This document shows positions 1 through 58,987 of a stretch of DNA of 58,987 bases, piece by piece. The notes under the pieces were generated by a model. The model was given only the letters and a program-made list of their open reading frames with translations, was not told where the DNA came from and searched no databases. The stretch lies in the IMG/VR virus record IMGVR_UViG_3300013126_000003, positions 1 through 58,987 of that record. One strand, given 5' to 3'. This DNA is from a virus (Duplodnaviria > Caudoviricetes). A program made the translations under genes and the position numbers. How positions within the stretch are numbered: the stretch's first letter is position 1; the number at the start of each line of letters is the position of its first letter.

Positions 1-123
1 CACCCGAGAGTGAGAGAACTGAATGGCAGAACGGAATTATAGATACGGTTGAGTCTTCATTAAAAGAAACACTCGCTCCCGCACCTGCCCCCACACAAAG
101 TACAGCGTCTAAAGTATTTGCTC
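1..123. repeat. Terminal direct repeat, copy 1 (circular assembly overlap)
   Basis: 1-123 is identical to 58865-58987 (cacccgagag...gtatttgctc), and the giant ORF reads in frame across the join. Confidence 0.97.
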
Positions 124-3100
124 ACGTCAACGACGCGGTGACCGAGTTATCTGACGCTTTCTTCGATGGCCTTAAGGATGACGAGCAGTACACATTTTAC
201 ACTCACACAATCGACCAAGTTCCGCCTGAGTTTAGAAACACAGCAATGGAGGATAAGTCGGCTGCAAAAAGAAGTAAAGTGCTTGGTTTACCTATAGGTA
301 AACGCCAAGGCACTATATATAAATTCACGGCAAGTGGATTAAAGGCAAAAGAGATGAGAGGTAAAATCATTGAGTCTATGAGCTCAAAGATGGGTACCAA
401 TAAGGCAGAGATATTCGCCAACACTATGCGCTCTGTTGCTAATGTATTCCCCGACCTCAAGTCTGTGTTGTTTGATACTACCGAGGAGATGATAGACTAT
501 GCTAACGGCATCAGCCCTTCACTTGGTGATGGTATCCTTGGTGATGAGGGCGGAATTATTATCACTAAGAATGGTAAGCCGGTGGTGATTTTGATAAACA
601 ATCAAAACTCAAACCCAACCACACTACCTCACGAGGTATGGCATGGCATTCTCTTAAAGGCATTTGGCTCTAATGAACTACTCTTCGCCGAATTTAGAGA
701 GGCTATAAAAGAAAGACTCATCAAGAATGGGTATCAAAATATTGTAGACGAGTTAGATAGATTTGCTAACAATGAGGAGTACATCAAGTCTAACCAACAG
801 GCTGAAGAATGGCTCGTTCAACTTGGTGGGTTGCTTACCGCGTCGGGAATCACTCGCGAGAATATTACCCCTAAGACTAGAGCACTTCTTGATGATATCA
901 AGTCGGTGTTTAATCAAGTTGCTGAAAAACTTTTCGGTTATCCTGTCTTCTTAGAAGATGCTACCGCAGAAGATGTACTTGACTTTATGGTTGCTATCTC
1001 TGAGCGCATGGCTAAAGGGCAGGACATCTCATCATTCTTTAGAGATAAGGAGTCTAAAGCTGCAGCTCAAGGAACTCAAGTGTCTAAGCAGATAGGAGCC
1101 AAGAAGAAAGCTGAATACGCTGCGCGCTTGGAGAAAGAGCGTCCTGATATCGCCAATCAAGGGACTGCTCAAAGCATTGTAGACTTGGTTGAGAAGTTCG
1201 GCGAAGAGAACTCTCAAGACGGCAAGGGTAATCCCAAGCTAGAAAAGCTAGCGTTCCATTGGATTGGTAGAGGTAATGTGAAGTTGCCCGAGGATGGATA
1301 TAAGATTGTTGAAGCAGAGAAGTTGGCCACCAAAAACAAGGTAGACCCATTTGCTTTCTCAAACCCTATCGACATCATGGAGAAGTTTAAGGGTACTATA
1401 AAGGAAAAACCTGTTGACCCTGACACCGTTAAGGAGTTTAGCAATAAGGTGACCATACCCGGAACCAACGTAACCGTATACAATGTCGAGGACACTAAGG
1501 AAGGACAGGCCGCGGTTAGAAGAATTGCTGACACACATTGGGGTAAGAATTGGAATGGATGGTGCCTTATATCTCGAACAGGTAACGATAATGACCTAGA
1601 AAATGGTTGGAAGTTGTGGGAAGAAAACTATAATAAGACACCAAAGAAAATTGCTTTTGACAACGGAAAGATTATCGCCTTTCAAGCTAGTGATACCAAT
1701 CAAGAAAAATGGTGGGATAAAAGAGATGAGCCGTTCGATGGTGTGCCTATTCGTGAAAATATTGAGGACGGAAAGTACAAGGTGAGATCCACGTCTGAAT
1801 CGGGAGATGTTCTGTATACAAAAACATACAAAATAACACCGGGGAAAGAAGAGCAGTGGAATGAAGACGGTGTCAGAATATTCGAGAAAATAAACGACAA
1901 GAATGGAAAAGCTGTTTACGAACAGGAATGGAATGATGATGCTAGTCCAAAATCAAAAACATATTTTAATCTTGGAGGCGCTAACAACGTATTGAAAATA
2001 TCGTTTGATGAAGGAACTATATCTGACTTTAACACAGATATCCATGGTGGTTTTGAAACTGCTGAAAACGCAGACTTAGAAAACTACAAGATATTTAATA
2101 CCGACGGAAGCATTAGTGCCGAGTTATCGACAGAAGAAAACGAAGACGACCTAACAAAGACCATTACAATTACACTATTCAATGACGATGGCTCTGTTCA
2201 GAATCAAGCTCAAAAGGAAATTAAGTATGATGAGTCCATGGATGTATCATTAGGAGCCTCTGTTAAGATAACCGATGAAAACGGATTGGTTAGAAAAAAG
2301 GTTAAGTATCAAGGCTCAGGCCGTGCAGGATTCTACGGGAAGGTAAAAGAGTCGAGTACTTGGTATACCAACGGAAGTAAAAAAAGCGAGGTTCTTAATA
2401 ATACACCCCAAAACTATTCTGAAACTAGAGAGTGGAATGAAAACGGTCAGCTTGTAAAGGAAGATGTTGTTCCGTATGATGAGCAACATTTTGACTATGA
2501 CTATCAAAAAACAGGTGATGGCTCAGGGATGTTTGAGGAGATTCAGAGAATCGCCAAGAGTTACAATGTGGATATCAAGGGGTTTGCTCCTGCTGCAGTT
2601 AGCGAGTTTCAACTAGAGAAAGAGCTACGTCCGTATGGATACTCAGCTAAGCGATCGAAAGCTGAGCCAAGCGGAAGACAACGTGGTGTGTATATCGTTG
2701 ACCCAAAAGGTAGATTCTATAATCCATTTAAGATAAAAGCACAGCGCATCAATCTTGATGCGGGCAACCTTGAGGAGAATGTGTCATCAATCCCCGGCTA
2801 TGCCCGTATGGTTGATGAGGCTAACAAGGTTCTTGAGAAGTCATTGAGACGTGGCAATTCTTGGGATAAGTCGATGGAGAACGTGATGGCTTACGTCACC
2901 AACTCTGCGGTTTACGAGAGAGCTAATGACTCACAGCGTGAGCAGTTGGTCCGCAACGTGCGCGCCGAGTTCGGTAAGAGAGAAAAGTCTGCTCCATCAG
3001 TGGCTAAACTATTTGATACCATCAAGGATATCAAGATGATAACCATGGATGAGGTTGAGTTGCTCAAGAAGCAGCTCCGTGATCTAGCGCGTGGTGCCAA

Positions 3101-6100
3101 GGATGCTAAGATTGCTTGGATGAGTATCGCCAAGGAAGTGGCCAAGCAGATAAAAGAGCTTGTCGTTGCAGGAAAGATAACCAATAAGCAAGCGGCTAGC
3201 GTCATCACAAGACTCGCCAAGGTGAACATGTTCAGTCAGGACTCTATCGACAAGTTCGCGGACTACATGACCAAGGTGTTCAACGATGCTAACTACGACA
3301 TGAAGATTGAGAAGGCCCGCAAGAAATTACCTCGCGCCCTTCAAAACCTCAAGAAGAAAATTGGTATGTCTACCGCCCTTGCTCCGTCATTGGTTAGATT
3401 ATTCTCGATCAACCCTAGTCTCATCCCTGACAAGGTGCTTGAGAGATATCTTGAGTTAGTGGATATGTTCGGAAGCTCAGACACTGTTCTTGAGTTGGAC
3501 AATGTAACCACCGTTACTAACGACGTGAATGAGATACTCAATGCGGTTAGTGATGAGATTGACCTAGCTGACGAACTTGCTCTTCGATTGGAAGAATTTG
3601 AAGACAGAGTGTACGATGAGGATGGCAAGCTAGAGTACGCCAAGACAATAGCCAAGATGTTAGATGCAGATGTCATCTCTCAAGAGGAGGCTGAGGTTAT
3701 GCGCAAGTACAAAAATCAAATCCTACCTCAAGCTGAGAAGTCTGAGGCAACTAAAGAGGAGGTAGAAGAAGAGAAGAAGGGTCTTGTAAGAGCTATCAAG
3801 GCTATGACAATTAGCGTTGAGTTATTGCCAACAAGACTTGAGAGAGACTTGGCCAAGCGATTGGCTAGCCTTCTTAAGTCTGACCTACTCATGAAGATGT
3901 CGGTCAATCAGTTGAACAATGTAATCAAGTTGATTGATAATATCAACAACGGGTATGCACCGCGCTACGCTCAAATCTTGGTTGAGAAACTCAACTCTAT
4001 CGAAAGAGCCAAGGAGGATGTAGTCCCATCAGTTGAGACAGCCAAGCCACTTAAGTTCTCAAACTTTGTGGGCAAGGTGAAGGCGTCGTTCAAGGGAACT
4101 ACCGCTGCTCTTGAGATGATCCGCAGAACTCCGCTCACATTCATTGGCCATATCTTCGGCGACTTTAAGACCAACAAGATGTTCAATGGTGTGTTTGGTA
4201 TGTTGGCATCAAGCCAAGCTGCGTTCGATGCTGAGATGAACAGAGTGAACAAGAAGCTCAATGCGGCTCACGATGCCGTGGCTAAGTCACACAAGTATAG
4301 CACGAACAAAACACTTGAGTCTTCATTTAGAATGATGGCTTATATGCTTCAGCTTGAGTACGACAGTAATCCGGGTAGTGACAAAGTGAACACAGCGGCT
4401 AGCTTTATCAGAGCTACCCTTAAACATATCGCTAAGGACAAGGCTAAGTACAAAGAGAAAGATGCTGCATTGCTAGAAGATATCCTTGATAAGTACGGCA
4501 AAGACGTGACAGACAAGAAGGGTAACACGGTTAGAGAGATTGATATGAACAAGCTGCACAAGTCTTTCAATAAGGCTGAGCTTGAGGCTATCAAAACCAT
4601 TCGTGAAATAAATGATGGACTCACAGAGAAGGCTGTATACACTGCGTCAATCATTCGCGGTGAGAACATCTCTGTGCTAAACAACTATGTTCACCTTCCT
4701 GTTCTTCATGACTACAACCCGAACGAAAGGTCTACCGGTATTCAGAATGCTAACGCTTACAACAACTCACGAAGAGCGTCTTCTAAAGCTAAGACGTTAG
4801 AGGAACGCTCGGGTGATGTTTCACCGATTAACTTCGATGCCTTCGCATCTGCGCAGAGAGGGGCCAAATTTACACTCTTAGACTTCCACATGACTGAGGC
4901 TATCAGAACTGCGAGAAAGACCATTACAGAGGCCCGCGCGATGATGGAGGATAAGGGTACATTTAAGGGTGAGAAGAGAGAGATTCTCAACGCGATAGAC
5001 AAAGCTCTCGAGGAAGCGATCCGCAATGTGCTTACCAACAACTTCATCACCGATAGTTTTTGGGAGTCTGTTGCTAACGAGATATCTAAGCAGGGGTACC
5101 GTGCTATTCTTGCTAGCGCAGAGAGGTTCACAGCTGAGCTTGCATCTAACATGAGCTTTGTTCTGCTATCGGACCACGCGTCATTTGTTACAGGTGCTAA
5201 GTACAGCTCGGTGGTTATGTCTCCTGACGCTGTTCATATCATGGACAACGTGAGAAGTAAACAAACCAATCGACTATTCAGCGGTGATGCATTAACGGGC
5301 CGACTTATAGACACCTCCATCTTAGGTCAAGCAAGCGGAGTTAGATCGGTGGTATCTAGGAGTGCTGTTGCTGATGTGTCGAACATCATCTACAATCACT
5401 CGCTTAAGAAATTCAAGAACGGGGTTGAGGTTGTAGCTGACACGCTCATCTCTACTCCCGATAAGGTGGTGATGCGCCCTGTTTGGTTTGGTGCTTTTGC
5501 TAATGAGTTCAAAGCTATCACAGGTAAAGAGGTTGACTTCAAGAAGATTGCTGAGAATGATGAGGCTTACATGAATGCCAACAAGGATGCTATTAGTAGA
5601 GCTCGTGATGTTGCCGACACAAAGTCTATGTTTACCGGTGCTAGTGACAACCCATTTATGGGTATTCTTAAGAGCGCTGTTCATGCAGACGATGGCACGG
5701 TGAAGAGAGCGTACAAGAACTTCAACAACTTCATGACTCGATTCACTATCTACGAATACTCAGTAGCAAGACAAGGTATCTATGCCGCTATGGGTAATGG
5801 GTCTATCACAAAAGCTCAAGGGGTTAAACTTATTGCAGGTGTTACCGCTCGTATGACTACCTACACTCTGTTGACATCACTACTTGGAAGCGCTGTATTA
5901 TCTATGTTTGGTATCGAAGATGAGGAAGAAGAAACTAAGAAGACTTTCTTACAGAAACTTTCTCAAGCTCTAGCATCGTCAGCCACGTCGCTTATTGTAG
6001 GGCGTGACTTTGGTAATGCAGTGAAGGCATTCACCAATGCGGGTGTCGAGAAGATAAACGAGGAGTTCTTTACCGCCTTGAGAAAGGCTGATGTGAATGA

Positions 6101-6965
6101 ACGCACGGGCGAGGTAACTTATCCATACGATCCGTATACCGACGCCATTTCTTACTCACCTCTTCCTAAGTCTAAGAAAGGACAACAGACAGACCTAGGT
6201 GATATCTTAACCATATTCGCCGGGTCGTTCACTCCTCTTGCAAAGACAGCAGACTTAGCAATCAAGAAGACATTTGAGGGACCTAAGAAAGAAGCGTCTG
6301 CTATCGAGAGGCAGAAGAACGAGATACTCTTACGATTGCCACTTGAGATACTTGGCAACATGGGTATGATACCTCTTTATAAAGACGTGAGAAGGGTTGT
6401 GATGGGTACAATATACGAGGACCTTCAGAAAGAGCAGCGTGCAAAAACAAAAGCACAGCAGGAGAATGAGTTCCAAAAGAGCAGACTTGGCATCTATCAG
6501 TCCAAGGAAGATATGAAGCGATACGACCCTGACTTGTACGAGAAAACATTCGGGCCATCGTCTCCTTACTACGAGGAGGACGAGCAACATCGCGCTGAAG
6601 AAAGAGCTAAGTCAAAAGCAAAGAGAGAAGCCAAGGACTTTCAGTTTGGTTACGAACAAGACCAAGTGATTGAGAAGGATGAGCTTACCCGAGCAGAGCT
6701 TAAGCGTTATTTCCCTCAAGAGTATGAGAAGAAGTATGGCAAGAGTGCGCCCAACTACAAAGAGATAGAGGCCGAGCGAAAGAAGAGTAAGGAAGAAAGA
6801 CTTAAGAGAAGACAGATGCTTGATAAGCAGTTTGGATACACATCTACCGAGAGAGGTTCTAGCACAAGAGGGACCGGCTCAACTCGTGGTGAGTCAACTA
6901 GAGGAGAAGGCTTAACTAGAGGAGGGTCGAGCACAAGAGGTGGGTCAAGTCTTAGAGGGAGGTGA
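1..6965 (+). CDS. 3' part of a giant (~3396 aa) virion/ejection protein that starts at 55639 and wraps the junction; zincin HExxH motif, MORN-like repeats, long helical C-terminal region
   Basis: ORF 138..6965 is in frame with the open frame 55639..58987. It contains PHEVWH followed by a downstream EE (metallopeptidase-like) and W-N/Y-x-D/N-G repeats. It is the last gene of the virion operon. Confidence 0.85.
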   Translation, partial: PESERTEWQNGIIDTVESSLKETLAPAPAPTQSTASKVFAHVNDAVTELSDAFFDGLKDDEQYTFYTHTIDQVPPEFRNTAMEDKSAAKRSKVLGLPIGKRQGTIYKFTASGLKAKEMRGKIIESMSSKMGTNKAEIFANTMRSVANVFPDLKSVLFDTTEEMIDYANGISPSLGDGILGDEGGIIITKNGKPVVILINNQNSNPTTLPHEVWHGILLKAFGSNELLFAEFREAIKERLIKNGYQNIVDELDRFANNEEYIKSNQQAEEWLVQLGGLLTASGITRENITPKTRALLDDIKSVFNQVAEKLFGYPVFLEDATAEDVLDFMVAISERMAKGQDISSFFRDKESKAAAQGTQVSKQIGAKKKAEYAARLEKERPDIANQGTAQSIVDLVEKFGEENSQDGKGNPKLEKLAFHWIGRGNVKLPEDGYKIVEAEKLATKNKVDPFAFSNPIDIMEKFKGTIKEKPVDPDTVKEFSNKVTIPGTNVTVYNVEDTKEGQAAVRRIADTHWGKNWNGWCLISRTGNDNDLENGWKLWEENYNKTPKKIAFDNGKIIAFQASDTNQEKWWDKRDEPFDGVPIRENIEDGKYKVRSTSESGDVLYTKTYKITPGKEEQWNEDGVRIFEKINDKNGKAVYEQEWNDDASPKSKTYFNLGGANNVLKISFDEGTISDFNTDIHGGFETAENADLENYKIFNTDGSISAELSTEENEDDLTKTITITLFNDDGSVQNQAQKEIKYDESMDVSLGASVKITDENGLVRKKVKYQGSGRAGFYGKVKESSTWYTNGSKKSEVLNNTPQNYSETREWNENGQLVKEDVVPYDEQHFDYDYQKTGDGSGMFEEIQRIAKSYNVDIKGFAPAAVSEFQLEKELRPYGYSAKRSKAEPSGRQRGVYIVDPKGRFYNPFKIKAQRINLDAGNLEENVSSIPGYARMVDEANKVLEKSLRRGNSWDKSMENVMAYVTNSAVYERANDSQREQLVRNVRAEFGKREKSAPSVAKLFDTIKDIKMITMDEVELLKKQLRDLARGAKDAKIAWMSIAKEVAKQIKELVVAGKITNKQAASVITRLAKVNMFSQDSIDKFADYMTKVFNDANYDMKIEKARKKLPRALQNLKKKIGMSTALAPSLVRLFSINPSLIPDKVLERYLELVDMFGSSDTVLELDNVTTVTNDVNEILNAVSDEIDLADELALRLEEFEDRVYDEDGKLEYAKTIAKMLDADVISQEEAEVMRKYKNQILPQAEKSEATKEEVEEEKKGLVRAIKAMTISVELLPTRLERDLAKRLASLLKSDLLMKMSVNQLNNVIKLIDNINNGYAPRYAQILVEKLNSIERAKEDVVPSVETAKPLKFSNFVGKVKASFKGTTAALEMIRRTPLTFIGHIFGDFKTNKMFNGVFGMLASSQAAFDAEMNRVNKKLNAAHDAVAKSHKYSTNKTLESSFRMMAYMLQLEYDSNPGSDKVNTAASFIRATLKHIAKDKAKYKEKDAALLEDILDKYGKDVTDKKGNTVREIDMNKLHKSFNKAELEAIKTIREINDGLTEKAVYTASIIRGENISVLNNYVHLPVLHDYNPNERSTGIQNANAYNNSRRASSKAKTLEERSGDVSPINFDAFASAQRGAKFTLLDFHMTEAIRTARKTITEARAMMEDKGTFKGEKREILNAIDKALEEAIRNVLTNNFITDSFWESVANEISKQGYRAILASAERFTAELASNMSFVLLSDHASFVTGAKYSSVVMSPDAVHIMDNVRSKQTNRLFSGDALTGRLIDTSILGQASGVRSVVSRSAVADVSNIIYNHSLKKFKNGVEVVADTLISTPDKVVMRPVWFGAFANEFKAITGKEVDFKKIAENDEAYMNANKDAISRARDVADTKSMFTGASDNPFMGILKSAVHADDGTVKRAYKNFNNFMTRFTIYEYSVARQGIYAAMGNGSITKAQGVKLIAGVTARMTTYTLLTSLLGSAVLSMFGIEDEEEETKKTFLQKLSQALASSATSLIVGRDFGNAVKAFTNAGVEKINEEFFTALRKADVNERTGEVTYPYDPYTDAISYSPLPKSKKGQQTDLGDILTIFAGSFTPLAKTADLAIKKTFEGPKKEASAIERQKNEILLRLPLEILGNMGMIPLYKDVRRVVMGTIYEDLQKEQRAKTKAQQENEFQKSRLGIYQSKEDMKRYDPDLYEKTFGPSSPYYEEDEQHRAEERAKSKAKREAKDFQFGYEQDQVIEKDELTRAELKRYFPQEYEKKYGKSAPNYKEIEAERKKSKEERLKRRQMLDKQFGYTSTERGSSTRGTGSTRGESTRGEGLTRGGSSTRGGSSLRGR

Positions 6966-7382
6966 GAACCTCACATACTTCAAAGACTTCTGCTTCTCGT
7001 AGTATACCATAAGCTCAACATCGCTGACAGCACCATTGCGGGGAGTTCTACCTCCCTGCCTTATCTGTCCTTCTAGCTTGTCAGGCTTACCGTATATGAT
7101 ACCATCCTCACACGCCCATATGATGACAGGGTTGAGACGTTTGTCTACGAGCTTAATAACCTTATGGGCAGAAATAGGAAGAGGATAAGCCTCTCTCATG
7201 GTTCTTATCCTCCCCTTTACCTCAGCGTACCCTACAACCTTACCGTCTTTATCGAACACTTTGTAGTCGATATCGAATGGGTCTAGCTTCTGATACGACC
7301 CTGAGAATATCTTGACGAAAGTCTCGATAGCCCTCTTCTCTCTTGCTAGGTCTTCTTCGGTTTCAAAAATCATCTTCTTCAA
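6945..7382 (-). CDS. PD-(D/E)xK family nuclease
   Basis: IDY...YAEVKGR restriction-fold motif; last gene of the replication arm. Confidence 0.65.
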   Translation of the reverse strand: MKKMIFETEEDLAREKRAIETFVKIFSGSYQKLDPFDIDYKVFDKDGKVVGYAEVKGRIRTMREAYPLPISAHKVIKLVDKRLNPVIIWACEDGIIYGKPDKLEGQIRQGGRTPRNGAVSDVELMVYYEKQKSLKYVRFSPPSKT

Positions 7383-7545
7383 TGGATTTGATGACGCATC
7401 GGAGCTCCATGATTAGAAACTTAACGTCTCTATCTACCTTGCTAAACTCTCTATCGACTACATTCTCGTAGACCTCGGCAAGCAAGGTGTGGTATTCGTT
7501 AAATCGTAACGATAACCGTTGGGCTCTTTCGTCTTCTGCGCTCAT
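7363..7545 (-). CDS. Hypothetical protein
   Basis: 60 aa, overlaps both neighbours in the operon. Confidence 0.65.
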   Translation of the reverse strand: MSAEDERAQRLSLRFNEYHTLLAEVYENVVDREFSKVDRDVKFLIMELRCVIKSIEEDDF

Positions 7546-8054
7546 TTGAATAGGCCGCCGTTAAACATTTCTTTAATCTTCATATGCAGCACATCTTCCA
7601 TGTCGTGAGGCGTTCTTTCATGCATCTCCTTTAGGATATTCTTAAAACGTATGTGCATGCTCTTGTAGTTTTGTAACTTTCCGTTTTCCAAAATTAGTGA
7701 ATCTATTCGAGATTGCAACTCTTCTGTTAAACTCTGTGAGAACGCATTGCCGAACACGCGATTAGGGTTGACGCCTTCATTGAAAGACTTGCTACACTCG
7801 GTGTACACATCTCTCAAATACTTATCAACGGTGACTAGCTCATAAAACTTTCTGACCCCACACAAAACGGTTGCGTGGTCTTTATAAACATAGTTCCCAA
7901 TCATCTGCTGTGTATGACCCTTGCTCCGCATGATAACATAAAATACCATGCGTCCATAAACATAGTCTCGCTTACGCATCTTGTTCTTTATATCTACCCC
8001 CATGACCGCTTGGATAATATCCCTAAGCATGTCAAACTCTTGTTTCCTTGTCAT
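7542..8054 (-). CDS. DnaA C-terminal-like helix-turn-helix protein
   Basis: RKRDYVYGRM...QMIGNYVYKDHATVLCGVRK resembles the DnaA domain IV signature (IG..F.RDHTTV). Confidence 0.7.
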   Translation of the reverse strand: MTRKQEFDMLRDIIQAVMGVDIKNKMRKRDYVYGRMVFYVIMRSKGHTQQMIGNYVYKDHATVLCGVRKFYELVTVDKYLRDVYTECSKSFNEGVNPNRVFGNAFSQSLTEELQSRIDSLILENGKLQNYKSMHIRFKNILKEMHERTPHDMEDVLHMKIKEMFNGGLFK

Positions 8055-8290
8055 CCCTTGTAAACTTCTGTTTTGATTCCGTGGTTATTTAATTCCTTCA
8101 TGCGATACTTCTGCAGCTCAGACGGTTCTTTACCCGGCTGCTTTACCTCACTGAACAGCACGTTGCTATTCGGAGGTATAGCTAGCAGGTCGGGTATGCC
8201 ATTCTTGTTTGTACGAATGAGCTTTATCACATAGTACCCCTGAGCCTCAAGCTCTTTGATACGCTTACTCTGTATCTGTTGTTCCTTCAT
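8051..8290 (-). CDS. VRR-NUC domain nuclease (Holliday junction resolvase-like)
   Basis: MKEQQIQ...NGIPDLL...FSEVKQPG...SELQ motifs. Confidence 0.85.
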   Translation of the reverse strand: MKEQQIQSKRIKELEAQGYYVIKLIRTNKNGIPDLLAIPPNSNVLFSEVKQPGKEPSELQKYRMKELNNHGIKTEVYKG

Positions 8291-8549
8291 TGTACGCTAC
8301 TCTTAATCTGAACATGTGATTGAGTTGGTTCGCTTGCTTGAGAGCGGTGCTATTTGGCACGCGCCTGTTCTTTCTCAAATACTTTGCAGTCCATTCAATG
8401 AATGTATCCTGTTGTTTCTTAGTCATGGTATATAGGTCATACCAATTATCCTTTCGATCCTTGATATCGTTATACCCAAGGTCTATCTCAGCGATGATAA
8501 ACATCACATCAATAATCTCCTTTACCATATCAGCATTCGTCTTTCTCAT
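8265..8549 (-). CDS. Hypothetical protein
   Basis: 94 aa, ATG start, downstream of promoter at 8605-8612. Confidence 0.7.
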   Translation of the reverse strand: MRKTNADMVKEIIDVMFIIAEIDLGYNDIKDRKDNWYDLYTMTKKQQDTFIEWTAKYLRKNRRVPNSTALKQANQLNHMFRLRVAYNEGTTDTE

Positions 8550-8604
8550 TTGCCCATTGTATTAGTTGGAAAATAAATCCTAGCACCGATGCACCTAGTA
8601 TAAA

Positions 8605-8612
8605 CAAAAGTA
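8605..8612 (-). promoter_or_regulatory. Bacteroidota sigma-A -7 element (TACTTTTG)
   Basis: TAnnTTTG in an intergenic gap upstream of ORF 8549. Confidence 0.5.
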
Positions 8613-8641
8613 CAATCCATAAAGCCTGTGATATCATAGCT

Positions 8642-8851
8642 CTACTTGTTGTTAAACTTTACAGGCTCCCAATAAAAGACCTCGTCCCCTTTATAATTCA
8701 AACCCCACGCAACTTTATACACAACCTCAGCCTTTTCCAACCATCTTGTTTCTAAATTTAATGTTAACGGGAACCACAGGAACCCCGTCTTGATTACCTC
8801 ACGCTTTTGATGATAAGCGTCTCTCATTTCTTTTTGTCTTGTGAATCTCAT
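8642..8851 (-). CDS. Hypothetical protein
   Basis: 69 aa, ATGA-coupled to the upstream gene. Confidence 0.7.
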   Translation of the reverse strand: MRFTRQKEMRDAYHQKREVIKTGFLWFPLTLNLETRWLEKAEVVYKVAWGLNYKGDEVFYWEPVKFNNK

Positions 8852-9168
8852 AGCTTTCTTATGTATATGTTGTGTAAATTAACTATGTGCTCTGCGGTTT
8901 CATTGTCTAAAAGACCTGCGGGCACAACCATATACTCCTCAATCTCGCCACCATCATCAAATAGTAGTGGCTCTACAGTTGCAATCATTCGGCACCAACA
9001 TGCCTCACCTTGTGAGCAGGCGTCTACCCTCCACTTCACGGTGAGTGACTTCTTTTTTGCCTCCTGATAGGTCATGACCTCTGACTCTTCTTCTGTTTCG
9101 TCCGGCTCATTGTACGGAGCGCGAGGATCGCCCTCTGCGCCCCAAGGTAAGTTACTGTTCATCGTCAA
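8848..9168 (-). CDS. Hypothetical protein
   Basis: 106 aa with PWGAEGDPRAPYNE and C-x5-C-W-C motifs; operon-coupled. Confidence 0.7.
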   Translation of the reverse strand: MTMNSNLPWGAEGDPRAPYNEPDETEEESEVMTYQEAKKKSLTVKWRVDACSQGEACWCRMIATVEPLLFDDGGEIEEYMVVPAGLLDNETAEHIVNLHNIYIRKL

Positions 9169-9421
9169 ATAATTTTAATTGGTTCTCATCTGTCTTGAAA
9201 TGCACTCGCTCTATTGGAACTTCTGCCGCTTTCTGAGCCTCAATGATTAGCTTCTTCATGTAGATAGCATGGTCTAATGATTCCTCGTAAGCGTGTTGCA
9301 TCCATTTGAGAGCATCAAGCTCGGCCCTGTCAACACTGACACCGTACTTTTCAATGCCCATTTTTTCTCTAGCTCTAAGGTCAAGCATGACCTGAGCATA
9401 AACTTTCTTTGGTCTACCCAT
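9152..9421 (-). CDS. Small all-alpha protein, possibly MazG/NTP-pyrophosphatase-like
   Basis: GIEKYG...HAYEESLDHAIY has an EExxD motif reminiscent of all-alpha NTP pyrophosphatases. Confidence 0.5.
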   Translation of the reverse strand: MGRPKKVYAQVMLDLRAREKMGIEKYGVSVDRAELDALKWMQHAYEESLDHAIYMKKLIIEAQKAAEVPIERVHFKTDENQLKLFDDEQ

Positions 9422-10922
9422 GTTGTGTTCTTTTTTTGAAGTGATTTAATGTATAGTCTTTCTTCTTGGTCACCGCTTTATAAATGTCGTACTCGATACC
9501 ACCCTTGGCGAATATCCAATACACGTCACTTGTAAGTCTGTCGTTGGTGGTCATGCGGTCTCTTGCCTGCCAATAACTTGTAGCACTAAAGTCAATGTTG
9601 TAGAACACCAAGCTATCCGCATTGCTTAAGCTGATGCCTTCTCTACCCGATACAATCTGAAGAGCAATGCTCTTATGTTGCGAGTTGTTAAACTCGTCAA
9701 GGTCTGTGGTGAGCATATCACCGAACACTGACTTGAGTGCATTGAGTTCCTCCTTGAACTTGTAGAATATCCCCACCTTCTGCCCTATGAAATTGTCATA
9801 GATGAACTGAGCCTTTGAGTTATCAAGCACCATGGAGTCACCGCTCTCAAACTTGATAGTCCCTGAGTAAAGCTGATGCAGTTTCATCATGAGCTTCACC
9901 GATGTGTCGGCAAGGATTGTATTCACCACACCTTCCACAACCAAGTCCTTCTCAAGACGCTTGATTAGTTTGTAGGTAGACTCCTTCATATCCACCTCAA
10001 TCACATGCTCCTTGGTCTCTACCTTAAAGCCCGCCTCCTTCTGTGAGTAGCTAATGGTGTATGGCTTCATAGCCTCAACAATACTATCGCGTCCTCGGCT
10101 GTAGTCATTGATGAACATGCCGTTAACTTTTTTCTGCTTCACGTCCACATAGTCAGCGCAGAATTTGTAGAAATTTGCGTAATGACTAAATGGATTATTT
10201 GGTATACCATATACTTGGTGGTATATCTGAGAGTAAGACTCGGGCGATGGTGTTCCCGAAAGTAGTATCACCTTACATGCAGCCTTCTTGATAATGTCCT
10301 TCACCTGTTTAGCTCTATTGCTAGGCTTGGGGAATGCACCCATGCTGTGCGCCTCATCACAAATGATGAGCTCCCACTTCTTTTCAGGTAGCTTGTGCGC
10401 ACTCTCGTAGTTCATCACTGTTAAATCATACATTGGAGCTAGCTTCTTGTAGTCCGCCTCAATACTACTCATCGCCTTCTTCTTTGTTAAAAACAAAACG
10501 TCACCGATACAAGTCTTTGATGCGATGCCAAGACTTGTAAGTGTCTTGCCGGTGCGCACCTCCATGGCTAAGTATAGGAATCCGTGGTCGGCCAATATCT
10601 TAGAGCCATCATGAATTATCTTAGCTTGATAGTCTCTGAACTGAACACCAACCATGGGTGATGGTAGCGTGAGTTTCTCCTCGACCACGTCCTTTGCAAT
10701 CTGTTCCTTGAGGTACAGGTCTTTGTAGTACTCAGCGCTTCTTATGATTCTATCTAGCACAACAGGATCGTTCTTAAACTTAGGAACATCTATCATGACA
10801 GGCTTCTTTTTAACTACCCTCTTCACTTTCTTAGTGGCGAGTAGCGTGGTCTTGAGTAGCTCCATCTTGTCCCACATACTTTTGTTGTTGCAGAATGGGT
10901 CTCTTGGTATAATGTCTTCCAT
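9414..10922 (-). CDS. SF2 (SNF2-like) DNA helicase
   Basis: Q-motif FRDYQ, Walker A MEVRTGKT, DEAH, LSGTP, GREGISL and QARDR. Confidence 0.9.
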   Translation of the reverse strand: MEDIIPRDPFCNNKSMWDKMELLKTTLLATKKVKRVVKKKPVMIDVPKFKNDPVVLDRIIRSAEYYKDLYLKEQIAKDVVEEKLTLPSPMVGVQFRDYQAKIIHDGSKILADHGFLYLAMEVRTGKTLTSLGIASKTCIGDVLFLTKKKAMSSIEADYKKLAPMYDLTVMNYESAHKLPEKKWELIICDEAHSMGAFPKPSNRAKQVKDIIKKAACKVILLSGTPSPESYSQIYHQVYGIPNNPFSHYANFYKFCADYVDVKQKKVNGMFINDYSRGRDSIVEAMKPYTISYSQKEAGFKVETKEHVIEVDMKESTYKLIKRLEKDLVVEGVVNTILADTSVKLMMKLHQLYSGTIKFESGDSMVLDNSKAQFIYDNFIGQKVGIFYKFKEELNALKSVFGDMLTTDLDEFNNSQHKSIALQIVSGREGISLSNADSLVFYNIDFSATSYWQARDRMTTNDRLTSDVYWIFAKGGIEYDIYKAVTKKKDYTLNHFKKRTQHG

Positions 10923-10929
10923 CGTTGAA

Positions 10930-13317
10930 TTACTTTTTAATAATTATCCATCTGCCGTGCGCATCGCGCCCTTCCTCGGCGGGCATGTCGCTAACGAATG
11001 AGGCGTAGGCGGTGAGCCACTTGTAGAACTTGGTTCTACTTATAGTCATCTTGGCCCTCGGTCCATAGTCAGGATACTCGTCAATGAAGGCGTCGAAAAT
11101 ACCCTGCTTGTACAGCTTAGTGTTAAGCATGATAGGCGATTCTTTAGTATCCGACCCTTGCACAAGTCCTAGCCACTCGATGAACTCATGGCATGTCTCT
11201 GCTGACAGCTGACGCACATTAAGGTTAACGAACTTACTCTTCACAAGTCCTGTCACTAGGTAATTTCTCAAGCAGTTAATCATGTAGTTATCAAACTCGC
11301 ACCAATCATCATCGTTCCAATCACCGAACATCAACTTGCCGAACTCGTCAAGCGGAGTGAATGACTTGGTGTAATACTGATGCAGCTCAAGCTCCCACTT
11401 ACGACGAGCGAATGAGTTGCCCGCTCCCTTGATAGCGTAGTTGGTGGTGATAGCAATCTTCGGTGACTTGCTAAATGGTATCTTGATAGCATCCTTGTTC
11501 TTCTTCTCAAGGGTTAACCCTTCGGTTACCACCGAGAACAATCGCTCGAACTCAAAGTGTTTCTTCACGTCATCAAAGCAAAGTATCTGCGTGTCCGCTG
11601 ATACAAGTTGATAGGCAAAGCTCCGCTCAAAGGTGAACGACTTACCATCTATCACCACAAGTTTCTTCATCTGACTCAGAGCGTTCATGATAAGACCCTT
11701 ACCTGTGCCACCCTCGGGATTGTCGCTGATGACCTCGTCATTGAGTATCACCGCAGGACAGAACGATAGGTTCTTATGGCCATGCATTAAGAAGCCAATG
11801 GTACTCTCCATTGAGCGCATGCGGTTGTCGTCACCGGCATTGATGTTTGATATGAATTTCCTAAAGTCACATCGGTCCGTCACCATGCATTGATTGAATA
11901 CGCGGTCGATGACGTGGTCTTTCCACACGTATCCACCTAGGTCTAGGTAGTCGATCGACGTCACGCTATCCCTAGTAATCTTCACCGCGCAGTTGCGGTA
12001 GTATAAGTACACCGTGTCCTTAGTGTCTGCAATGAAGTAGATATCAATGGTCGACAGCATAGACAAGAACTCTTCCTTAAAGAACCGAGTGTTGTCAGCA
12101 AAGTAATTGTACACCGAGAAGTCATCTAGGTCAATCAAATGCTTTAACACGTAGTCCTTAATCTCTTTCTCAGAGGTGTGGTCGATGAGGTTGTTGGTTA
12201 CCTTAACAAAGACGTAGTTCTTGCTACCCTCGGGGCAGTACTTATAGAACCCGTTGTCCTCAAGGAACTGCTTGAACAAGATGTGCACCACCTTGATTTG
12301 CCCCTTGTCGTTCTTAGTCCAAAAGATTTGCTTCTCGTTCTCCTCTTCTACTTTATTAAGCACCGCTTCAATGACATCGTCACTCAGGTTGGACTCTTGT
12401 AGCTGATGACGGACCTCTTTTTTTGATACACCTCTGCGTAGCTTGGCCTTGATTTGATTCATCCGGTCATCGTCCTCGTAGTACTTGGTGCCGAAGTTGG
12501 CCACGTTCTTATACGCCGAGTCAATAGTCGTGGCTATCTCTCCAAGAGAGAAGTCATCTGTAGCGTATTGGTTTAAGATGTAGGCGGCCAAGCTCTTGTT
12601 GATACCAAAGTCGTTGAACGCCACGGCAAGGACGTAGCAATTCTGATTGCGCTGTCCCTCTGTCATGGGGTACTTCTTTGTCCACCACTTTACAAGTATC
12701 TCCACGATTTTATTCTCGTCCGTAATAGGGATGGTTGGTGCATCACGCACCTTACTCACCTCGGTGTACTCATGCTCCTCGATGTGTGTCCATACAGAAG
12801 AGTTCTCGTTGACGTAGATTAAGGGGTCGTAGGACTCATAACAAACGCGAGATAGGTTCTTACTCGTCTTATCGAAATAAGGTGAGTTAAAGTGCCTTTC
12901 TAGGCTATTGAAGTAGGCTGTGTGGTTCTGCGGGTCAGCAGGAATTTTTACTAATACCTTCAGGCCATTGCCCGATGGTGAAATGAATACGCTAAAAACA
13001 TATTTGCTCTTGGTTAAATTCTCCTTGTCTTGCAGGAGTTCTTTCTGCTTCTCGTAGCCATCGAAGTCCAAGCATATGAAACCACTGTGCTCTATGAGAG
13101 CTTGGTCTGCACGCTTAGAGAATGTACCACTGAAACAGATAGCGGGTAATTGTTTCTTAATCTCATTACGCATGGACTTGTCCTTCTCCATGCGTATCTT
13201 CTTCACGATGTCGCTACTCTTGCCATCCTTTACTCGCTCGAGTAATTTGATTACGTCCACAAAGAACGGTGTGTCTGTGTCGCGTATCGACTTGAATATG
13301 GTTGCTTGTCCTGTCAT
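10930..13317 (-). CDS. Primase-helicase (VirE N-terminal/BT4734-like primase, PriCT-like region, P-loop helicase)
   Basis: CFSGTF, CLDFD, ISPSGNGLK and SRVCYESYDP primase motifs; GQRNQ; Walker A GGTGKG; Walker B LCFDD. Confidence 0.88.
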   Translation of the reverse strand: MTGQATIFKSIRDTDTPFFVDVIKLLERVKDGKSSDIVKKIRMEKDKSMRNEIKKQLPAICFSGTFSKRADQALIEHSGFICLDFDGYEKQKELLQDKENLTKSKYVFSVFISPSGNGLKVLVKIPADPQNHTAYFNSLERHFNSPYFDKTSKNLSRVCYESYDPLIYVNENSSVWTHIEEHEYTEVSKVRDAPTIPITDENKIVEILVKWWTKKYPMTEGQRNQNCYVLAVAFNDFGINKSLAAYILNQYATDDFSLGEIATTIDSAYKNVANFGTKYYEDDDRMNQIKAKLRRGVSKKEVRHQLQESNLSDDVIEAVLNKVEEENEKQIFWTKNDKGQIKVVHILFKQFLEDNGFYKYCPEGSKNYVFVKVTNNLIDHTSEKEIKDYVLKHLIDLDDFSVYNYFADNTRFFKEEFLSMLSTIDIYFIADTKDTVYLYYRNCAVKITRDSVTSIDYLDLGGYVWKDHVIDRVFNQCMVTDRCDFRKFISNINAGDDNRMRSMESTIGFLMHGHKNLSFCPAVILNDEVISDNPEGGTGKGLIMNALSQMKKLVVIDGKSFTFERSFAYQLVSADTQILCFDDVKKHFEFERLFSVVTEGLTLEKKNKDAIKIPFSKSPKIAITTNYAIKGAGNSFARRKWELELHQYYTKSFTPLDEFGKLMFGDWNDDDWCEFDNYMINCLRNYLVTGLVKSKFVNLNVRQLSAETCHEFIEWLGLVQGSDTKESPIMLNTKLYKQGIFDAFIDEYPDYGPRAKMTISRTKFYKWLTAYASFVSDMPAEEGRDAHGRWIIIKK

Positions 13318-13320
13318 TTG

Positions 13321-13480
13321 AGTGTCGTCTCTGTGTTGTTCTTCTTTTCTGTAACCCTTATTATTTCTATACTATGTCAATAATGTCAATTATTATTCTC
13401 TAAAATAGAAATATAAAAAAGAGAGAGTAGTAAAATACATATAGTAGAGATATGGGTTTTGATTTCGGCATTTTCGACAT
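13321..13480. other. Origin-like AT-rich element, copy A
   Basis: ATGTCAA twice (13374, 13383), an A-rich core, then inverted CGGCAT/CGACAT (13466, 13475); homologous to 26875-27044; directly upstream of the primase gene. Confidence 0.55.
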
Positions 13481-13484
13481 GATG

Positions 13485-13511
13485 AAAAAGGGGAGTTGCC
13501 TCCCCTCTTTT
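13485..13511 (-). terminator. Intrinsic terminator after ssb (possibly bidirectional)
   Basis: Minus strand reads GGGGAG-GCAA-CTCCCC followed by TTTTT. Confidence 0.75.
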
Positions 13512-13529
13512 ACATGTGGGTCTACCTGT

Positions 13530-13808
13530 TTAGAACGGAAGGTCATCATCCGTATCTGCGCTTGGCTGTGATGCCTGACCTTGCTTACCCGAACTCTTTT
13601 CCTTTGGTTCAAAGGTGTCTAGCTCGACGTAGTAATTACCGGTGCGTGCCTGCTTCACTTGCAGGTTAACCCATCCGTTCTTCTCATGTTTACGCATGAA
13701 GGCGACAGCCTCATCCAACTTGAGTGATAGTGATCCGATTACGAAATCGGGTGCGGTCTCCTTTCTCTTGAAAACGAAACCTTCAGCAAAGATTTTTTCT
13801 TCTGCCAT
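13530..13808 (-). CDS. ssb: Single-stranded DNA-binding protein (short phage type)
   Basis: Short beta-rich body, flexible linker and acidic C-terminal tail DTDDDLPF; lies between the recombination and primase genes. Confidence 0.65.
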   Translation of the reverse strand: MAEEKIFAEGFVFKRKETAPDFVIGSLSLKLDEAVAFMRKHEKNGWVNLQVKQARTGNYYVELDTFEPKEKSSGKQGQASQPSADTDDDLPF

Positions 13809-13825
13809 TTTGATTTTTGTTAAAC

Positions 13826-13882
13826 GCCCTAATCTATTTGTAACTAAGCGCAGAATCTTTAGGGCTAAACGCTACGCTTAGT
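13826..13882 (-). promoter_or_regulatory. Predicted H-type RNA pseudoknot in the ssb 5' leader
   Basis: Stem 1 ACUAAGCGUAG/CUGCGCUUAGU (11 bp) is interleaved with stem 2 GCCCUAA/UUAGGGC (7 bp); it ends 17 nt before the AUG. Confidence 0.65.
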
Positions 13883-13905
13883 GTATGCCTTCACCGGCAC
13901 ATGTC

Positions 13906-14169
13906 TTACTGCCAACCAAGAGCCTCAACCACTTCTTTGTATGGCATAAGCAGGTTGAAAAACTCTCCGCTCTTTAGGTACACTACGCACAGATTATCAT
14001 CTATGATGTGCTCATCATCAGGCGCTTGCTGTCTAACCACTGCCACCTCGTTGAGGTCAATGATTGTCTCGGCAATTGCGATGTGTTCTACACCTGTAAC
14101 GTCAAGCATTTTTAGATTGACAATTTCAATCTTGGTCTTTAGGAATCTTCCCATGTTATTCAAATCCAA
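13906..14169 (-). CDS. Hypothetical protein
   Basis: 87 aa (start may be the ATG at 14154); operon-coupled. Confidence 0.7.
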   Translation of the reverse strand: MDLNNMGRFLKTKIEIVNLKMLDVTGVEHIAIAETIIDLNEVAVVRQQAPDDEHIIDDNLCVVYLKSGEFFNLLMPYKEVVEALGWQ

Positions 14170-14368
14170 TTTGAGATTCTAACAAAAGCAGTCTCTCGTT
14201 TAAGCACTGAATGTATGCGGCCATTATGACGTGTTGCATTTGAAGCAATGCCTGCTGTGCATTGTCTAGCTCAAAAAACTTATCTTCAAATAAGAAAGCA
14301 CCTAGCTTAACGTGCTTCTCCCGTAGTTCGTCGCGCTCGACAACAAGTCTCTCTATAAATGTACTCAT
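14156..14368 (-). CDS. crAss001_48-like helical hairpin protein
   Basis: FIERLVVERDELREKHVKLGAF...LLQMQ..IM..YIQCLNERL. Start moved to ATG 14368, which overlaps the upstream TGA. Confidence 0.65.
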   Translation of the reverse strand: MSTFIERLVVERDELREKHVKLGAFLFEDKFFELDNAQQALLQMQHVIMAAYIQCLNERLLLLESQIGFE

Positions 14369-14613
14369 TTGTTCAACCCCTTGGCAATGCCCTTTACTCC
14401 GCACATCTGTGCTGTCTCAAGCTCAGTCATGGCGATACTGAAGCAACGCTTGGCTTCGCCGTCCTCAGTGGATTGCAGCTCATTGTTGCAATAGTCAATG
14501 GCATCAGCCATCATGCGCTTGAATGTTCCAATCTTATCGTCAGCGGACGGATTGAAATTGATGTGACATCTCGACTCCCCGAGTGTCAACTCTTTCTTTG
14601 GTGTTAAAATCAT
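14365..14613 (-). CDS. Acb2/Tad1-like hairpin protein (candidate cyclic-nucleotide sponge)
   Basis: C-terminal KRCFSIAMTELETAQMCGVKGIA matches the Acb2-family helix pattern; N-terminal TLGE.R...FNPS. Confidence 0.6.
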   Translation of the reverse strand: MILTPKKELTLGESRCHINFNPSADDKIGTFKRMMADAIDYCNNELQSTEDGEAKRCFSIAMTELETAQMCGVKGIAKGLNK

Positions 14614-14867
14614 AACTTGTCTTTGTAGAGATTTGCATTGTAATAGTGCTCTTCAATCTTCTCGCTGTAGTAAGCGATTGATATAGCAACGAGCATCACG
14701 ATAGATGAGACCGAGCCTACTGATTGTATCTGCTCAGAATACACATTGAATATTGACCACCAAACAGCGCAGAACGCTGATAAGACACAGGCCAATACAG
14801 CTATAATAGCTGAGACGATTGTCAAGGTGTCGAACACCTGATAGAGAATTGTGTTTTTGTTTTTCAT
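14610..14867 (-). CDS. Small membrane protein (2 TM)
   Basis: Two hydrophobic stretches. Confidence 0.65.
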   Translation of the reverse strand: MKNKNTILYQVFDTLTIVSAIIAVLACVLSAFCAVWWSIFNVYSEQIQSVGSVSSIVMLVAISIAYYSEKIEEHYYNANLYKDKL

Positions 14868-14881
14868 AGATTTAAGTTTAG

Positions 14882-14984
14882 CAGTCAGGACAGGACTCGA
14901 ACCTGTACCTACGCAATCGGTTTGGTACTGCCACTTCCGTGGTGATCCCTTTTCGTTGTGCTACCCAATTACACGCACCTGACT
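14882..14984 (-). tRNA. tRNA-like RNA with a non-canonical, expanded anticodon arm (no anticodon assignable)
   Basis: Acceptor stem AGTCAGG/CCTGACT, D-loop-like TAATTGGGTA and a perfect T arm ACAGG-TTCGAGT-CCTGT. About 40 nt, including CCAC-GGAA-GTGG, replace the anticodon loop. No encoded CCA. Confidence 0.7.
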
Positions 14985-14987
14985 ATT

Positions 14988-15134
14988 TGTGGCTATCTCG
15001 TCAGCCACCAACGTCCCTGATTAAATTGATAGGTATATGTAGGAACATTGAGTCCTCGCGCTCTCCCATCACGCATTCAATCTGTGTCTAAGCCAACCGC
15101 GAGACAACGGTACAAGGCCAATTTTAGAGCGCGA
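14988..15134 (-). ncRNA. Candidate structured RNA directly upstream of the tRNA-like element
   Basis: Three consecutive stems: UCGCGCUCU/AGAGCGCGA, CAAUGUUCCU/AGGGACGUUG and GUGGCU/AGCCAC. Confidence 0.45.
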
Positions 15135-15135
15135 A

Positions 15136-15879
15136 TTAATACAGTAGTTCTGCAATGAAGTAGTCATCAATACTCTCGGTGGGGTTGGGCCCGAAGAACT
15201 TATTAAAAACCTCAATAGCCTTCTCGACCTTAGCCTCACCACTCTTAATGAAATCCTCAGTAGGACGGAACACACCGAGTTGATGTGTCGTCTTGTCAGC
15301 CACAAAGAATACGAGTGGCTTACCAAACAACTGCTGATAGATGTAACATTGAGAGTCGTAATTGTAACTCTTCGCTGAGTACTTAAACTTCTGAATATCT
15401 CCTGTGGTCTTGAGGTCGATTATCATTTCATCTGTAATGATATCCGCCTTCCCCTTCCACATCATGCCTTTAATTTCTCCAACGGCAGGTTCCTCATATA
15501 GGTTGCCGTCTTTGTATATCTCATCAAAGAAGTAGATGTTACTCTTGATGGTGCTAACAAGGGCGTCAATCGCATCCTTCTCTTCCTTTAACATGCAGAA
15601 TGGTATGCTGTTCTCACGAACAAAGTCCTTGTAGATGTTGGTATTACGACTGCTTGCCTCAACAAACTTAGTTAGTACCGCCTTCTCCGGTTCAATAAGT
15701 GATTGGTGAAAGTACCTACCCTCAGCAAAACTCTTATTGTTAGGTCGGCTTACGCCGAACAACTTTGGGTTGGACAGCAACGTGCCGATGTCTGAGTTGG
15801 ATAGGTATTGCTTACCCACCCCTCCGTAATACTCAGAGTCATCTCTGAGTGTGTCAATGACTGATTGGTTATTGTGCAT
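15136..15879 (-). CDS. RecE/exodeoxyribonuclease VIII-like PDDEXK exonuclease
   Basis: YLSNSDI, GRYFH, WKGKADII, IIDLKTT and YDSQCYIYQ motifs; adjacent to the annealing protein. Start moved to ATG 15879. Confidence 0.85.
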   Translation of the reverse strand: MHNNQSVIDTLRDDSEYYGGVGKQYLSNSDIGTLLSNPKLFGVSRPNNKSFAEGRYFHQSLIEPEKAVLTKFVEASSRNTNIYKDFVRENSIPFCMLKEEKDAIDALVSTIKSNIYFFDEIYKDGNLYEEPAVGEIKGMMWKGKADIITDEMIIDLKTTGDIQKFKYSAKSYNYDSQCYIYQQLFGKPLVFFVADKTTHQLGVFRPTEDFIKSGEAKVEKAIEVFNKFFGPNPTESIDDYFIAELLY

Positions 15880-16525
15880 TGCCTTCCTCCTTGAATAGGT
15901 TAGCAATCTCTTTCTTTACTGCCGCACTCATCTTGTACTTGCGGTTAAGACGAACGCCAATCTCCTCTAACCCCAAGTCTTTGTTGGCCTCGATGTATTT
16001 AATCACCTTGTCCCAAGTCTCAGAGCCTTTCTTTAGCTCGATCAATTGAGCAGTTCCCGCCGCCACCGCCGGAGCAGCCGCTGTTTTTGCGGGCGTCTCT
16101 GTCTCGGGCAAGTCTTCTCCTGCATAGATGTAGATGCCAAGTCCAAACATAGCTAGGTTCTTCACTAAGCAACGCATGATTGTCTTGTTGATATCAAACA
16201 TGGTAGCTGCATCAACACTCTTCTCACCGTACTTAGTCATGTACGTGTAAGGCTCGCTCTTCATTGCTCGGTTAGCGCCGTCCATTACAGGAAGCCACAT
16301 CTTCAATGTCTCTCCCTCAATGGTCACCTGAGTGTGACACATGTATCCGAGTGATGGGTCGTACTCAGTATTGAATACCTCATACGTGGCGTTTGGATAT
16401 GCCTTCTTCACCTCGCTCCAAGCCCAAGCCCAAGACAGGTAGGTCATCCCGCTATTAGCTTTCTTTTCAACGTGGTCGTTAACATTGATGGCCGATAGCC
16501 TTTCAAAAACACTTTGCTTTTCCAT
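15869..16525 (-). CDS. Sak3-like single-strand annealing protein (DUF1071)
   Basis: INVNDHVEKK, YLSWAWAW, MWLPVMD, DINKTIMRCLVKNLAMFGLGIYIYAGEDLP. Confidence 0.9.
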   Translation of the reverse strand: MEKQSVFERLSAINVNDHVEKKANSGMTYLSWAWAWSEVKKAYPNATYEVFNTEYDPSLGYMCHTQVTIEGETLKMWLPVMDGANRAMKSEPYTYMTKYGEKSVDAATMFDINKTIMRCLVKNLAMFGLGIYIYAGEDLPETETPAKTAAAPAVAAGTAQLIELKKGSETWDKVIKYIEANKDLGLEEIGVRLNRKYKMSAAVKKEIANLFKEEGNAQ

Positions 16526-16536
16526 TTGATTTGATT

Positions 16537-16845
16537 TTAAGATTTGATTTTTACTGAACTTGCAATGTTGCTAAGCACCTGAGCATAGTCTTTGTCTTTG
16601 TGCTTGTGTTCCTCCGCCCTGCGAACGCCGTTCATGATTGCGCTCTGCTGAATTGGTAGACCACGCTCCGACATGTAGTCTCTTAGAGCGTAGATAGGGA
16701 TTGGTCTTGTCACGCATAGATAGAACAACATCTGTCTTGCATCTACTACGGTTTGCTTCTTGGTTTGAACGAACAAGGACTCTTCCTCAACACCAAATGC
16801 TGAGGCCACCTTGGTAACGTACTGATTGAAAATATCTTTCTTCAT
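16537..16845 (-). CDS. Second DnaA C-terminal-like HTH protein
   Basis: VASAFGV...TKKQTVVDARQMLFYLC resembles the start of DnaA domain IV. Confidence 0.6.
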   Translation of the reverse strand: MKKDIFNQYVTKVASAFGVEEESLFVQTKKQTVVDARQMLFYLCVTRPIPIYALRDYMSERGLPIQQSAIMNGVRRAEEHKHKDKDYAQVLSNIASSVKIKS

Positions 16846-16864
16846 TAGATTGGATTTGATTCTA

Positions 16865-16872
16865 CAAATATA
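16865..16872 (-). promoter_or_regulatory. Bacteroidota -7 element (TATATTTG) for the recombination operon
   Basis: TAnnTTTG 19 nt upstream of ATG 16845, with a TTG about 21 nt further upstream. Confidence 0.7.
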
Positions 16873-16900
16873 GTTAGTTTCTTGTTAGTTTACACAATGA

Positions 16901-17335
16901 TTAGTAATCTTTTTTCCACAAATTTAACATCTCTTCTATGAACAAGTTGTAAACTTGAGAGACCACGGTGTCGAAGTCTCGGTTGGTCATCGTAATCCAC
17001 ACGCCGTCAAAGAATCCTTCAAAGTGGTAGGCCACTCCGGGCCTCTCTCCAAGCACTTGGATGTTGATGCCAAAGGCAAACGTCAGCATAGAGCTGCACT
17101 CTTTCTGCACATGTGTCTTGGGATATCGCTTCTCAAACTCTTGGCGAGGCACCTCTCTCATCGTGCTGATGAAGTCGTGTATCTCTATACGCTTCTTGAA
17201 CCACATCTTCTCAAGGTTTTTGATGTAGTACTTGTCGGGCCTGAGCCTTCCTTGCTCCTCCACTACAGAGTTGTGTATAGCTAAATCCTTTTTGCTTAAC
17301 GTGTCCTCACCTATTGGCTTGTATAGATTACTCAT
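16901..17335 (-). CDS. Hypothetical protein
   Basis: 144 aa, operon-coupled. Confidence 0.7.
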   Translation of the reverse strand: MSNLYKPIGEDTLSKKDLAIHNSVVEEQGRLRPDKYYIKNLEKMWFKKRIEIHDFISTMREVPRQEFEKRYPKTHVQKECSSMLTFAFGINIQVLGERPGVAYHFEGFFDGVWITMTNRDFDTVVSQVYNLFIEEMLNLWKKDY

Positions 17336-17556
17336 TTACTATCTCCGAATGTTTTGGTGTAAATTCTTTTTAAGTTTAAGTACGCACTACTCACGCTAAA
17401 CACATCAGCATAGTCTAAACATTTTTGTGGTACGGATAATTGGTTGAAAAGAACTCTCGACTCGGCGGTGTCCGTGTCAATGTTGTTAAAGATTAACTCG
17501 AAGAACTCCTCGAGTGTGGCCACGTCGTAGCCTGATAGGATTTGTTTGGTCACCAT
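17332..17556 (-). CDS. Hypothetical protein
   Basis: 74 aa with ATG start. Confidence 0.65.
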   Translation of the reverse strand: MVTKQILSGYDVATLEEFFELIFNNIDTDTAESRVLFNQLSVPQKCLDYADVFSVSSAYLNLKRIYTKTFGDSK

Positions 17557-17569
17557 TGCTTTGCTTTTG

Positions 17570-17679
17570 CTTCCAAATATCGGAAGTAAAGTTCAACATT
17601 AAATGAACCACCTTTGTCACCGCACTCGGTGAGGGTTTGGCCTCTCCAAAACCTGACGCATTGCATCAGGTTGGAGGGC
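17570..17679 (-). ncRNA. Candidate structured intergenic RNA (four tandem hairpins)
   Basis: Inverted repeats at 17640-17679, 17617-17632, 17591-17608 and 17570-17586. Confidence 0.45.
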
Positions 17680-17704
17680 TCTTGAAGATTTCTAATGGGT
17701 GTAA

Positions 17705-18037
17705 TCATGTTGCGTCTCTTAAGGTACAAGCATACTCATAATTCTCTTCGGCAATAGCCTTACTTAGGGCTTCGTCAATCGTTGTGAAGTGTTCACTCGC
17801 AGTCCATCGAACTCCGTATGTCGGCATGACGCTTCTTCTGCAATTGCACATGAGCATCTCTCTATCGGTTGGTTCGTTAGATACGTTGATCGACTGAGAC
17901 CCACACGCTTGGCAGTAGACAACGTCAAGCACCTTATACACCTGACCTTTTACTCTTGTCTGACATCTGTCTGCTACAGCGCTTGGGGTGGAGTTTAACG
18001 CCACCACTCGGTCGCCTATGTTGAATCTATTTTGCAT
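17705..18037 (-). CDS. Zn-ribbon protein with a C-terminal UvrB/UvrC (UVR)-like motif
   Basis: CQACG...CNC; ends ALSKAIAEENYEYACTLRD. Confidence 0.65.
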   Translation of the reverse strand: MQNRFNIGDRVVALNSTPSAVADRCQTRVKGQVYKVLDVVYCQACGSQSINVSNEPTDREMLMCNCRRSVMPTYGVRWTASEHFTTIDEALSKAIAEENYEYACTLRDAT

Positions 18038-18063
18038 AATGGTTTGTTGGTTTTCATACGAAG

Positions 18064-18285
18064 TTATGTATTATGTGGTTCTAAGCCAATCTCTCCACCC
18101 TCGTAGTTGATTTGCTCGTTGATTGACTCCATGATGTAATGACCTGTAAGCACACTGCTTAACACCTCGGCGGCCATGCGGTCGTCGCACTTGAACTTAT
18201 CCCTCACATCATTGATGTGCCACAGGTTGTCTACAAAATACCCCGCGTCCTTCAGGACTTGCTTTGCTTGTTCAATTGTATTCAT
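18064..18285 (-). CDS. Hypothetical protein
   Basis: 73 aa, LWHINDV motif, ATGA-coupled. Confidence 0.7.
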   Translation of the reverse strand: MNTIEQAKQVLKDAGYFVDNLWHINDVRDKFKCDDRMAAEVLSSVLTGHYIMESINEQINYEGGEIGLEPHNT

Positions 18286-18623
18286 AGCTTGAATTTTTGG
18301 AAGGTTTGTTCAAAGGTGTTGGTGATTGATTCTTTGTCAACTTTAACATCACCAATATGTCCTGCAAAAGTCCATTTTAGAGAATTGTTTTTAGTAGTTA
18401 GATTAGAACCTTCTCCATAAGCAAACACTTTCTCGGCAGACGTAGCAAGAGCTTCTTTGATTACCTTCTCCGTGTACTCATTAAGTTGCTCAGGTGTGAA
18501 GAAGTAGCCTTCTTTTTCTACTACTCCCGTTATTGTTTCTAACCAATGAGAATGGTCATTACATACAACTTTTTCTTGTTCACCATTTACAGGTAAATAA
18601 ACTTCTCGTTTGATTGGTGTCAT
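18282..18623 (-). CDS. Hypothetical protein
   Basis: 113 aa; C-terminus resembles the neighbouring gene. Confidence 0.7.
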   Translation of the reverse strand: MTPIKREVYLPVNGEQEKVVCNDHSHWLETITGVVEKEGYFFTPEQLNEYTEKVIKEALATSAEKVFAYGEGSNLTTKNNSLKWTFAGHIGDVKVDKESITNTFEQTFQKFKL

Positions 18624-18625
18624 AG

Positions 18626-18871
18626 TTACTTGATATTGGTTAGTGGATAAGCGTTGAGTATAGAGTTATCATCGACACCCCATATAGGTCTAAATGAACC
18701 CTCTGAAATTTCTACATGGTCTATTGGCGTTATCTCAGCCTTATCACTTGCTGCTTTAAGTGCTGCTTCAACGTGTAGTTTAGCAAATTCAATCAGCCAT
18801 TCATCAACTGATGTGCTTTGAAACCTTTGTGCATTATTGGATAAAAATTGTTTTGCTGTTGGTATACTCAT
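18626..18871 (-). CDS. Hypothetical Bacteroidota-phage protein
   Basis: IEFAKLHVEAALKAAS...SILNAYPLTNIK. Confidence 0.75.
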   Translation of the reverse strand: MSIPTAKQFLSNNAQRFQSTSVDEWLIEFAKLHVEAALKAASDKAEITPIDHVEISEGSFRPIWGVDDNSILNAYPLTNIK

Positions 18872-19239
18872 AGTTGTTTTATAGTTAGTTCCTCACCTGT
18901 TAGAGCGAAGTAAAGGTTTTGAAGTTGGTGAACGTATTTGATTGAAATAATTGTTTCTAAATTATTGCTTTTTAGATGCACAAAATCATCATCATTATAG
19001 CTGACTAAAAGAAACAAATCAGTATCTAAAACCAAATCATCGCCATCCTTCTCAAACCCAAACTTCACCAACCATTCTTCTGTTAGTGGGATGGGTTTAA
19101 TCAAGTCATATTTGGCATGGATAAAATTTCCTTGCATCGTTTTTAGAGTACACACACCATCTGACATTAAATTCTCAATAGTGTTTAAGCAACCGTCATT
19201 TGAAACTAAGTTACCTATACGAAGTTCATTTGCTTTCAT
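18868..19239 (-). CDS. Conserved Bacteroidota-phage protein (possibly YopX-like)
   Basis: MKANELRIGN...PIPLTEEWLVKFGF...YVHQLQNLYFALTGEEL. Confidence 0.75.
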   Translation of the reverse strand: MKANELRIGNLVSNDGCLNTIENLMSDGVCTLKTMQGNFIHAKYDLIKPIPLTEEWLVKFGFEKDGDDLVLDTDLFLLVSYNDDDFVHLKSNNLETIISIKYVHQLQNLYFALTGEELTIKQL

Positions 19240-19616
19240 AGTTCAAAAAGGTATTTACCACAAGCTACTACTTGTCCTTGTGAGTTGGTTGTTGTTTGAG
19301 GTTCTTCTATTTTATTCATACCATCATCAGTTATTCCTATTACTTCAATTTCAAAGTCGAAGTGAGTAGGAAAAGTAAATACACCTTCTTCTAGTGGTGG
19401 AAGCAAAGGCACTCCTTCAAGGATTGGTGAGTTGTTGAGTGGCAAATGAAATAGTATCTCAAAACACTCATTGAGATATGAATTTTCTACCTCAGAAAAT
19501 CGTATCACATTTCGGTATCTCATCGAATAAACATTGAGATTGCTTGGCATATCTACTAGATGCTCTTTTTCTACAACAAGTAGATATTCGTTTGTTTTGA
19601 TTAGTTCTTTTTTCAT
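19236..19616 (-). CDS. Hypothetical protein
   Basis: 126 aa; starts 15 nt after a palindrome copy. Confidence 0.7.
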   Translation of the reverse strand: MKKELIKTNEYLLVVEKEHLVDMPSNLNVYSMRYRNVIRFSEVENSYLNECFEILFHLPLNNSPILEGVPLLPPLEEGVFTFPTHFDFEIEVIGITDDGMNKIEEPQTTTNSQGQVVACGKYLFEL

Positions 19617-19631
19617 GTCGGAAGTTTTAGA

Positions 19632-19651
19632 GAGTACGGTTGACCGTACTC
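19632..19651. repeat. 20-bp palindromic repeat, copy 1
   Basis: GAGTACGGTTGACCGTACTC. Confidence 0.95.
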
Positions 19652-19656
19652 TTTGG

Positions 19657-20097
19657 TTAAAGTTGTTTGCGTTCTACCTTGTATATCTCATACCCTCTGC
19701 TCTTAAGGAACTCGATAGCGTCACGCTCACTCATGGTGCTAGGTTCAGGTATGAATTGTGCATTGGCTTCCTCAGCCGCAGCCACCACAGACGCCTTGTC
19801 CATCTCCTCTCTCAGCTTGTTGCGCTTTTTGCGCTGCTCGGCATACCTCTTGACGCGCTCTTTGTGTGAGGCAATAATTCGATCGACCATGTCCGATGTT
19901 GGCATAGACACGATCCAATTACACACGTCGGTGGTTACCGATGCAACGTACCCCTCATGTCTTAAGGTGGTGATGATAGATGCATCGACCTTGTGGTTCT
20001 TGATTATTGATGATACAACAAAGGTCTTTTGATGAGCGCAGTCGTCGATGAATGCGCTGTACTTCTTGCGGGTCTTGTCTTTAATTGTGTTTACCAT
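19657..20097 (-). CDS. Hypothetical protein
   Basis: 146 aa with a basic coiled segment. Confidence 0.7.
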   Translation of the reverse strand: MVNTIKDKTRKKYSAFIDDCAHQKTFVVSSIIKNHKVDASIITTLRHEGYVASVTTDVCNWIVSMPTSDMVDRIIASHKERVKRYAEQRKKRNKLREEMDKASVVAAAEEANAQFIPEPSTMSERDAIEFLKSRGYEIYKVERKQL

Positions 20098-20585
20098 GAC
20101 TGAAAGATTTGTGGTTTATTTAATATGTGTGGTTCAAGTTCGTCGACAGCACTTTCGATAAAGTCGTACTCAGACTCATACTCCTCGCCATTAAATACAT
20201 ACATACCGGTGTCCTCGTTGTACCTAAAGTTTATACAGCTGCCGTCGTACATCTTGATACTAGCAGGGCGTATCGGATTGAACACAGCCTTGCCATATAG
20301 CCCCATGCCTGACTCATCAAACCGATGCTCATACTCAACCTTAAAGCGTCTGCCGATAAGCATGATAGTAGATAGAGCAGGTGACCACTTGGATAAGAAT
20401 TGATAGTCACCTTTGTCCCATCCTTGTATATCGAAAAGATAGGGTGCATTGTACCTTTCACATGCCAACCACTCAGGGCGAACCCCCTCTGTAGATAGCA
20501 TCATCTTGCTGAACAGCGCATCGACCTTGTCTAGCGCAGAGGGACTTCCCTTGAAAGTCACATTGTTGTTGCACCAATTAGGCAT
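20091..20585 (-). CDS. YubB/DUF1281 ferredoxin-like domain protein
   Basis: MPNWCNNNVTFKG N-terminus, FLSKWSP, FDESGMGLYG. Confidence 0.75.
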   Translation of the reverse strand: MPNWCNNNVTFKGSPSALDKVDALFSKMMLSTEGVRPEWLACERYNAPYLFDIQGWDKGDYQFLSKWSPALSTIMLIGRRFKVEYEHRFDESGMGLYGKAVFNPIRPASIKMYDGSCINFRYNEDTGMYVFNGEEYESEYDFIESAVDELEPHILNKPQIFQSW

Positions 20586-21012
20586 TTCTTTGCGTGTTAT
20601 TGTCGTTCAACATTTGCTTGATGTCATTGAATAATCGCTCGTCATCGAAACGAACTGCATCAAAAAAGTCATCGCCGTCAATCTCAATAGTGGCCGTAAC
20701 ATCCAACCGCCCCGACCTTGTCTCGCAAGTATCGTAGTGGACGGTGGCAAACTCTCCATATGTACCTCCGCAGTTCAATGAGTGTACCCTAGCATGGTTC
20801 ATAGCTATGGTTACGATGCGCTTAATGACGTCGTCAGGTATCACATCTACCGTGAGTACTTGCTCATCGGGCAGTACGCTGACGCTGTTAGATAGGTGGT
20901 TAATAATACCAAGCAAGTCATCGCTAGTGAATATCGAGCCCGTAAAAATTGATTGAGGTCTTTGAATATTATCCTTAACCTCGTTAATGATTTGTAATAC
21001 CTGTGCTTTCAT
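20578..21012 (-). CDS. Hypothetical protein
   Basis: 144 aa, operon-coupled. Confidence 0.7.
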   Translation of the reverse strand: MKAQVLQIINEVKDNIQRPQSIFTGSIFTSDDLLGIINHLSNSVSVLPDEQVLTVDVIPDDVIKRIVTIAMNHARVHSLNCGGTYGEFATVHYDTCETRSGRLDVTATIEIDGDDFFDAVRFDDERLFNDIKQMLNDNNTQRNA

Positions 21013-21301
21013 TTCTGTTTATTCTAATTGGTTCCATTCTGTGATACACCTCTTGCCAATGATTGTGTCCTTGGCTTGTGCGAGACCATATGATTCTCGC
21101 ATCTACAACGTCTCTCCAATCCCGTAGCATTTTTACTCCGCCATTAAAGAAGACTTGCTCTTCTAAAAATCTTTCTCTCAAGATTATAGCTGATGCCTTA
21201 GAGAGTCCTTGGTCTTCACGGACTTTGATTACGAAAGACCTTTTCCACTCCCGCCACTCTTCAGGTGTCATCCATGCTTCAAAAAATTCATATCGTGTCA
21301 T
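20984..21301 (-). CDS. Hypothetical Trp-rich protein
   Basis: WSRTSQGHNHWQEV motif. Confidence 0.7.
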   Translation of the reverse strand: MTRYEFFEAWMTPEEWREWKRSFVIKVREDQGLSKASAIILRERFLEEQVFFNGGVKMLRDWRDVVDARIIWSRTSQGHNHWQEVYHRMEPIRINRNESTGITNH

Positions 21302-21330
21302 GTGGGTAGTGTTAAATGGTGAGAGAAAAA

Positions 21331-21350
21331 GAGTACGGTTGACCGTACTC
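21331..21350. repeat. 20-bp palindromic repeat, copy 2
   Basis: GAGTACGGTTGACCGTACTC; overlaps the amidoligase stop codon by 1 nt. Confidence 0.95.
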
Positions 21351-22603
21351 TATTTGATATCAGCAGATTCGTCAGTAAGGTCAACGTCATTGTACAATGA
21401 GCTATACTCAACGAACAACTCAACCTTACGCATCATCTTCTCCTTGCCTACCACCGACTCAATGTGCTTGTGTAACTCAGACGTTGAGTCGCAAAGCATA
21501 CGCAGTACATCGCGCTCACTTGCACCGAAGTTTCGCATGATGATACGCAACAGCTCAACACGCCACAATAAGTTCTTCACGTTCTTCACGGCAGGGAAGA
21601 TGCGGAACTCCAAGGTATCGCCACGAACGTAGATGCTCGAGCGTTTGTCTCGGTTAAGGTACTCATGCTTCTTCTTAGCGAACGAATAGCCCACGTCAAG
21701 ACGCTTGACGTACAAAGAGTAAAGCACAGGGAAAAATCCCGACACGCCCTCGAATATCTCCTCGACCGTGTACTTACTTGATGCAACGTGGATGTGACCA
21801 CCGCATCGGTTGCTGAACGTGCCGTTGATGTGTTGCTTAAGCAACTCGCTACTCTCAATGTCATCTTCGTGTAGCGTACCGAACAGGTCATACACCGGAC
21901 TGATGAGCTCATACCCGCTGTCGCTATCCAAACTAGCATCTGTCTCTTTAGTCCAACCATGCGGTAGGTCTCTAAAGCTACAGCTTATTCTCGCATCGAG
22001 GTCTTCCTTCTCAACTTCAAACCCCATAGTAAACTCAGTACCCTCGGGTGTTCTCCAACCACGCCCACCACCACGGTGATACGAAGCAAGATGGTCGTCA
22101 GACGCAGAGACTGATGACCGTGATGGATAATACGGAGGGTTTGGCGAAGTTTCTTCATCGTCATCGTCCTCGTCATACGGCGCGTCGTCGCAGTGACGCC
22201 ACTCGTCGACCGAGTCATAGTAATACACGTCGCGGTGATTGGCAACACGCTCACTGATGTAGTACATATCATTCGTCTCACAACGAACATAGTCCTCATC
22301 ATCGGTTATGAAATACCCCTCATCGCCTCCGCCGTTGAGGACACCCCATGTGCAGTCATCTCGGTAGGCATACCCACTACCCTCGACCCACACAATATCT
22401 CGAGACTCCTCCTCATGCTCATGGAATAAATCACCGCAGATTGTTGCATGAATCTCGTCTGAGTCGTCATCTCTGTGGCAGACCTCGCCCGATGCTAACA
22501 CTTGAATATCAGAGTCGCCGTTACGATACCACTCACCTGAGTGAATACCGATTGTGAATTGAGAGCACTCATCCATGTAAGGAAGAACTAATTTTTGTGA
22601 CAT
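21350..22603 (-). CDS. Putative amidoligase (glutamine synthetase-like COOH-NH2 ligase) with an acidic Cys/His-containing N-terminal region
   Basis: MGFEVEKE, ETDASL, GYELISP, CGGHIHV and TLEFRIF motifs. Confidence 0.82.
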   Translation of the reverse strand: MSQKLVLPYMDECSQFTIGIHSGEWYRNGDSDIQVLASGEVCHRDDDSDEIHATICGDLFHEHEEESRDIVWVEGSGYAYRDDCTWGVLNGGGDEGYFITDDEDYVRCETNDMYYISERVANHRDVYYYDSVDEWRHCDDAPYDEDDDDEETSPNPPYYPSRSSVSASDDHLASYHRGGGRGWRTPEGTEFTMGFEVEKEDLDARISCSFRDLPHGWTKETDASLDSDSGYELISPVYDLFGTLHEDDIESSELLKQHINGTFSNRCGGHIHVASSKYTVEEIFEGVSGFFPVLYSLYVKRLDVGYSFAKKKHEYLNRDKRSSIYVRGDTLEFRIFPAVKNVKNLLWRVELLRIIMRNFGASERDVLRMLCDSTSELHKHIESVVGKEKMMRKVELFVEYSSLYNDVDLTDESADIK

Positions 22604-22633
22604 ATGAATTGAATTAAAGTGGTTGAAAATTTA

Positions 22634-22653
22634 GAGTACGGTTGACCGTACTT
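22634..22653. repeat. 20-bp palindromic repeat, copy 3
   Basis: GAGTACGGTTGACCGTACTT; abuts the GATase stop codon. Confidence 0.95.
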
Positions 22654-23529
22654 TTAGTTGGCGACTCCATCGTACATTGCATCACAACATACTCTGCACA
22701 GGGGTGCTTGATACGTCTCATCGTATACACACAGCTTGTCCTCAAGACACGATTCGCATCGTTCGTAATTCGTGTCACGAGAATAGTTGAAGTCGGGTTT
22801 ATCAAAGGGGTTCCCGCTCTCCTCTCCGTAGTCCGTGAAGTCATCCGACTCGGTAAAATCCTCACGCTTGTCATACGTTCGGGTCTTGGGATTCCACTTA
22901 TACTTCCTCTCCCAATCGGTATCTTCCCAATTGTCATCTCTGCTATATCTAAAGCTCGGCATAGACCTGCCACCAACGTCAAGGTATCGGCCAATTTTAT
23001 AGGTGGTATTGCTGAACCAACAGCCCATGTCCCACACACCTGCCTCCTCGTTAATGATGTACGCATCATTGTCTGTGTTGAGGAATAGCAGTTTACTGCC
23101 ACCGATGTATCCCGACACGAGCTCATAGATGGCGTCGTTATGTATCCAATCAACAGGTAGCTTCTTGAGTACAAGTTCGTTGAACAAATTGGTATCGCTC
23201 TTGTCCTTGTCTCGACCGATAGAGGATATCATGCCGTTATGCACGAAGCCCCACTTGTCATTGGTAATAAATGGATGGCAGTTCTCAAGATTGATACGGC
23301 CATGTGTCCCGATACGGAAGTGGATGACCACCTGACTCTCCGCATGGTCTTTGCGCACACTTAGGTAGTGGTTGTAGAACTTGTCAAAGTTCTTCATCTC
23401 CTTGTGGGCGGTTAGCTTCTTGTCTTTTAGGTACAAGAGTCCCGCTCCGTCCTTGTTGTTGTCCCAACACGTCTTGAGTATGCTTTTCTCAAGCGTCACG
23501 TCGTTAGGGTTTAGAATGGCAATGCACAT
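22654..23529 (-). CDS. Class II (Ntn) glutamine amidotransferase
   Basis: N-terminal Cys (MCIAI), HFRIGTHG, NCHPF, VHNGMI, SDT; C-terminal CxxC...CxxC. Confidence 0.9.
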   Translation of the reverse strand: MCIAILNPNDVTLEKSILKTCWDNNKDGAGLLYLKDKKLTAHKEMKNFDKFYNHYLSVRKDHAESQVVIHFRIGTHGRINLENCHPFITNDKWGFVHNGMISSIGRDKDKSDTNLFNELVLKKLPVDWIHNDAIYELVSGYIGGSKLLFLNTDNDAYIINEEAGVWDMGCWFSNTTYKIGRYLDVGGRSMPSFRYSRDDNWEDTDWERKYKWNPKTRTYDKREDFTESDDFTDYGEESGNPFDKPDFNYSRDTNYERCESCLEDKLCVYDETYQAPLCRVCCDAMYDGVAN

Positions 23530-23573
23530 AGTGAAATAGATTTAAGTTTAACACGATTTTTTAATTGACTCTG

Positions 23574-23605
23574 CAAAGATACGACATTACTTTGCAAAAA
23601 GCAAA
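23574..23605 (-). promoter_or_regulatory. Bacteroidota sigma-A promoter for the GATase-amidoligase genes
   Basis: TTTG-N20-TATCTTTG on the minus strand. Confidence 0.8.
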
Positions 23606-23610
23606 TAAAG

Positions 23611-23883
23611 CTACTTTAGAACTTTCTTCGCTTTGGCAAGTAGGCTGTCTATATCCCCGCCTTTTAGTGCGCTTTTGATTTGCGATCGTAGCACATCTGA
23701 CACGACAGAGGTAAGGTCTGCATCGCACGGCTTCCCGTCTATTTGATACTCACCACTTGGCTCATCCAATTGCAAGTCACTCACTTTTATCCACCTACCT
23801 TCACGGTCTTTCTTGTACACCTCTGCTCCATAGGCAAAGGCTATAATAAGCGGTAGCATTTTCTTACACTCGTGTCTTGTCAT
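23611..23883 (-). CDS. Hypothetical protein
   Basis: MTRHECKKMLPLIIAFAYG; 90 aa. Confidence 0.7.
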   Translation of the reverse strand: MTRHECKKMLPLIIAFAYGAEVYKKDREGRWIKVSDLQLDEPSGEYQIDGKPCDADLTSVVSDVLRSQIKSALKGGDIDSLLAKAKKVLK

Positions 23884-23907
23884 TTGTTTAGGTATTGGTT
23901 AATTGAA

Positions 23908-23927
23908 AAGTATGGTTGACCGTACTC
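23908..23927. repeat. 20-bp palindromic repeat, copy 4
   Basis: AAGTATGGTTGACCGTACTC; overlaps the upstream stop codon by 1 nt. Confidence 0.9.
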
Positions 23928-24148
23928 TAGTTATTGTTGTTCTTGCTCTCAAGCGTGTTGACAACAGCAAGGCATAGCGACACTCCCGCACCGACAATGA
24001 ATACACCGACGGAAAAGAAGTTTTGCGCCACCTCAAGATAGTTAACCCAAAAGGTTAAACTGATTACGGCGCAAAGGAATGAATAGGTGAGTGCAAATAG
24101 CACTGCATAGGTGCTAAGCACCACGAAAGGTTTAAGGGTTTTGTGCAT
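23927..24148 (-). CDS. Small membrane protein (2 TM)
   Basis: Two hydrophobic helices. Confidence 0.7.
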   Translation of the reverse strand: MHKTLKPFVVLSTYAVLFALTYSFLCAVISLTFWVNYLEVAQNFFSVGVFIVGAGVSLCLAVVNTLESKNNNN

Positions 24149-24152
24149 ATAA

Positions 24153-24392
24153 TTATGGTTTTAGTTGAATCATTGAACAGCTTTGACCTTTGTAGATAAG
24201 CACCACAGTGCTATCGTCAATGGTATACTTGTATAGGCTACCTCCTCGCTCTTCATGCAGTAGCTCCATGACTACCCTACTCTTGACTACGTCAGGTTCT
24301 TTGGATGTGCAATCAGTTGAGATTGTCTCGATACCCCAAATCATTACCCCTATGGTTAGGACGATGTCCCAAGACGGCATAATTTTTCTCAT
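24153..24392 (-). CDS. Hypothetical protein with an N-terminal hydrophobic segment
   Basis: 79 aa. Confidence 0.6.
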   Translation of the reverse strand: MRKIMPSWDIVLTIGVMIWGIETISTDCTSKEPDVVKSRVVMELLHEERGGSLYKYTIDDSTVVLIYKGQSCSMIQLKP

Positions 24393-24416
24393 GTTGATAT
24401 TGAATTTAAGTTTTAC

Positions 24417-24707
24417 TTAGCAGTCCCCATTGCAATAGCCTCGCTCCTCACAATCCCCGTATCCCATCTCGCACTTGAACTCGTTGTGGGTGTAGTTGAG
24501 TTCAAAGTCTAGTTCTTGTTGCACCTCTATATCAATTTGCTCTTGCCAAAACTTAGGTAGGTCGGTGTATTTAACCACGCTCTCATTGCCCTTGCAGTCA
24601 TCAATAACCTCTTGTTTGTCGGTATAGCGAACTATCTTCCCGCTCCACTCAAATTGTAGGACGTGGTCATTCGCCTCATCGTAAAGTACATATATGTTAT
24701 CGTTCAT
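24417..24707 (-). CDS. Hypothetical protein with a C-terminal 4-Cys cluster
   Basis: Ends CEMGYGDCEERGYCNGDC. Confidence 0.7.
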   Translation of the reverse strand: MNDNIYVLYDEANDHVLQFEWSGKIVRYTDKQEVIDDCKGNESVVKYTDLPKFWQEQIDIEVQQELDFELNYTHNEFKCEMGYGDCEERGYCNGDC

Positions 24708-24722
24708 GTTGTGAAAGGTTTT

Positions 24723-24742
24723 GAGTATGGTTGACCGTACTC
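24723..24742. repeat. 20-bp palindromic repeat, copy 5
   Basis: GAGTATGGTTGACCGTACTC. Confidence 0.92.
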
Positions 24743-24785
24743 TTGGTTAGTGCCGTCATACTATACTTTGGTTGGTAAGAAAGTG

Positions 24786-24817
24786 CAAAGATACAACAAA
24801 GTTATATCGAATGCAAA
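24786..24817 (-). promoter_or_regulatory. Bacteroidota sigma-A promoter
   Basis: TTTG-N20-TATCTTTG; a second TAACTTTG lies at 24797-24804. Confidence 0.8.
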
Positions 24818-24844
24818 TAAGTTCTTTGCAACAATTGTAAACGA

Positions 24845-25042
24845 CTACCACTCAAGTTCACCGCACTCACATAGCATGTCGTTGTACTTGAATACGCCTG
24901 TCTCTAGGTAGGCCATGACTTCGCCCTTACAAGCCGACTCATAGACCTTACCTTCGGTAGTCCTAAGCGTATAGAGGCCGTCATCGGTTGGTTGAATAGT
25001 GGTGTTCACTAGTAAGTGAATGAGGATGTACATTGTGTTCAT
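24845..25042 (-). CDS. Hypothetical protein
   Basis: 65 aa, flanked by palindrome copies. Confidence 0.65.
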   Translation of the reverse strand: MNTMYILIHLLVNTTIQPTDDGLYTLRTTEGKVYESACKGEVMAYLETGVFKYNDMLCECGELEW

Positions 25043-25068
25043 ATATACGAGGGGTTTTGATTAGCGAA

Positions 25069-25088
25069 GAGTACGGTTGACCGTACTT
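25069..25088. repeat. 20-bp palindromic repeat, copy 6
   Basis: GAGTACGGTTGACCGTACTT. Confidence 0.95.
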
Positions 25089-25123
25089 TTGAAATTGGGT
25101 TAGTATTAGTGTTACACACTAAT

Positions 25124-25161
25124 AAAAACAAAATACGCCCACCATATAGGTGAGCGCATCT
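25124..25161 (-). terminator. Intrinsic terminator after the first early gene
   Basis: Minus strand reads AGATGCGCTCACC-TATAT-GGTGGGCGTATTT then TGTTTTT. Confidence 0.65.
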
Positions 25162-25185
25162 TGCTTCGAGGGGTGAATTGGTATC

Positions 25186-25953
25186 TTAAGATACCATATC
25201 CATAGTCACTTCTTCTTCGATACCGCCTTGTAGGATATCAAGCATAGCTTGTTTTTTAGCGTTTTTCTTCGCCTTATCCACAGAGGCATTCGCCTTCACA
25301 TCCACCTTAGCTTGTGTCTCAGCTTTCAGCTGCTTAAGCGACTTTTGCAAGTAAGCAATTGCTTTAGCAATATCATCCTTGGTAGCGGTTGTTTTCACCT
25401 CACCTTTGTCGGTTATCCTTAAGGATACATTGTTCATCTTCATGGCTTCGCCATTAAACGTGAATGTAACGATAGGCTTCGCCTTTGTATCCACGGCAAC
25501 CTCATTAGCTTCGCTAACGCCACCCTCTTCGTTACCCTCATCCTCATTTAATCCTAAAGGATTAGCGGTTGAATTGTCGTGTTTCTTGATGAATTTCTCG
25601 AAATTCTCAAGAGAATAACTTGCCGCACCTTGTAACGCATCGCATTGTGAGACGAACTCTTCGGCAATTTGTGGCAAACGCTCTGTAGCTTTAGCTACAC
25701 GAATGTAAAGGCCGTATTGCTGTTTGCTAAGGCCGTAGGCCATTTTCACCACCTCTTCCTGTGTGAGTGCGGTGTCTTTCAAGAAGGTTTTACCTTCTTC
25801 GCTTTTAAGCCATTTGTAACCTTTCAAAAGAAAGGTAGCCATTTCCACGGACTTGGCGAATGACTTGCCTTGTGCGTTTTTCACGGCGTTTGCTAGTGTG
25901 TTCACTTGAGCGGTGTGCAACATCTTGTGTGCAAGAGACGAAAGATTTTTCAT
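25186..25953 (-). CDS. First gene of the early arm, hypothetical 255 aa protein
   Basis: Long ORF with its own promoter and terminator; acidic linker and Lys/Ala-rich C-terminus. Confidence 0.8.
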   Translation of the reverse strand: MKNLSSLAHKMLHTAQVNTLANAVKNAQGKSFAKSVEMATFLLKGYKWLKSEEGKTFLKDTALTQEEVVKMAYGLSKQQYGLYIRVAKATERLPQIAEEFVSQCDALQGAASYSLENFEKFIKKHDNSTANPLGLNEDEGNEEGGVSEANEVAVDTKAKPIVTFTFNGEAMKMNNVSLRITDKGEVKTTATKDDIAKAIAYLQKSLKQLKAETQAKVDVKANASVDKAKKNAKKQAMLDILQGGIEEEVTMDMVS

Positions 25954-26001
25954 ATGATAAAAGGTGTTAAATTTTGTCGTATCATTTGTTCAACGACTTT
26001 G

Positions 26002-26034
26002 CAATACTACGACAATTCTCTACACAAAGTCAAA
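26002..26034 (-). promoter_or_regulatory. Probable first early promoter
   Basis: TTTG-N21-TAGTATTG (one mismatch to TAnnTTTG). Confidence 0.55.
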
Positions 26035-26113
26035 TTTTTTTTTTGCACCTTCCAAAAACCTCAGTGTTTATGCGGGTTTCAGGGCTGATTTTTTTTTGGC
26101 TAGGTAACGAAAT

Positions 26114-26133
26114 GAGTATGGTTGGCCGTACTC
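26114..26133. repeat. 20-bp palindromic repeat, copy 7
   Basis: GAGTATGGTTGGCCGTACTC. Confidence 0.88.
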
Positions 26134-26150
26134 TGACAAGGTCGGAAAGC

Positions 26151-26400
26151 CTCGTGATGCACTCGTAATGTGCTCATGATGAGCGTGATGCGAGGGTGAT
26201 GCGGGCTATGCGCGAGCGATGTGCGCGTGTGTGCGCGCGGATCGCGTGGGTATCGGGCGACGTGGTGCGGTGCGTGGCCATGGGCTAGGGGAAAAACGCC
26301 AAAAATCCTCGGGCGCGCGGGCGATTTGCACACCCCCCTGCTTGTTACACATGCGTTTTCGGCGCGGGGGTGACCGTCGCAGAGCGGGGTATAGTCCCAA
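26151..26400. repeat. GC-rich non-coding region with phased degenerate GTGATG repeats (candidate packaging/terminus region)
   Basis: ATG cores at 26157, 26168, 26179, 26188, 26199, 26208 and 26219; lies between the divergent arms. Confidence 0.55.
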
Positions 26401-26422
26401 CACTACTATCATCTAAACTTCA

Positions 26423-26430
26423 TATCTTTG
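26423..26430 (+). promoter_or_regulatory. Bacteroidota -7 element, probably giving a leaderless mRNA
   Basis: TATCTTTG 4 nt before ATG 26435. Confidence 0.65.
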
Positions 26431-26434
26431 TCTC

Positions 26435-26632
26435 ATGAAAGGAAACATCTATCAACACGGCGGAGGTCTCCGCGTGGAAGGTGGTCGTTTGGTAAACGAT
26501 GCACCTTGTCCTGTAATGGGGCTACAAAGGATGGCAGAGGAACGCAAAAGCATGAAGAGAACTGAAAAGGTTTCTTCCATGGCTGAGGCGCATGTTTCTG
26601 CTAATGTTCAATCTAAACTTATGGGGCTATGA
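26435..26632 (+). CDS. Hypothetical protein, first gene of the plus arm
   Basis: 65 aa, GLRVEGGRLVND motif. Confidence 0.7.
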   Translation: MKGNIYQHGGGLRVEGGRLVNDAPCPVMGLQRMAEERKSMKRTEKVSSMAEAHVSANVQSKLMGL

Positions 26633-26793
26633 ACAAGGAACAAGTATTAGGTTTGGTTCGCCATACCTTAACCTTCTTTGGTGGTATCCTTTTGTCAAAA
26701 GGAATCATTAGTGAATCGCTCATGACCGACATGGTTGCGTCGATTTTGGTCCTTATCGGAGGTGTTTGGTCTATCGTGGCCAAATCAAAATAA
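26629..26793 (+). CDS. Small 2-TM putative holin (Pam3 gp28-like)
   Basis: Not in the ORF track; MNKEQVLGLVRHTLTFFGGILLSKG...ILVLIGGVWSIVAKSK (54 aa), ATGA-coupled. Confidence 0.7.
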   Translation: MNKEQVLGLVRHTLTFFGGILLSKGIISESLMTDMVASILVLIGGVWSIVAKSK

Positions 26794-26812
26794 CATCTCA
26801 CGTCTTAAAATT

Positions 26813-26846
26813 GAGGGAGCTATTTTCTAGTTACCCTCTTTTTTTT
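26813..26846 (+). terminator. Intrinsic terminator
   Basis: GAGGGAGCTA-TTTTC-TAGTTACCCTC followed by a T run. Confidence 0.7.
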
Positions 26847-26874
26847 GTATTGAAGTGTCAGTAATCGACATCTT

Positions 26875-27044
26875 AGTGTTAATTTTAGTGTCATCTTTTT
26901 TTTTATAACTTATTGATTATTAATATATTATTTTCTTAATGTCGAAAATGTCGAAAATAAAGAAGAAATATATAAGATAGAAATAATAAAAGGAGGGAAA
27001 TTATATATAGAGAGTATAGGAAAAAAAAACGACATATTCGACAT
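26875..27044. other. Origin-like AT-rich element, copy B
   Basis: ATGTCGAAA twice (26939, 26948), an A-rich core, then CGACAT twice (27030, 27039); same architecture as 13321-13480. Confidence 0.55.
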
Positions 27045-27152
27045 CTACCCACTTTAGGGGGTAGGATGACGGGTACTGTCCTCGATGTCCGACCCCTCAT
27101 TCATTAACCACATTTTGATGGCTTAGTGACTGAGTCTTCGGTCAAAAAAATA

Positions 27153-27184
27153 TTTGCATAGCTCTGCATGGTGGTATATATTTG
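27153..27184 (+). promoter_or_regulatory. Bacteroidota sigma-A promoter of groEL
   Basis: TTTG-N20-TATATTTG, 20 nt before the ATG. Confidence 0.8.
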
Positions 27185-27204
27185 CTCACACAAAATCAAA
27201 TTGA

Positions 27205-28812
27205 ATGGACTCAACACTTGGATATTCTCCGAAAGACCTTCGCTTCGATGCAGACGCGAGAGGTAAGTTAATCAAAGGTGTAGTAAAAATGTCTCGTGCT
27301 GTCAAGAGTACTTTGGGCCCTAGCGGGAACACGGTGCTAATTGAGTCGGCCGAGCACACCCATGGGCTGACCGTCACCAAGGATGGTGTTACGGTGGCCA
27401 AATCTATTTTTCTCATTGACCCGGTTGAGAACCTAGCGGTCCGTATGATGAAAGAGGCGGCAGATCGCACGGCGACTTCTGCAGGTGATGGTACCACTAC
27501 GGCAATTGTTCTTACTGAGGCGCTTGTGCTTGCGGGTAATGAGCTGATGAGTCCTGACTTGAATCGCACTGAGGTGCTTCGCTCTCTTGTGGAGCAGTCA
27601 AACGGTGTGGTGGACAAGCTCAAGAAGCATTCAAAGAAGTTATCCAACAAGATGCTTGTGGATGTGGCTACAATTTCAGCCAACAATGACAAGTCGGTTG
27701 GGAAAATTATCGCTGACGTGTACAAAGAAGTGGGCAAGAACGGTGTGGTGACGGTTGAGAAGAGTCAAACAAGCGAGACATACGCTGAGGTGACCAAGGG
27801 GATCAAGATTCCTAGAGGGTATTTGAGCAATTTGTTCGCCAATAATCAGCGAAGAGATGAGTGTGTGCTTGAGGACGTGGACATTTTGGTGGCTGACATT
27901 GAGATTTCAAACTTACTGCAGCTTGAGAACATCCTCAAACCAATTATTCAAGAAGGCCGGAAGCTATTTATCATTGCTCCGTGCAATGTGAACGTGGTCA
28001 ATACCCTTGCAGCTAACGTGATGAAGGGGAATTTGAAGGTGTGCGCGGTGCCTCCGCCTAATTTTGGGTACAAACAGCACGAGCTCATGCAAGATATCGC
28101 GGTGAGTGTGGGTGCAACCTACTTCAGCGAGAAGACCGGGGACGATTTGAGCCTCATTACATACGCGGACCTAGGGCATGCTACTAAAGTTATCGTCAAT
28201 AACGAGCAAGCGATCGTCATTCGTTCCAATGTCAAGTCTAATGATGAGAAAATTGCTGAGCGCGTGACCCAATTGTGGCAGTCACATGAGGAGGCGACCC
28301 GCAAAGCTGACAAAGATTTTATTTTAGAACGTATTGCTTCCCTAACAGGGGGCATCGGGGTGATATTTGCCGGTGGCAACACTGACCTTGAGCAAAAAGA
28401 GTTGTATGATCGCATTGATGACGCCGTGTGCGCGGTGCGTTCGGCCCTTGAGGAGGGTATATTGCCGGGTGGCGGCATGTCGCTCGCGTATATGGTGAAC
28501 GACAAGGCTGAGGACGGAATGAGCAAGGAGAAGATGGCTGCACGCAACATCTTAAACCTAGCCCTTGTGTCGCCAATGAACCAAATCATTGAGAACGCAG
28601 GGCTGTGCGCCAACAATTTATACAATGGCCGTGAGGAGTTTGGTGAGGGAGTCAATGTGAAGACCGGCGAGAAGGGTAATCTCATCCAAATGGGGGTGAT
28701 TGACCCGCTTAAGGTGACTCGATCGGCCCTTGAGAACGCAGTGAGTGTGGCCACAACAATTCTTAGTACTAATGCCGTGGTGACCATGGCTCGAACTTAT
28801 GATGCTCAGTAA
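27205..28812 (+). CDS. groEL: Phage chaperonin GroEL
   Basis: TLGPSG, TKDGVTVAK, AGDGTTTA, EEGILPGGG and GVIDPLKVTRSAL; lacks the GGM tail. Confidence 0.97.
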   Translation: MDSTLGYSPKDLRFDADARGKLIKGVVKMSRAVKSTLGPSGNTVLIESAEHTHGLTVTKDGVTVAKSIFLIDPVENLAVRMMKEAADRTATSAGDGTTTAIVLTEALVLAGNELMSPDLNRTEVLRSLVEQSNGVVDKLKKHSKKLSNKMLVDVATISANNDKSVGKIIADVYKEVGKNGVVTVEKSQTSETYAEVTKGIKIPRGYLSNLFANNQRRDECVLEDVDILVADIEISNLLQLENILKPIIQEGRKLFIIAPCNVNVVNTLAANVMKGNLKVCAVPPPNFGYKQHELMQDIAVSVGATYFSEKTGDDLSLITYADLGHATKVIVNNEQAIVIRSNVKSNDEKIAERVTQLWQSHEEATRKADKDFILERIASLTGGIGVIFAGGNTDLEQKELYDRIDDAVCAVRSALEEGILPGGGMSLAYMVNDKAEDGMSKEKMAARNILNLALVSPMNQIIENAGLCANNLYNGREEFGEGVNVKTGEKGNLIQMGVIDPLKVTRSALENAVSVATTILSTNAVVTMARTYDAQ

Positions 28813-28814
28813 TT

Positions 28815-29171
28815 ATGATCGACATTATACATGTGGCCAAGGCGTGCCACGAGGCGAACAAGGTGTACTGCGAGAGTCTTGGTGACTTTACGCAGGAGCA
28901 TTGGGAGAATGCACCCCAATGGCAGAAGGACAGCGCGGTGAGCGGGGTCAAGCACATCATTGACAACCCTGACGTTACCGCTGAGCAGATGCATGACAAT
29001 TGGATGGCTGAGAAGAAGGCTGACGGGTGGCGATTTGGGATAACCAAGGACGCATTTGCTAAGACACACCCCTGCCTCATCCCATATAACTTCCTTCCTA
29101 TTGAGCAACGGATGAAGGACACACTATTTATTTCAATCGCAAGATCATTCTACAATGAAGCCAATCGGTAA
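28815..29171 (+). CDS. RyR-domain-like phage protein
   Basis: AKACHEAN...HDNWMAEKKADGWRFG...KTHPCLIPYNFLPIEQRMKD. Confidence 0.8.
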   Translation: MIDIIHVAKACHEANKVYCESLGDFTQEHWENAPQWQKDSAVSGVKHIIDNPDVTAEQMHDNWMAEKKADGWRFGITKDAFAKTHPCLIPYNFLPIEQRMKDTLFISIARSFYNEANR

Positions 29172-29412
29172 GTATATCATCGTGACCAATCTCGAGGAGG
29201 AGGTCAAGACAGACGCAGGGCTAATCCTTTCAGGTGAGGACCTAAATCAATTCAGATACAAAAAGGGCGTGGTCGTTGAGCCGGGCACTGAGGTGACCAC
29301 TATTTTTAAGGACGACAAGATTTACTACGACAAGACGCACAGCTTTACAATGATGATTGGGGGAGGGCATTATACTGTTCTTCGCGAAGCCGACGTTGTT
29401 GTTGTCGAATAG
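29155..29412 (+). CDS. groES: Phage co-chaperonin GroES
   Basis: MKPIGKYII...KTDAGLIL...GVVVEPG...LREADVVVV. Confidence 0.9.
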   Translation: MKPIGKYIIVTNLEEEVKTDAGLILSGEDLNQFRYKKGVVVEPGTEVTTIFKDDKIYYDKTHSFTMMIGGGHYTVLREADVVVVE

Positions 29413-29836
29413 ACTCGTTTCTAATTTGTATCTGCTCAACGTGACGCTTGTCTACACGGCGTTGTGTCTTCTTGCGATACAAGGGTGAGTTCTGTTCTTG
29501 TATAAACCCACCCTCTAGTTGTTTGTACAATGCACTCACAAGTACTGAGCCTTTGCGTGATATCTGATAGCGCGCTGCGCGTGGACCCTTTGTCTTCTTA
29601 AAGATATCCACCCACCCATTCTCAACAAGTTTCTTAAGTCGTATTCGATTGAGCTTTAATGACCGGTCAAATGCCAAGAACGTCTTCATGGTGAAGTAGG
29701 GCTCGGAGTACAAGAAGATAATCATATCAAGATCGGAGCTCGTCAGGTTGTACTTCACCTTAGTGTAGTGATAGATGGTGCGCCAATACTTGAGGTAGTC
29801 ATGCTTTCTCTTCGGTGGTTTTTCTCTTGGGATCAT
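29345..29836 (-). CDS. Winged helix-turn-helix (MarR-like) putative regulator
   Basis: LTSSDLDMIIFLY...LKKLVENGWVDI...ARYQISRKG. Start set at ATG 29836, downstream of its promoter. Confidence 0.7.
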   Translation of the reverse strand: MIPREKPPKRKHDYLKYWRTIYHYTKVKYNLTSSDLDMIIFLYSEPYFTMKTFLAFDRSLKLNRIRLKKLVENGWVDIFKKTKGPRAARYQISRKGSVLVSALYKQLEGGFIQEQNSPLYRKKTQRRVDKRHVEQIQIRNESIRQQQRRLREEQYNALPQSSL

Positions 29837-29853
29837 CGTAAAGTAAATTTGAT

Positions 29854-29871
29854 TATATTTGTGCAAAGTTA
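29854..29871. promoter_or_regulatory. Overlapping divergent promoters
   Basis: Plus-strand TATATTTG at 29854-29861 and minus-strand TAACTTTG at 29871-29864. Confidence 0.7.
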
Positions 29872-29883
29872 ATCTACAAGATT

Positions 29884-30126
29884 GTGAACTCAAAAGAATC
29901 TCCAAAAGACAAACCCGAGGATATTGCATTCCGCAATAACGTCATCAATCGCCTATCAAACCTTGAGAGTACTTACAATACTCAAAGAGAAGAGAGGGTA
30001 AAAGCGGCTAAGGCTTCTAACATTCTCAAGAAGAATTTAGGCAAGGCAGCGAGAGAGATTGCCGGCCTTCAGTCTCTAGGTGGATTCAATTCAGGTCTAG
30101 GTAATCCCACAAAAATCATAAAGTAA
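29884..30126 (+). CDS. Hypothetical protein
   Basis: 80 aa, GTG start, downstream of a promoter. Confidence 0.55.
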   Translation: MNSKESPKDKPEDIAFRNNVINRLSNLESTYNTQREERVKAAKASNILKKNLGKAAREIAGLQSLGGFNSGLGNPTKIIK

Positions 30127-30329
30127 TGGCTAAGAAAAACACTCCAATCGAGGAACCCGAGGTTGACGAAACCGCAACAAATGGGTTAGAAGAATTAAAT
30201 GTTGAAGAGGCTGCTCCTGTGCATGCTCCCGCAGAAGACGGCGCAGAAGAACCTTCTGTCGACGAGGCTCCTGTTCAAGAGGTACATCCTCACCAAGTTG
30301 GACACGCAACACGCGCATATCGTGGCTGA
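30126..30329 (+). CDS. Acidic, probably disordered small protein
   Basis: 67 aa, TAATG-coupled. Confidence 0.65.
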   Translation: MAKKNTPIEEPEVDETATNGLEELNVEEAAPVHAPAEDGAEEPSVDEAPVQEVHPHQVGHATRAYRG

Positions 30330-30612
30330 TAAGTCCAAAATGAAATGCAATAGCCCACGTCCTTCTGACCGACCCGGCAAGAAGATGATGGTGAAAGCCT
30401 GCTCCGGAGGTGAAGAGAAACTTCTTCACTTCGGGGCCAAGGGCTATGGCAACAACTATTCTGCTGCAGCTCGCAAGAGTTTCAAAGCAAGACACAGTTG
30501 TGACACCGCAAATGATAAGTTGACCCCACGTTATTGGGCATGTAAGTATTTGTGGAAAGGACCGGGTGGCGCAACCACTCCAAATCCTTCAAACAGGAAA
30601 GGAAAATATTAG
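30322..30612 (+). CDS. Conserved basic viral protein (DUF5754-like)
   Basis: HFGAKGY...RKSFKARH...TPRYWACKYLW. Start moved to GTG 30322. Confidence 0.7.
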   Translation: MADKSKMKCNSPRPSDRPGKKMMVKACSGGEEKLLHFGAKGYGNNYSAAARKSFKARHSCDTANDKLTPRYWACKYLWKGPGGATTPNPSNRKGKY

Positions 30613-30620
30613 TATCTTTG
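30613..30620 (+). promoter_or_regulatory. Bacteroidota -7 element, probably leaderless
   Basis: TATCTTTG 4 nt before ATG 30625. Confidence 0.6.
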
Positions 30621-30624
30621 TTCT

Positions 30625-30786
30625 ATGAAATCTCAAAGCAGAGGTCTAGGAGACACTATTGAAAAGATCACCAAAGCTACCGGCATCAAGCAAGTTGTCG
30701 AGAAAGTAGCTGAGGCGGCGGGCACCGATTGTGGATGCTCTAAAAGAAAAGACACATTAAACAGGGTATTCCCCTACAAACAATAA
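30625..30786 (+). CDS. Small conserved phage protein (53 aa)
   Basis: Not in the ORF track; MKSQSRGLGDTIEKITKATGIK...DCGCSKRKDTLNRVFPYKQ. Confidence 0.75.
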   Translation: MKSQSRGLGDTIEKITKATGIKQVVEKVAEAAGTDCGCSKRKDTLNRVFPYKQ

Positions 30787-30789
30787 GAA

Positions 30790-31251
30790 ATGAGCGCACC
30801 AAGAATACAAGCCTCTCGAGCATTAGCTGTTCAACCTAATGACGATGTCAACATTCCTTACCCCAACGTGGTTGTCGGGGGATCTGTATCGGGAGTAACG
30901 CCTTATCAGTTAAAAGATATCAGCGTCGACTTTATTACATTAGGAATTAAAACAGGTGACACTGTTTGGAATGTGACAACAAGTGAATACGCTTATGTTA
31001 CAGGTGTTTTCACCAATTACCTAGAATTGTCGTTAGACATTTTTACTCTAGTTGGAACTCCATATGCTGTATACCAAGGTGTAAATTCCGGATGTATGCT
31101 TTACGTTGGGTCCTCCGGTGATATTTCGGTTGAAACATGTGATGGAGATCAAGTCACTTTTGCCGGCGTCAATGCAGGGCAGTTTTTACCCGTGCAAGTG
31201 GTGAAGGTTTTAACCGGAACAACCGCATCTAAGATATTAGCGTTGTGGTAA
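30790..31251 (+). CDS. Putative virion (head spike base-like) protein
   Basis: LYVGSSGDI...VTFAGVNAGQFLPVQVVKVLTGTTASKILALW. Confidence 0.7.
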   Translation: MSAPRIQASRALAVQPNDDVNIPYPNVVVGGSVSGVTPYQLKDISVDFITLGIKTGDTVWNVTTSEYAYVTGVFTNYLELSLDIFTLVGTPYAVYQGVNSGCMLYVGSSGDISVETCDGDQVTFAGVNAGQFLPVQVVKVLTGTTASKILALW

Positions 31252-31394
31252 GTGGGCTTCAAATATCAATAATCATTGGTATTGATGGGAGTATCCCATC
31301 TACAGGAGGAGCTATATCTCCTAAACAAATTGTTACACAATCAGGTGTTCCGATTATCACTCAAGGCGGAGCAACCATCATAATACAGGCTTAA
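31245..31394 (+). CDS. Possible small structural peptide (49 aa)
   Basis: GTG start; fills the gap exactly; IVTQSG/IITQGG repeat. Confidence 0.4.
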   Translation: MVSGLQISIIIGIDGSIPSTGGAISPKQIVTQSGVPIITQGGATIIIQA

Positions 31395-31396
31395 AA

Positions 31397-31894
31397 ATGT
31401 CGGTAAAATTTTCAGACTTTGCATCTAGTACTTTAACAAACAACATACAGATTGTTGGGTATGACCTAGTGGCTAACGCAAATGTGCAGTTACCTAAATC
31501 TGCATTAGATGCAGTTTATTCTCAAGGCAGTGCTCTTGCGGGAAACTTAAATGGAGGCACTGTTGGTGTTGGTGTAACGACTTATATAGGTTTTGGCGTT
31601 GGAACAACAAATACTGTTGAAGCACAGCGAAGAACAGTTGTAAGTAAAGGAACTATTACCGGATTTTATTTAAGAACATCAGGTGTAATGACAGGTGCTT
31701 TAGTTGCTACTGTTATGAAAAATGGTGTAGCAACAAGTATGTCTTTCACCGTCGCTGCAGGAAGTGCAGCCGCTTTATACGGCACTACTTCAAATCAATT
31801 TACTGTAGTAGATGGAGATGGGCTTTCAATTAGGCTTGCTCAAGCAACTGCTGTAAGTGTAGGAATTTACTCATTTGGAATAACTATAAGATAA
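31397..31894 (+). CDS. Putative fibre/spike protein
   Basis: MSVKFSDF start; Gly/Thr/Val-rich beta composition. Confidence 0.65.
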   Translation: MSVKFSDFASSTLTNNIQIVGYDLVANANVQLPKSALDAVYSQGSALAGNLNGGTVGVGVTTYIGFGVGTTNTVEAQRRTVVSKGTITGFYLRTSGVMTGALVATVMKNGVATSMSFTVAAGSAAALYGTTSNQFTVVDGDGLSIRLAQATAVSVGIYSFGITIR

Positions 31895-32094
31895 TGAGCT
31901 ACACCTACGAACCTATAGCTGACACTACATTGTACGAGCTTCGTACAGGTAACATCATTTTTGTACTTGATAGTGCCGAGACCGCATACGCAAAGATGCT
32001 TGCTGACTTTAATGATCCAAGCAATATTGAAACTTTCGTGGCCTTGTTAAACAACAACCCAAGTACTGCATTTGCAATTTATAATAACCTGTAA
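31894..32094 (+). CDS. Hypothetical protein (possible fibre chaperone)
   Basis: 66 aa, TAATG-coupled. Confidence 0.65.
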   Translation: MSYTYEPIADTTLYELRTGNIIFVLDSAETAYAKMLADFNDPSNIETFVALLNNNPSTAFAIYNNL

Positions 32095-32321
32095 TGAAAA
32101 CGGCGACAGAAGTGCAAGATACAATAGCAGGAGTGGGGGCTTATACCTCAATCGTTAGCGCAATAGCCGCAAAGGCAACAGAATTTCAGCCTATCATATC
32201 TGCCGTGTCAGGGCTTATAGCTATTATCACAGGGTTTTTTGCGATAGCGTATTACATGAAAAAAATCAACTCTACTAATGGCAAAGCAAACAACAACAAC
32301 TCAGAAGCTGACGAAGACTAA
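32094..32321 (+). CDS. Small membrane protein, holin candidate
   Basis: Hydrophobic helix followed by KK; upstream of the endolysin. Confidence 0.6.
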   Translation: MKTATEVQDTIAGVGAYTSIVSAIAAKATEFQPIISAVSGLIAIITGFFAIAYYMKKINSTNGKANNNNSEADED

Positions 32322-32412
32322 GGTCCGCAGAAAAGGCATTCACGCCAAGACTAAGCAAAGCCTAAACAAGTCAAGTAAGAACTACATTAAACTCACCCGA
32401 GGACAAGGGTAA
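32278..32412 (+). CDS. Small, highly basic protein (44 aa)
   Basis: Not in the ORF track; MAKQTTTTQKLTKTKVRRKGIHAK...KNYIKLTRGQG. Confidence 0.65.
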   Translation: MAKQTTTTQKLTKTKVRRKGIHAKTKQSLNKSSKNYIKLTRGQG

Positions 32413-32416
32413 TACT

Positions 32417-32935
32417 ATGACTGATAAAATTTCCCTAGACAGAATCGAACTACTTCATCCTGCAATCAAGGATAAGGTACGCAAAGCATTTCTTAATGCA
32501 GGAGAAAGACTCACCGGCCGGGCAACTCTTCGTCTAGCCTACACGTTACGCACGTTCAAAGAGCAAGACAATCTATTTGCACTTGGAAGAACGGTGATTA
32601 AAGACGCCAAAGGCAATAAGGTTCGTATTGTTACCAACTCAAAAGGCGGTCAGTCGTTCCATAACTACGGGCTTGCTTGGGACATCGTCCTAATCATTGA
32701 TGGTAAGGAGGCTTCTTGGGATACTCTCAAAGATTTTGATGGGGATCGCGTGGCAGATTGGATGGAGGTGGTAGATGAGTTCAAAAAGATTGGCGCCGAG
32801 TGGGGAGGCGATTGGAAAGGTTCGCTTGGCGATAAGCCTCATTTCCAATTTTCTTTCGGATACACTTGGAAGCAGTTGCTCGAGAAGCACAACAACGAGG
32901 ACTTCCTCCTTAATTCCACCTATGTAAAACTTTAA
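32417..32935 (+). CDS. Endolysin, M15 family (L-Ala-D-Glu peptidase-like)
   Basis: LRTFKEQ, VTNSKGGQSFHNYGLAWD, WGGDW and DKPHFQ. Confidence 0.9.
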   Translation: MTDKISLDRIELLHPAIKDKVRKAFLNAGERLTGRATLRLAYTLRTFKEQDNLFALGRTVIKDAKGNKVRIVTNSKGGQSFHNYGLAWDIVLIIDGKEASWDTLKDFDGDRVADWMEVVDEFKKIGAEWGGDWKGSLGDKPHFQFSFGYTWKQLLEKHNNEDFLLNSTYVKL

Positions 32936-32939
32936 TTGA

Positions 32940-33491
32940 ATGAAAAACATATTTGGCTTCGGTAAAAAGAAGCGCGCCAAAAAAGAAGCTGAGGCTCCTG
33001 TGGAGTCTGTTGCCGCTGAGGTGGCTCAGCAAGAAGAGCCTAAGAAGAAATTCAAGGACACGGCTGTCGGTCAGTTCATGAAAGATAAGGCGCCACAAGT
33101 GCTTGACGTTGTGGGCGACTTCCTCCCTAGTCAGGGAGTTTTGGGGATTGTAAAGAACCTCATCTCCAAAGACATGAGTATTTCAGAAGTTGACAAGGCG
33201 GAGATTTACAAACAGCTTGTGGATGCCTACGGGTCAGAGGTTGAGGATCGCGCATCGGCCCGCACTCGTCAAGTCGAGATGACTAAAGCGGGGAGTCACG
33301 ACTTCCTTTTCTACGTCACCGGTATTATCGGTCTCGGCGTGTTCGTGTTTATGGTTTACTCCATCACTTACGTGCAGGTCCCTGAGCGCAATGAGGACCT
33401 ATGGATACACTTAATCGGTATCTGTGAGGGTGTAGTACTCTCCATCTTCGGATACTTCTTTGGAAGCGCCATGAAGAAAAATGTGGAGTAG
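32940..33491 (+). CDS. Membrane protein, holin-like
   Basis: EVEDRASAR motif, two C-terminal TM helices ending YFFGSA. Confidence 0.65.
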   Translation: MKNIFGFGKKKRAKKEAEAPVESVAAEVAQQEEPKKKFKDTAVGQFMKDKAPQVLDVVGDFLPSQGVLGIVKNLISKDMSISEVDKAEIYKQLVDAYGSEVEDRASARTRQVEMTKAGSHDFLFYVTGIIGLGVFVFMVYSITYVQVPERNEDLWIHLIGICEGVVLSIFGYFFGSAMKKNVE

Positions 33492-33502
33492 GATTTTTGT
33501 CT

Positions 33503-33510
33503 TATATTTG
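33503..33510 (+). promoter_or_regulatory. Bacteroidota -7 element
   Basis: TATATTTG upstream of ATG 33535. Confidence 0.65.
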
Positions 33511-33534
33511 TAGAAATAATCAAATCAAAATACA

Positions 33535-33792
33535 ATGGCAGAAGCTACGGTTTTACTGAAAGAAGAGTTGGAGTTACTTCAACAATTAACTAGAGACTTT
33601 AACAACGCTAAATCTACCCTAGGTGATTTAGAATTGCGAAAGCATAATGTTCTCAAAGATATTGATGCAATTCGTCAAGTGTCTGCTGAGAACGAGAAGA
33701 AGCTAATAAGCAAATACGGTATTGACTCTGTCATCAATATTCAGACAGGAGAGATTACTAAAGATAAACAAGAGACAGATGGCGCCAAATAA
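33535..33792 (+). CDS. Coiled-coil hypothetical protein
   Basis: KYG...INIQTGEI C-terminus. Confidence 0.75.
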   Translation: MAEATVLLKEELELLQQLTRDFNNAKSTLGDLELRKHNVLKDIDAIRQVSAENEKKLISKYGIDSVINIQTGEITKDKQETDGAK

Positions 33793-34120
33793 GTTCATCG
33801 GAATGTTATTCCAATCGCGTGATGCAATGCACATTGCGCACCTTCAGACAACTTCGTATGCTGAGCACAAGGCTCTCAATGGATACTATGATGGTATCCT
33901 AGACCTTACAGACAAGTTTACAGAGGTGTTCTTTGGTCGCAACAAGCGAGTTGAGATTGTCATTCCGGAGTCTAAGAACTTAGATGCCGTTTCTCATCTT
34001 AAAGAAATGCAACAACTTGTTGATGGTGAAAGAGTTAATTACTCTTCTGAGCTTCAGAACATCATGGATGAGATGCTAGTATTGATCAATCAAACGCTTT
34101 ACCTTTTAACCTTGTCATAA
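33779..34120 (+). CDS. Ferritin/Dps-like four-helix protein (DUF5856-like)
   Basis: HIAHLQTTSYAEHKALNGYYD...DKFTE. Start moved to ATG 33779. Confidence 0.75.
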   Translation: MAPNKFIGMLFQSRDAMHIAHLQTTSYAEHKALNGYYDGILDLTDKFTEVFFGRNKRVEIVIPESKNLDAVSHLKEMQQLVDGERVNYSSELQNIMDEMLVLINQTLYLLTLS

Positions 34121-34923
34121 TGGCCAAGATAAGTACATACCCTTCAGACTCATCAGTATCTCTTTCCGATAAACTTATTGGGACGGATGCTGAGAACGCT
34201 AACGCAACCAAGAATTATCTTATCTCAGACATCTTGGGTCTTGTTGATTTTAGTGGGTATGTCCCATATACAGGTGCTACAGGAAATGTTGATCTAGGCG
34301 CTAACAACTTTTCTGCAAATGCATTATCATCTAGTACAGCATCATTTAACGAGGCATCAACAGGGGACTTGTATGTAAACGGAGTTCTGTATTTAGATGG
34401 GGATGAGGGTACGTCAGGATATGTTTTAACCTCAAACGGGCCCGGTAATATCCCCGGATGGGAGCCAATTCCAACACCTTCGGGTGCTTCGGGTGTTTAT
34501 GGGTCTTATAGCAACCCGTTTGCTCAGTCCGTTACAGCTATAAATACCCCGCAATCTGTTGAGTTTTCTTCAACGATTGCTGAAAATGGTGTTTCATTAG
34601 TTTCGCTTACTCAGTTAACTATGTCTCAGATTGGAACTTACGAAGTAGAGGTTTCCTTTGCTGTAAACTCTACTTCAGGTACAAATAATTTTTGGTCGTG
34701 GATTTCTAAAAATGGAGTTGACGTTGTCGGATCAAATGGATTTCTATCTTTGAACGGGCTTAGAACGGTAACACGAACCTTTACCGTGACATGCACAACC
34801 ATTGGTGATTACTTTAAAATCAAATGGGTGTCTTCATCTGTCAATCTTTACTTGTATGCGGGAGTGTTAGCCTATGGTCCCGATGCGGTATCATCTTCTG
34901 TGTGTGTTAAAAAGATTAGCTAA
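34120..34923 (+). CDS. Putative fibre/structural protein
   Basis: MAKISTY...DKLIGTD...TKNY, YVPYTGATGNVDLG, beta-sandwich-like C-terminus. Confidence 0.7.
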   Translation: MAKISTYPSDSSVSLSDKLIGTDAENANATKNYLISDILGLVDFSGYVPYTGATGNVDLGANNFSANALSSSTASFNEASTGDLYVNGVLYLDGDEGTSGYVLTSNGPGNIPGWEPIPTPSGASGVYGSYSNPFAQSVTAINTPQSVEFSSTIAENGVSLVSLTQLTMSQIGTYEVEVSFAVNSTSGTNNFWSWISKNGVDVVGSNGFLSLNGLRTVTRTFTVTCTTIGDYFKIKWVSSSVNLYLYAGVLAYGPDAVSSSVCVKKIS

Positions 34924-35156
34924 TGCATTCAGGTGATATTCGTAAAATATCTATCGGCTCTGACTACAAAAATGCCATGCATTATGTAGTTGGTCAGCGC
35001 GTGCTTACTGATACTTACGAGATTCACCTTATCAAGTATGATGTCGCCAAGAGATCTATAAAAATCTACATCATAAACTCAAAAGAAGAAGTTCTTTTAT
35101 GGAAAGAGTTCAACTCTTCCGTGCCTATTTCAATCGAATTTAATATCAACTACTAA
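34923..35156 (+). CDS. Conserved hypothetical protein
   Basis: IRKISIGSDYKNAMHY...WKEFN. Confidence 0.75.
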   Translation: MHSGDIRKISIGSDYKNAMHYVVGQRVLTDTYEIHLIKYDVAKRSIKIYIINSKEEVLLWKEFNSSVPISIEFNINY

Positions 35157-35719
35157 TGAAATCACCCTTGTATTTTATAACAAGGCCATTAGAGGGAAAA
35201 AGATACAGCAACACAAAGAACATAGCAGGGGTGGAATTTATATTCAACACCTCAGAAGAAGAACATAAGTTTTCAAATCGTGAAGCTGTAGTTATAGAAA
35301 CTCCTCTTTGGTACAAAGGCCCTATAGTCCCGGGCGACACACTGCTTGTTCACCACAATGTGTTCAAGTTCTATAACGACATGAAGGGCCGCAGGAAAAG
35401 TGGCAAGAGTTTTTTCAAAGAAGACATCTTCCTTATTGATAATGAGCAATTCTACATGTACAAGCATGATGGAGAGTGGCATGCATACGATAGGTATTGC
35501 TTTGTAAAACCAATGCCGGCCGTTGAGTCTTACATTAAGAAGCCTTTCTCTGAAGAACCACTTATGGGCATCATGGCATACCCCAATGAGTACTTGCTTA
35601 GTCAAGGAGTAAAGGCCGGTGACTCGGTCATGTTTGCTCCCGATAGTGAGTATGAGTTTAATGTAGATGGAGAGAAGATGTACAGGATATTCGATCACCA
35701 AATTACTGCAGTCGTATGA
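35156..35719 (+). CDS. GroES-like fold protein (probably two tandem domains)
   Basis: Two units, IVPGDTLLV and VKAGDSVMF...VDGEKMYRI, each resembling Cpn10. Confidence 0.55.
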   Translation: MKSPLYFITRPLEGKRYSNTKNIAGVEFIFNTSEEEHKFSNREAVVIETPLWYKGPIVPGDTLLVHHNVFKFYNDMKGRRKSGKSFFKEDIFLIDNEQFYMYKHDGEWHAYDRYCFVKPMPAVESYIKKPFSEEPLMGIMAYPNEYLLSQGVKAGDSVMFAPDSEYEFNVDGEKMYRIFDHQITAVV

Positions 35720-36018
35720 AGATGGACCCAAAGAAATTAAAGCTCAAGATTATTGATGCCGGGTATAAAGCCGTAGAGCATCTCATTGAGGTAGCTGAAG
35801 AAAAGATTGTTCAGAAGATTATTGGAGAAGAGGGAGAGGTTTTCGAGTTAGCCGCTGACCGGCTCAAGAATGCCGCAGCCACTAAAAAAATAGCTATCTT
35901 TGATGCATTCGAGATACTTAATCGTATAGAGGCAGAGAAAGAATCTCTTGAATCTATAGAAAATGGACCAAGTAAAATCGACACAAAACAAGGGTTTGCT
36001 GAAAGAAGATCAAAATAA
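35716..36018 (+). CDS. terS: Probable terminase small subunit
   Basis: 100 aa helical protein directly upstream of, and overlapping, terL; called by position. Confidence 0.55.
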   Translation: MKMDPKKLKLKIIDAGYKAVEHLIEVAEEKIVQKIIGEEGEVFELAADRLKNAAATKKIAIFDAFEILNRIEAEKESLESIENGPSKIDTKQGFAERRSK

Positions 36019-38242
36019 TCTATACAGGGTACTCAGTGGATTCATACCGAAAGCTACATTAGCAAAAAACAACGCAAAGAAGGCTTGGGAGTATGGGTAC
36101 AACGAGGACTATGACATGATTGTCATTTCTAAGAACGGCACCATAGGTGAAGTCTACAACATAGAGGGGATAAACATAGCTCTCCCTGAATTATCTAGCG
36201 ATTGCTACAAGAGAAGGGAGACTAAAGAAGATCAGTATTGGGAGAGGCAAGAGTTGCCGCAACCATTGTCAAAAATCAAAACCATATTCCAATGGAATGA
36301 TACTCCATCTGAGTTTAAGAGCAGGTGGGTTGACTACATTGAGAAACAATTTGACTATCGCGAGGAAGGCTTTTGGTTTATGAATAATGGCAAGCCTACT
36401 TACGTCACGGGGTCTCATTGGATGTACCTGCAGTGGTCTAGTATTGATGTAGGCTATCCTGATTTTCGTGAAGCAAATAGAATCTTTTGGATATTTTGGG
36501 AGGCATGTAAAGCAGATGATAGATGCTTTGGTATGAACTACCTTAAGATACGCCGATCGGGATTCTCGTTCATGTCGTCATCGGAGTGTATCAACATAGG
36601 AACGCTCGTTAGAAATTCTCGAATAGGTATATTGTCAAAGACCGGAGACGATGCTAAGAAGATGTTTATTAACAAGGTTGTTCCTATTAACAGCCACCTT
36701 CCTTTTTTCTTCAAACCTGTTATGGATGGAATGGATAAGCCGAAAACTGAATTGGCGTATCGCGTTCCTGCTTCAAAGATTACGAAGAAGAACATGTTTG
36801 AAACTTCTGAGGAAGTGATGGAGGGTCTTGATACCACAATAGATTGGAAGAACACAGAAAGCAACTCATACGATGGAGAAAAACTAAAGCTACTTGTTCA
36901 TGATGAGAGTGGTAAATGGGTAAAGCCAAACAATATTAAAGAGAATTGGCGCGTAACAAAGACATGCTTACGACTAGGTCGAAAGATTATAGGAAAGTGT
37001 ATGATGGGGTCTACCTCTAATGCGTTGGCTAAAGGGGGACAGAACTTCAAAGATATGTTTGAAGACTCTCGCATTTCTACTCGAAATGCAAACGGACAAA
37101 CCAAGAGCGGGCTATACGCCTTGTTCATTCCAATGGAATGGAACATGGAAGGGTTCATTGATATTTACGGAATGCCGGTATTCAGAAAGCCCAAGACAAA
37201 AGTTAGAGGCATTGACGGTGGTTGGATCACCAACGGCGCCATTGACTTTTGGGAAGCTGAGGTTGAAGGATTAAAGAATGATGCTGACGCTCTTAATGAA
37301 TTTTACAGGCAGTATCCACGCACTGAGTCTCACGCATTCCGCGATGAGAGTAAGCAAGCATTGTTTAATCTAACTAAGATTTATCAGCAGATTGACTACA
37401 ACGACACGCTCATTAGAGATAGAGTTATTACCCGTGGAAACTTTATGTGGAGGGACGGGATTAAAGATACGTCAGTCATATTTAGCCCCGACAGAAATGG
37501 TAGGTTCTTCGTGAGTTGGACGCCCAACAAAAACCTTCAGAACAATGTGCATGTACGCAATGGGATAAAATACCCGGGCAATGAACATATCGGTTCGTTC
37601 GGGTGTGACCCTTACGATATCTCAGCTGTAGTGGATGGGCGTGGATCGAACGGCTCTCTTCATGGTATGACTAAATTCCATATGGACGAGGCGCCGGTAA
37701 ATGAGTTTTTCCTAGAGTATATCGCTCGACCGCAAACGGCAGAGATATTTTTCGAGGACGTGCTAATGGCTTGTGTGTTTTACGGAATGCCGGTGCTCGC
37801 GGAAAACAATAAGCCACGATTACTATATCATTTCAAAAACAGAGGGTACAGAGGGTTTGCCATGAACAGGCCCGACAAGGTGTATGCGAAGCTGTCTAAT
37901 ACAGAAAAAGAACTTGGGGGTATACCTAATACCTCTGAAGATATTAAGCAGTCTCACGCGTCTGCAATCGAGTCGTATGTAGAAAAATACATAGGCTTCG
38001 ATACCTTGGGTACATACAGAGAGCCTGACGTTGTAGGCAACATGCCATTCACAAGAACACTAGAAGATTGGGCAAAGTTCGATATAAATAACCGGACAAA
38101 GTTTGACGCCTCTATTAGCTCAGGGTTGGCTATCATGGCTAATCAAAAACATATGTATGTGCCTGAGAAAAAAGAAAGGAAAATAAGTGTTAACTTTGCG
38201 AGATATAGCAACAAAGGAACTACAAGCGAAATAATTAGATGA
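35963..38242 (+). CDS. terL: Terminase large subunit
   Basis: Walker A variant LKIRRSGFS, Walker B LLVHDESGK, MGST and nuclease motif FGCDPYD. Confidence 0.92.
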   Translation: MDQVKSTQNKGLLKEDQNNLYRVLSGFIPKATLAKNNAKKAWEYGYNEDYDMIVISKNGTIGEVYNIEGINIALPELSSDCYKRRETKEDQYWERQELPQPLSKIKTIFQWNDTPSEFKSRWVDYIEKQFDYREEGFWFMNNGKPTYVTGSHWMYLQWSSIDVGYPDFREANRIFWIFWEACKADDRCFGMNYLKIRRSGFSFMSSSECINIGTLVRNSRIGILSKTGDDAKKMFINKVVPINSHLPFFFKPVMDGMDKPKTELAYRVPASKITKKNMFETSEEVMEGLDTTIDWKNTESNSYDGEKLKLLVHDESGKWVKPNNIKENWRVTKTCLRLGRKIIGKCMMGSTSNALAKGGQNFKDMFEDSRISTRNANGQTKSGLYALFIPMEWNMEGFIDIYGMPVFRKPKTKVRGIDGGWITNGAIDFWEAEVEGLKNDADALNEFYRQYPRTESHAFRDESKQALFNLTKIYQQIDYNDTLIRDRVITRGNFMWRDGIKDTSVIFSPDRNGRFFVSWTPNKNLQNNVHVRNGIKYPGNEHIGSFGCDPYDISAVVDGRGSNGSLHGMTKFHMDEAPVNEFFLEYIARPQTAEIFFEDVLMACVFYGMPVLAENNKPRLLYHFKNRGYRGFAMNRPDKVYAKLSNTEKELGGIPNTSEDIKQSHASAIESYVEKYIGFDTLGTYREPDVVGNMPFTRTLEDWAKFDINNRTKFDASISSGLAIMANQKHMYVPEKKERKISVNFARYSNKGTTSEIIR
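38191..38198 (+). promoter_or_regulatory. Possible -7 element for the portal gene, inside the 3' end of terL
   Basis: TAACTTTG 40 nt before ATG 38239. Confidence 0.4.
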
Positions 38243-40674
38243 AAGACGTAGTAATAAAAGTATCCTCTACGGCATTCCCAAATCAGTTTAAGCCCGATTC
38301 TGAAAAGGCAAAGATTGAATATGGATTGCAGGTAGGGCAAGCCATTCAGTATGAGTGGTTTAGAAAGGATGGAAATAAATGCAGATACTACGGGCAGTGG
38401 AGAGACTTTCACAGGCTTCGCTTGTATGCTCGCGGTGAGCAGTCGGTTGGTAAATACAAGAACGAACTTGCTATTGATGGCGACTTGTCCTACTTGAATT
38501 TAGATTGGACTCCTGTTCCAATCATTCCAAAATTTGTGGACATTGTTGTCAACGGAATGTCCGATCGCTTGTTTAAGGTTAAGGCATATGCGCAAGACGC
38601 AATGTCTCAGGCTAATAGAAGTAAGTATCAAGATATGCTTGAGGGGCAGATGGCCGCCAAGGACATCCTTACAATCATTCAGCAGAAGACAGGTGCCGAT
38701 CCATTTATGATGGACCCCGATGAGTTGCCTGAAAGCGATGATGAGATGAATCTTTACATGCAGCTCAACTACAAGCCTGCTATTGAGATTGCTGAAGAAG
38801 AGGCTATCAATACAATCCTTGCAGAAAACCACTACGAGGATGTTAGAAAGCGAATAGACTACGACCAAACTGTGTTGGGTATTGGCGTGGCAAAGCACGA
38901 GTTCCTTCCCGGTGCAGGCATTCAGATATCTTATGTTGACCCGGCTAACGTGGTGTATAGCTACACCGAGGACCCATACTTTAGAGACTGCTTTTATTGG
39001 GGTGAGATTAAAACTCTTCCGATCACAGAGTTACTAAAGATTGACCCGACTCTTACCAACGAAAACCTTGAAGAGATTTCTAAGTATAGTCAAAGTTGGT
39101 ATGACTACTACAATGTAGCTCAGTTCTACGAGAACAGCATGTTTCATAGAGATACCTGCACTTTGCTTTACTTTAACTATAAGACTACCAAGAAGGTGGT
39201 GTACAAGAAAAAGTATCTTGAAGGAGGTGGGGTTCGTTACATTGAGAAAGGAGAAGAGTTTAACCCTCCTGCTGAAATGATGGCAGAAGGCGGCTTTGAA
39301 AAAGTTGAGAAGACTATTGATGTTTGGTACAATGGCGTTATGGTTATGGGTACCAATATCATGCTCAAATGGGAGTTAGCAGAGAACATGGTTCGCCCTA
39401 AATCTGCATCGCAACACGCGCTTCCAAACTATGTGGCCTGCGCGCCACGCATGTACAAGGGTGTTGTTGAATCCCTTGTTCGACGAATGATTCCGTTTGC
39501 TGACCTTATTCAGATTACTCACTTAAAACTACAGCAAGTTATTGCGCGCACCGTCCCTGATGGCGTGTTCATTGATGCTGACGGTCTTAATGAGGTTGAC
39601 TTGGGCACGGGCGCAGCTTACAATCCCGAGGACGCGCTTCGATTGTATTTCCAAACGGGTAGCGTAATTGGACGTAGCTACACGCAGGATGGTGAGTTTA
39701 ACAATGCGCGAGTTCCTATTACTCAGCTTACATCAAACTCAGGATTTTCTAAAACTCAGATGTTGATTGCTAACTACAATCACTATCTTGATATGATTCG
39801 CTCTGTAACCGGCCTTAATGAGGCACGGGATGGTAGCACACCTGACCCTGACTCGTTAGTTGGTTTACAGAAGTTAGCAGCGCTTAACTCAAACACAGCT
39901 ACCCGTCATATCCTTGAGGGCGGCCTTCACATATATCGCTCGATAGCTGAGGGGTTAACCTATCGCATTTCTGACATTTTAGAGTATGCAGACTTCAAGG
40001 AAGACTTTGCTAATAAAATCGGGAAGTATAATGTGTCCATCCTTAATGAAATCAAAGACCTTTACATCTACGACTTTGGAATCTTCATCGAGATTTCTCC
40101 TGATGAAGAAGAGAAAGCTCAACTCGAAGCAAACATACAAACAGCATTGGCTAAAGGAAACATTGATATTGAAGATGCTATTGACATTAGAGAGATTAGG
40201 AATACCAAACTCGCTAACCAATTACTTAAGCTGAAGCGAAACAAGAAGCAAGACCGAGAGGAGAAGATGGAGATGCAAAAACAAGCTATGGTTGCGCAAC
40301 AGAACTTAAAAGCTCAAGAGTTGGCAGGTCAAGTAGCTATGCAGAAAATCCAAATGGAGTCTCAGTCTAAGATGCAAATCAAGCAGGCTGAGGTAGCATT
40401 TGACATTGAGCGAATGAAGCAGGAGGCTGCGCTTAAAGCTCAGCTTATGGCTGAGGAGTTTAAGTACAACCAACAGCTTGCGCAGATTCAATCAGGCGCC
40501 CTCAACGAAAGAGACATGAAGAAGGAAGAGGCGAAGGATAAGAGAATAAGTATTCAAAATACACAGCAATCAAAATTGATTGAACAGAGAAAGAACAACC
40601 TTCCGTCATTAAACTTTGAATCCAACGAAGATAGCCTAGATGGATTCGATTTTGGGGAGTTTGAGCCTCGATAA
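38239..40674 (+). CDS. Portal protein
   Basis: 811 aa after terL; PIIPKFVDIVV, TGLNEARDG and a C-terminal Gln-rich coiled-coil barrel (P22/crAss-type). Confidence 0.85.
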   Translation: MKDVVIKVSSTAFPNQFKPDSEKAKIEYGLQVGQAIQYEWFRKDGNKCRYYGQWRDFHRLRLYARGEQSVGKYKNELAIDGDLSYLNLDWTPVPIIPKFVDIVVNGMSDRLFKVKAYAQDAMSQANRSKYQDMLEGQMAAKDILTIIQQKTGADPFMMDPDELPESDDEMNLYMQLNYKPAIEIAEEEAINTILAENHYEDVRKRIDYDQTVLGIGVAKHEFLPGAGIQISYVDPANVVYSYTEDPYFRDCFYWGEIKTLPITELLKIDPTLTNENLEEISKYSQSWYDYYNVAQFYENSMFHRDTCTLLYFNYKTTKKVVYKKKYLEGGGVRYIEKGEEFNPPAEMMAEGGFEKVEKTIDVWYNGVMVMGTNIMLKWELAENMVRPKSASQHALPNYVACAPRMYKGVVESLVRRMIPFADLIQITHLKLQQVIARTVPDGVFIDADGLNEVDLGTGAAYNPEDALRLYFQTGSVIGRSYTQDGEFNNARVPITQLTSNSGFSKTQMLIANYNHYLDMIRSVTGLNEARDGSTPDPDSLVGLQKLAALNSNTATRHILEGGLHIYRSIAEGLTYRISDILEYADFKEDFANKIGKYNVSILNEIKDLYIYDFGIFIEISPDEEEKAQLEANIQTALAKGNIDIEDAIDIREIRNTKLANQLLKLKRNKKQDREEKMEMQKQAMVAQQNLKAQELAGQVAMQKIQMESQSKMQIKQAEVAFDIERMKQEAALKAQLMAEEFKYNQQLAQIQSGALNERDMKKEEAKDKRISIQNTQQSKLIEQRKNNLPSLNFESNEDSLDGFDFGEFEPR

Positions 40675-40694
40675 AATCGTATTAGAATTTTGCT

Positions 40695-40702
40695 TAACTT
40701 TG
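40695..40702 (+). promoter_or_regulatory. Bacteroidota -7 element for the scaffold-capsid operon
   Basis: TAACTTTG 15 nt before ATG 40718. Confidence 0.65.
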
Positions 40703-40717
40703 TGAAAATTAAATCAA

Positions 40718-41821
40718 ATGGAAAACATTAAAGTTAGATTAGTAGAAGGCACTGAAACAAAAGGTGTGGCAGAAAGAGAAGCTGAGTTGTTAGCGAACCA
40801 CGAGGCAGAGCAAGCAGCAGCGCAAGCAGCGGCAGAGGCAGCAGCAGCGGCAGAAAATCCTCCCGCAGAAGATGAAGAGCCGGAGTCTACTGAACTAAAA
40901 GAAGAAGACGTTCTTTCATATATTGGTAAACGATACAATAAGCAAATCAACTCATTTGAAGAGTTGATGGCTGAACGTAGTCAGGCAGAGGAAATGCCCG
41001 AGGACGTAGCTGCTTATATGAAATACAAGAAGGAGACAGGCCGTGGATTTGAAGACTTCCTCAAATTGAGAAAAGACTTTGACACGATGGACCCCGATCA
41101 ACTTCTTAAAGAATACATGAGTGCGACTCAACAGGGTCTTGACCCGGAGGATATCGACGTTATGATGGAGGAATACCAATATGACGAAGAACTCGATGAT
41201 GAGTCAACCGTGAAGCGAGTAAAAATCGCTAAGAAAAAAGCTGTTGCTGAAGCGAAGAAATTCTTCAATCAACAAAAGGAGCAATACAAGTTGCCGCTTG
41301 AGTCAAGCGTATCAGCTGTTCCTGATGAGGAGAAAGAGGAGTACGAAGCGTATAAGCAATACACCAAGCAAGCTAAGACTTTGCAGGAAGAAAACGAGCG
41401 CAAAGCACGATGGTTTGAGAACAAGACTAACGAGTTGTTTAATGGAGAGTTCAAAGGTTTTGAGTTCAATATAGATGACAAGACTGTTAAATTCACACCC
41501 GGAGATGCTTCCGAGCTTAAGAGAGCCCAATCAAGTCCGATGAACCTTATCGGTAAATTCTTAGATGAGAACGGGATGATTAAGGATGCCGTTGGATACC
41601 ACAGAGCATTAGCTGTTGCAATGAACCCGGAGAAGTTTGCCAAGTTCTTTTACGAACAAGGAGTGGCGAGCGCAACGGACGACGTGATGAGAAGAACAAA
41701 AAACATCAACATGTCAGAACGTGCAGCTCCTCAAGTAGCAACTCCGGGAGGTTTTCAGGTTAAAGCTGTTAATCCTGACTCCGGAAGAAAATTAAAAATA
41801 AGCAGCGCAAAAAAACTATAA
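40718..41821 (+). CDS. Putative scaffolding protein
   Basis: Acidic helical protein between the portal and capsid genes. Confidence 0.7.
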   Translation: MENIKVRLVEGTETKGVAEREAELLANHEAEQAAAQAAAEAAAAAENPPAEDEEPESTELKEEDVLSYIGKRYNKQINSFEELMAERSQAEEMPEDVAAYMKYKKETGRGFEDFLKLRKDFDTMDPDQLLKEYMSATQQGLDPEDIDVMMEEYQYDEELDDESTVKRVKIAKKKAVAEAKKFFNQQKEQYKLPLESSVSAVPDEEKEEYEAYKQYTKQAKTLQEENERKARWFENKTNELFNGEFKGFEFNIDDKTVKFTPGDASELKRAQSSPMNLIGKFLDENGMIKDAVGYHRALAVAMNPEKFAKFFYEQGVASATDDVMRRTKNINMSERAAPQVATPGGFQVKAVNPDSGRKLKISSAKKL

Positions 41822-41839
41822 AACTAAAAAAGTAAAAAA

Positions 41840-43300
41840 ATGGCTAGTGCTTTATTAAGCTCTCCGAGCTACAATTTGCAACCGTCAGCCGAGCAGGTTG
41901 CTTTGCAAACCAATTACATACCATCTAACGGATTCAACTTCTTGACTCAGTATCTTCCTGATACTTATGAGAAAGAATTTGAGCGTTATGGTAATCGTAC
42001 CGTATCATCATTCTTACGAATGGTAGGTGCTGAGATGCCGTCTAATTCTGACCAAATCAAATGGGCAGAGCAAGGACGTCTTCACATTAAATACACAAGT
42101 GTAGGATGTTCTGCTGCTACTGCTGCAGGCTCTCCTACAGCTACTTTCCAAATCAACGATTCGGGAGTAACATCTTCCGCTATTCGTACAGGTCAGACTG
42201 TTATGCTTCAAAGAAACACCACCGGTGTTTACAACAAAGCTATCGTAACAGCTGTTTCAACTCCGACCGGTGGTCCTTACACTTTTACTGTTGCTTTCTA
42301 CGAAGGAACAGGTTTGGCCGCTGTAGGTACAGGTGTAGGAAACGCTGACTTCACCGTATTTATTTACGGTTCTGAGTTCAAGAAAGGAACCACCGGAATG
42401 GTTGGATCATTGGAAGGTGAAGATGACATCTTCTCTAACAACCCAATCATCATCAAAGACAAGTACGCTGTCAATGGCTCTGACATGGCTCAAATCGGAT
42501 GGGTAGAAGTTACTACCGAGAACGGTGCTAACGGATACCTTTGGTATTTGAAATCAGAACACGAGACTCGTCTTCGTTTTGAAGACTACTTGGAGACTGC
42601 AATGATCGAAGCTGTTCCTGCTGTGACAGGCGCCGGCGGCGGTGCTGCAGCCGCAGGATATGTGGGGTCTCAAGGGGTGTTCTATGTTGTTAACGCTCGC
42701 GGTAACGTATGGGGAGGTGGTACTCCAACCTCATTGGCAGATTGGGATTCTATCGTATCTCGCTTAGACAAGCAAGGAGCTATCGAAGAAAACGTAATCT
42801 TCGCTAACCGTCAGTTAAGTTTCGACATCGACAACATGTTGGCCACATTGAACGGTTTCAACGGCTCTTTAGCTGCAGGTGCTGCTTCATTCGGTCTTTT
42901 CGACAACGACACTGAGATGGCGTTGAACTTAGGATTCACCGGATTCCGTCGTGGATATGACTTCTACAAGTCTGATTGGAAATACTTGAACGACCCAACC
43001 ATGCGCGGAGGTCTTAACGCTACCGCTGCAACCGCAACAGGTACCGTTACAGGTATGTTAGTACCTGCAGGTTCTACCTCAGTGTACGATCAGATTATGG
43101 GTAAAAACGCTAAGCGTCCATTCTTGCACGTTCGCTATCGCGCTACAGAAGCTGAAGATCGTCGTTACAAAACGTGGATCACAGGTTCTGCCGGAGGTGC
43201 TGCAACAAGCGACCTTGACGCAATGGAGGTTAACTTCCTTTCTGAGCGCTGCGTATGTACCTTGGGCGCAAACAACTTCGTATTATTCCGTTACGGATAA
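41840..43300 (+). CDS. Major capsid protein
   Basis: 486 aa after the scaffold gene, followed by a strong terminator; IKWAEQGRLH and C-terminal LSERCVCTLGANNF. Confidence 0.85.
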   Translation: MASALLSSPSYNLQPSAEQVALQTNYIPSNGFNFLTQYLPDTYEKEFERYGNRTVSSFLRMVGAEMPSNSDQIKWAEQGRLHIKYTSVGCSAATAAGSPTATFQINDSGVTSSAIRTGQTVMLQRNTTGVYNKAIVTAVSTPTGGPYTFTVAFYEGTGLAAVGTGVGNADFTVFIYGSEFKKGTTGMVGSLEGEDDIFSNNPIIIKDKYAVNGSDMAQIGWVEVTTENGANGYLWYLKSEHETRLRFEDYLETAMIEAVPAVTGAGGGAAAAGYVGSQGVFYVVNARGNVWGGGTPTSLADWDSIVSRLDKQGAIEENVIFANRQLSFDIDNMLATLNGFNGSLAAGAASFGLFDNDTEMALNLGFTGFRRGYDFYKSDWKYLNDPTMRGGLNATAATATGTVTGMLVPAGSTSVYDQIMGKNAKRPFLHVRYRATEAEDRRYKTWITGSAGGAATSDLDAMEVNFLSERCVCTLGANNFVLFRYG

Positions 43301-43314
43301 TCGTTGTAAAAATA

Positions 43315-43347
43315 AAGGGGAGTGTCCATACGGGCACTTCCTTTTTT
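43315..43347 (+). terminator. Intrinsic terminator after the capsid gene
   Basis: AAGGGGAGTGTCC-ATAC-GGGCACTTCCTT followed by a T run. Confidence 0.85.
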
Positions 43348-43348
43348 A

Positions 43349-43356
43349 TACCTTTG
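43349..43356 (+). promoter_or_regulatory. Bacteroidota -7 element
   Basis: TACCTTTG directly after the terminator. Confidence 0.65.
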
Positions 43357-43379
43357 TTTCATAAATTAAATCATATCAA

Positions 43380-44132
43380 ATGTCTATCAAAAAACCCGCT
43401 ACACCTACTGATAAGGTGTATAGATTAGTAAACGGCTCGCCGCTGTCTTACACACTTCCTTCTCGCAACCATCCGCGATTCCCGCTTATGTGGTATGATG
43501 AGAGCAACAATGTTAACCGCGCACTTCGATATGCGGTAAATCAAAAATCACCATTTGAGGACCAACAGGATGGCAACGCTATCATGGACCCTATTGTTTT
43601 TGAAGATGGATTACTTCGTGTTCCAAAGCAAAACCCTGTTCTTCAGGAGTTCTTAAGTTACCACCCATTCAACGGAGTTGTATTCGTTGAGGTAGATAAA
43701 GAGAAGGATGCTCGTGAAGAAGTTGAAGACTTGAACCTTGAGGTGGACGCTCTTATTGAGGCACGCAACTTATCGCTTGATCAAGTTGAGATGGTCACTC
43801 GTGTCATGTTTGGCAAAGACCCATCACTTATCTCTACAGCTGAGCTCAAGAGAGACATCTTGGTGTTTGCTAAGCAAGACCCAAAGACCTTCCTTTCAAT
43901 CATCAACGACCCTGAATTGCTTCAGCAAGATAAGATTCACTTGTTCTTTGAGAGAGGATTGCTTGTCGTTAAAAATAACGGAAAGGATATCTACTTCAAT
44001 ACTCCTACCAACAAAAAGAAAATGTGCTCCATTCCTTTTGGAGAAGACCAATACATAGTGGCCGACCACTTCCTCAGAAGTGACGATGGGATCGACCATC
44101 TGAAGATGTTGGACACCCTCATTGAGGAGTAA
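43380..44132 (+). CDS. Conserved hypothetical protein downstream of the capsid gene
   Basis: 250 aa with its own promoter and terminator. Confidence 0.8.
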   Translation: MSIKKPATPTDKVYRLVNGSPLSYTLPSRNHPRFPLMWYDESNNVNRALRYAVNQKSPFEDQQDGNAIMDPIVFEDGLLRVPKQNPVLQEFLSYHPFNGVVFVEVDKEKDAREEVEDLNLEVDALIEARNLSLDQVEMVTRVMFGKDPSLISTAELKRDILVFAKQDPKTFLSIINDPELLQQDKIHLFFERGLLVVKNNGKDIYFNTPTNKKKMCSIPFGEDQYIVADHFLRSDDGIDHLKMLDTLIEE

Positions 44133-44147
44133 CAAACCATAAAAGAT

Positions 44148-44174
44148 TAGGGGCTTACGAGCCCCTATTTTTTT
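44148..44174 (+). terminator. Intrinsic terminator
   Basis: TAGGGGCT-TACG-AGCCCCTA followed by TTTTTTT. Confidence 0.85.
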
Positions 44175-44176
44175 AC

Positions 44177-44184
44177 TATCTTTG
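44177..44184 (+). promoter_or_regulatory. Bacteroidota -7 element for the tail operon
   Basis: TATCTTTG 14 nt before ATG 44199. Confidence 0.65.
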
Positions 44185-44198
44185 TAGAAAAGAAGGCA

Positions 44199-45152
44199 AT
44201 GATAAATTCAGTCAGAAACACTGTACTCTCTGTTCTCAACAAAAATAACTACGGCTACATTTCACCTGCTGATTTTAATCTGTATGCCAAGCAAGCACAG
44301 CTAGAGATATTTGAAGAATACTTCAGCAACTACAACAAGGTTGTTGCCATGGAGAATCTACGCAGAGCAGGCACCGACTATGCTGACTTGGGTCAGGCAT
44401 TGGCTGAAACAATGGAGCACTTCTTATCTTCTAATCTTTTAGTAAAGTCATCTTCAAATAACTTTCTTGCCCCATCCGTTACTACAACAGGAGATGAGGC
44501 GTATATGGTTAGTCGCATCTTGCTATATCCTGACGTTATTTTTAACTCAGCTACCACCTCGTTTTTGTTAAACAATCTAGTTGATGCGACTGCCGACTTT
44601 ATTACGCTAGGTGTTAAAGAAGGAGATGTTGTTTCAAACGCTGTCACTAATCAAGCGGCTACCGTTGTGTCTGTTGTGAGCGCTACTACGCTTCAAATCA
44701 GTGGTAGTATCTTTCCGTCGCCCGGCACTAGCTATTATGTCATATCGTCATCAAATGTAAAAGACATTGAGAGGGTTAGCTCAGGTAAAATTACCATGCT
44801 GAACAACTCAATGCTTACGCAGCCATCCTTATTATTCCCTGCTTACACCTTGCAAAACACTGCGTATATGGTTTACCCGACCACGGTAAATAAACCGGGG
44901 CAGGTAAGAGCTGTGTATTTTAGATATCCTAAAGACCCTAAGTGGACATACGTTACGTTGCTTGGCGGTGAGCCATCGTTCGATCAATCGCAACCTGATT
45001 ACCAAGACTTTGAATTGCCAACAGCAGATGAGTTCAAAATCATCATGAAGATATTGCAGTACTGCGGAATTTCTATTCGTGAAAATCAAGTTGTTGAATT
45101 TGCTATGGCTCAAGAACAACGAGAACAACCTACATTTAGCCAACAACAATAA
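44199..45152 (+). CDS. Head-tail adaptor/ring protein
   Basis: LNKNNYGYISPADFNLYAKQAQLEIF...YFRYPKDPKW...DFELP; fits the position. Confidence 0.7.
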   Translation: MINSVRNTVLSVLNKNNYGYISPADFNLYAKQAQLEIFEEYFSNYNKVVAMENLRRAGTDYADLGQALAETMEHFLSSNLLVKSSSNNFLAPSVTTTGDEAYMVSRILLYPDVIFNSATTSFLLNNLVDATADFITLGVKEGDVVSNAVTNQAATVVSVVSATTLQISGSIFPSPGTSYYVISSSNVKDIERVSSGKITMLNNSMLTQPSLLFPAYTLQNTAYMVYPTTVNKPGQVRAVYFRYPKDPKWTYVTLLGGEPSFDQSQPDYQDFELPTADEFKIIMKILQYCGISIRENQVVEFAMAQEQREQPTFSQQQ

Positions 45153-45158
45153 TAGACC

Positions 45159-46082
45159 ATGGCATATATCTCAGACTATCAATACTACACCAATAATGGT
45201 AATGCTCCTCAAGATGCTAATTGGGGGTCGTACCAATATGTAAGCCTGTTTGATATTGTCAACAACTTCATGTTGATGTACTCAGGCAATCACTCTCTTG
45301 TAAACAACGAGGAGCGATATAAAGTTTTGTTCCACGCTAAGCGAGCTATTCAAGAGCTGAACTATGACGCGTTCAAAGAAATCAAAGTGCTAGAGCTAAA
45401 TGTTTGTGATGAGTTAAGATTCATCCTTCCTTCTAACTACGTCAATTGGGTGCGCATCTCGCTATTCAAAGATGGGTGGCTAAGACCGCTTACCGAGAAT
45501 ATTCAAACCATCTCGTCAAACGCGTACTTACAGGACAATAACTGCGAGATTTTGTTCGATCAGGATGGTAACATCCTAAAGCCTGAGCACTCAAACATTG
45601 ACACAGAGAGATTGGCAGGAACTAAGAAGAGTATTTACCTAAACCCCGGTAGCCCATTTAACGGGCAAGAAGGTTGGTTTATAAATGGCAATTGGTATTT
45701 CAACTACTCATTTGGTAGCAGGTTCGGATTGGAAACTGAAACTGCAAACGCCAACCCCACATTCAACATAGATAAGAGAGCGGGAGTAATAAACTTCTCC
45801 TCTGACATGGCGGGAGAAATCTGTATTCTTGAATACATATCCGACGGGATGGAGGGCGGAGACGACTCTTTGATTACAGTAAACAAGTTGTTTGAGAAAT
45901 ATGTTTACGCGTACATTCAGTCTGAGATACTGAGCAGTAAGCTCGGTGTTCAGGAGTATATTGTAGCGAGAGCTAGAAAAGAAAAGACTGCGTTATTGCG
46001 TAACGCTAAAATCAGAATGAGTAATATTCATCCCGGTCGTTTGCTAATGAATCTCCGTGGTATGGACAAGTGGATAAAATAA
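45159..46082 (+). CDS. Tail ring/structural protein
   Basis: FHAKRAIQELNYD, LPSNYVNWVRIS, ILEYISDG. Confidence 0.7.
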   Translation: MAYISDYQYYTNNGNAPQDANWGSYQYVSLFDIVNNFMLMYSGNHSLVNNEERYKVLFHAKRAIQELNYDAFKEIKVLELNVCDELRFILPSNYVNWVRISLFKDGWLRPLTENIQTISSNAYLQDNNCEILFDQDGNILKPEHSNIDTERLAGTKKSIYLNPGSPFNGQEGWFINGNWYFNYSFGSRFGLETETANANPTFNIDKRAGVINFSSDMAGEICILEYISDGMEGGDDSLITVNKLFEKYVYAYIQSEILSSKLGVQEYIVARARKEKTALLRNAKIRMSNIHPGRLLMNLRGMDKWIK

Positions 46083-46083
46083 T

Positions 46084-49000
46084 ATGGCAAACCTTACAAG
46101 AAACTTCGTAGCGGGCAAGATGAACAAGACGTATGATGAGCGTGTTGTTCCGCCCGGTGAGTACATTGATGCGCTCAATATTCGTATGGGGTCTACAGAG
46201 AAATCAGAAGTAGGTGCTATTGAGAATACCATGGGTAACTTGCCACTTACTACCCTCATGTATAATGGCACTCCATTAAGCAGCAATGCTCGCTGTATCG
46301 GCGCGTATGAAGATGGGGCTAATGAGACTATCTATTGGTTTGTACACGACCCAAACTTTCCTATAGGGCCCACGGGGAAAATTGACTTGATTGTATCAGT
46401 GAATGTGCTCACATCAACATTGACTTATCATGTGATAAGCATTGACAACACATTCGGTATCAACACCACGCTAAACTTTAACCCTACATATTTAATTACA
46501 GGAGTCAACAAGGTAGACAACTTGCTGTTCTTTACCGACGACTACAACCCGCCACGGGTTATCAATGTGACTAGGTCTTACCCGCCGCCTGATGGATCGT
46601 TCGTCGATTACAATGGAGACCCTGCTATGCTTGCAGAAACCATACAGGTTATCAAAGAGCCTCCATACAGAGCCCCTACCGTGATTCCATATCTCATTCC
46701 CGGTGAGGAGCAGTTCATGGTAGATAGGTTCATCTCATTTGCATACCGATATCGCTATGCCGACAATGAGTACTCGGCTACATCTCAGTGGTCTGATATT
46801 GCTTTCGTGCCTAAGCCGTTTGATTTCAACACAGACTCGTACCTCAATGAGGGGATGACCAACATGTTCAATGCAGCAACCATTGAGTACAATACCGGTG
46901 GTGCGCTAGTAGTCGGCATCGACTTGCTTTTCAAGGAGGCTAACAGCAATGTCATTAAGGTTATCGAGAAATTAGACAAGGCTGCACTTGGTATACCTGA
47001 TGGATCTATCGGTACCTATCAGTTTTCAAACAGCAAGATATTCACCATACTTCCTCAGTCTGAGATACTTAGGCTGTACGACAACGTACCCCGTTTTGCC
47101 AAGGCGCAAACCGTTATGGGGAACAGGCTTATGTATGGTAACTATGTTGAGGGCTACAACTTAATTGACGACAACGGGAACCCGACTCGATTCACTTACT
47201 ACACAGAGCTTATCTCAGAGGAAATCGGCAACACTATGCTCACTTCAGAAACTGATAGTGCATACTACGATTTTAGAGGGCTACCAAATAGCATTGCCAA
47301 TGGTTCTGTTAGGATTTACCTGACAGACGTGGACTTAACAGAAGGAGGCATATTGAGTATCAACCTAACCATCAATCATTCTACGTTTGATGGTGACACC
47401 CCATTCCCTTCTGAGACTACTCAGAATGTAGAGTTGTCGTTTTCGTTCTACCTCAATCAGTCATATGCCTCGGTGTATGAATTGGTGACAAGCACTGAGT
47501 TTGTAAACGCAGTAGGTATCACCACTAACATCAAACCTATTTATCTTCCCGGGCCCGGCGACACGTCGTGCCAAGGAAGTACTTGGACCGACATATTTAA
47601 CTGCGCGATACCTAACAACTTGAACACATTGTTCAAATACATGAGCGGTATCACGGGGTGGCTTAATCAGCCCATCACTATTTACTGCGCGCCGGGCGAT
47701 GACTTCTTCACCATGCAGTTACCTGCCATGCTATTCATAGACGCTTACCCTGCAACTACTATTCAAACGGTTGAGTATTATGAGATAACAAATACCGAGG
47801 CGGCTTTTCAGCAGATAGCAAACTCACGCAGTCTTCATAGTAATCGAGGATACGAGATTGGTATTGTGTATATGGATCAATACGGTAGGTCAAGCACAGC
47901 TCTTGTTAGTCCCAACAACACGGTCGCCGTACCTTGTGACTACTCACCAAACAAGAACTCTATTCGAGTTACTATTCCGACATCTCAAGTGGCTCCCTAT
48001 TGGGCTACTCATTATAAGTTTGTCATCAAAGCAGACGAGGAGAATTATGATACCATTTTCTCAAACATCTACTTCCAAGACCCTGAGACTAATGCCACGT
48101 ACTTTTTGATTGAAGGAGAGAATCCTCGCAAGGTAAACGTGGGTGACCGACTAATTGTCAAAGCTGATAGTAATGGACCTAGAGAAGATTGCGCGTATGC
48201 AACTGTGCTTGAGAAAGAAGCTAAGCAAGAAAACTTTATAATTATACCGAGTTCATTTGTTCCTGCCGGAACGTATTTGAAAATCAACGCAAATAACTTC
48301 TCTGCAATAAATGACTCAACATCTATTATTGCCCCCGACAAAAGAGAAGCGTGCGTTGGTAGAACTCAGGTTGCGGACTACCCTGTTCTTAGATACCCTA
48401 TGAATATCTACACCGGGACAGGCTATGTTGATTACGATGTTCCTGCGGGTAGTCGTATTAAAATGACGGTTAAGCAAACAAGAAAAGGAATGTTTGGCGG
48501 CGGCGGAAATTGCGAAAGAAGAACATACACTCTTGAGAAGGAGTTTATATCTTCAGCTAACTATGCCAACATGAAAGATTGGTGGGATGGGGACAGCATC
48601 GCGCTTAGCTTGAATAGCGGAACGCCTGATGTTGGAGACCCTGACGCCTGTCCGGTAAACAATGTGTACATCCCCACACTAGCCTCGTCGTACTCTGCTG
48701 TTCCTACAGACTTGTGTACCAACTACTATCAGTTCTGTAGAATATCATCAAGTAATGAATTGGTTTTACTCATCACCGGTACAAAAAAATGTACAGGTGT
48801 AGGGAAAGATAACAAGAAGAGGTCTTGTGTTGAAGCAAACTTCGTGGTAATCAGAGCGGAGAATACCATCGTATTCGAGACTGAACCTACCGACACGTTG
48901 CCTGATGTTTTCTTTGAAAACAACCTGTCTTTCTCTACGCCTAACGGAAATCACTATGGTAACGCGCAAGACCAAGATATTGCTCTTGGTGTACCTGCTA

Positions 49001-50727
49001 TTGTAGATACAGGGTTCTTCAACTGCTTTGCGTTTGGTAACGGAGTAGAGAGTTATAAGGTAAGGGATTCAATCCTTGGCCGATCGTTTAACCTAGGTGA
49101 GCGCGTGACCACCGTTGCCGCTCAAGACTACAAAGAAGCCGACCGATTTGCGGACATGACCTACAGCGGTGTGTACAACGACGAGAGCAACGTCAACAAG
49201 TTGAACGAGTTCAACATGGGCTTGCTTAACTTCAAGCCACTAGAAGACTCGTTTGGTCCTATTCAAATCTTGGACGCGAGACAGACCGATGTGCTCGTTA
49301 TTCAAGAGGATAAGATATCTTATGTCCTCGCGGGAAAGAACTTGCTTTCTGACTCATCAGGCGGCGGCACACTGACGTCTATCCCCGAGGTTCTTGGAAC
49401 GCAGATAGCAAGAGTTGAGAAATACGGAATCAGCTACAACCCTGAGAGTTATGTTCAGTGGGGGTATGACAGGTTTTTCACCGACTCTAAGCGAGGTGCT
49501 GTTATTCAATTGAGAGGGGGGGAGACAGATCAAGGTCAGCTCAAGGTAATATCTGACTCGGGTATGCGCACTTGGTTTAGAGATTTGTTTAACGAATCAT
49601 CTCAAACTCAAAAGCTAGGTGGCTTCGACCCATACTCAAACGAGTATGTATTGTCGTCAAATGAAGAACCAATCCCGTCTATCGAGACTTGTCTAAACTG
49701 CGGGATTACGCAGACATTCACCGTGGAAGCATCGAAGGGTGATAAGCGTAGTTACTGCGTGGACTTAGGCTTTGCTGTTGGTGACGTTGTTATTACATAC
49801 AACATTATCAGCATTGCACCCGGAGGTAAGATTAAGGTTACTTATGATTACAACGGGGGCACAGCATCTACCGGTTGGGTTAGTGCATCAGGATCTATCA
49901 CGTTTGACAAGAACACTAACGCTGTTAACTCAGCCGATATTGAGGTGCTAATAGACTCGCAAGCTATTGTTGAGGTTACAGTTAGTTGCCCTCAAACTAC
50001 ACGACTTACCGTTATAGAGGTTGTTCTTACAAATGATTTTGAATCAGGACAAACCATACACGCAGAGTATAACTACACAGACTCTCCATATGTGTCCCCT
50101 GTTCAGTCAAGCCTTGTTACTTTTGCAACCGGAACTGCAAACCCTCTTGTCTCAAGATACAACGTAACGGTTGGGAATCAAGGAACGGCAGGCATCCCGA
50201 CAGACGGAAGCACAATAAGAATTGCCACAAACAAAATGAGTGGTGACACATTTAACTTTGACCCGTCATACGACTCATTTAAGTACACTCGAACAAACAT
50301 CCTTTATCCTAATACTCCGGTAGGTATAGCGTCTTTACTTGCGACCACATCCCTTGCTGTTCCTATTATCGGTGGCGGTGGCTCGTACAATTACGCAGAC
50401 TTTAGCGCAGGAGGTGCTGCTGATTACCTGTATCTTGTTTGGGATTTTAGAAACTCAACACCGGTTGACCTTTGTTACGATGACAGATCTATTGACAACG
50501 TGTGTTGCGACTGCTCTACATGTGTAGACCCTTGCTCAACATGGAGAGCTTATGCTTTCTCAGACATGGTAATCGGATACTACAACTGCACAACAAATGT
50601 TTATTCTACCGCGACCGTGCTTAGCGGGATTGATACTACATTTTGTGCACGCAGTTGGTACAACCCTACCATTGTGAGCGGAGAAGGAAGTTTAGAATTA
50701 CTTCAAGAATGCGGATGCGGACTTTAA
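46084..50727 (+). CDS. Tail stabilisation/muzzle protein (P22 gp10-like), N-terminal part with a Cys-rich extension
   Basis: GKMNK..DERVVPPGEYIDALN, LLFFTDDYNPPRVIN, GNRLMYGNY, YGISYNPES, FFTDSKRGAVIQL. Confidence 0.8.
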   Translation: MANLTRNFVAGKMNKTYDERVVPPGEYIDALNIRMGSTEKSEVGAIENTMGNLPLTTLMYNGTPLSSNARCIGAYEDGANETIYWFVHDPNFPIGPTGKIDLIVSVNVLTSTLTYHVISIDNTFGINTTLNFNPTYLITGVNKVDNLLFFTDDYNPPRVINVTRSYPPPDGSFVDYNGDPAMLAETIQVIKEPPYRAPTVIPYLIPGEEQFMVDRFISFAYRYRYADNEYSATSQWSDIAFVPKPFDFNTDSYLNEGMTNMFNAATIEYNTGGALVVGIDLLFKEANSNVIKVIEKLDKAALGIPDGSIGTYQFSNSKIFTILPQSEILRLYDNVPRFAKAQTVMGNRLMYGNYVEGYNLIDDNGNPTRFTYYTELISEEIGNTMLTSETDSAYYDFRGLPNSIANGSVRIYLTDVDLTEGGILSINLTINHSTFDGDTPFPSETTQNVELSFSFYLNQSYASVYELVTSTEFVNAVGITTNIKPIYLPGPGDTSCQGSTWTDIFNCAIPNNLNTLFKYMSGITGWLNQPITIYCAPGDDFFTMQLPAMLFIDAYPATTIQTVEYYEITNTEAAFQQIANSRSLHSNRGYEIGIVYMDQYGRSSTALVSPNNTVAVPCDYSPNKNSIRVTIPTSQVAPYWATHYKFVIKADEENYDTIFSNIYFQDPETNATYFLIEGENPRKVNVGDRLIVKADSNGPREDCAYATVLEKEAKQENFIIIPSSFVPAGTYLKINANNFSAINDSTSIIAPDKREACVGRTQVADYPVLRYPMNIYTGTGYVDYDVPAGSRIKMTVKQTRKGMFGGGGNCERRTYTLEKEFISSANYANMKDWWDGDSIALSLNSGTPDVGDPDACPVNNVYIPTLASSYSAVPTDLCTNYYQFCRISSSNELVLLITGTKKCTGVGKDNKKRSCVEANFVVIRAENTIVFETEPTDTLPDVFFENNLSFSTPNGNHYGNAQDQDIALGVPAIVDTGFFNCFAFGNGVESYKVRDSILGRSFNLGERVTTVAAQDYKEADRFADMTYSGVYNDESNVNKLNEFNMGLLNFKPLEDSFGPIQILDARQTDVLVIQEDKISYVLAGKNLLSDSSGGGTLTSIPEVLGTQIARVEKYGISYNPESYVQWGYDRFFTDSKRGAVIQLRGGETDQGQLKVISDSGMRTWFRDLFNESSQTQKLGGFDPYSNEYVLSSNEEPIPSIETCLNCGITQTFTVEASKGDKRSYCVDLGFAVGDVVITYNIISIAPGGKIKVTYDYNGGTASTGWVSASGSITFDKNTNAVNSADIEVLIDSQAIVEVTVSCPQTTRLTVIEVVLTNDFESGQTIHAEYNYTDSPYVSPVQSSLVTFATGTANPLVSRYNVTVGNQGTAGIPTDGSTIRIATNKMSGDTFNFDPSYDSFKYTRTNILYPNTPVGIASLLATTSLAVPIIGGGGSYNYADFSAGGAADYLYLVWDFRNSTPVDLCYDDRSIDNVCCDCSTCVDPCSTWRAYAFSDMVIGYYNCTTNVYSTATVLSGIDTTFCARSWYNPTIVSGEGSLELLQECGCGL

Positions 50728-50737
50728 TTAAACAACT

Positions 50738-52033
50738 ATGCCATACTATATAAACGCCCCTACACTTAGTGCAGCTACAGCAATCTACTCAAACCCTGAG
50801 ATGACCATATGTGCGCCTGACGGATATTACGCCGACGGGCCCGTTGTTCGTCAACAGGTTGGATGTATACTTTTACCCGCGCGAGAATGCCCGTTTTGCG
50901 GAGCGGCGTGCGGATGTTCTTTCTCAGGGCCTGTTAATGAAGGCGTGTACTATTTCAGTGTAGACTTAGGGTCGGCAACAGGGCCTGTTCAAATCATTTT
51001 CGACCCATTGGATTTTCCTAATGGCATCGAGGCTGTTTATGATAGCACTTATTACAACACGGTGGTGTCTCCGTTTTTCGGCCCGCTAACCGGAGTTGCG
51101 GGGTTCCCTACATTTATTGGCCTCGACACAGAAGACTGCGGTATTGTTGGAACCCACACGCTACCTGAGTTTGAGTATAGAACCGCTGACACATCATTCC
51201 ACAATTTAGGAACAACAGATGTTATTAATGTCACCGCATCTCAGCTTCAGCTAACTTGGGCAGCACCGGGAACATGCACCATGATTATCCCGAAGCCAAA
51301 CGCTAGCCCAACCAATCTGTTGGTAAGGGTAATAACCACATGCCCTAAAGATTCTTTTGACATATCAATCTTGTGTCCGGGCGATGTTACCGTTTATCCG
51401 ATCACCGCTAGTGGCGAAGGCGGCCCCGGTGATTTGATATGTGGATACCCCGCCGACTACTCTACCTATTATGTGATACCTGTTAATGGGGACGGAACCA
51501 CATTCGGTCTTTATGACTTTGTGTATCAAGATGCTGCATGCTCTATACCCGCCGTCGACAATTACTATCTGTCTGCATTCTGCCCATCCCCATACAAGTG
51601 GTTTAGAATAGAGAATGGAATTATTGTTGAGTTTGGCGACTGCGATGCTACTTACAACTATGACGTCTTGCAATGCGGTAATCCCGCGTTAGGAACATTT
51701 ACCGTACTTAGTCCATTCCTTTTAACACTTGGAAACCTAGTATCATTAGCAGGCCCTTCATACACAGGATGCAAGTTCCAAGTTATATCTACAACAGAAG
51801 GAACTCCTGTAGCTGTGGTTACTGCGCAATACACTGAGACTTGCAGTGATGTATGCGCGTACTACAAAGTGTACAACTATCAATCTACTCCTCAGCTTGC
51901 AAGTTATGCTGACTGCGCGGGCGCGCCTCAGTCTATCACAATACCTGTGCATAGTTTCGCGTATATTTGCGCTCGGGTGGGTTCTATATCAGGCAAGGTA
52001 GAGCCTGTATTTCATAGCTGTCAATGTGAATAA
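50738..52033 (+). CDS. Cys-rich tail-associated protein
   Basis: 431 aa, APDGYY motif, more than 20 Cys. Confidence 0.7.
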   Translation: MPYYINAPTLSAATAIYSNPEMTICAPDGYYADGPVVRQQVGCILLPARECPFCGAACGCSFSGPVNEGVYYFSVDLGSATGPVQIIFDPLDFPNGIEAVYDSTYYNTVVSPFFGPLTGVAGFPTFIGLDTEDCGIVGTHTLPEFEYRTADTSFHNLGTTDVINVTASQLQLTWAAPGTCTMIIPKPNASPTNLLVRVITTCPKDSFDISILCPGDVTVYPITASGEGGPGDLICGYPADYSTYYVIPVNGDGTTFGLYDFVYQDAACSIPAVDNYYLSAFCPSPYKWFRIENGIIVEFGDCDATYNYDVLQCGNPALGTFTVLSPFLLTLGNLVSLAGPSYTGCKFQVISTTEGTPVAVVTAQYTETCSDVCAYYKVYNYQSTPQLASYADCAGAPQSITIPVHSFAYICARVGSISGKVEPVFHSCQCE

Positions 52034-52035
52034 TT

Positions 52036-52836
52036 ATGTCGATATACACACTAACATATAGCGATCAAGTAGACGGATGGGTTTCGTTCTACTCTTATGA
52101 GCCTGATTGGATGATTGGGATGAACAACTATTTCTACACTTTTAAGAGTGGCAACTTGTATAGACACAACGTCAACCCAATTAGAAATACGTTTTACGGA
52201 GAGACTTACACGTCTAAAGTAAAGTCTGTGTTTAATGACCTGCCACTCGAGAACAAGCTCTTCAAGACTATGAATATTGAGGGCGATGACGCTTGGCAGG
52301 CTGATATGTATACTGATATCCAAACATCAGGGTTTATTGATTACAGTTGGTTCGAGAAAAAGGAGCAGTCATACTACGCCTTTGTAAGAAATCTAGGCGC
52401 TACACCTGCAGATGTAAGTGAGTATGCCCTACGATCCCTTAACGGAATAGGTAGAAGCTACGACGTGTCAGGCCCTGTCGCTGCAACTGAGATATCTTTC
52501 TCCATCAATCCACTCATCGCCATTGGAAGTATCGTAAGTGTTGGTGATTACTTGTACTACTCACTCCCTCCATACGATGCGCCTGTGTACTGCGGACAGA
52601 TAGTGGCTATCAATCAGAACTACCCTTTAGGTCTTAATGATATCGTGGTTGATACGACCGTCACCGGAGGAGGAACTCCGCCAATATTGGACGCATATTT
52701 CTTGTACATAAAAAACACTGAGGCGGAGTCACATGGCTTGCTTGGTCACTATTGCGTGTTTGAACTTACCAACACAAATCAGAACAAGGTTGAGCTTTTT
52801 GCAGCTGAATCAGAAGTGATGAAAAGTTTCCCTTAA
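52036..52836 (+). CDS. Tail protein resembling the C-terminal part of a stabilisation/muzzle protein
   Basis: TLTYS...GWVSFYSYEPDWM...YTFKSGNLYRHN, NKLFKTM, LLGHYC. Confidence 0.7.
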   Translation: MSIYTLTYSDQVDGWVSFYSYEPDWMIGMNNYFYTFKSGNLYRHNVNPIRNTFYGETYTSKVKSVFNDLPLENKLFKTMNIEGDDAWQADMYTDIQTSGFIDYSWFEKKEQSYYAFVRNLGATPADVSEYALRSLNGIGRSYDVSGPVAATEISFSINPLIAIGSIVSVGDYLYYSLPPYDAPVYCGQIVAINQNYPLGLNDIVVDTTVTGGGTPPILDAYFLYIKNTEAESHGLLGHYCVFELTNTNQNKVELFAAESEVMKSFP

Positions 52837-52841
52837 TTTCA

Positions 52842-52849
52842 TATCTTTG
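52842..52849 (+). promoter_or_regulatory. Bacteroidota -7 element, probably leaderless
   Basis: TATCTTTG 5 nt before ATG 52855. Confidence 0.6.
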
Positions 52850-52854
52850 TAGGG

Positions 52855-53262
52855 ATGTTTACCATACGCCCTCTCAATGAGTCAGACTATGACAACACCC
52901 TTGTTAAATGGTGGGAAGATTGGGGGTGGGTAGCACCTATGAAAGATATGCTACCTCAAGATGGATTAGGTGGTGTCATTGTATACGATGAAGAAGAGCC
53001 TGTATGCGCGGGCTTTTTGTATATGACAAACTCTAGGATGGCTTGGGTTGAATGGGTGATATCAAGTAAAAGCTACAGAAAGAAACCCCACAGACGTGAG
53101 GCTATTGTGCTCCTTGTAAAAACTCTAACGGATATCGCTAAAGACAACGGAGCCACTTTCGCTTATACGGTGATAAAGAACAAGTCACTCTCTTCTATCT
53201 ATGAACAGGTGGGGTACATCGACGGTGACGACAATATAAAAGAAATGATTAAAAGATTATAA
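52855..53262 (+). CDS. GNAT-fold acetyltransferase-like protein
   Basis: FTIRPL, AWVEWVISSKSYR, IYEQVGY; sits just before the ejection proteins. Confidence 0.7.
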   Translation: MFTIRPLNESDYDNTLVKWWEDWGWVAPMKDMLPQDGLGGVIVYDEEEPVCAGFLYMTNSRMAWVEWVISSKSYRKKPHRREAIVLLVKTLTDIAKDNGATFAYTVIKNKSLSSIYEQVGYIDGDDNIKEMIKRL

Positions 53263-53264
53263 CC

Positions 53265-54110
53265 ATGCCCGCATTTACCACGATAGCAGCAGCAGCAGGA
53301 TTAGCTGCAACAGCAGCAACAACCGCAGGGTCATTTACTCAAGCGAAAAGACAAAGAGATGCTATGCTCAAGGCTCAGGCTGAGGCTGACAAAGCCATGA
53401 CTGAGGCGCGCAATAAACTGAACGTAAATTTCTACGAAGCTCTATCAATCCCTAAAGAGGGCTACGCTCAGCAAGTGCAGGCCAACTTGGTTGCAGGTGC
53501 TCAAGCATTAGAGGCGGGACGTGAGGGTGAGAACCGAGGCGCCACCGCATTGGCAGGACTTGTTCAGGCTCAACAGAATGAGGCTCAGAATAAAATCCGC
53601 GCAGAGATGGGTCAAGATATCTACAATCTTCAAGCGGCTACTGCTCAAGAAGACTCACGCCTTCGTGACATTGGTATTCAATTAGACCTTGGTCAGGTTG
53701 AGGGAGCTCAGCTTGCCGCTGCAAATGCTCAAGAGCTTAGTGCTCAAGCGCTGCAACAAGGCATGCAAGGAGTTACAAGTCTTGCCGGACAAGCCGCTTC
53801 AATGGCTCCGTTGTTTGATAAAAATGCATTAAGACAAAATGAGGCGTTAAACACGCAATACGATCAAGCAAAAGCAGCTTCTGAAAACCAACAATCCCCA
53901 TTAGGAAAAGCGGTGTTAGATTGGGCAGGGGTTCCTGCTAGCGAAATGGGTAGCTATCAACAAGAGTTGGCCAAGATAGGCACCTTTAATGGGGTAGATT
54001 TTTCAGGTGTCGGTAAAATGAAGCCTGAAGAGTTTAATAAGTTTATGATGGAATTAGACCCAAGGACATTAAGGCAGTTGAAAAACCAAGATATTTTTGG
54101 CCTTAAATAA
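53265..54110 (+). CDS. Internal virion/ejection protein
   Basis: Ala/Gly-rich hydrophobic N-terminus and Ala/Gln-rich helical body. Confidence 0.7.
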   Translation: MPAFTTIAAAAGLAATAATTAGSFTQAKRQRDAMLKAQAEADKAMTEARNKLNVNFYEALSIPKEGYAQQVQANLVAGAQALEAGREGENRGATALAGLVQAQQNEAQNKIRAEMGQDIYNLQAATAQEDSRLRDIGIQLDLGQVEGAQLAAANAQELSAQALQQGMQGVTSLAGQAASMAPLFDKNALRQNEALNTQYDQAKAASENQQSPLGKAVLDWAGVPASEMGSYQQELAKIGTFNGVDFSGVGKMKPEEFNKFMMELDPRTLRQLKNQDIFGLK

Positions 54111-54121
54111 AAACCGAAGAC

Positions 54122-55642
54122 ATGTCAACATACTATAAATACGCAGAGCGGAACGCGGGGAGTCAGGTCAATTGGGCTGAGATAGGTAAGAATCTTACCG
54201 AGACGCTTCAAGAAGAGAACAGAATACGCGAGGAGAAGAAGGCTGCCATTGACGAGGCGAGCAGGCAGTATGGCATAACGCTCGAGAAGTCACCGCAAGG
54301 AGACAACACCACATTAAATCAATGGGGGTTGGACTTTGCTGCGCAAGCTCAAGAGGCTCGACTACTTCAGGATAGACTTTTGAAGAGCGGTAAGCTAAAG
54401 CTACGCGACTATACTATGATGCGTCAGAACTTGACCGATGGAACAACAACAGCCTTCGGTTTGATAGATGAGTATAATGCTGAGTACAAAGAGAAGATGG
54501 AGAGAGCAAAGGGCATGGACCCGGCCAACGCATCTCAGTACCTAGAGTCTTGGCTTATGGCTCAGACTGAAGGGTTTGCTAATTTTAAACAATCAAAGCT
54601 GTACATCAACCCAACAAACTTTGCAGTTAGCGTAGCTAAGAATAAAGTAAAAGATGGGGTGGAGTTCATGTCTAACGACCCTAATGACTACACCACTGTC
54701 AACGAACTTCGCAATAGAATTAAAGCTCGCTACGATAAGTTTGATAGCGATGCTTTCTTGAAGGGGCAGGTTGATTTACTTGGTGAAGACAAGAGAGCAG
54801 AGATAGCTAGATTAGCTACAGAGTCTAAAGCAGGAATATTAAAGGTTACAGAGGATGTTACAGCTAAAGAGAATTGGGAAAAAGCTCAAAGCAGTATGCT
54901 TGATATCGCTCTTTCAAACCCGACAAATGTTAGTTCGATACTTACGGATAATCTTCATGGCATCACCAAGGCTGATGGCACGTTGATTCCTTTCACATTT
55001 ACATTTGATCCAAAGGCTGCCGGAGGAGCCGATGGTAATGTCATATATCTTGAGAATATAGATGGGACTCTAATCCCTAAATTTACTGAGGAGCAAAGAG
55101 CTTTGGCTAAAGGATACCTTAAGCAGAAGATGGACGTAATGCTTGACTACAAAGAAGCTATTGACACCTACAACAACCCGGCTAAGTACCATCCATCGGT
55201 AGAACAGCAGAGGTTTTGGAAAGAAGAAAAGAACTTAGTAACAGGACTACAGCAGTGGAATAAACTTCGTACAGGATCGCTTTCAGAAAAAGCGGCAGCG
55301 GCAAAATACTTTGCAGGAACAGACGAAGCTATCAAACAAGTTAGATTCACAAAAAATGGCGGAGGTGTTGAGTTTGTTTATGCCGGAAAAGATGGCGCAG
55401 AAGACCTTGTTGTTCCTTACTACTTCTACGACACAAGAGGTGAGGATGGAGGGGAGCTTAATGGGCCTTCATGGATGGCTGTGGGTAACGAGATGTTCGG
55501 TGGCAAATTAAGCCAAGACCTGATGGATAAGTATGGAACCGGAAAGAAAACAAAACATGAAGGTGAGGAAAAAATTGTAGTAAGCGTAAGACAAGACGGT
55601 GGCATAGACACTAGCATTTACTCAACAAAACCAAATAAATGA
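54122..55642 (+). CDS. Internal virion/ejection protein
   Basis: 506 aa helical protein between the small ejection protein and the giant protein. Confidence 0.7.
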   Translation: MSTYYKYAERNAGSQVNWAEIGKNLTETLQEENRIREEKKAAIDEASRQYGITLEKSPQGDNTTLNQWGLDFAAQAQEARLLQDRLLKSGKLKLRDYTMMRQNLTDGTTTAFGLIDEYNAEYKEKMERAKGMDPANASQYLESWLMAQTEGFANFKQSKLYINPTNFAVSVAKNKVKDGVEFMSNDPNDYTTVNELRNRIKARYDKFDSDAFLKGQVDLLGEDKRAEIARLATESKAGILKVTEDVTAKENWEKAQSSMLDIALSNPTNVSSILTDNLHGITKADGTLIPFTFTFDPKAAGGADGNVIYLENIDGTLIPKFTEEQRALAKGYLKQKMDVMLDYKEAIDTYNNPAKYHPSVEQQRFWKEEKNLVTGLQQWNKLRTGSLSEKAAAAKYFAGTDEAIKQVRFTKNGGGVEFVYAGKDGAEDLVVPYYFYDTRGEDGGELNGPSWMAVGNEMFGGKLSQDLMDKYGTGKKTKHEGEEKIVVSVRQDGGIDTSIYSTKPNK

Positions 55643-58600
55643 ACGAACAAGCATTACAAGACGCGTATAAATTATTCATTGGCGGGGGATACACAGGATC
55701 GTTTGATGAATTTCGTGGCCTTATAGCTGCAAATCCACAAGCGCTTGAGGATTCGTATAGGTTGTTTACCCAAGCGGGATACTCAGAAGACATTGAGTCT
55801 TACAAAACTTTAATAGGTGTTTCGGGTTCAGCTCAACCTCAACAAACTCAGCCTGAAGTGCAAGCACAGACTGAAGATGGTGGTCCTAAGTTTGACTACA
55901 AAGCTGTGCGTAGTAATTCCGATCGCTCACCATTGCGTGATGTGATGGCGGGTACTGAGGCGTATATGCCAAACTATGAGCAGAACATGCAGGCGCATGA
56001 GGCTGACATGGTTCAAGAGCGAGCAAAAAAAAAAGAAGCATCAAGGTTGGACTTGGCTTCTCAGCAAGAGCTTGTGGAATCTACTGCGAGACAACAACGC
56101 GAAGGTTCTTTATTGGCTTCTCAACAATACGAAGAGGCAGCTCAGAAAAATCCAATACTCCGTAATCGGATTGTAGGCGACGTCTACAAAGAAATCCAAA
56201 AGGAAGAAAACCTTCCTTCATTCGTAAAGGAGCAGCTTGACAATATTAATCCCGCGCTTATTGGGTTGGGCGAGTATGAAGGCACTAATGCATATGCGGC
56301 CGCACCACTATTAGCCTTCGGTCCGGTTGGCGTAGCGTCAGGAGCATTATCTCAAACAATAGCAAGTACAGGTGTTGAAGAAGCTGTAGTTCCTAAGATG
56401 AACTACATGTTTGGACCACTCGGTTTTAAGTTTGAGGAGTCAGGAGCTACCGGTGATTACATGATTGTTACCGCCCCGGACGGAAAAACCAAGCAGGAGA
56501 TATCGTTAAACAATTTCACTAAAGGAGGTGACGAGGAAGAGACTCGCAAGCTAAAAGACTTTATTGCATCTAATGCGGTGAAGATACCAAACATTGAGAA
56601 CTACGCCACTCAGTACGCCGGCACACGAGCTAAGTACAATACCGAGAAAGAAGTAGAGACAGCCGTGTCTAACATTAATAATGAATACGAAGCTCTCAAT
56701 AAGGACGTTGTGTCGTTCAACAGAGACTTTCAAAACATTGAGTCGGAGATGGCTGCGCTTAATGAGGTGCCTGCCAATCTACGCTCTACCCCTGAGTATC
56801 TTGATAGAAAGAGCAAACTCGATGCTGCGCTTTTAGATATTGGAACAAGACGTCAAGACATCATAAACAAAAACATTCAGCTTGGTGCAAGCAAAATATC
56901 CATTGATAAAGCAGTGGGTAAGTATGCGGCCATGAAGCAAGAGCAAGGGACGTGGGGAGGAGCGACTGCTACCGCAATAGGTGAAGGATTGGCTAGTATA
57001 GGAGCAGGGGCTACCAACTTATTTATGGACTTGGTCTCTGTTGACTACACAGGGGATGCTACTCAACAGCGTCAAACAGCAATTAATAAGTCGGTATCTG
57101 ACAAGATCGCAACAGGCGACCCTGCGTTAGACTCTGAGCAGGGAGGCATGGCGGTTGACGCCGCGGTTAGATTGAACAAATATGCATTACTTGGAAAGAA
57201 AGATACGAATGGAAATATAATAATTGATGCGCTACTTGAGGGAAATGCAGTTAGGATGTTAATGGGCGGCGACACTAATGTTGCGGAGTCAAGCAATGTT
57301 AACGCTCAACTTATACCGCTACCTCAAAAAGGTCAGACATATAAGGATTGGTACAACTCATTAACCGAAGGTCAAAGGTCTCAGATTCGTACAAAAATCG
57401 AAGACGATATAACAAAAGACTCAAAGAGAGAGACTGTTCCGTTTGTCAGAGATTTTATTCAAAAAAGAATTTCAGATGCCAACACATCAGAAGAGTGGAA
57501 GAAGTTTGCTGAAGAAGGGTTTTGGGGAGAGGCTTGGTTGGGACTAGCCAAGTCAGCCCCATCATTTGCTATGCCCGGTGGTTGGGCTGCAAGAACGGCG
57601 TCAATGTACGCACAAACATCTGATGCTGTTTACGAGGAGATGAACAACAACCCTGAGTTTGATGAGGTTCCTGAGTCAGAGAAGTTTCTAATTGCAGCAC
57701 CTATAGCTATTACAAGCGCGGCTCTTGAAGAGGTTGGTTTTAGAAACTTAATTTCTAATAAAGGGCTAGTAAACAATCTTATCTTCAGAGCAATAGGAAA
57801 GTCAGGGGCTACGACAACGGCTAAAACTTTTTCTGAGTTCGTAAAGAATGACATTGAGAGCATGGCGGCCCGAGGTCTTTTAACTCTTGGAGGCGCTGCT
57901 CTTGCTGAGGGAGAGACAGGTACTACACAACAAATGGTTGAGTATGCTGTGAAAGACATTTACAATATGGCCAAGGGGAGAAAAATGTTTCAAACCCCCG
58001 ACACGTTCACAGACTATGCAGTTGACGTGCTTCGATCAGGAGCTCAAGAAGCTATTGGTGGTATGATTATGGGCTCGCTCCCCGCCGCTTCTGCTGCTTA
58101 TCGCAAGCAGGGATTTAAGGGGATGAGTAACGAGGAGTTTGAGATATTCGAGGCTACAGCTAACGATAGCAATATACAAAGCTCTTTCATCGCCAAACTA
58201 AAAGCCAACGTAGCTAGTGGCGAAATGACCATGCAAGAGGCCAAAGAACAATTGAGCGACTACCGCCAAGCAGTTGGCCTATACCGCTCTATCTCATCAG
58301 AGCTAAGCACTGAGTCTAAGAAAGAAGCCATGAATCTCGTAAGAGAAAAGCGGGCCATTAAAGAAAGCATTGAAGGGAAAGACGAGGCTCTTGTCCAAAA
58401 ACAAAAGGCTCGCATTGCAGAGATAGATTCCAAGCTAGACAAACTACCTACAGCTGAAGAAGCTAGAGCTGCTGAAGCTGCGGCTTCGGCATCAACACCT
58501 GCGGCGCCTGAGATGACAGGTAATCTTGTTCAGTTAAACCCTAAAGAGAAGGAAAGAAAAACTATTCTTGAAAAATCTATTGAGCTAGCAAAATCTCTTG

Positions 58601-58987
58601 CCGCTGAGGGAGAGTCTTTATCTACTATTTTGGTGGGCGGAGAGGATATTTCATATGACGATGCTCAAGCCGAGCTTGATGCACTTAACAAGAAAGCAAA
58701 TACTCATGTTGCTCTTGAGAATGCTCAAGCTACCACAGCCGCATTAGAGGAACTTCCTCAAGCCGAACGTGTCAATACTACCTTCACCCAAGAAGACGGC
58801 ACAGAGACGCCTATTATGGGGAATGAGCAGATGTTGTCTGAGTTGTTTCATAACGCACAGGCTACACCCGAGAGTGAGAGAACTGAATGGCAGAACGGAA
58901 TTATAGATACGGTTGAGTCTTCATTAAAAGAAACACTCGCTCCCGCACCTGCCCCCACACAAAGTACAGCGTCTAAAGTATTTGCTC
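55639..58987 (+). CDS. 5' part of the giant virion protein (continues at 1..6965)
   Basis: Missing from the ORF track. ATG 55639 (MNEQALQDAYKLF...) is open without a stop to the window end and in frame with ORF 138. Confidence 0.9.
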   Translation, partial: MNEQALQDAYKLFIGGGYTGSFDEFRGLIAANPQALEDSYRLFTQAGYSEDIESYKTLIGVSGSAQPQQTQPEVQAQTEDGGPKFDYKAVRSNSDRSPLRDVMAGTEAYMPNYEQNMQAHEADMVQERAKKKEASRLDLASQQELVESTARQQREGSLLASQQYEEAAQKNPILRNRIVGDVYKEIQKEENLPSFVKEQLDNINPALIGLGEYEGTNAYAAAPLLAFGPVGVASGALSQTIASTGVEEAVVPKMNYMFGPLGFKFEESGATGDYMIVTAPDGKTKQEISLNNFTKGGDEEETRKLKDFIASNAVKIPNIENYATQYAGTRAKYNTEKEVETAVSNINNEYEALNKDVVSFNRDFQNIESEMAALNEVPANLRSTPEYLDRKSKLDAALLDIGTRRQDIINKNIQLGASKISIDKAVGKYAAMKQEQGTWGGATATAIGEGLASIGAGATNLFMDLVSVDYTGDATQQRQTAINKSVSDKIATGDPALDSEQGGMAVDAAVRLNKYALLGKKDTNGNIIIDALLEGNAVRMLMGGDTNVAESSNVNAQLIPLPQKGQTYKDWYNSLTEGQRSQIRTKIEDDITKDSKRETVPFVRDFIQKRISDANTSEEWKKFAEEGFWGEAWLGLAKSAPSFAMPGGWAARTASMYAQTSDAVYEEMNNNPEFDEVPESEKFLIAAPIAITSAALEEVGFRNLISNKGLVNNLIFRAIGKSGATTTAKTFSEFVKNDIESMAARGLLTLGGAALAEGETGTTQQMVEYAVKDIYNMAKGRKMFQTPDTFTDYAVDVLRSGAQEAIGGMIMGSLPAASAAYRKQGFKGMSNEEFEIFEATANDSNIQSSFIAKLKANVASGEMTMQEAKEQLSDYRQAVGLYRSISSELSTESKKEAMNLVREKRAIKESIEGKDEALVQKQKARIAEIDSKLDKLPTAEEARAAEAAASASTPAAPEMTGNLVQLNPKEKERKTILEKSIELAKSLAAEGESLSTILVGGEDISYDDAQAELDALNKKANTHVALENAQATTAALEELPQAERVNTTFTQEDGTETPIMGNEQMLSELFHNAQATPESERTEWQNGIIDTVESSLKETLAPAPAPTQSTASKVFA
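58865..58987. repeat. Terminal direct repeat, copy 2
   Basis: Identical to 1-123. Confidence 0.97.

Follow-up and report, generated by a model that had tools for sequence, protein, structure and literature searches.

What are seven nearly identical palindromes doing between the early genes of a phage? The window analysed here, a stretch of 58987 b that makes up the whole virus record (completeness rated 100%), has a terminal overlap of 123 b, so the genome is circular or permuted with a length of 58864 b. It belongs to a lake-water, GroEL-encoding podophage of Bacteroidota. The phage shows no Shine-Dalgarno sites and has TAnnTTTG promoters, and the hosts of its relatives are Flavobacterium and Cellulophaga. 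For comparison, 493 related loci were collected via GroEL, of which 80 were fetched, together with MW202828.1.

Early genes and their signals

The early genes and the signals around them are as follows.

26004..26033, - strand: promoter-like site before the first early gene (TTGACT, 18-nt spacer, TAGTAT), sigma-70-like, a consensus match only
25186..25953, - strand: first early gene, 255 aa, no family match
25128..25164, - strand: canonical intrinsic terminator 3' of the first early gene, 16-bp stem and U-rich tail (-25.6 kcal/mol, z -6.95)
24786..24793, - strand: Bacteroidota-type -7 promoter box TATCTTTG, a TAnnTTTG match
23574..23581, - strand: Bacteroidota-type -7 promoter box TATCTTTG, a TAnnTTTG match preceding ORF 22654-23529
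19236..25042, - strand: punctuated early genes, 12 ORFs of 65-417 aa

TAnnTTTG is what we take to be the Bacteroidota -7 promoter motif. The first early gene has homologues in the same position in 20 related loci; the fold model of its protein (pLDDT 75) gave no match in the PDB. Within 19236..25042, ORF 22654-23529 is GATase_4-like, ORF 21350-22603 weakly amidoligase-like and ORF 20091-20585 DUF1281_C-like, and the remaining ORFs have no family match. From the structure of the terminator, which a simple terminator scan missed, ordinary terminators are unlike the palindromes. Canonical terminators and promoters are located separately from the palindromes, in agreement with the separate host promoters of the preliminary description (TAnnTTTG boxes at 24793 and 23581 on the - strand, sigma-70-like pair at 26033-26004).

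The palindromes of the window

All seven 20-bp palindromes listed in the preliminary description were found again on the + strand, allowing at most two mismatches (19632, 21331, 22634, 23908, 24723, 25069 and 26114), against a chance expectation of 0.01 copies (mean of 100 shuffles). Five of the seven match the - strand too, because the motif is palindromic. The shared orientation and the confinement to the early arm also hold: the central dinucleotide is TG on the + strand, and so CA in gene sense, in 7/7 copies, and the complete 58.9-kb genome has no copies besides these seven forward ones. Read in gene sense, every copy has T or C followed by CAA.

26114..26133, - strand: palindrome copy 1, two mismatches, sense GAGTACGGCCAACCATACTC, sense fold -8.0 kcal/mol; in the divergent non-coding region before the first early promoter, adjoining CGCATCAC-type direct repeats
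25069..25088, - strand: copy 2, one mismatch, sense fold -9.2 kcal/mol; directly 3' of the strong terminator, 26 nt upstream of the ATG of ORF 24845-25042
24723..24742, - strand: copy 3, one mismatch, sense fold -7.1 kcal/mol; 15 nt upstream of the ATG of ORF 24417-24707
23908..23927, - strand: copy 4, two mismatches, sense fold -5.1 kcal/mol; overlaps the stop of ORF 23927-24148, 24 nt upstream of ORF 23611-23883
22634..22653, - strand: copy 5, one mismatch, sense fold -9.2 kcal/mol; adjoins the stop of the GATase-like ORF 22654-23529, 30 nt upstream of ORF 21350-22603
21331..21350, - strand: copy 6, exact, sense fold -13.9 kcal/mol; overlaps the stop of ORF 21350-22603, 29 nt upstream of ORF 20984-21301
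19632..19651, - strand: copy 7, exact, sense fold -13.7 kcal/mol; 5 nt past the stop of ORF 19657-20097, 15 nt upstream of ORF 19236-19616

The placement described earlier was likewise recovered: from copy 19632 up to copy 25069, the next ATG in gene (-) sense follows after 15, 29, 30, 24, 15 and 26 nt, and at four copies (19632, 21331, 22634, 23908) the stop codon of the gene before is in contact with the palindrome or at most 5 nt away. Copy 26114 precedes the first early gene by about 160 nt and overlaps only a dubious 77-aa GTG ORF; upstream of the first recognisable promoter, it may lie outside transcripts. Copy 24723 is found some 45 nt downstream of a TAnnTTTG box and is therefore probably located in a 5' UTR, and an adjacent promoter box is missing at five of the seven copies. 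As sense RNA all seven fold into hairpins (-5.1 to -13.9 kcal/mol), five of them weakened by A-C mismatches (-5 to -9 kcal/mol), and in every copy the + strand folds better than the sense strand. A T run follows the palindrome at copy 21331 only.

Palindromes and hammerhead ribozymes in related phages

Many relatives among the 80 fetched loci and MW202828.1 carry a repeated palindrome of their own type in the same arm, and two complete genomes have their repeats in the early or middle arm and nowhere else. The arms differ from lineage to lineage (GTGTCTT-CA-AAGACAC, GTGTCGT-TA-ACGACAC, GTCTGTT-CA-AACAGAC, GTGCACT-CG-AGTGCAC and others) yet are near-invariant inside each genome, which probably points to a sequence-specific reader, a putative protein.

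Rfam places type III hammerheads directly 3' of palindromes in three loci (L064, L055, L082), its seven hammerhead matches scoring 35-45 bits (E 1e-6 to 8e-4) and so falling short of the gathering score, 48.5. A custom model (R1) gave 56 matches over 1.42 Mb, every one of them on the strand that is sense for the early genes. Among 55 strong matches, 45 have a family palindrome ending no more than about 30 nt upstream (mostly 0-7 nt), and the other ten mostly have a different strong hairpin in its place. The five flank pairs of 31 unique ribozyme-linked palindromes, taken on the sense strand, comprise 99 Watson-Crick, 37 G-U and 3 A-C pairs and 16 mismatches, and 37 G-U against 3 A-C makes sense only for an RNA or sense-strand hairpin. 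The loop of ribozyme-linked copies is TCAA in 25/33 and TTGA in 0/33. From the fusion to hammerheads and the G-U-rich sense flanks it follows that in those relatives the element is part of transcripts and takes on its fold as RNA. The preliminary description had taken the G-T/A-C pattern of the arms as an argument against an mRNA hairpin; this argument falls with the sister palindromes, fused as they are to sense-strand hammerheads and bordered by covarying, G-U-rich flanks. In the window phage the model scan found no hammerhead ribozyme, and it has hairpins only.

Our preferred reading, a tentative one to which we give somewhat less than an even chance, is that the palindromes are intercistronic RNA hairpins that stabilise or insulate the early mRNAs. 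For the ribozyme-less copies of the window we infer both the action at the RNA level, carried over from the relatives, and the stabilising role. Starting at a small number of host-type promoters, host RNA polymerase would transcribe the early arm (- strand) into polycistronic RNAs, in which each palindrome would form a 7-9 bp stem with a YCAA loop, just past a stop codon and 15-30 nt before the next start. In sister phages, the type III hammerhead directly 3' of the hairpin would cleave itself, so that the upstream message would have its 3' end about 10 nt past the hairpin, which could then be a barrier to exonucleases; the cistrons would also be separated. The window phage may have lost the ribozyme or never had it. 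Its hairpins alone would then be elements of stability and insulation, with any cutting presumably done by host RNases.

Arm substitutions and possible DNA-level signals

The window arms have seven changes, and six of them do give G-T on the + strand and A-C in mRNA sense, as had been counted before; since the same base is changed three times at position 6 and twice at position 20, the independent events number about four at the most. On the A-rich sense strand all six are G-to-A changes, and palindrome cores outside the window, with 6 A-C against 4 G-U, do not repeat the asymmetry. The G-T bias of the window is small, non-independent between copies and consistent with compositional drift. A single-stranded DNA signal read on the + strand for replication or DNA entry (such as a site of priming or nicking, or a pause in injection) would agree with this bias and with the single orientation of the window copies, with the restriction of the repeats to one arm, and with the first copy adjoining direct repeats, a possible origin or end signal. 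We consider it highly improbable: bare copies in relatives are of mixed orientation, the strand bias is not repeated outside the window, the fusion to sense-strand ribozymes would go unexplained, and no nickase or HUH protein was found among about 40 window proteins scanned.

The multi-operator array suggested in the preliminary description is the main rival, and a live one. A dimeric DNA-binding protein specific to the phage would bind the double-stranded palindromes and so control the early arm (shut-off, roadblock or autoregulation), and the RNA hairpin would be a by-product, co-opted beside ribozymes in some lineages. In 143 unique copies there are 985 Watson-Crick pairs and 15 mismatches, the latter chiefly at the innermost pair, and the central 2-4 bases are variable; invariant arms around a variable centre typify a DNA site bound by a dimer, and not a hairpin whose role is structural alone. 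The lineages each have a palindrome of their own, and one and the same intergenic slot holds two different ones (window 23908 versus the positionally orthologous L010:7063). In the window and relatives alike, one copy is housed in the divergent control region, with direct repeats around it; in the window it precedes the first promoter. The 69 bare copies in relatives have unpaired flanks (103/345 Watson-Crick) and show no preference in loop orientation (TCAA 28, TTGA 22). Intragenic copies are conserved at the nucleotide level; the copy in a DUF5872 gene is a 16-mer without synonymous change inside the motif. Other copies inside genes are in GroEL (four loci) and in several annotated CDS of MW202828.1. 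A conserved winged-helix-like protein, whose gene runs opposite to the late arm in 80/80 loci, would be a candidate binder. It shows no obvious covariation with the palindrome family, however: the proteins of the window (family F2) and of locus L011 (F9) are alike while their palindromes differ, and it is also present where the scans gave no repeated palindrome family (L024, L048). No binder was pinpointed, and the fold of the first early protein matches nothing. An operator array also does not explain why the palindromes lie so close to the hammerheads (mostly 0-7 nt) and in a fixed orientation to them, or why the flanks show G-U covariation on the sense strand, and before some ribozymes unrelated hairpins stand in for the palindrome. 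We regard it as unlikely, though a serious contender.

Several observations were counted against the RNA-hairpin reading: the window has no ribozyme, its hairpins are weakened by A-C pairs and the + strand folds better. To these come the position of copy 26114, the unpaired flanks and unbiased loops of the bare copies, and the intragenic copies.

Recombination linkers and hairpin promoters as improbable readings

Identical short palindromes could also provide homology for the shuffling of accessory modules, as the integron-like cassettes of the preliminary description had it. The early arm is hypervariable (18.0-23.7 kb of the window have no counterpart in L010, the closest locus), the copies within a genome are homogeneous, and the recombination genes named before are indeed encoded, namely a Sak-type annealing protein (SSAP, 15869-16525) and a PDDEXK exonuclease-like protein (15136-15906), which could aid the exchange. 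Some well-supported homology breakpoints fall at the far edge of the palindrome-ribozyme module. In 11 related loci, however, breakpoints lie within 25 nt of a module in 12-21% of cases (gene ends 18%, random sites 6%), and a first count placed 20/403 breakpoints within 30 nt of a palindrome (random sites 4%, gene ends 15%), so the cassettes are not specifically supported. The repeat-to-repeat deletions that had been suggested did not appear as joints in the contigs of three DNA runs; a lone 3.5-kb joint (21015 to 24530), seen in one contig with a 22-nt side, is away from the repeats. Homology of 16-20 bp cannot account for different palindromes at orthologous slots either, and we think it very unlikely that the repeats are recombination linkers. 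A precedent is PeSL, the promoter/stem-loop cassettes of T4-type phages, in the portions of the two reports drawn on here a repeated, conserved stem-loop motif between small accessory early genes in hyperplastic regions (PMC2839356, PMC4122927); unlike PeSL, most window copies (five of seven) stand without a promoter box beside them, and breakpoints of the relatives at the motif do not exceed the gene-end level.

Another DNA-level function would be that of N4-type promoters, extruded template-strand hairpins used by a polymerase that is injected with the DNA and carried by the 3396-aa virion protein. As in N4, whose vRNAP promoters are presented in the part of the source used here as short inverted repeats at the first-expressed end of a podophage with a giant virion protein (PMC4496689), the 3396-aa ORF comes last in the late arm, the repeats stand only at the beginning of the early arm, and the hairpin on the + (template) strand is the better one, bearing the G-T pairs. 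ORF 24845-25042, after the strong terminator, has a palindrome and no recognisable host promoter. No polymerase was detected by Pfam, PHROGs, PDB phmmer or a 12-sequence profile against the PDB. The giant protein has neither a DxDxD motif nor a T7-type motif B pattern, and in its relatives there are various effector domains and LPD-type leads, as is usual for polyvalent virion proteins; the only DFDGD motif of the genome is in a Peptidase_M15 endolysin-like ORF. Host-type promoters exist within the arm, there are at least seven copies, and relatives transcribe through the palindrome, with a ribozyme downstream and pairing on the sense strand. The geometry differs as well, 9-bp arms and a 2-4 nt centre in the window against the short stem around a GC-rich heptamer given for N4 in the same portion of that source (PMC4496689). 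Such promoters seem barely plausible here.

Comparison with known systems

The intercistronic hairpins that we prefer have several counterparts. RNase III sites of T7 are hairpins that punctuate the early polycistronic transcript, where cutting leaves a stabilising 3' hairpin on the upstream message; their stems are long and irregular, they are cut by a host enzyme and the copies are not identical. Here, in contrast, the stems are perfect palindromes of 7-9 bp, identical per genome, and in relatives the cutting would be done by a ribozyme. Bacterial REP elements are genome-specific, near-identical palindromes past stop codons in operons that stabilise upstream mRNA; they are chromosomal, occur in hundreds of copies and are tied to the RAYT transposase. 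The phage palindromes are likewise genome-specific, near-identical and directly past stop codons, but no RAYT transposase gene was found among the phage proteins scanned, and in 185,579 species genomes the motif of the window's family (F2) is absent and the F1 motif gave scattered single matches only.

Another known system is that of the hammerheads flanking phage genes, whose proposed function, in the part of the study drawn on here, is the division of long phage transcripts into mRNAs of single-gene length (Perreault et al. 2011, PMC3088659). Like the phage and prophage hammerheads of that part of the study, those of the relatives are several, intergenic and on the sense strand (56 model matches). 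The window phage differs in being without a ribozyme, and the relatives in the invariant, lineage-specific palindrome fused upstream, which goes unmentioned in the same part of PMC3088659. In the library of papers searched, no description of lineage-specific palindrome-hammerhead modules was found. The term undescribed system, for which the preliminary description saw a candidate here, is too strong for the window alone, and a fair one for these modules of the wider group. In the reading we prefer, the palindromes of the window would be one version of a lineage-specific punctuation hairpin that GroEL-encoding Bacteroidota podophages of about 60 kb have, as a group, in the untranslated gaps of the early arm.

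Palindrome array of the early arm

The early arm of the phage carries a real, non-random array of palindromes. Seven 20-mer copies of GAGTACGGTTGACCGTACTC (at most 2 mismatches, + strand; 0.01 expected from shuffled sequences) start at 19632, 21331, 22634, 23908, 24723, 25069 and 26114, as the preliminary description had it, and the 58,987-b record, which represents a complete virus with a terminal overlap of 123 b, holds no eighth, in agreement with the confinement described for them. Genes from ~7.4 to 26.0 kb lie on the - strand and the remainder on the + strand; the repeats thus occupy the first 6.5 kb of a leftward early arm. The spacing also proved correct: read in gene sense, a start codon comes 15-30 nt past the palindrome for six of the seven copies, and four copies are in contact with the preceding stop codon or at most 5 nt away. 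Copy 26114 is situated in divergent non-coding DNA; the promoter-like site of the first early gene lies downstream of it, and direct repeats of the CGCATCAC type adjoin it.

Direct repeats flank the divergent-region palindrome in the window (~26134-26210, CGCATCAC-like) and surround it in two related IMG/VR loci, L082 (~8150-8330; TGTCACC three times plus TTCGTCTA-like repeats) and L008 (479-632; ACGCGACG-like). The stretch, which separates the two arms, may serve as an origin, as a packaging signal or as a control region.

Gene content of the phage

The terminase and portal proteins match those of Flavobacterium 'elemo', Cellulophaga, Tenacibaculum and Maribacter phages, with MW202828.1, an uncultured relative, at 75-78% identity. 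Also encoded are GroEL, a BT4734-type primase-helicase, an SNF2-like helicase, a Sak annealing protein and a PDDEXK protein. A Shine-Dalgarno sequence was found before no ORF of the window; the leaders are A-rich, and TAnnTTTG boxes, which we take to be the Bacteroidota -7 promoter motif, are frequent.

Features of the window (coordinates, strand, description)
55639-58864 joined to 1-6965, +, ORF of 3396 aa spanning the record junction, last gene of the late arm
21350-23529, -, neighbouring early-arm genes for a GATase_4-like (291 aa) and a weakly amidoligase-like (417 aa) protein
25128-25164, -, intrinsic terminator behind the first early gene; hairpin of -25.6 kcal/mol, A-tract before and U-tract after
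29345-29836, -, winged-helix-like protein of ~160 aa, opposing the late-arm direction and adjoining the GroEL and GroES-like genes
32417-32935, +, Peptidase_M15 endolysin-like ORF, not a polymerase, with the sole DFDGD motif of the genome

Judging from its 86 relatives, the 3396-aa protein looks like a polyvalent virion protein: two blocks (aa 200-1500 and 1900-3300) are conserved among them, their effector domains vary (ART-PolyVal, Zeta toxin, MORN, LRR, methyltransferase), and LPD38 and LPD39 are its nearest named atlas clusters. Neither phmmer against the PDB nor a PDB profile search with 12 sequences found a solved homologue, and tblastn with its C-terminal part gave no match. The GATase_4-like and amidoligase-like pair, which has a counterpart in MW202828.1, may form a host-takeover or modification module of the peptide-ligase type. 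The first early protein, whose fold was modelled at a pLDDT of 75, has neither a Foldseek match in the PDB (E≤0.001) nor a profile match. A nucleotide search of GenBank phages with the early arm gave no match, and the 417-aa protein retrieved no related loci. At 18300-19250 the contigs of the probable source run fall into short alternative pieces of 85-95% likeness, which suggests strain-level variation in that part of the early arm.

Our first guess, a promoter for an N4-type virion RNA polymerase, was dropped, as no virion-packaged T7-like RNA polymerase was found at the sequence level. Pfam and PHROGs gave no RNA polymerase family in the giant ORF or the other large proteins, phmmer and the 12-sequence profile found no polymerase in the PDB, and neither a motif-B nor a DxDxD pattern occurs in the giant protein; the ORFs of 417 and 291 aa, considered as RNAP II, are the amidoligase-like and GATase-like proteins instead. 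According to the excerpted text of PMC4496689, the N4 promoter has a short stem, a GC-rich heptamer centred at -11 and specific bases at -11, -10 and -8; unlike this, the window copies have 9-bp arms and, when folded, a 4-nt loop, and the centre of the palindrome varies in relatives. At a promoter of the N4 type, transcripts begin a few bases past the hairpin.

Folding, promoters and terminators

Sense RNA of the copies folds with -13.7 (19632), -13.9 (21331), -9.2 (22634), -5.1 (23908), -7.1 (24723), -9.2 (25069) and -8.0 kcal/mol (26114). The + strand folds better in all seven, which is weak evidence for the strand argument of the preliminary description, namely that six of seven arm substitutions pair as G-T on the + strand and mismatch as A-C in the message, speaking against an mRNA hairpin. 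The count of six in seven stands, but some of the events are not independent, which leaves about four; all six are G-to-A changes on the purine-rich sense strand. Outside the window the bias did not recur (6 A-C vs 4 G-U), and in ribozyme-linked flanks it is reversed.

A scan of the - strand for the build of an intrinsic terminator (GC-rich stem, then U tract) flags two of the seven copies, 21331 and weakly 22634, and a T-rich tail follows only one or two. The true terminator at 25128-25164 is quite unlike the palindromes in build; it is of the bidirectional type and isolates gene 1 from the remaining arm. Host-type promoter boxes, described earlier as separate from the palindromes, are indeed present at 26033-26004, 24793 and 23581; between 19.6 and 26.1 kb TAnnTTTG occurs only at 24804/24793 and 23581, and within ~50 nt of a palindrome only at copy 24723. 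With the boxes so placed, this copy would fall within a 5' UTR and four copies would be intercistronic; by the same positions, copy 26114 may lie outside any transcript.

Cassette shuffling

Given the high variability of the early arm, integron-like shuffling of gene cassettes at the repeats was a reasonable idea; it found no specific support. In a comparison of 11 related loci, a palindrome-ribozyme module was found within 25 nt of 12-21% of the homology breakpoints, of 18% of the gene ends and of 6% of random positions; breakpoints thus lie near modules no more often than gene ends do. The runs listed with this phage are three lake-water DNA runs, one of them the possible source, and no RNA sequencing run; their contigs contain no repeat-to-repeat joints. 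Between the window and the related locus L010 divergence is too great to place the ends of indels. Neither an integron integrase nor a Y1 (RAYT) transposase family occurs among the ~40 window proteins scanned.

An integron attC is an imperfect long stem with extrahelical bases; the window sites are near-perfect 20-bp palindromes. REP/RAYT systems combine a Y1 transposase with many extragenic copies; the window has seven only. PeSL elements join an early promoter to a stem-loop, while here copy 24723 alone has a box nearby; moreover, the ends of insertions, deletions and replacements coincide with PeSL motifs, whereas breakpoints in the 11 related loci were not enriched at modules beyond the level of gene ends.

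Lineage-specific palindromes in related phages

MW202828.1 shares the architecture of the window and has a palindrome of its own, GTGTCGTTAACGACAC, in 15 copies with no more than 2 mismatches; they lie at 43.7-55.2 kb of its record, none of them in the late arm. A search with GroEL gave 493 related IMG/VR loci, 80 of which were analysed. Many of these have a repeated palindrome left of GroEL, most commonly GTGTCTTCAAAGACAC; others are GTCTGTTCAAACAGAC, GAGTACACTCAAGTGTACTC, GTGTCGTAACGACAC, CGTATTTCAAATACG, GTGCACTCGAGTGCAC and ATTTGTCC-N8-GGACAAAT. No such family was found in some loci, nor in the first 36.5 kb of the cultured Flavobacterium phage elemoA, and the exact degenerate motif had no match in IMG/VR. 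(In a loose scan for imperfect hairpins centred on CA, the noise was too high for use.)

Over 143 unique copies the arms form 985 Watson-Crick pairs against 15 mismatches, 12 A-C and 5 G-U, and the central bases vary. Between the same two homologous genes the window has its palindrome at 23908 and L010 a different one, from which we infer that copies within a genome evolve in concert. These observations place the window array in a clade-wide device that punctuates early operons.

Palindromes of relatives in other contexts (coordinates, strand where noted, description)
L013:13128-13143, L034:14087, L064:13645, L068:12628, L075:14120 and more than 25 other loci, +, GTGTCTTCAAAGACAC within the DUF5872 gene
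L082:10007 and, at 10653, L055, L049 and L050, GTGTCTTCAAAGACAC 16-mer within the GroEL coding sequence (four loci)
L103 and L132 (WTJX01000555.1, 56458 b), five copies of palindrome family F1 on a phage-sized contig binned with a Cytophagales MAG

In the conserved late-arm DUF5872 gene, of which the window has no homologue, the GTGTCTTCAAAGACAC 16-mer is read in frame as VSSKT; it is unchanged in more than 30 loci, while neighbouring codons vary synonymously. The Cytophagales-binned contig is a possible hint at the hosts of the clade. Mimicry of a CRISPR repeat or of a host REP was rejected: the window's own family, F2, had no match among 185,579 species genomes, and F1 gave scattered single matches among those listed.

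Hammerhead ribozymes

Reading the flanks of the relatives' palindromes revealed hammerhead cores behind many of them, judged by the features of type III (RF00008): CUGANGA and GAAA cores, three stems and an NUH cleavage site. With an E-value threshold, Rfam returned seven type III hammerheads in three loci (35-45 bits, E 1e-6 to 8e-4), which span the full model and all lie below the gathering score of 48.5, at which nothing passes. We built a covariance model, R1, from 27 sequences; its seeds are fully paired with many double changes, the 100% pairing being partly by construction since they were chosen by a pairing filter. R1 gave 56 matches in 1.42 Mb, every one on the sense strand of the early genes.

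Unannotated type III hammerheads (coordinates, strand, description)
L064:6311-6362, 4502-4552 and 7064-7114, -, three hammerheads
L055, L082, L034, L043 and others, gene-sense strand, hammerheads in early arms
L009:19085-19137 (NC_055852.1, vB_FspP_elemoA_7-9A), -, hammerhead just upstream of the first early gene

A family palindrome ends at most ~30 nt, mostly 0-7 nt, upstream of 45 of the 55 strong R1 matches; conversely, ribozyme-bearing loci contain 125 palindromes, 45 of them followed by a ribozyme. Of the ten ribozymes lacking a family palindrome, most have another strong hairpin there; that of elemoA has none. Around 31 unique ribozyme-linked palindromes five extra flank pairs lengthen the stem (99 Watson-Crick, 37 G-U, 3 A-C and 16 mismatches on the sense strand), and the loop is TCAA in 25 of 33 ribozyme-linked copies and TTGA in none. 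Both the G-U pairing of the flanks and the TCAA loop are RNA signatures: the element is transcribed and folds in the mRNA of these relatives; cleavage would leave the hairpin near the 3' end of the upstream fragment. Such modules agree with the excerpted text of PMC3088659, in which hammerheads beside phage genes are proposed to divide long transcripts into mRNAs of gene length.

No hammerhead was found in the window at the gathering score, by R1, or at E≤10 within 7000-30000, and no other Rfam ribozyme either; R1 likewise found none in MW202828.1, L010, L012 or L045. The gaps of only 15-30 nt before start codons leave no room for one. The window copies belong with the 'bare' palindromes, which ribozyme-bearing genomes contain as well, such as those 17-20 nt ahead of start codons in L082, L043 and L064.

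RNA hairpin or DNA operator

Our reading of the window palindromes, that they are RNA hairpins insulating and stabilising the early messages, is held tentatively, somewhat short of an even chance, because it is carried over from the relatives. The bare copies of the relatives pull against it: their flanks are unpaired (103 of 345 positions Watson-Crick) and they show no preferred orientation (TCAA 28 vs TTGA 22, n=69; 13 vs 7 for those at most 40 nt from a start codon). The main rival is an operator array, in which the copies would be palindromic sites for a dimeric DNA-binding protein. We keep it as such, though we think it unlikely, because the arms are invariant and the centre is free, the control region holds a conserved copy, and other copies are intragenic, like the VSSKT 16-mer. 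A candidate binder is at hand in the winged-helix-like protein, which is kept in all 80 loci and labelled 'repressor' in MW202828.1, but it shows no clear covariation with the palindrome family. Sought as a sequence-specific reader, this protein lacks visible covariation and the first early protein lacks a structural match. Under either model the element, whether as DNA or RNA, is likely to be read by a protein, and in the window an RNA hairpin most probably acts together with such a putative sequence-specific partner.

A wider proposal, which we rate as distinctly improbable, is that the palindromes are sites of a putative phage factor that reads the stem and, with the hammerheads, make up a 'punctuation code' for cutting, capping and timing the early messages of a large uncultured group of Bacteroidota phages. 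In ribozyme-less members such as the window phage, a protein endoribonuclease or binder would then replace the ribozyme. If so, the palindrome would be a natural, programmable separator of cistrons that co-evolves with its reader.

Biological significance

A full-text literature search brought up no account of palindrome-hammerhead modules from these phages, although the supplementary hammerhead lists of PMC3088659 might include some of the loci. Hairpins and ribozymes between phage genes were so far known singly; here a whole clade of Bacteroidota phages, abundant in fresh and sea water, has a near-invariant, lineage-specific palindrome, often fused to a hammerhead, as the standard separator of its early genes. 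For annotation, this adds dozens of hitherto unannotated hammerheads, one of them in a cultured Flavobacterium phage. Synthetic biology builds ribozyme and hairpin insulators, and these separators are their natural counterpart. They also offer a tractable case of how hosts without Shine-Dalgarno sequences handle polycistronic phage messages. The puzzle they pose is a stem sequence that hardly changes inside one genome but is exchanged entirely from lineage to lineage; a reader of that sequence, if found, would be a new RNA- or DNA-recognition module.
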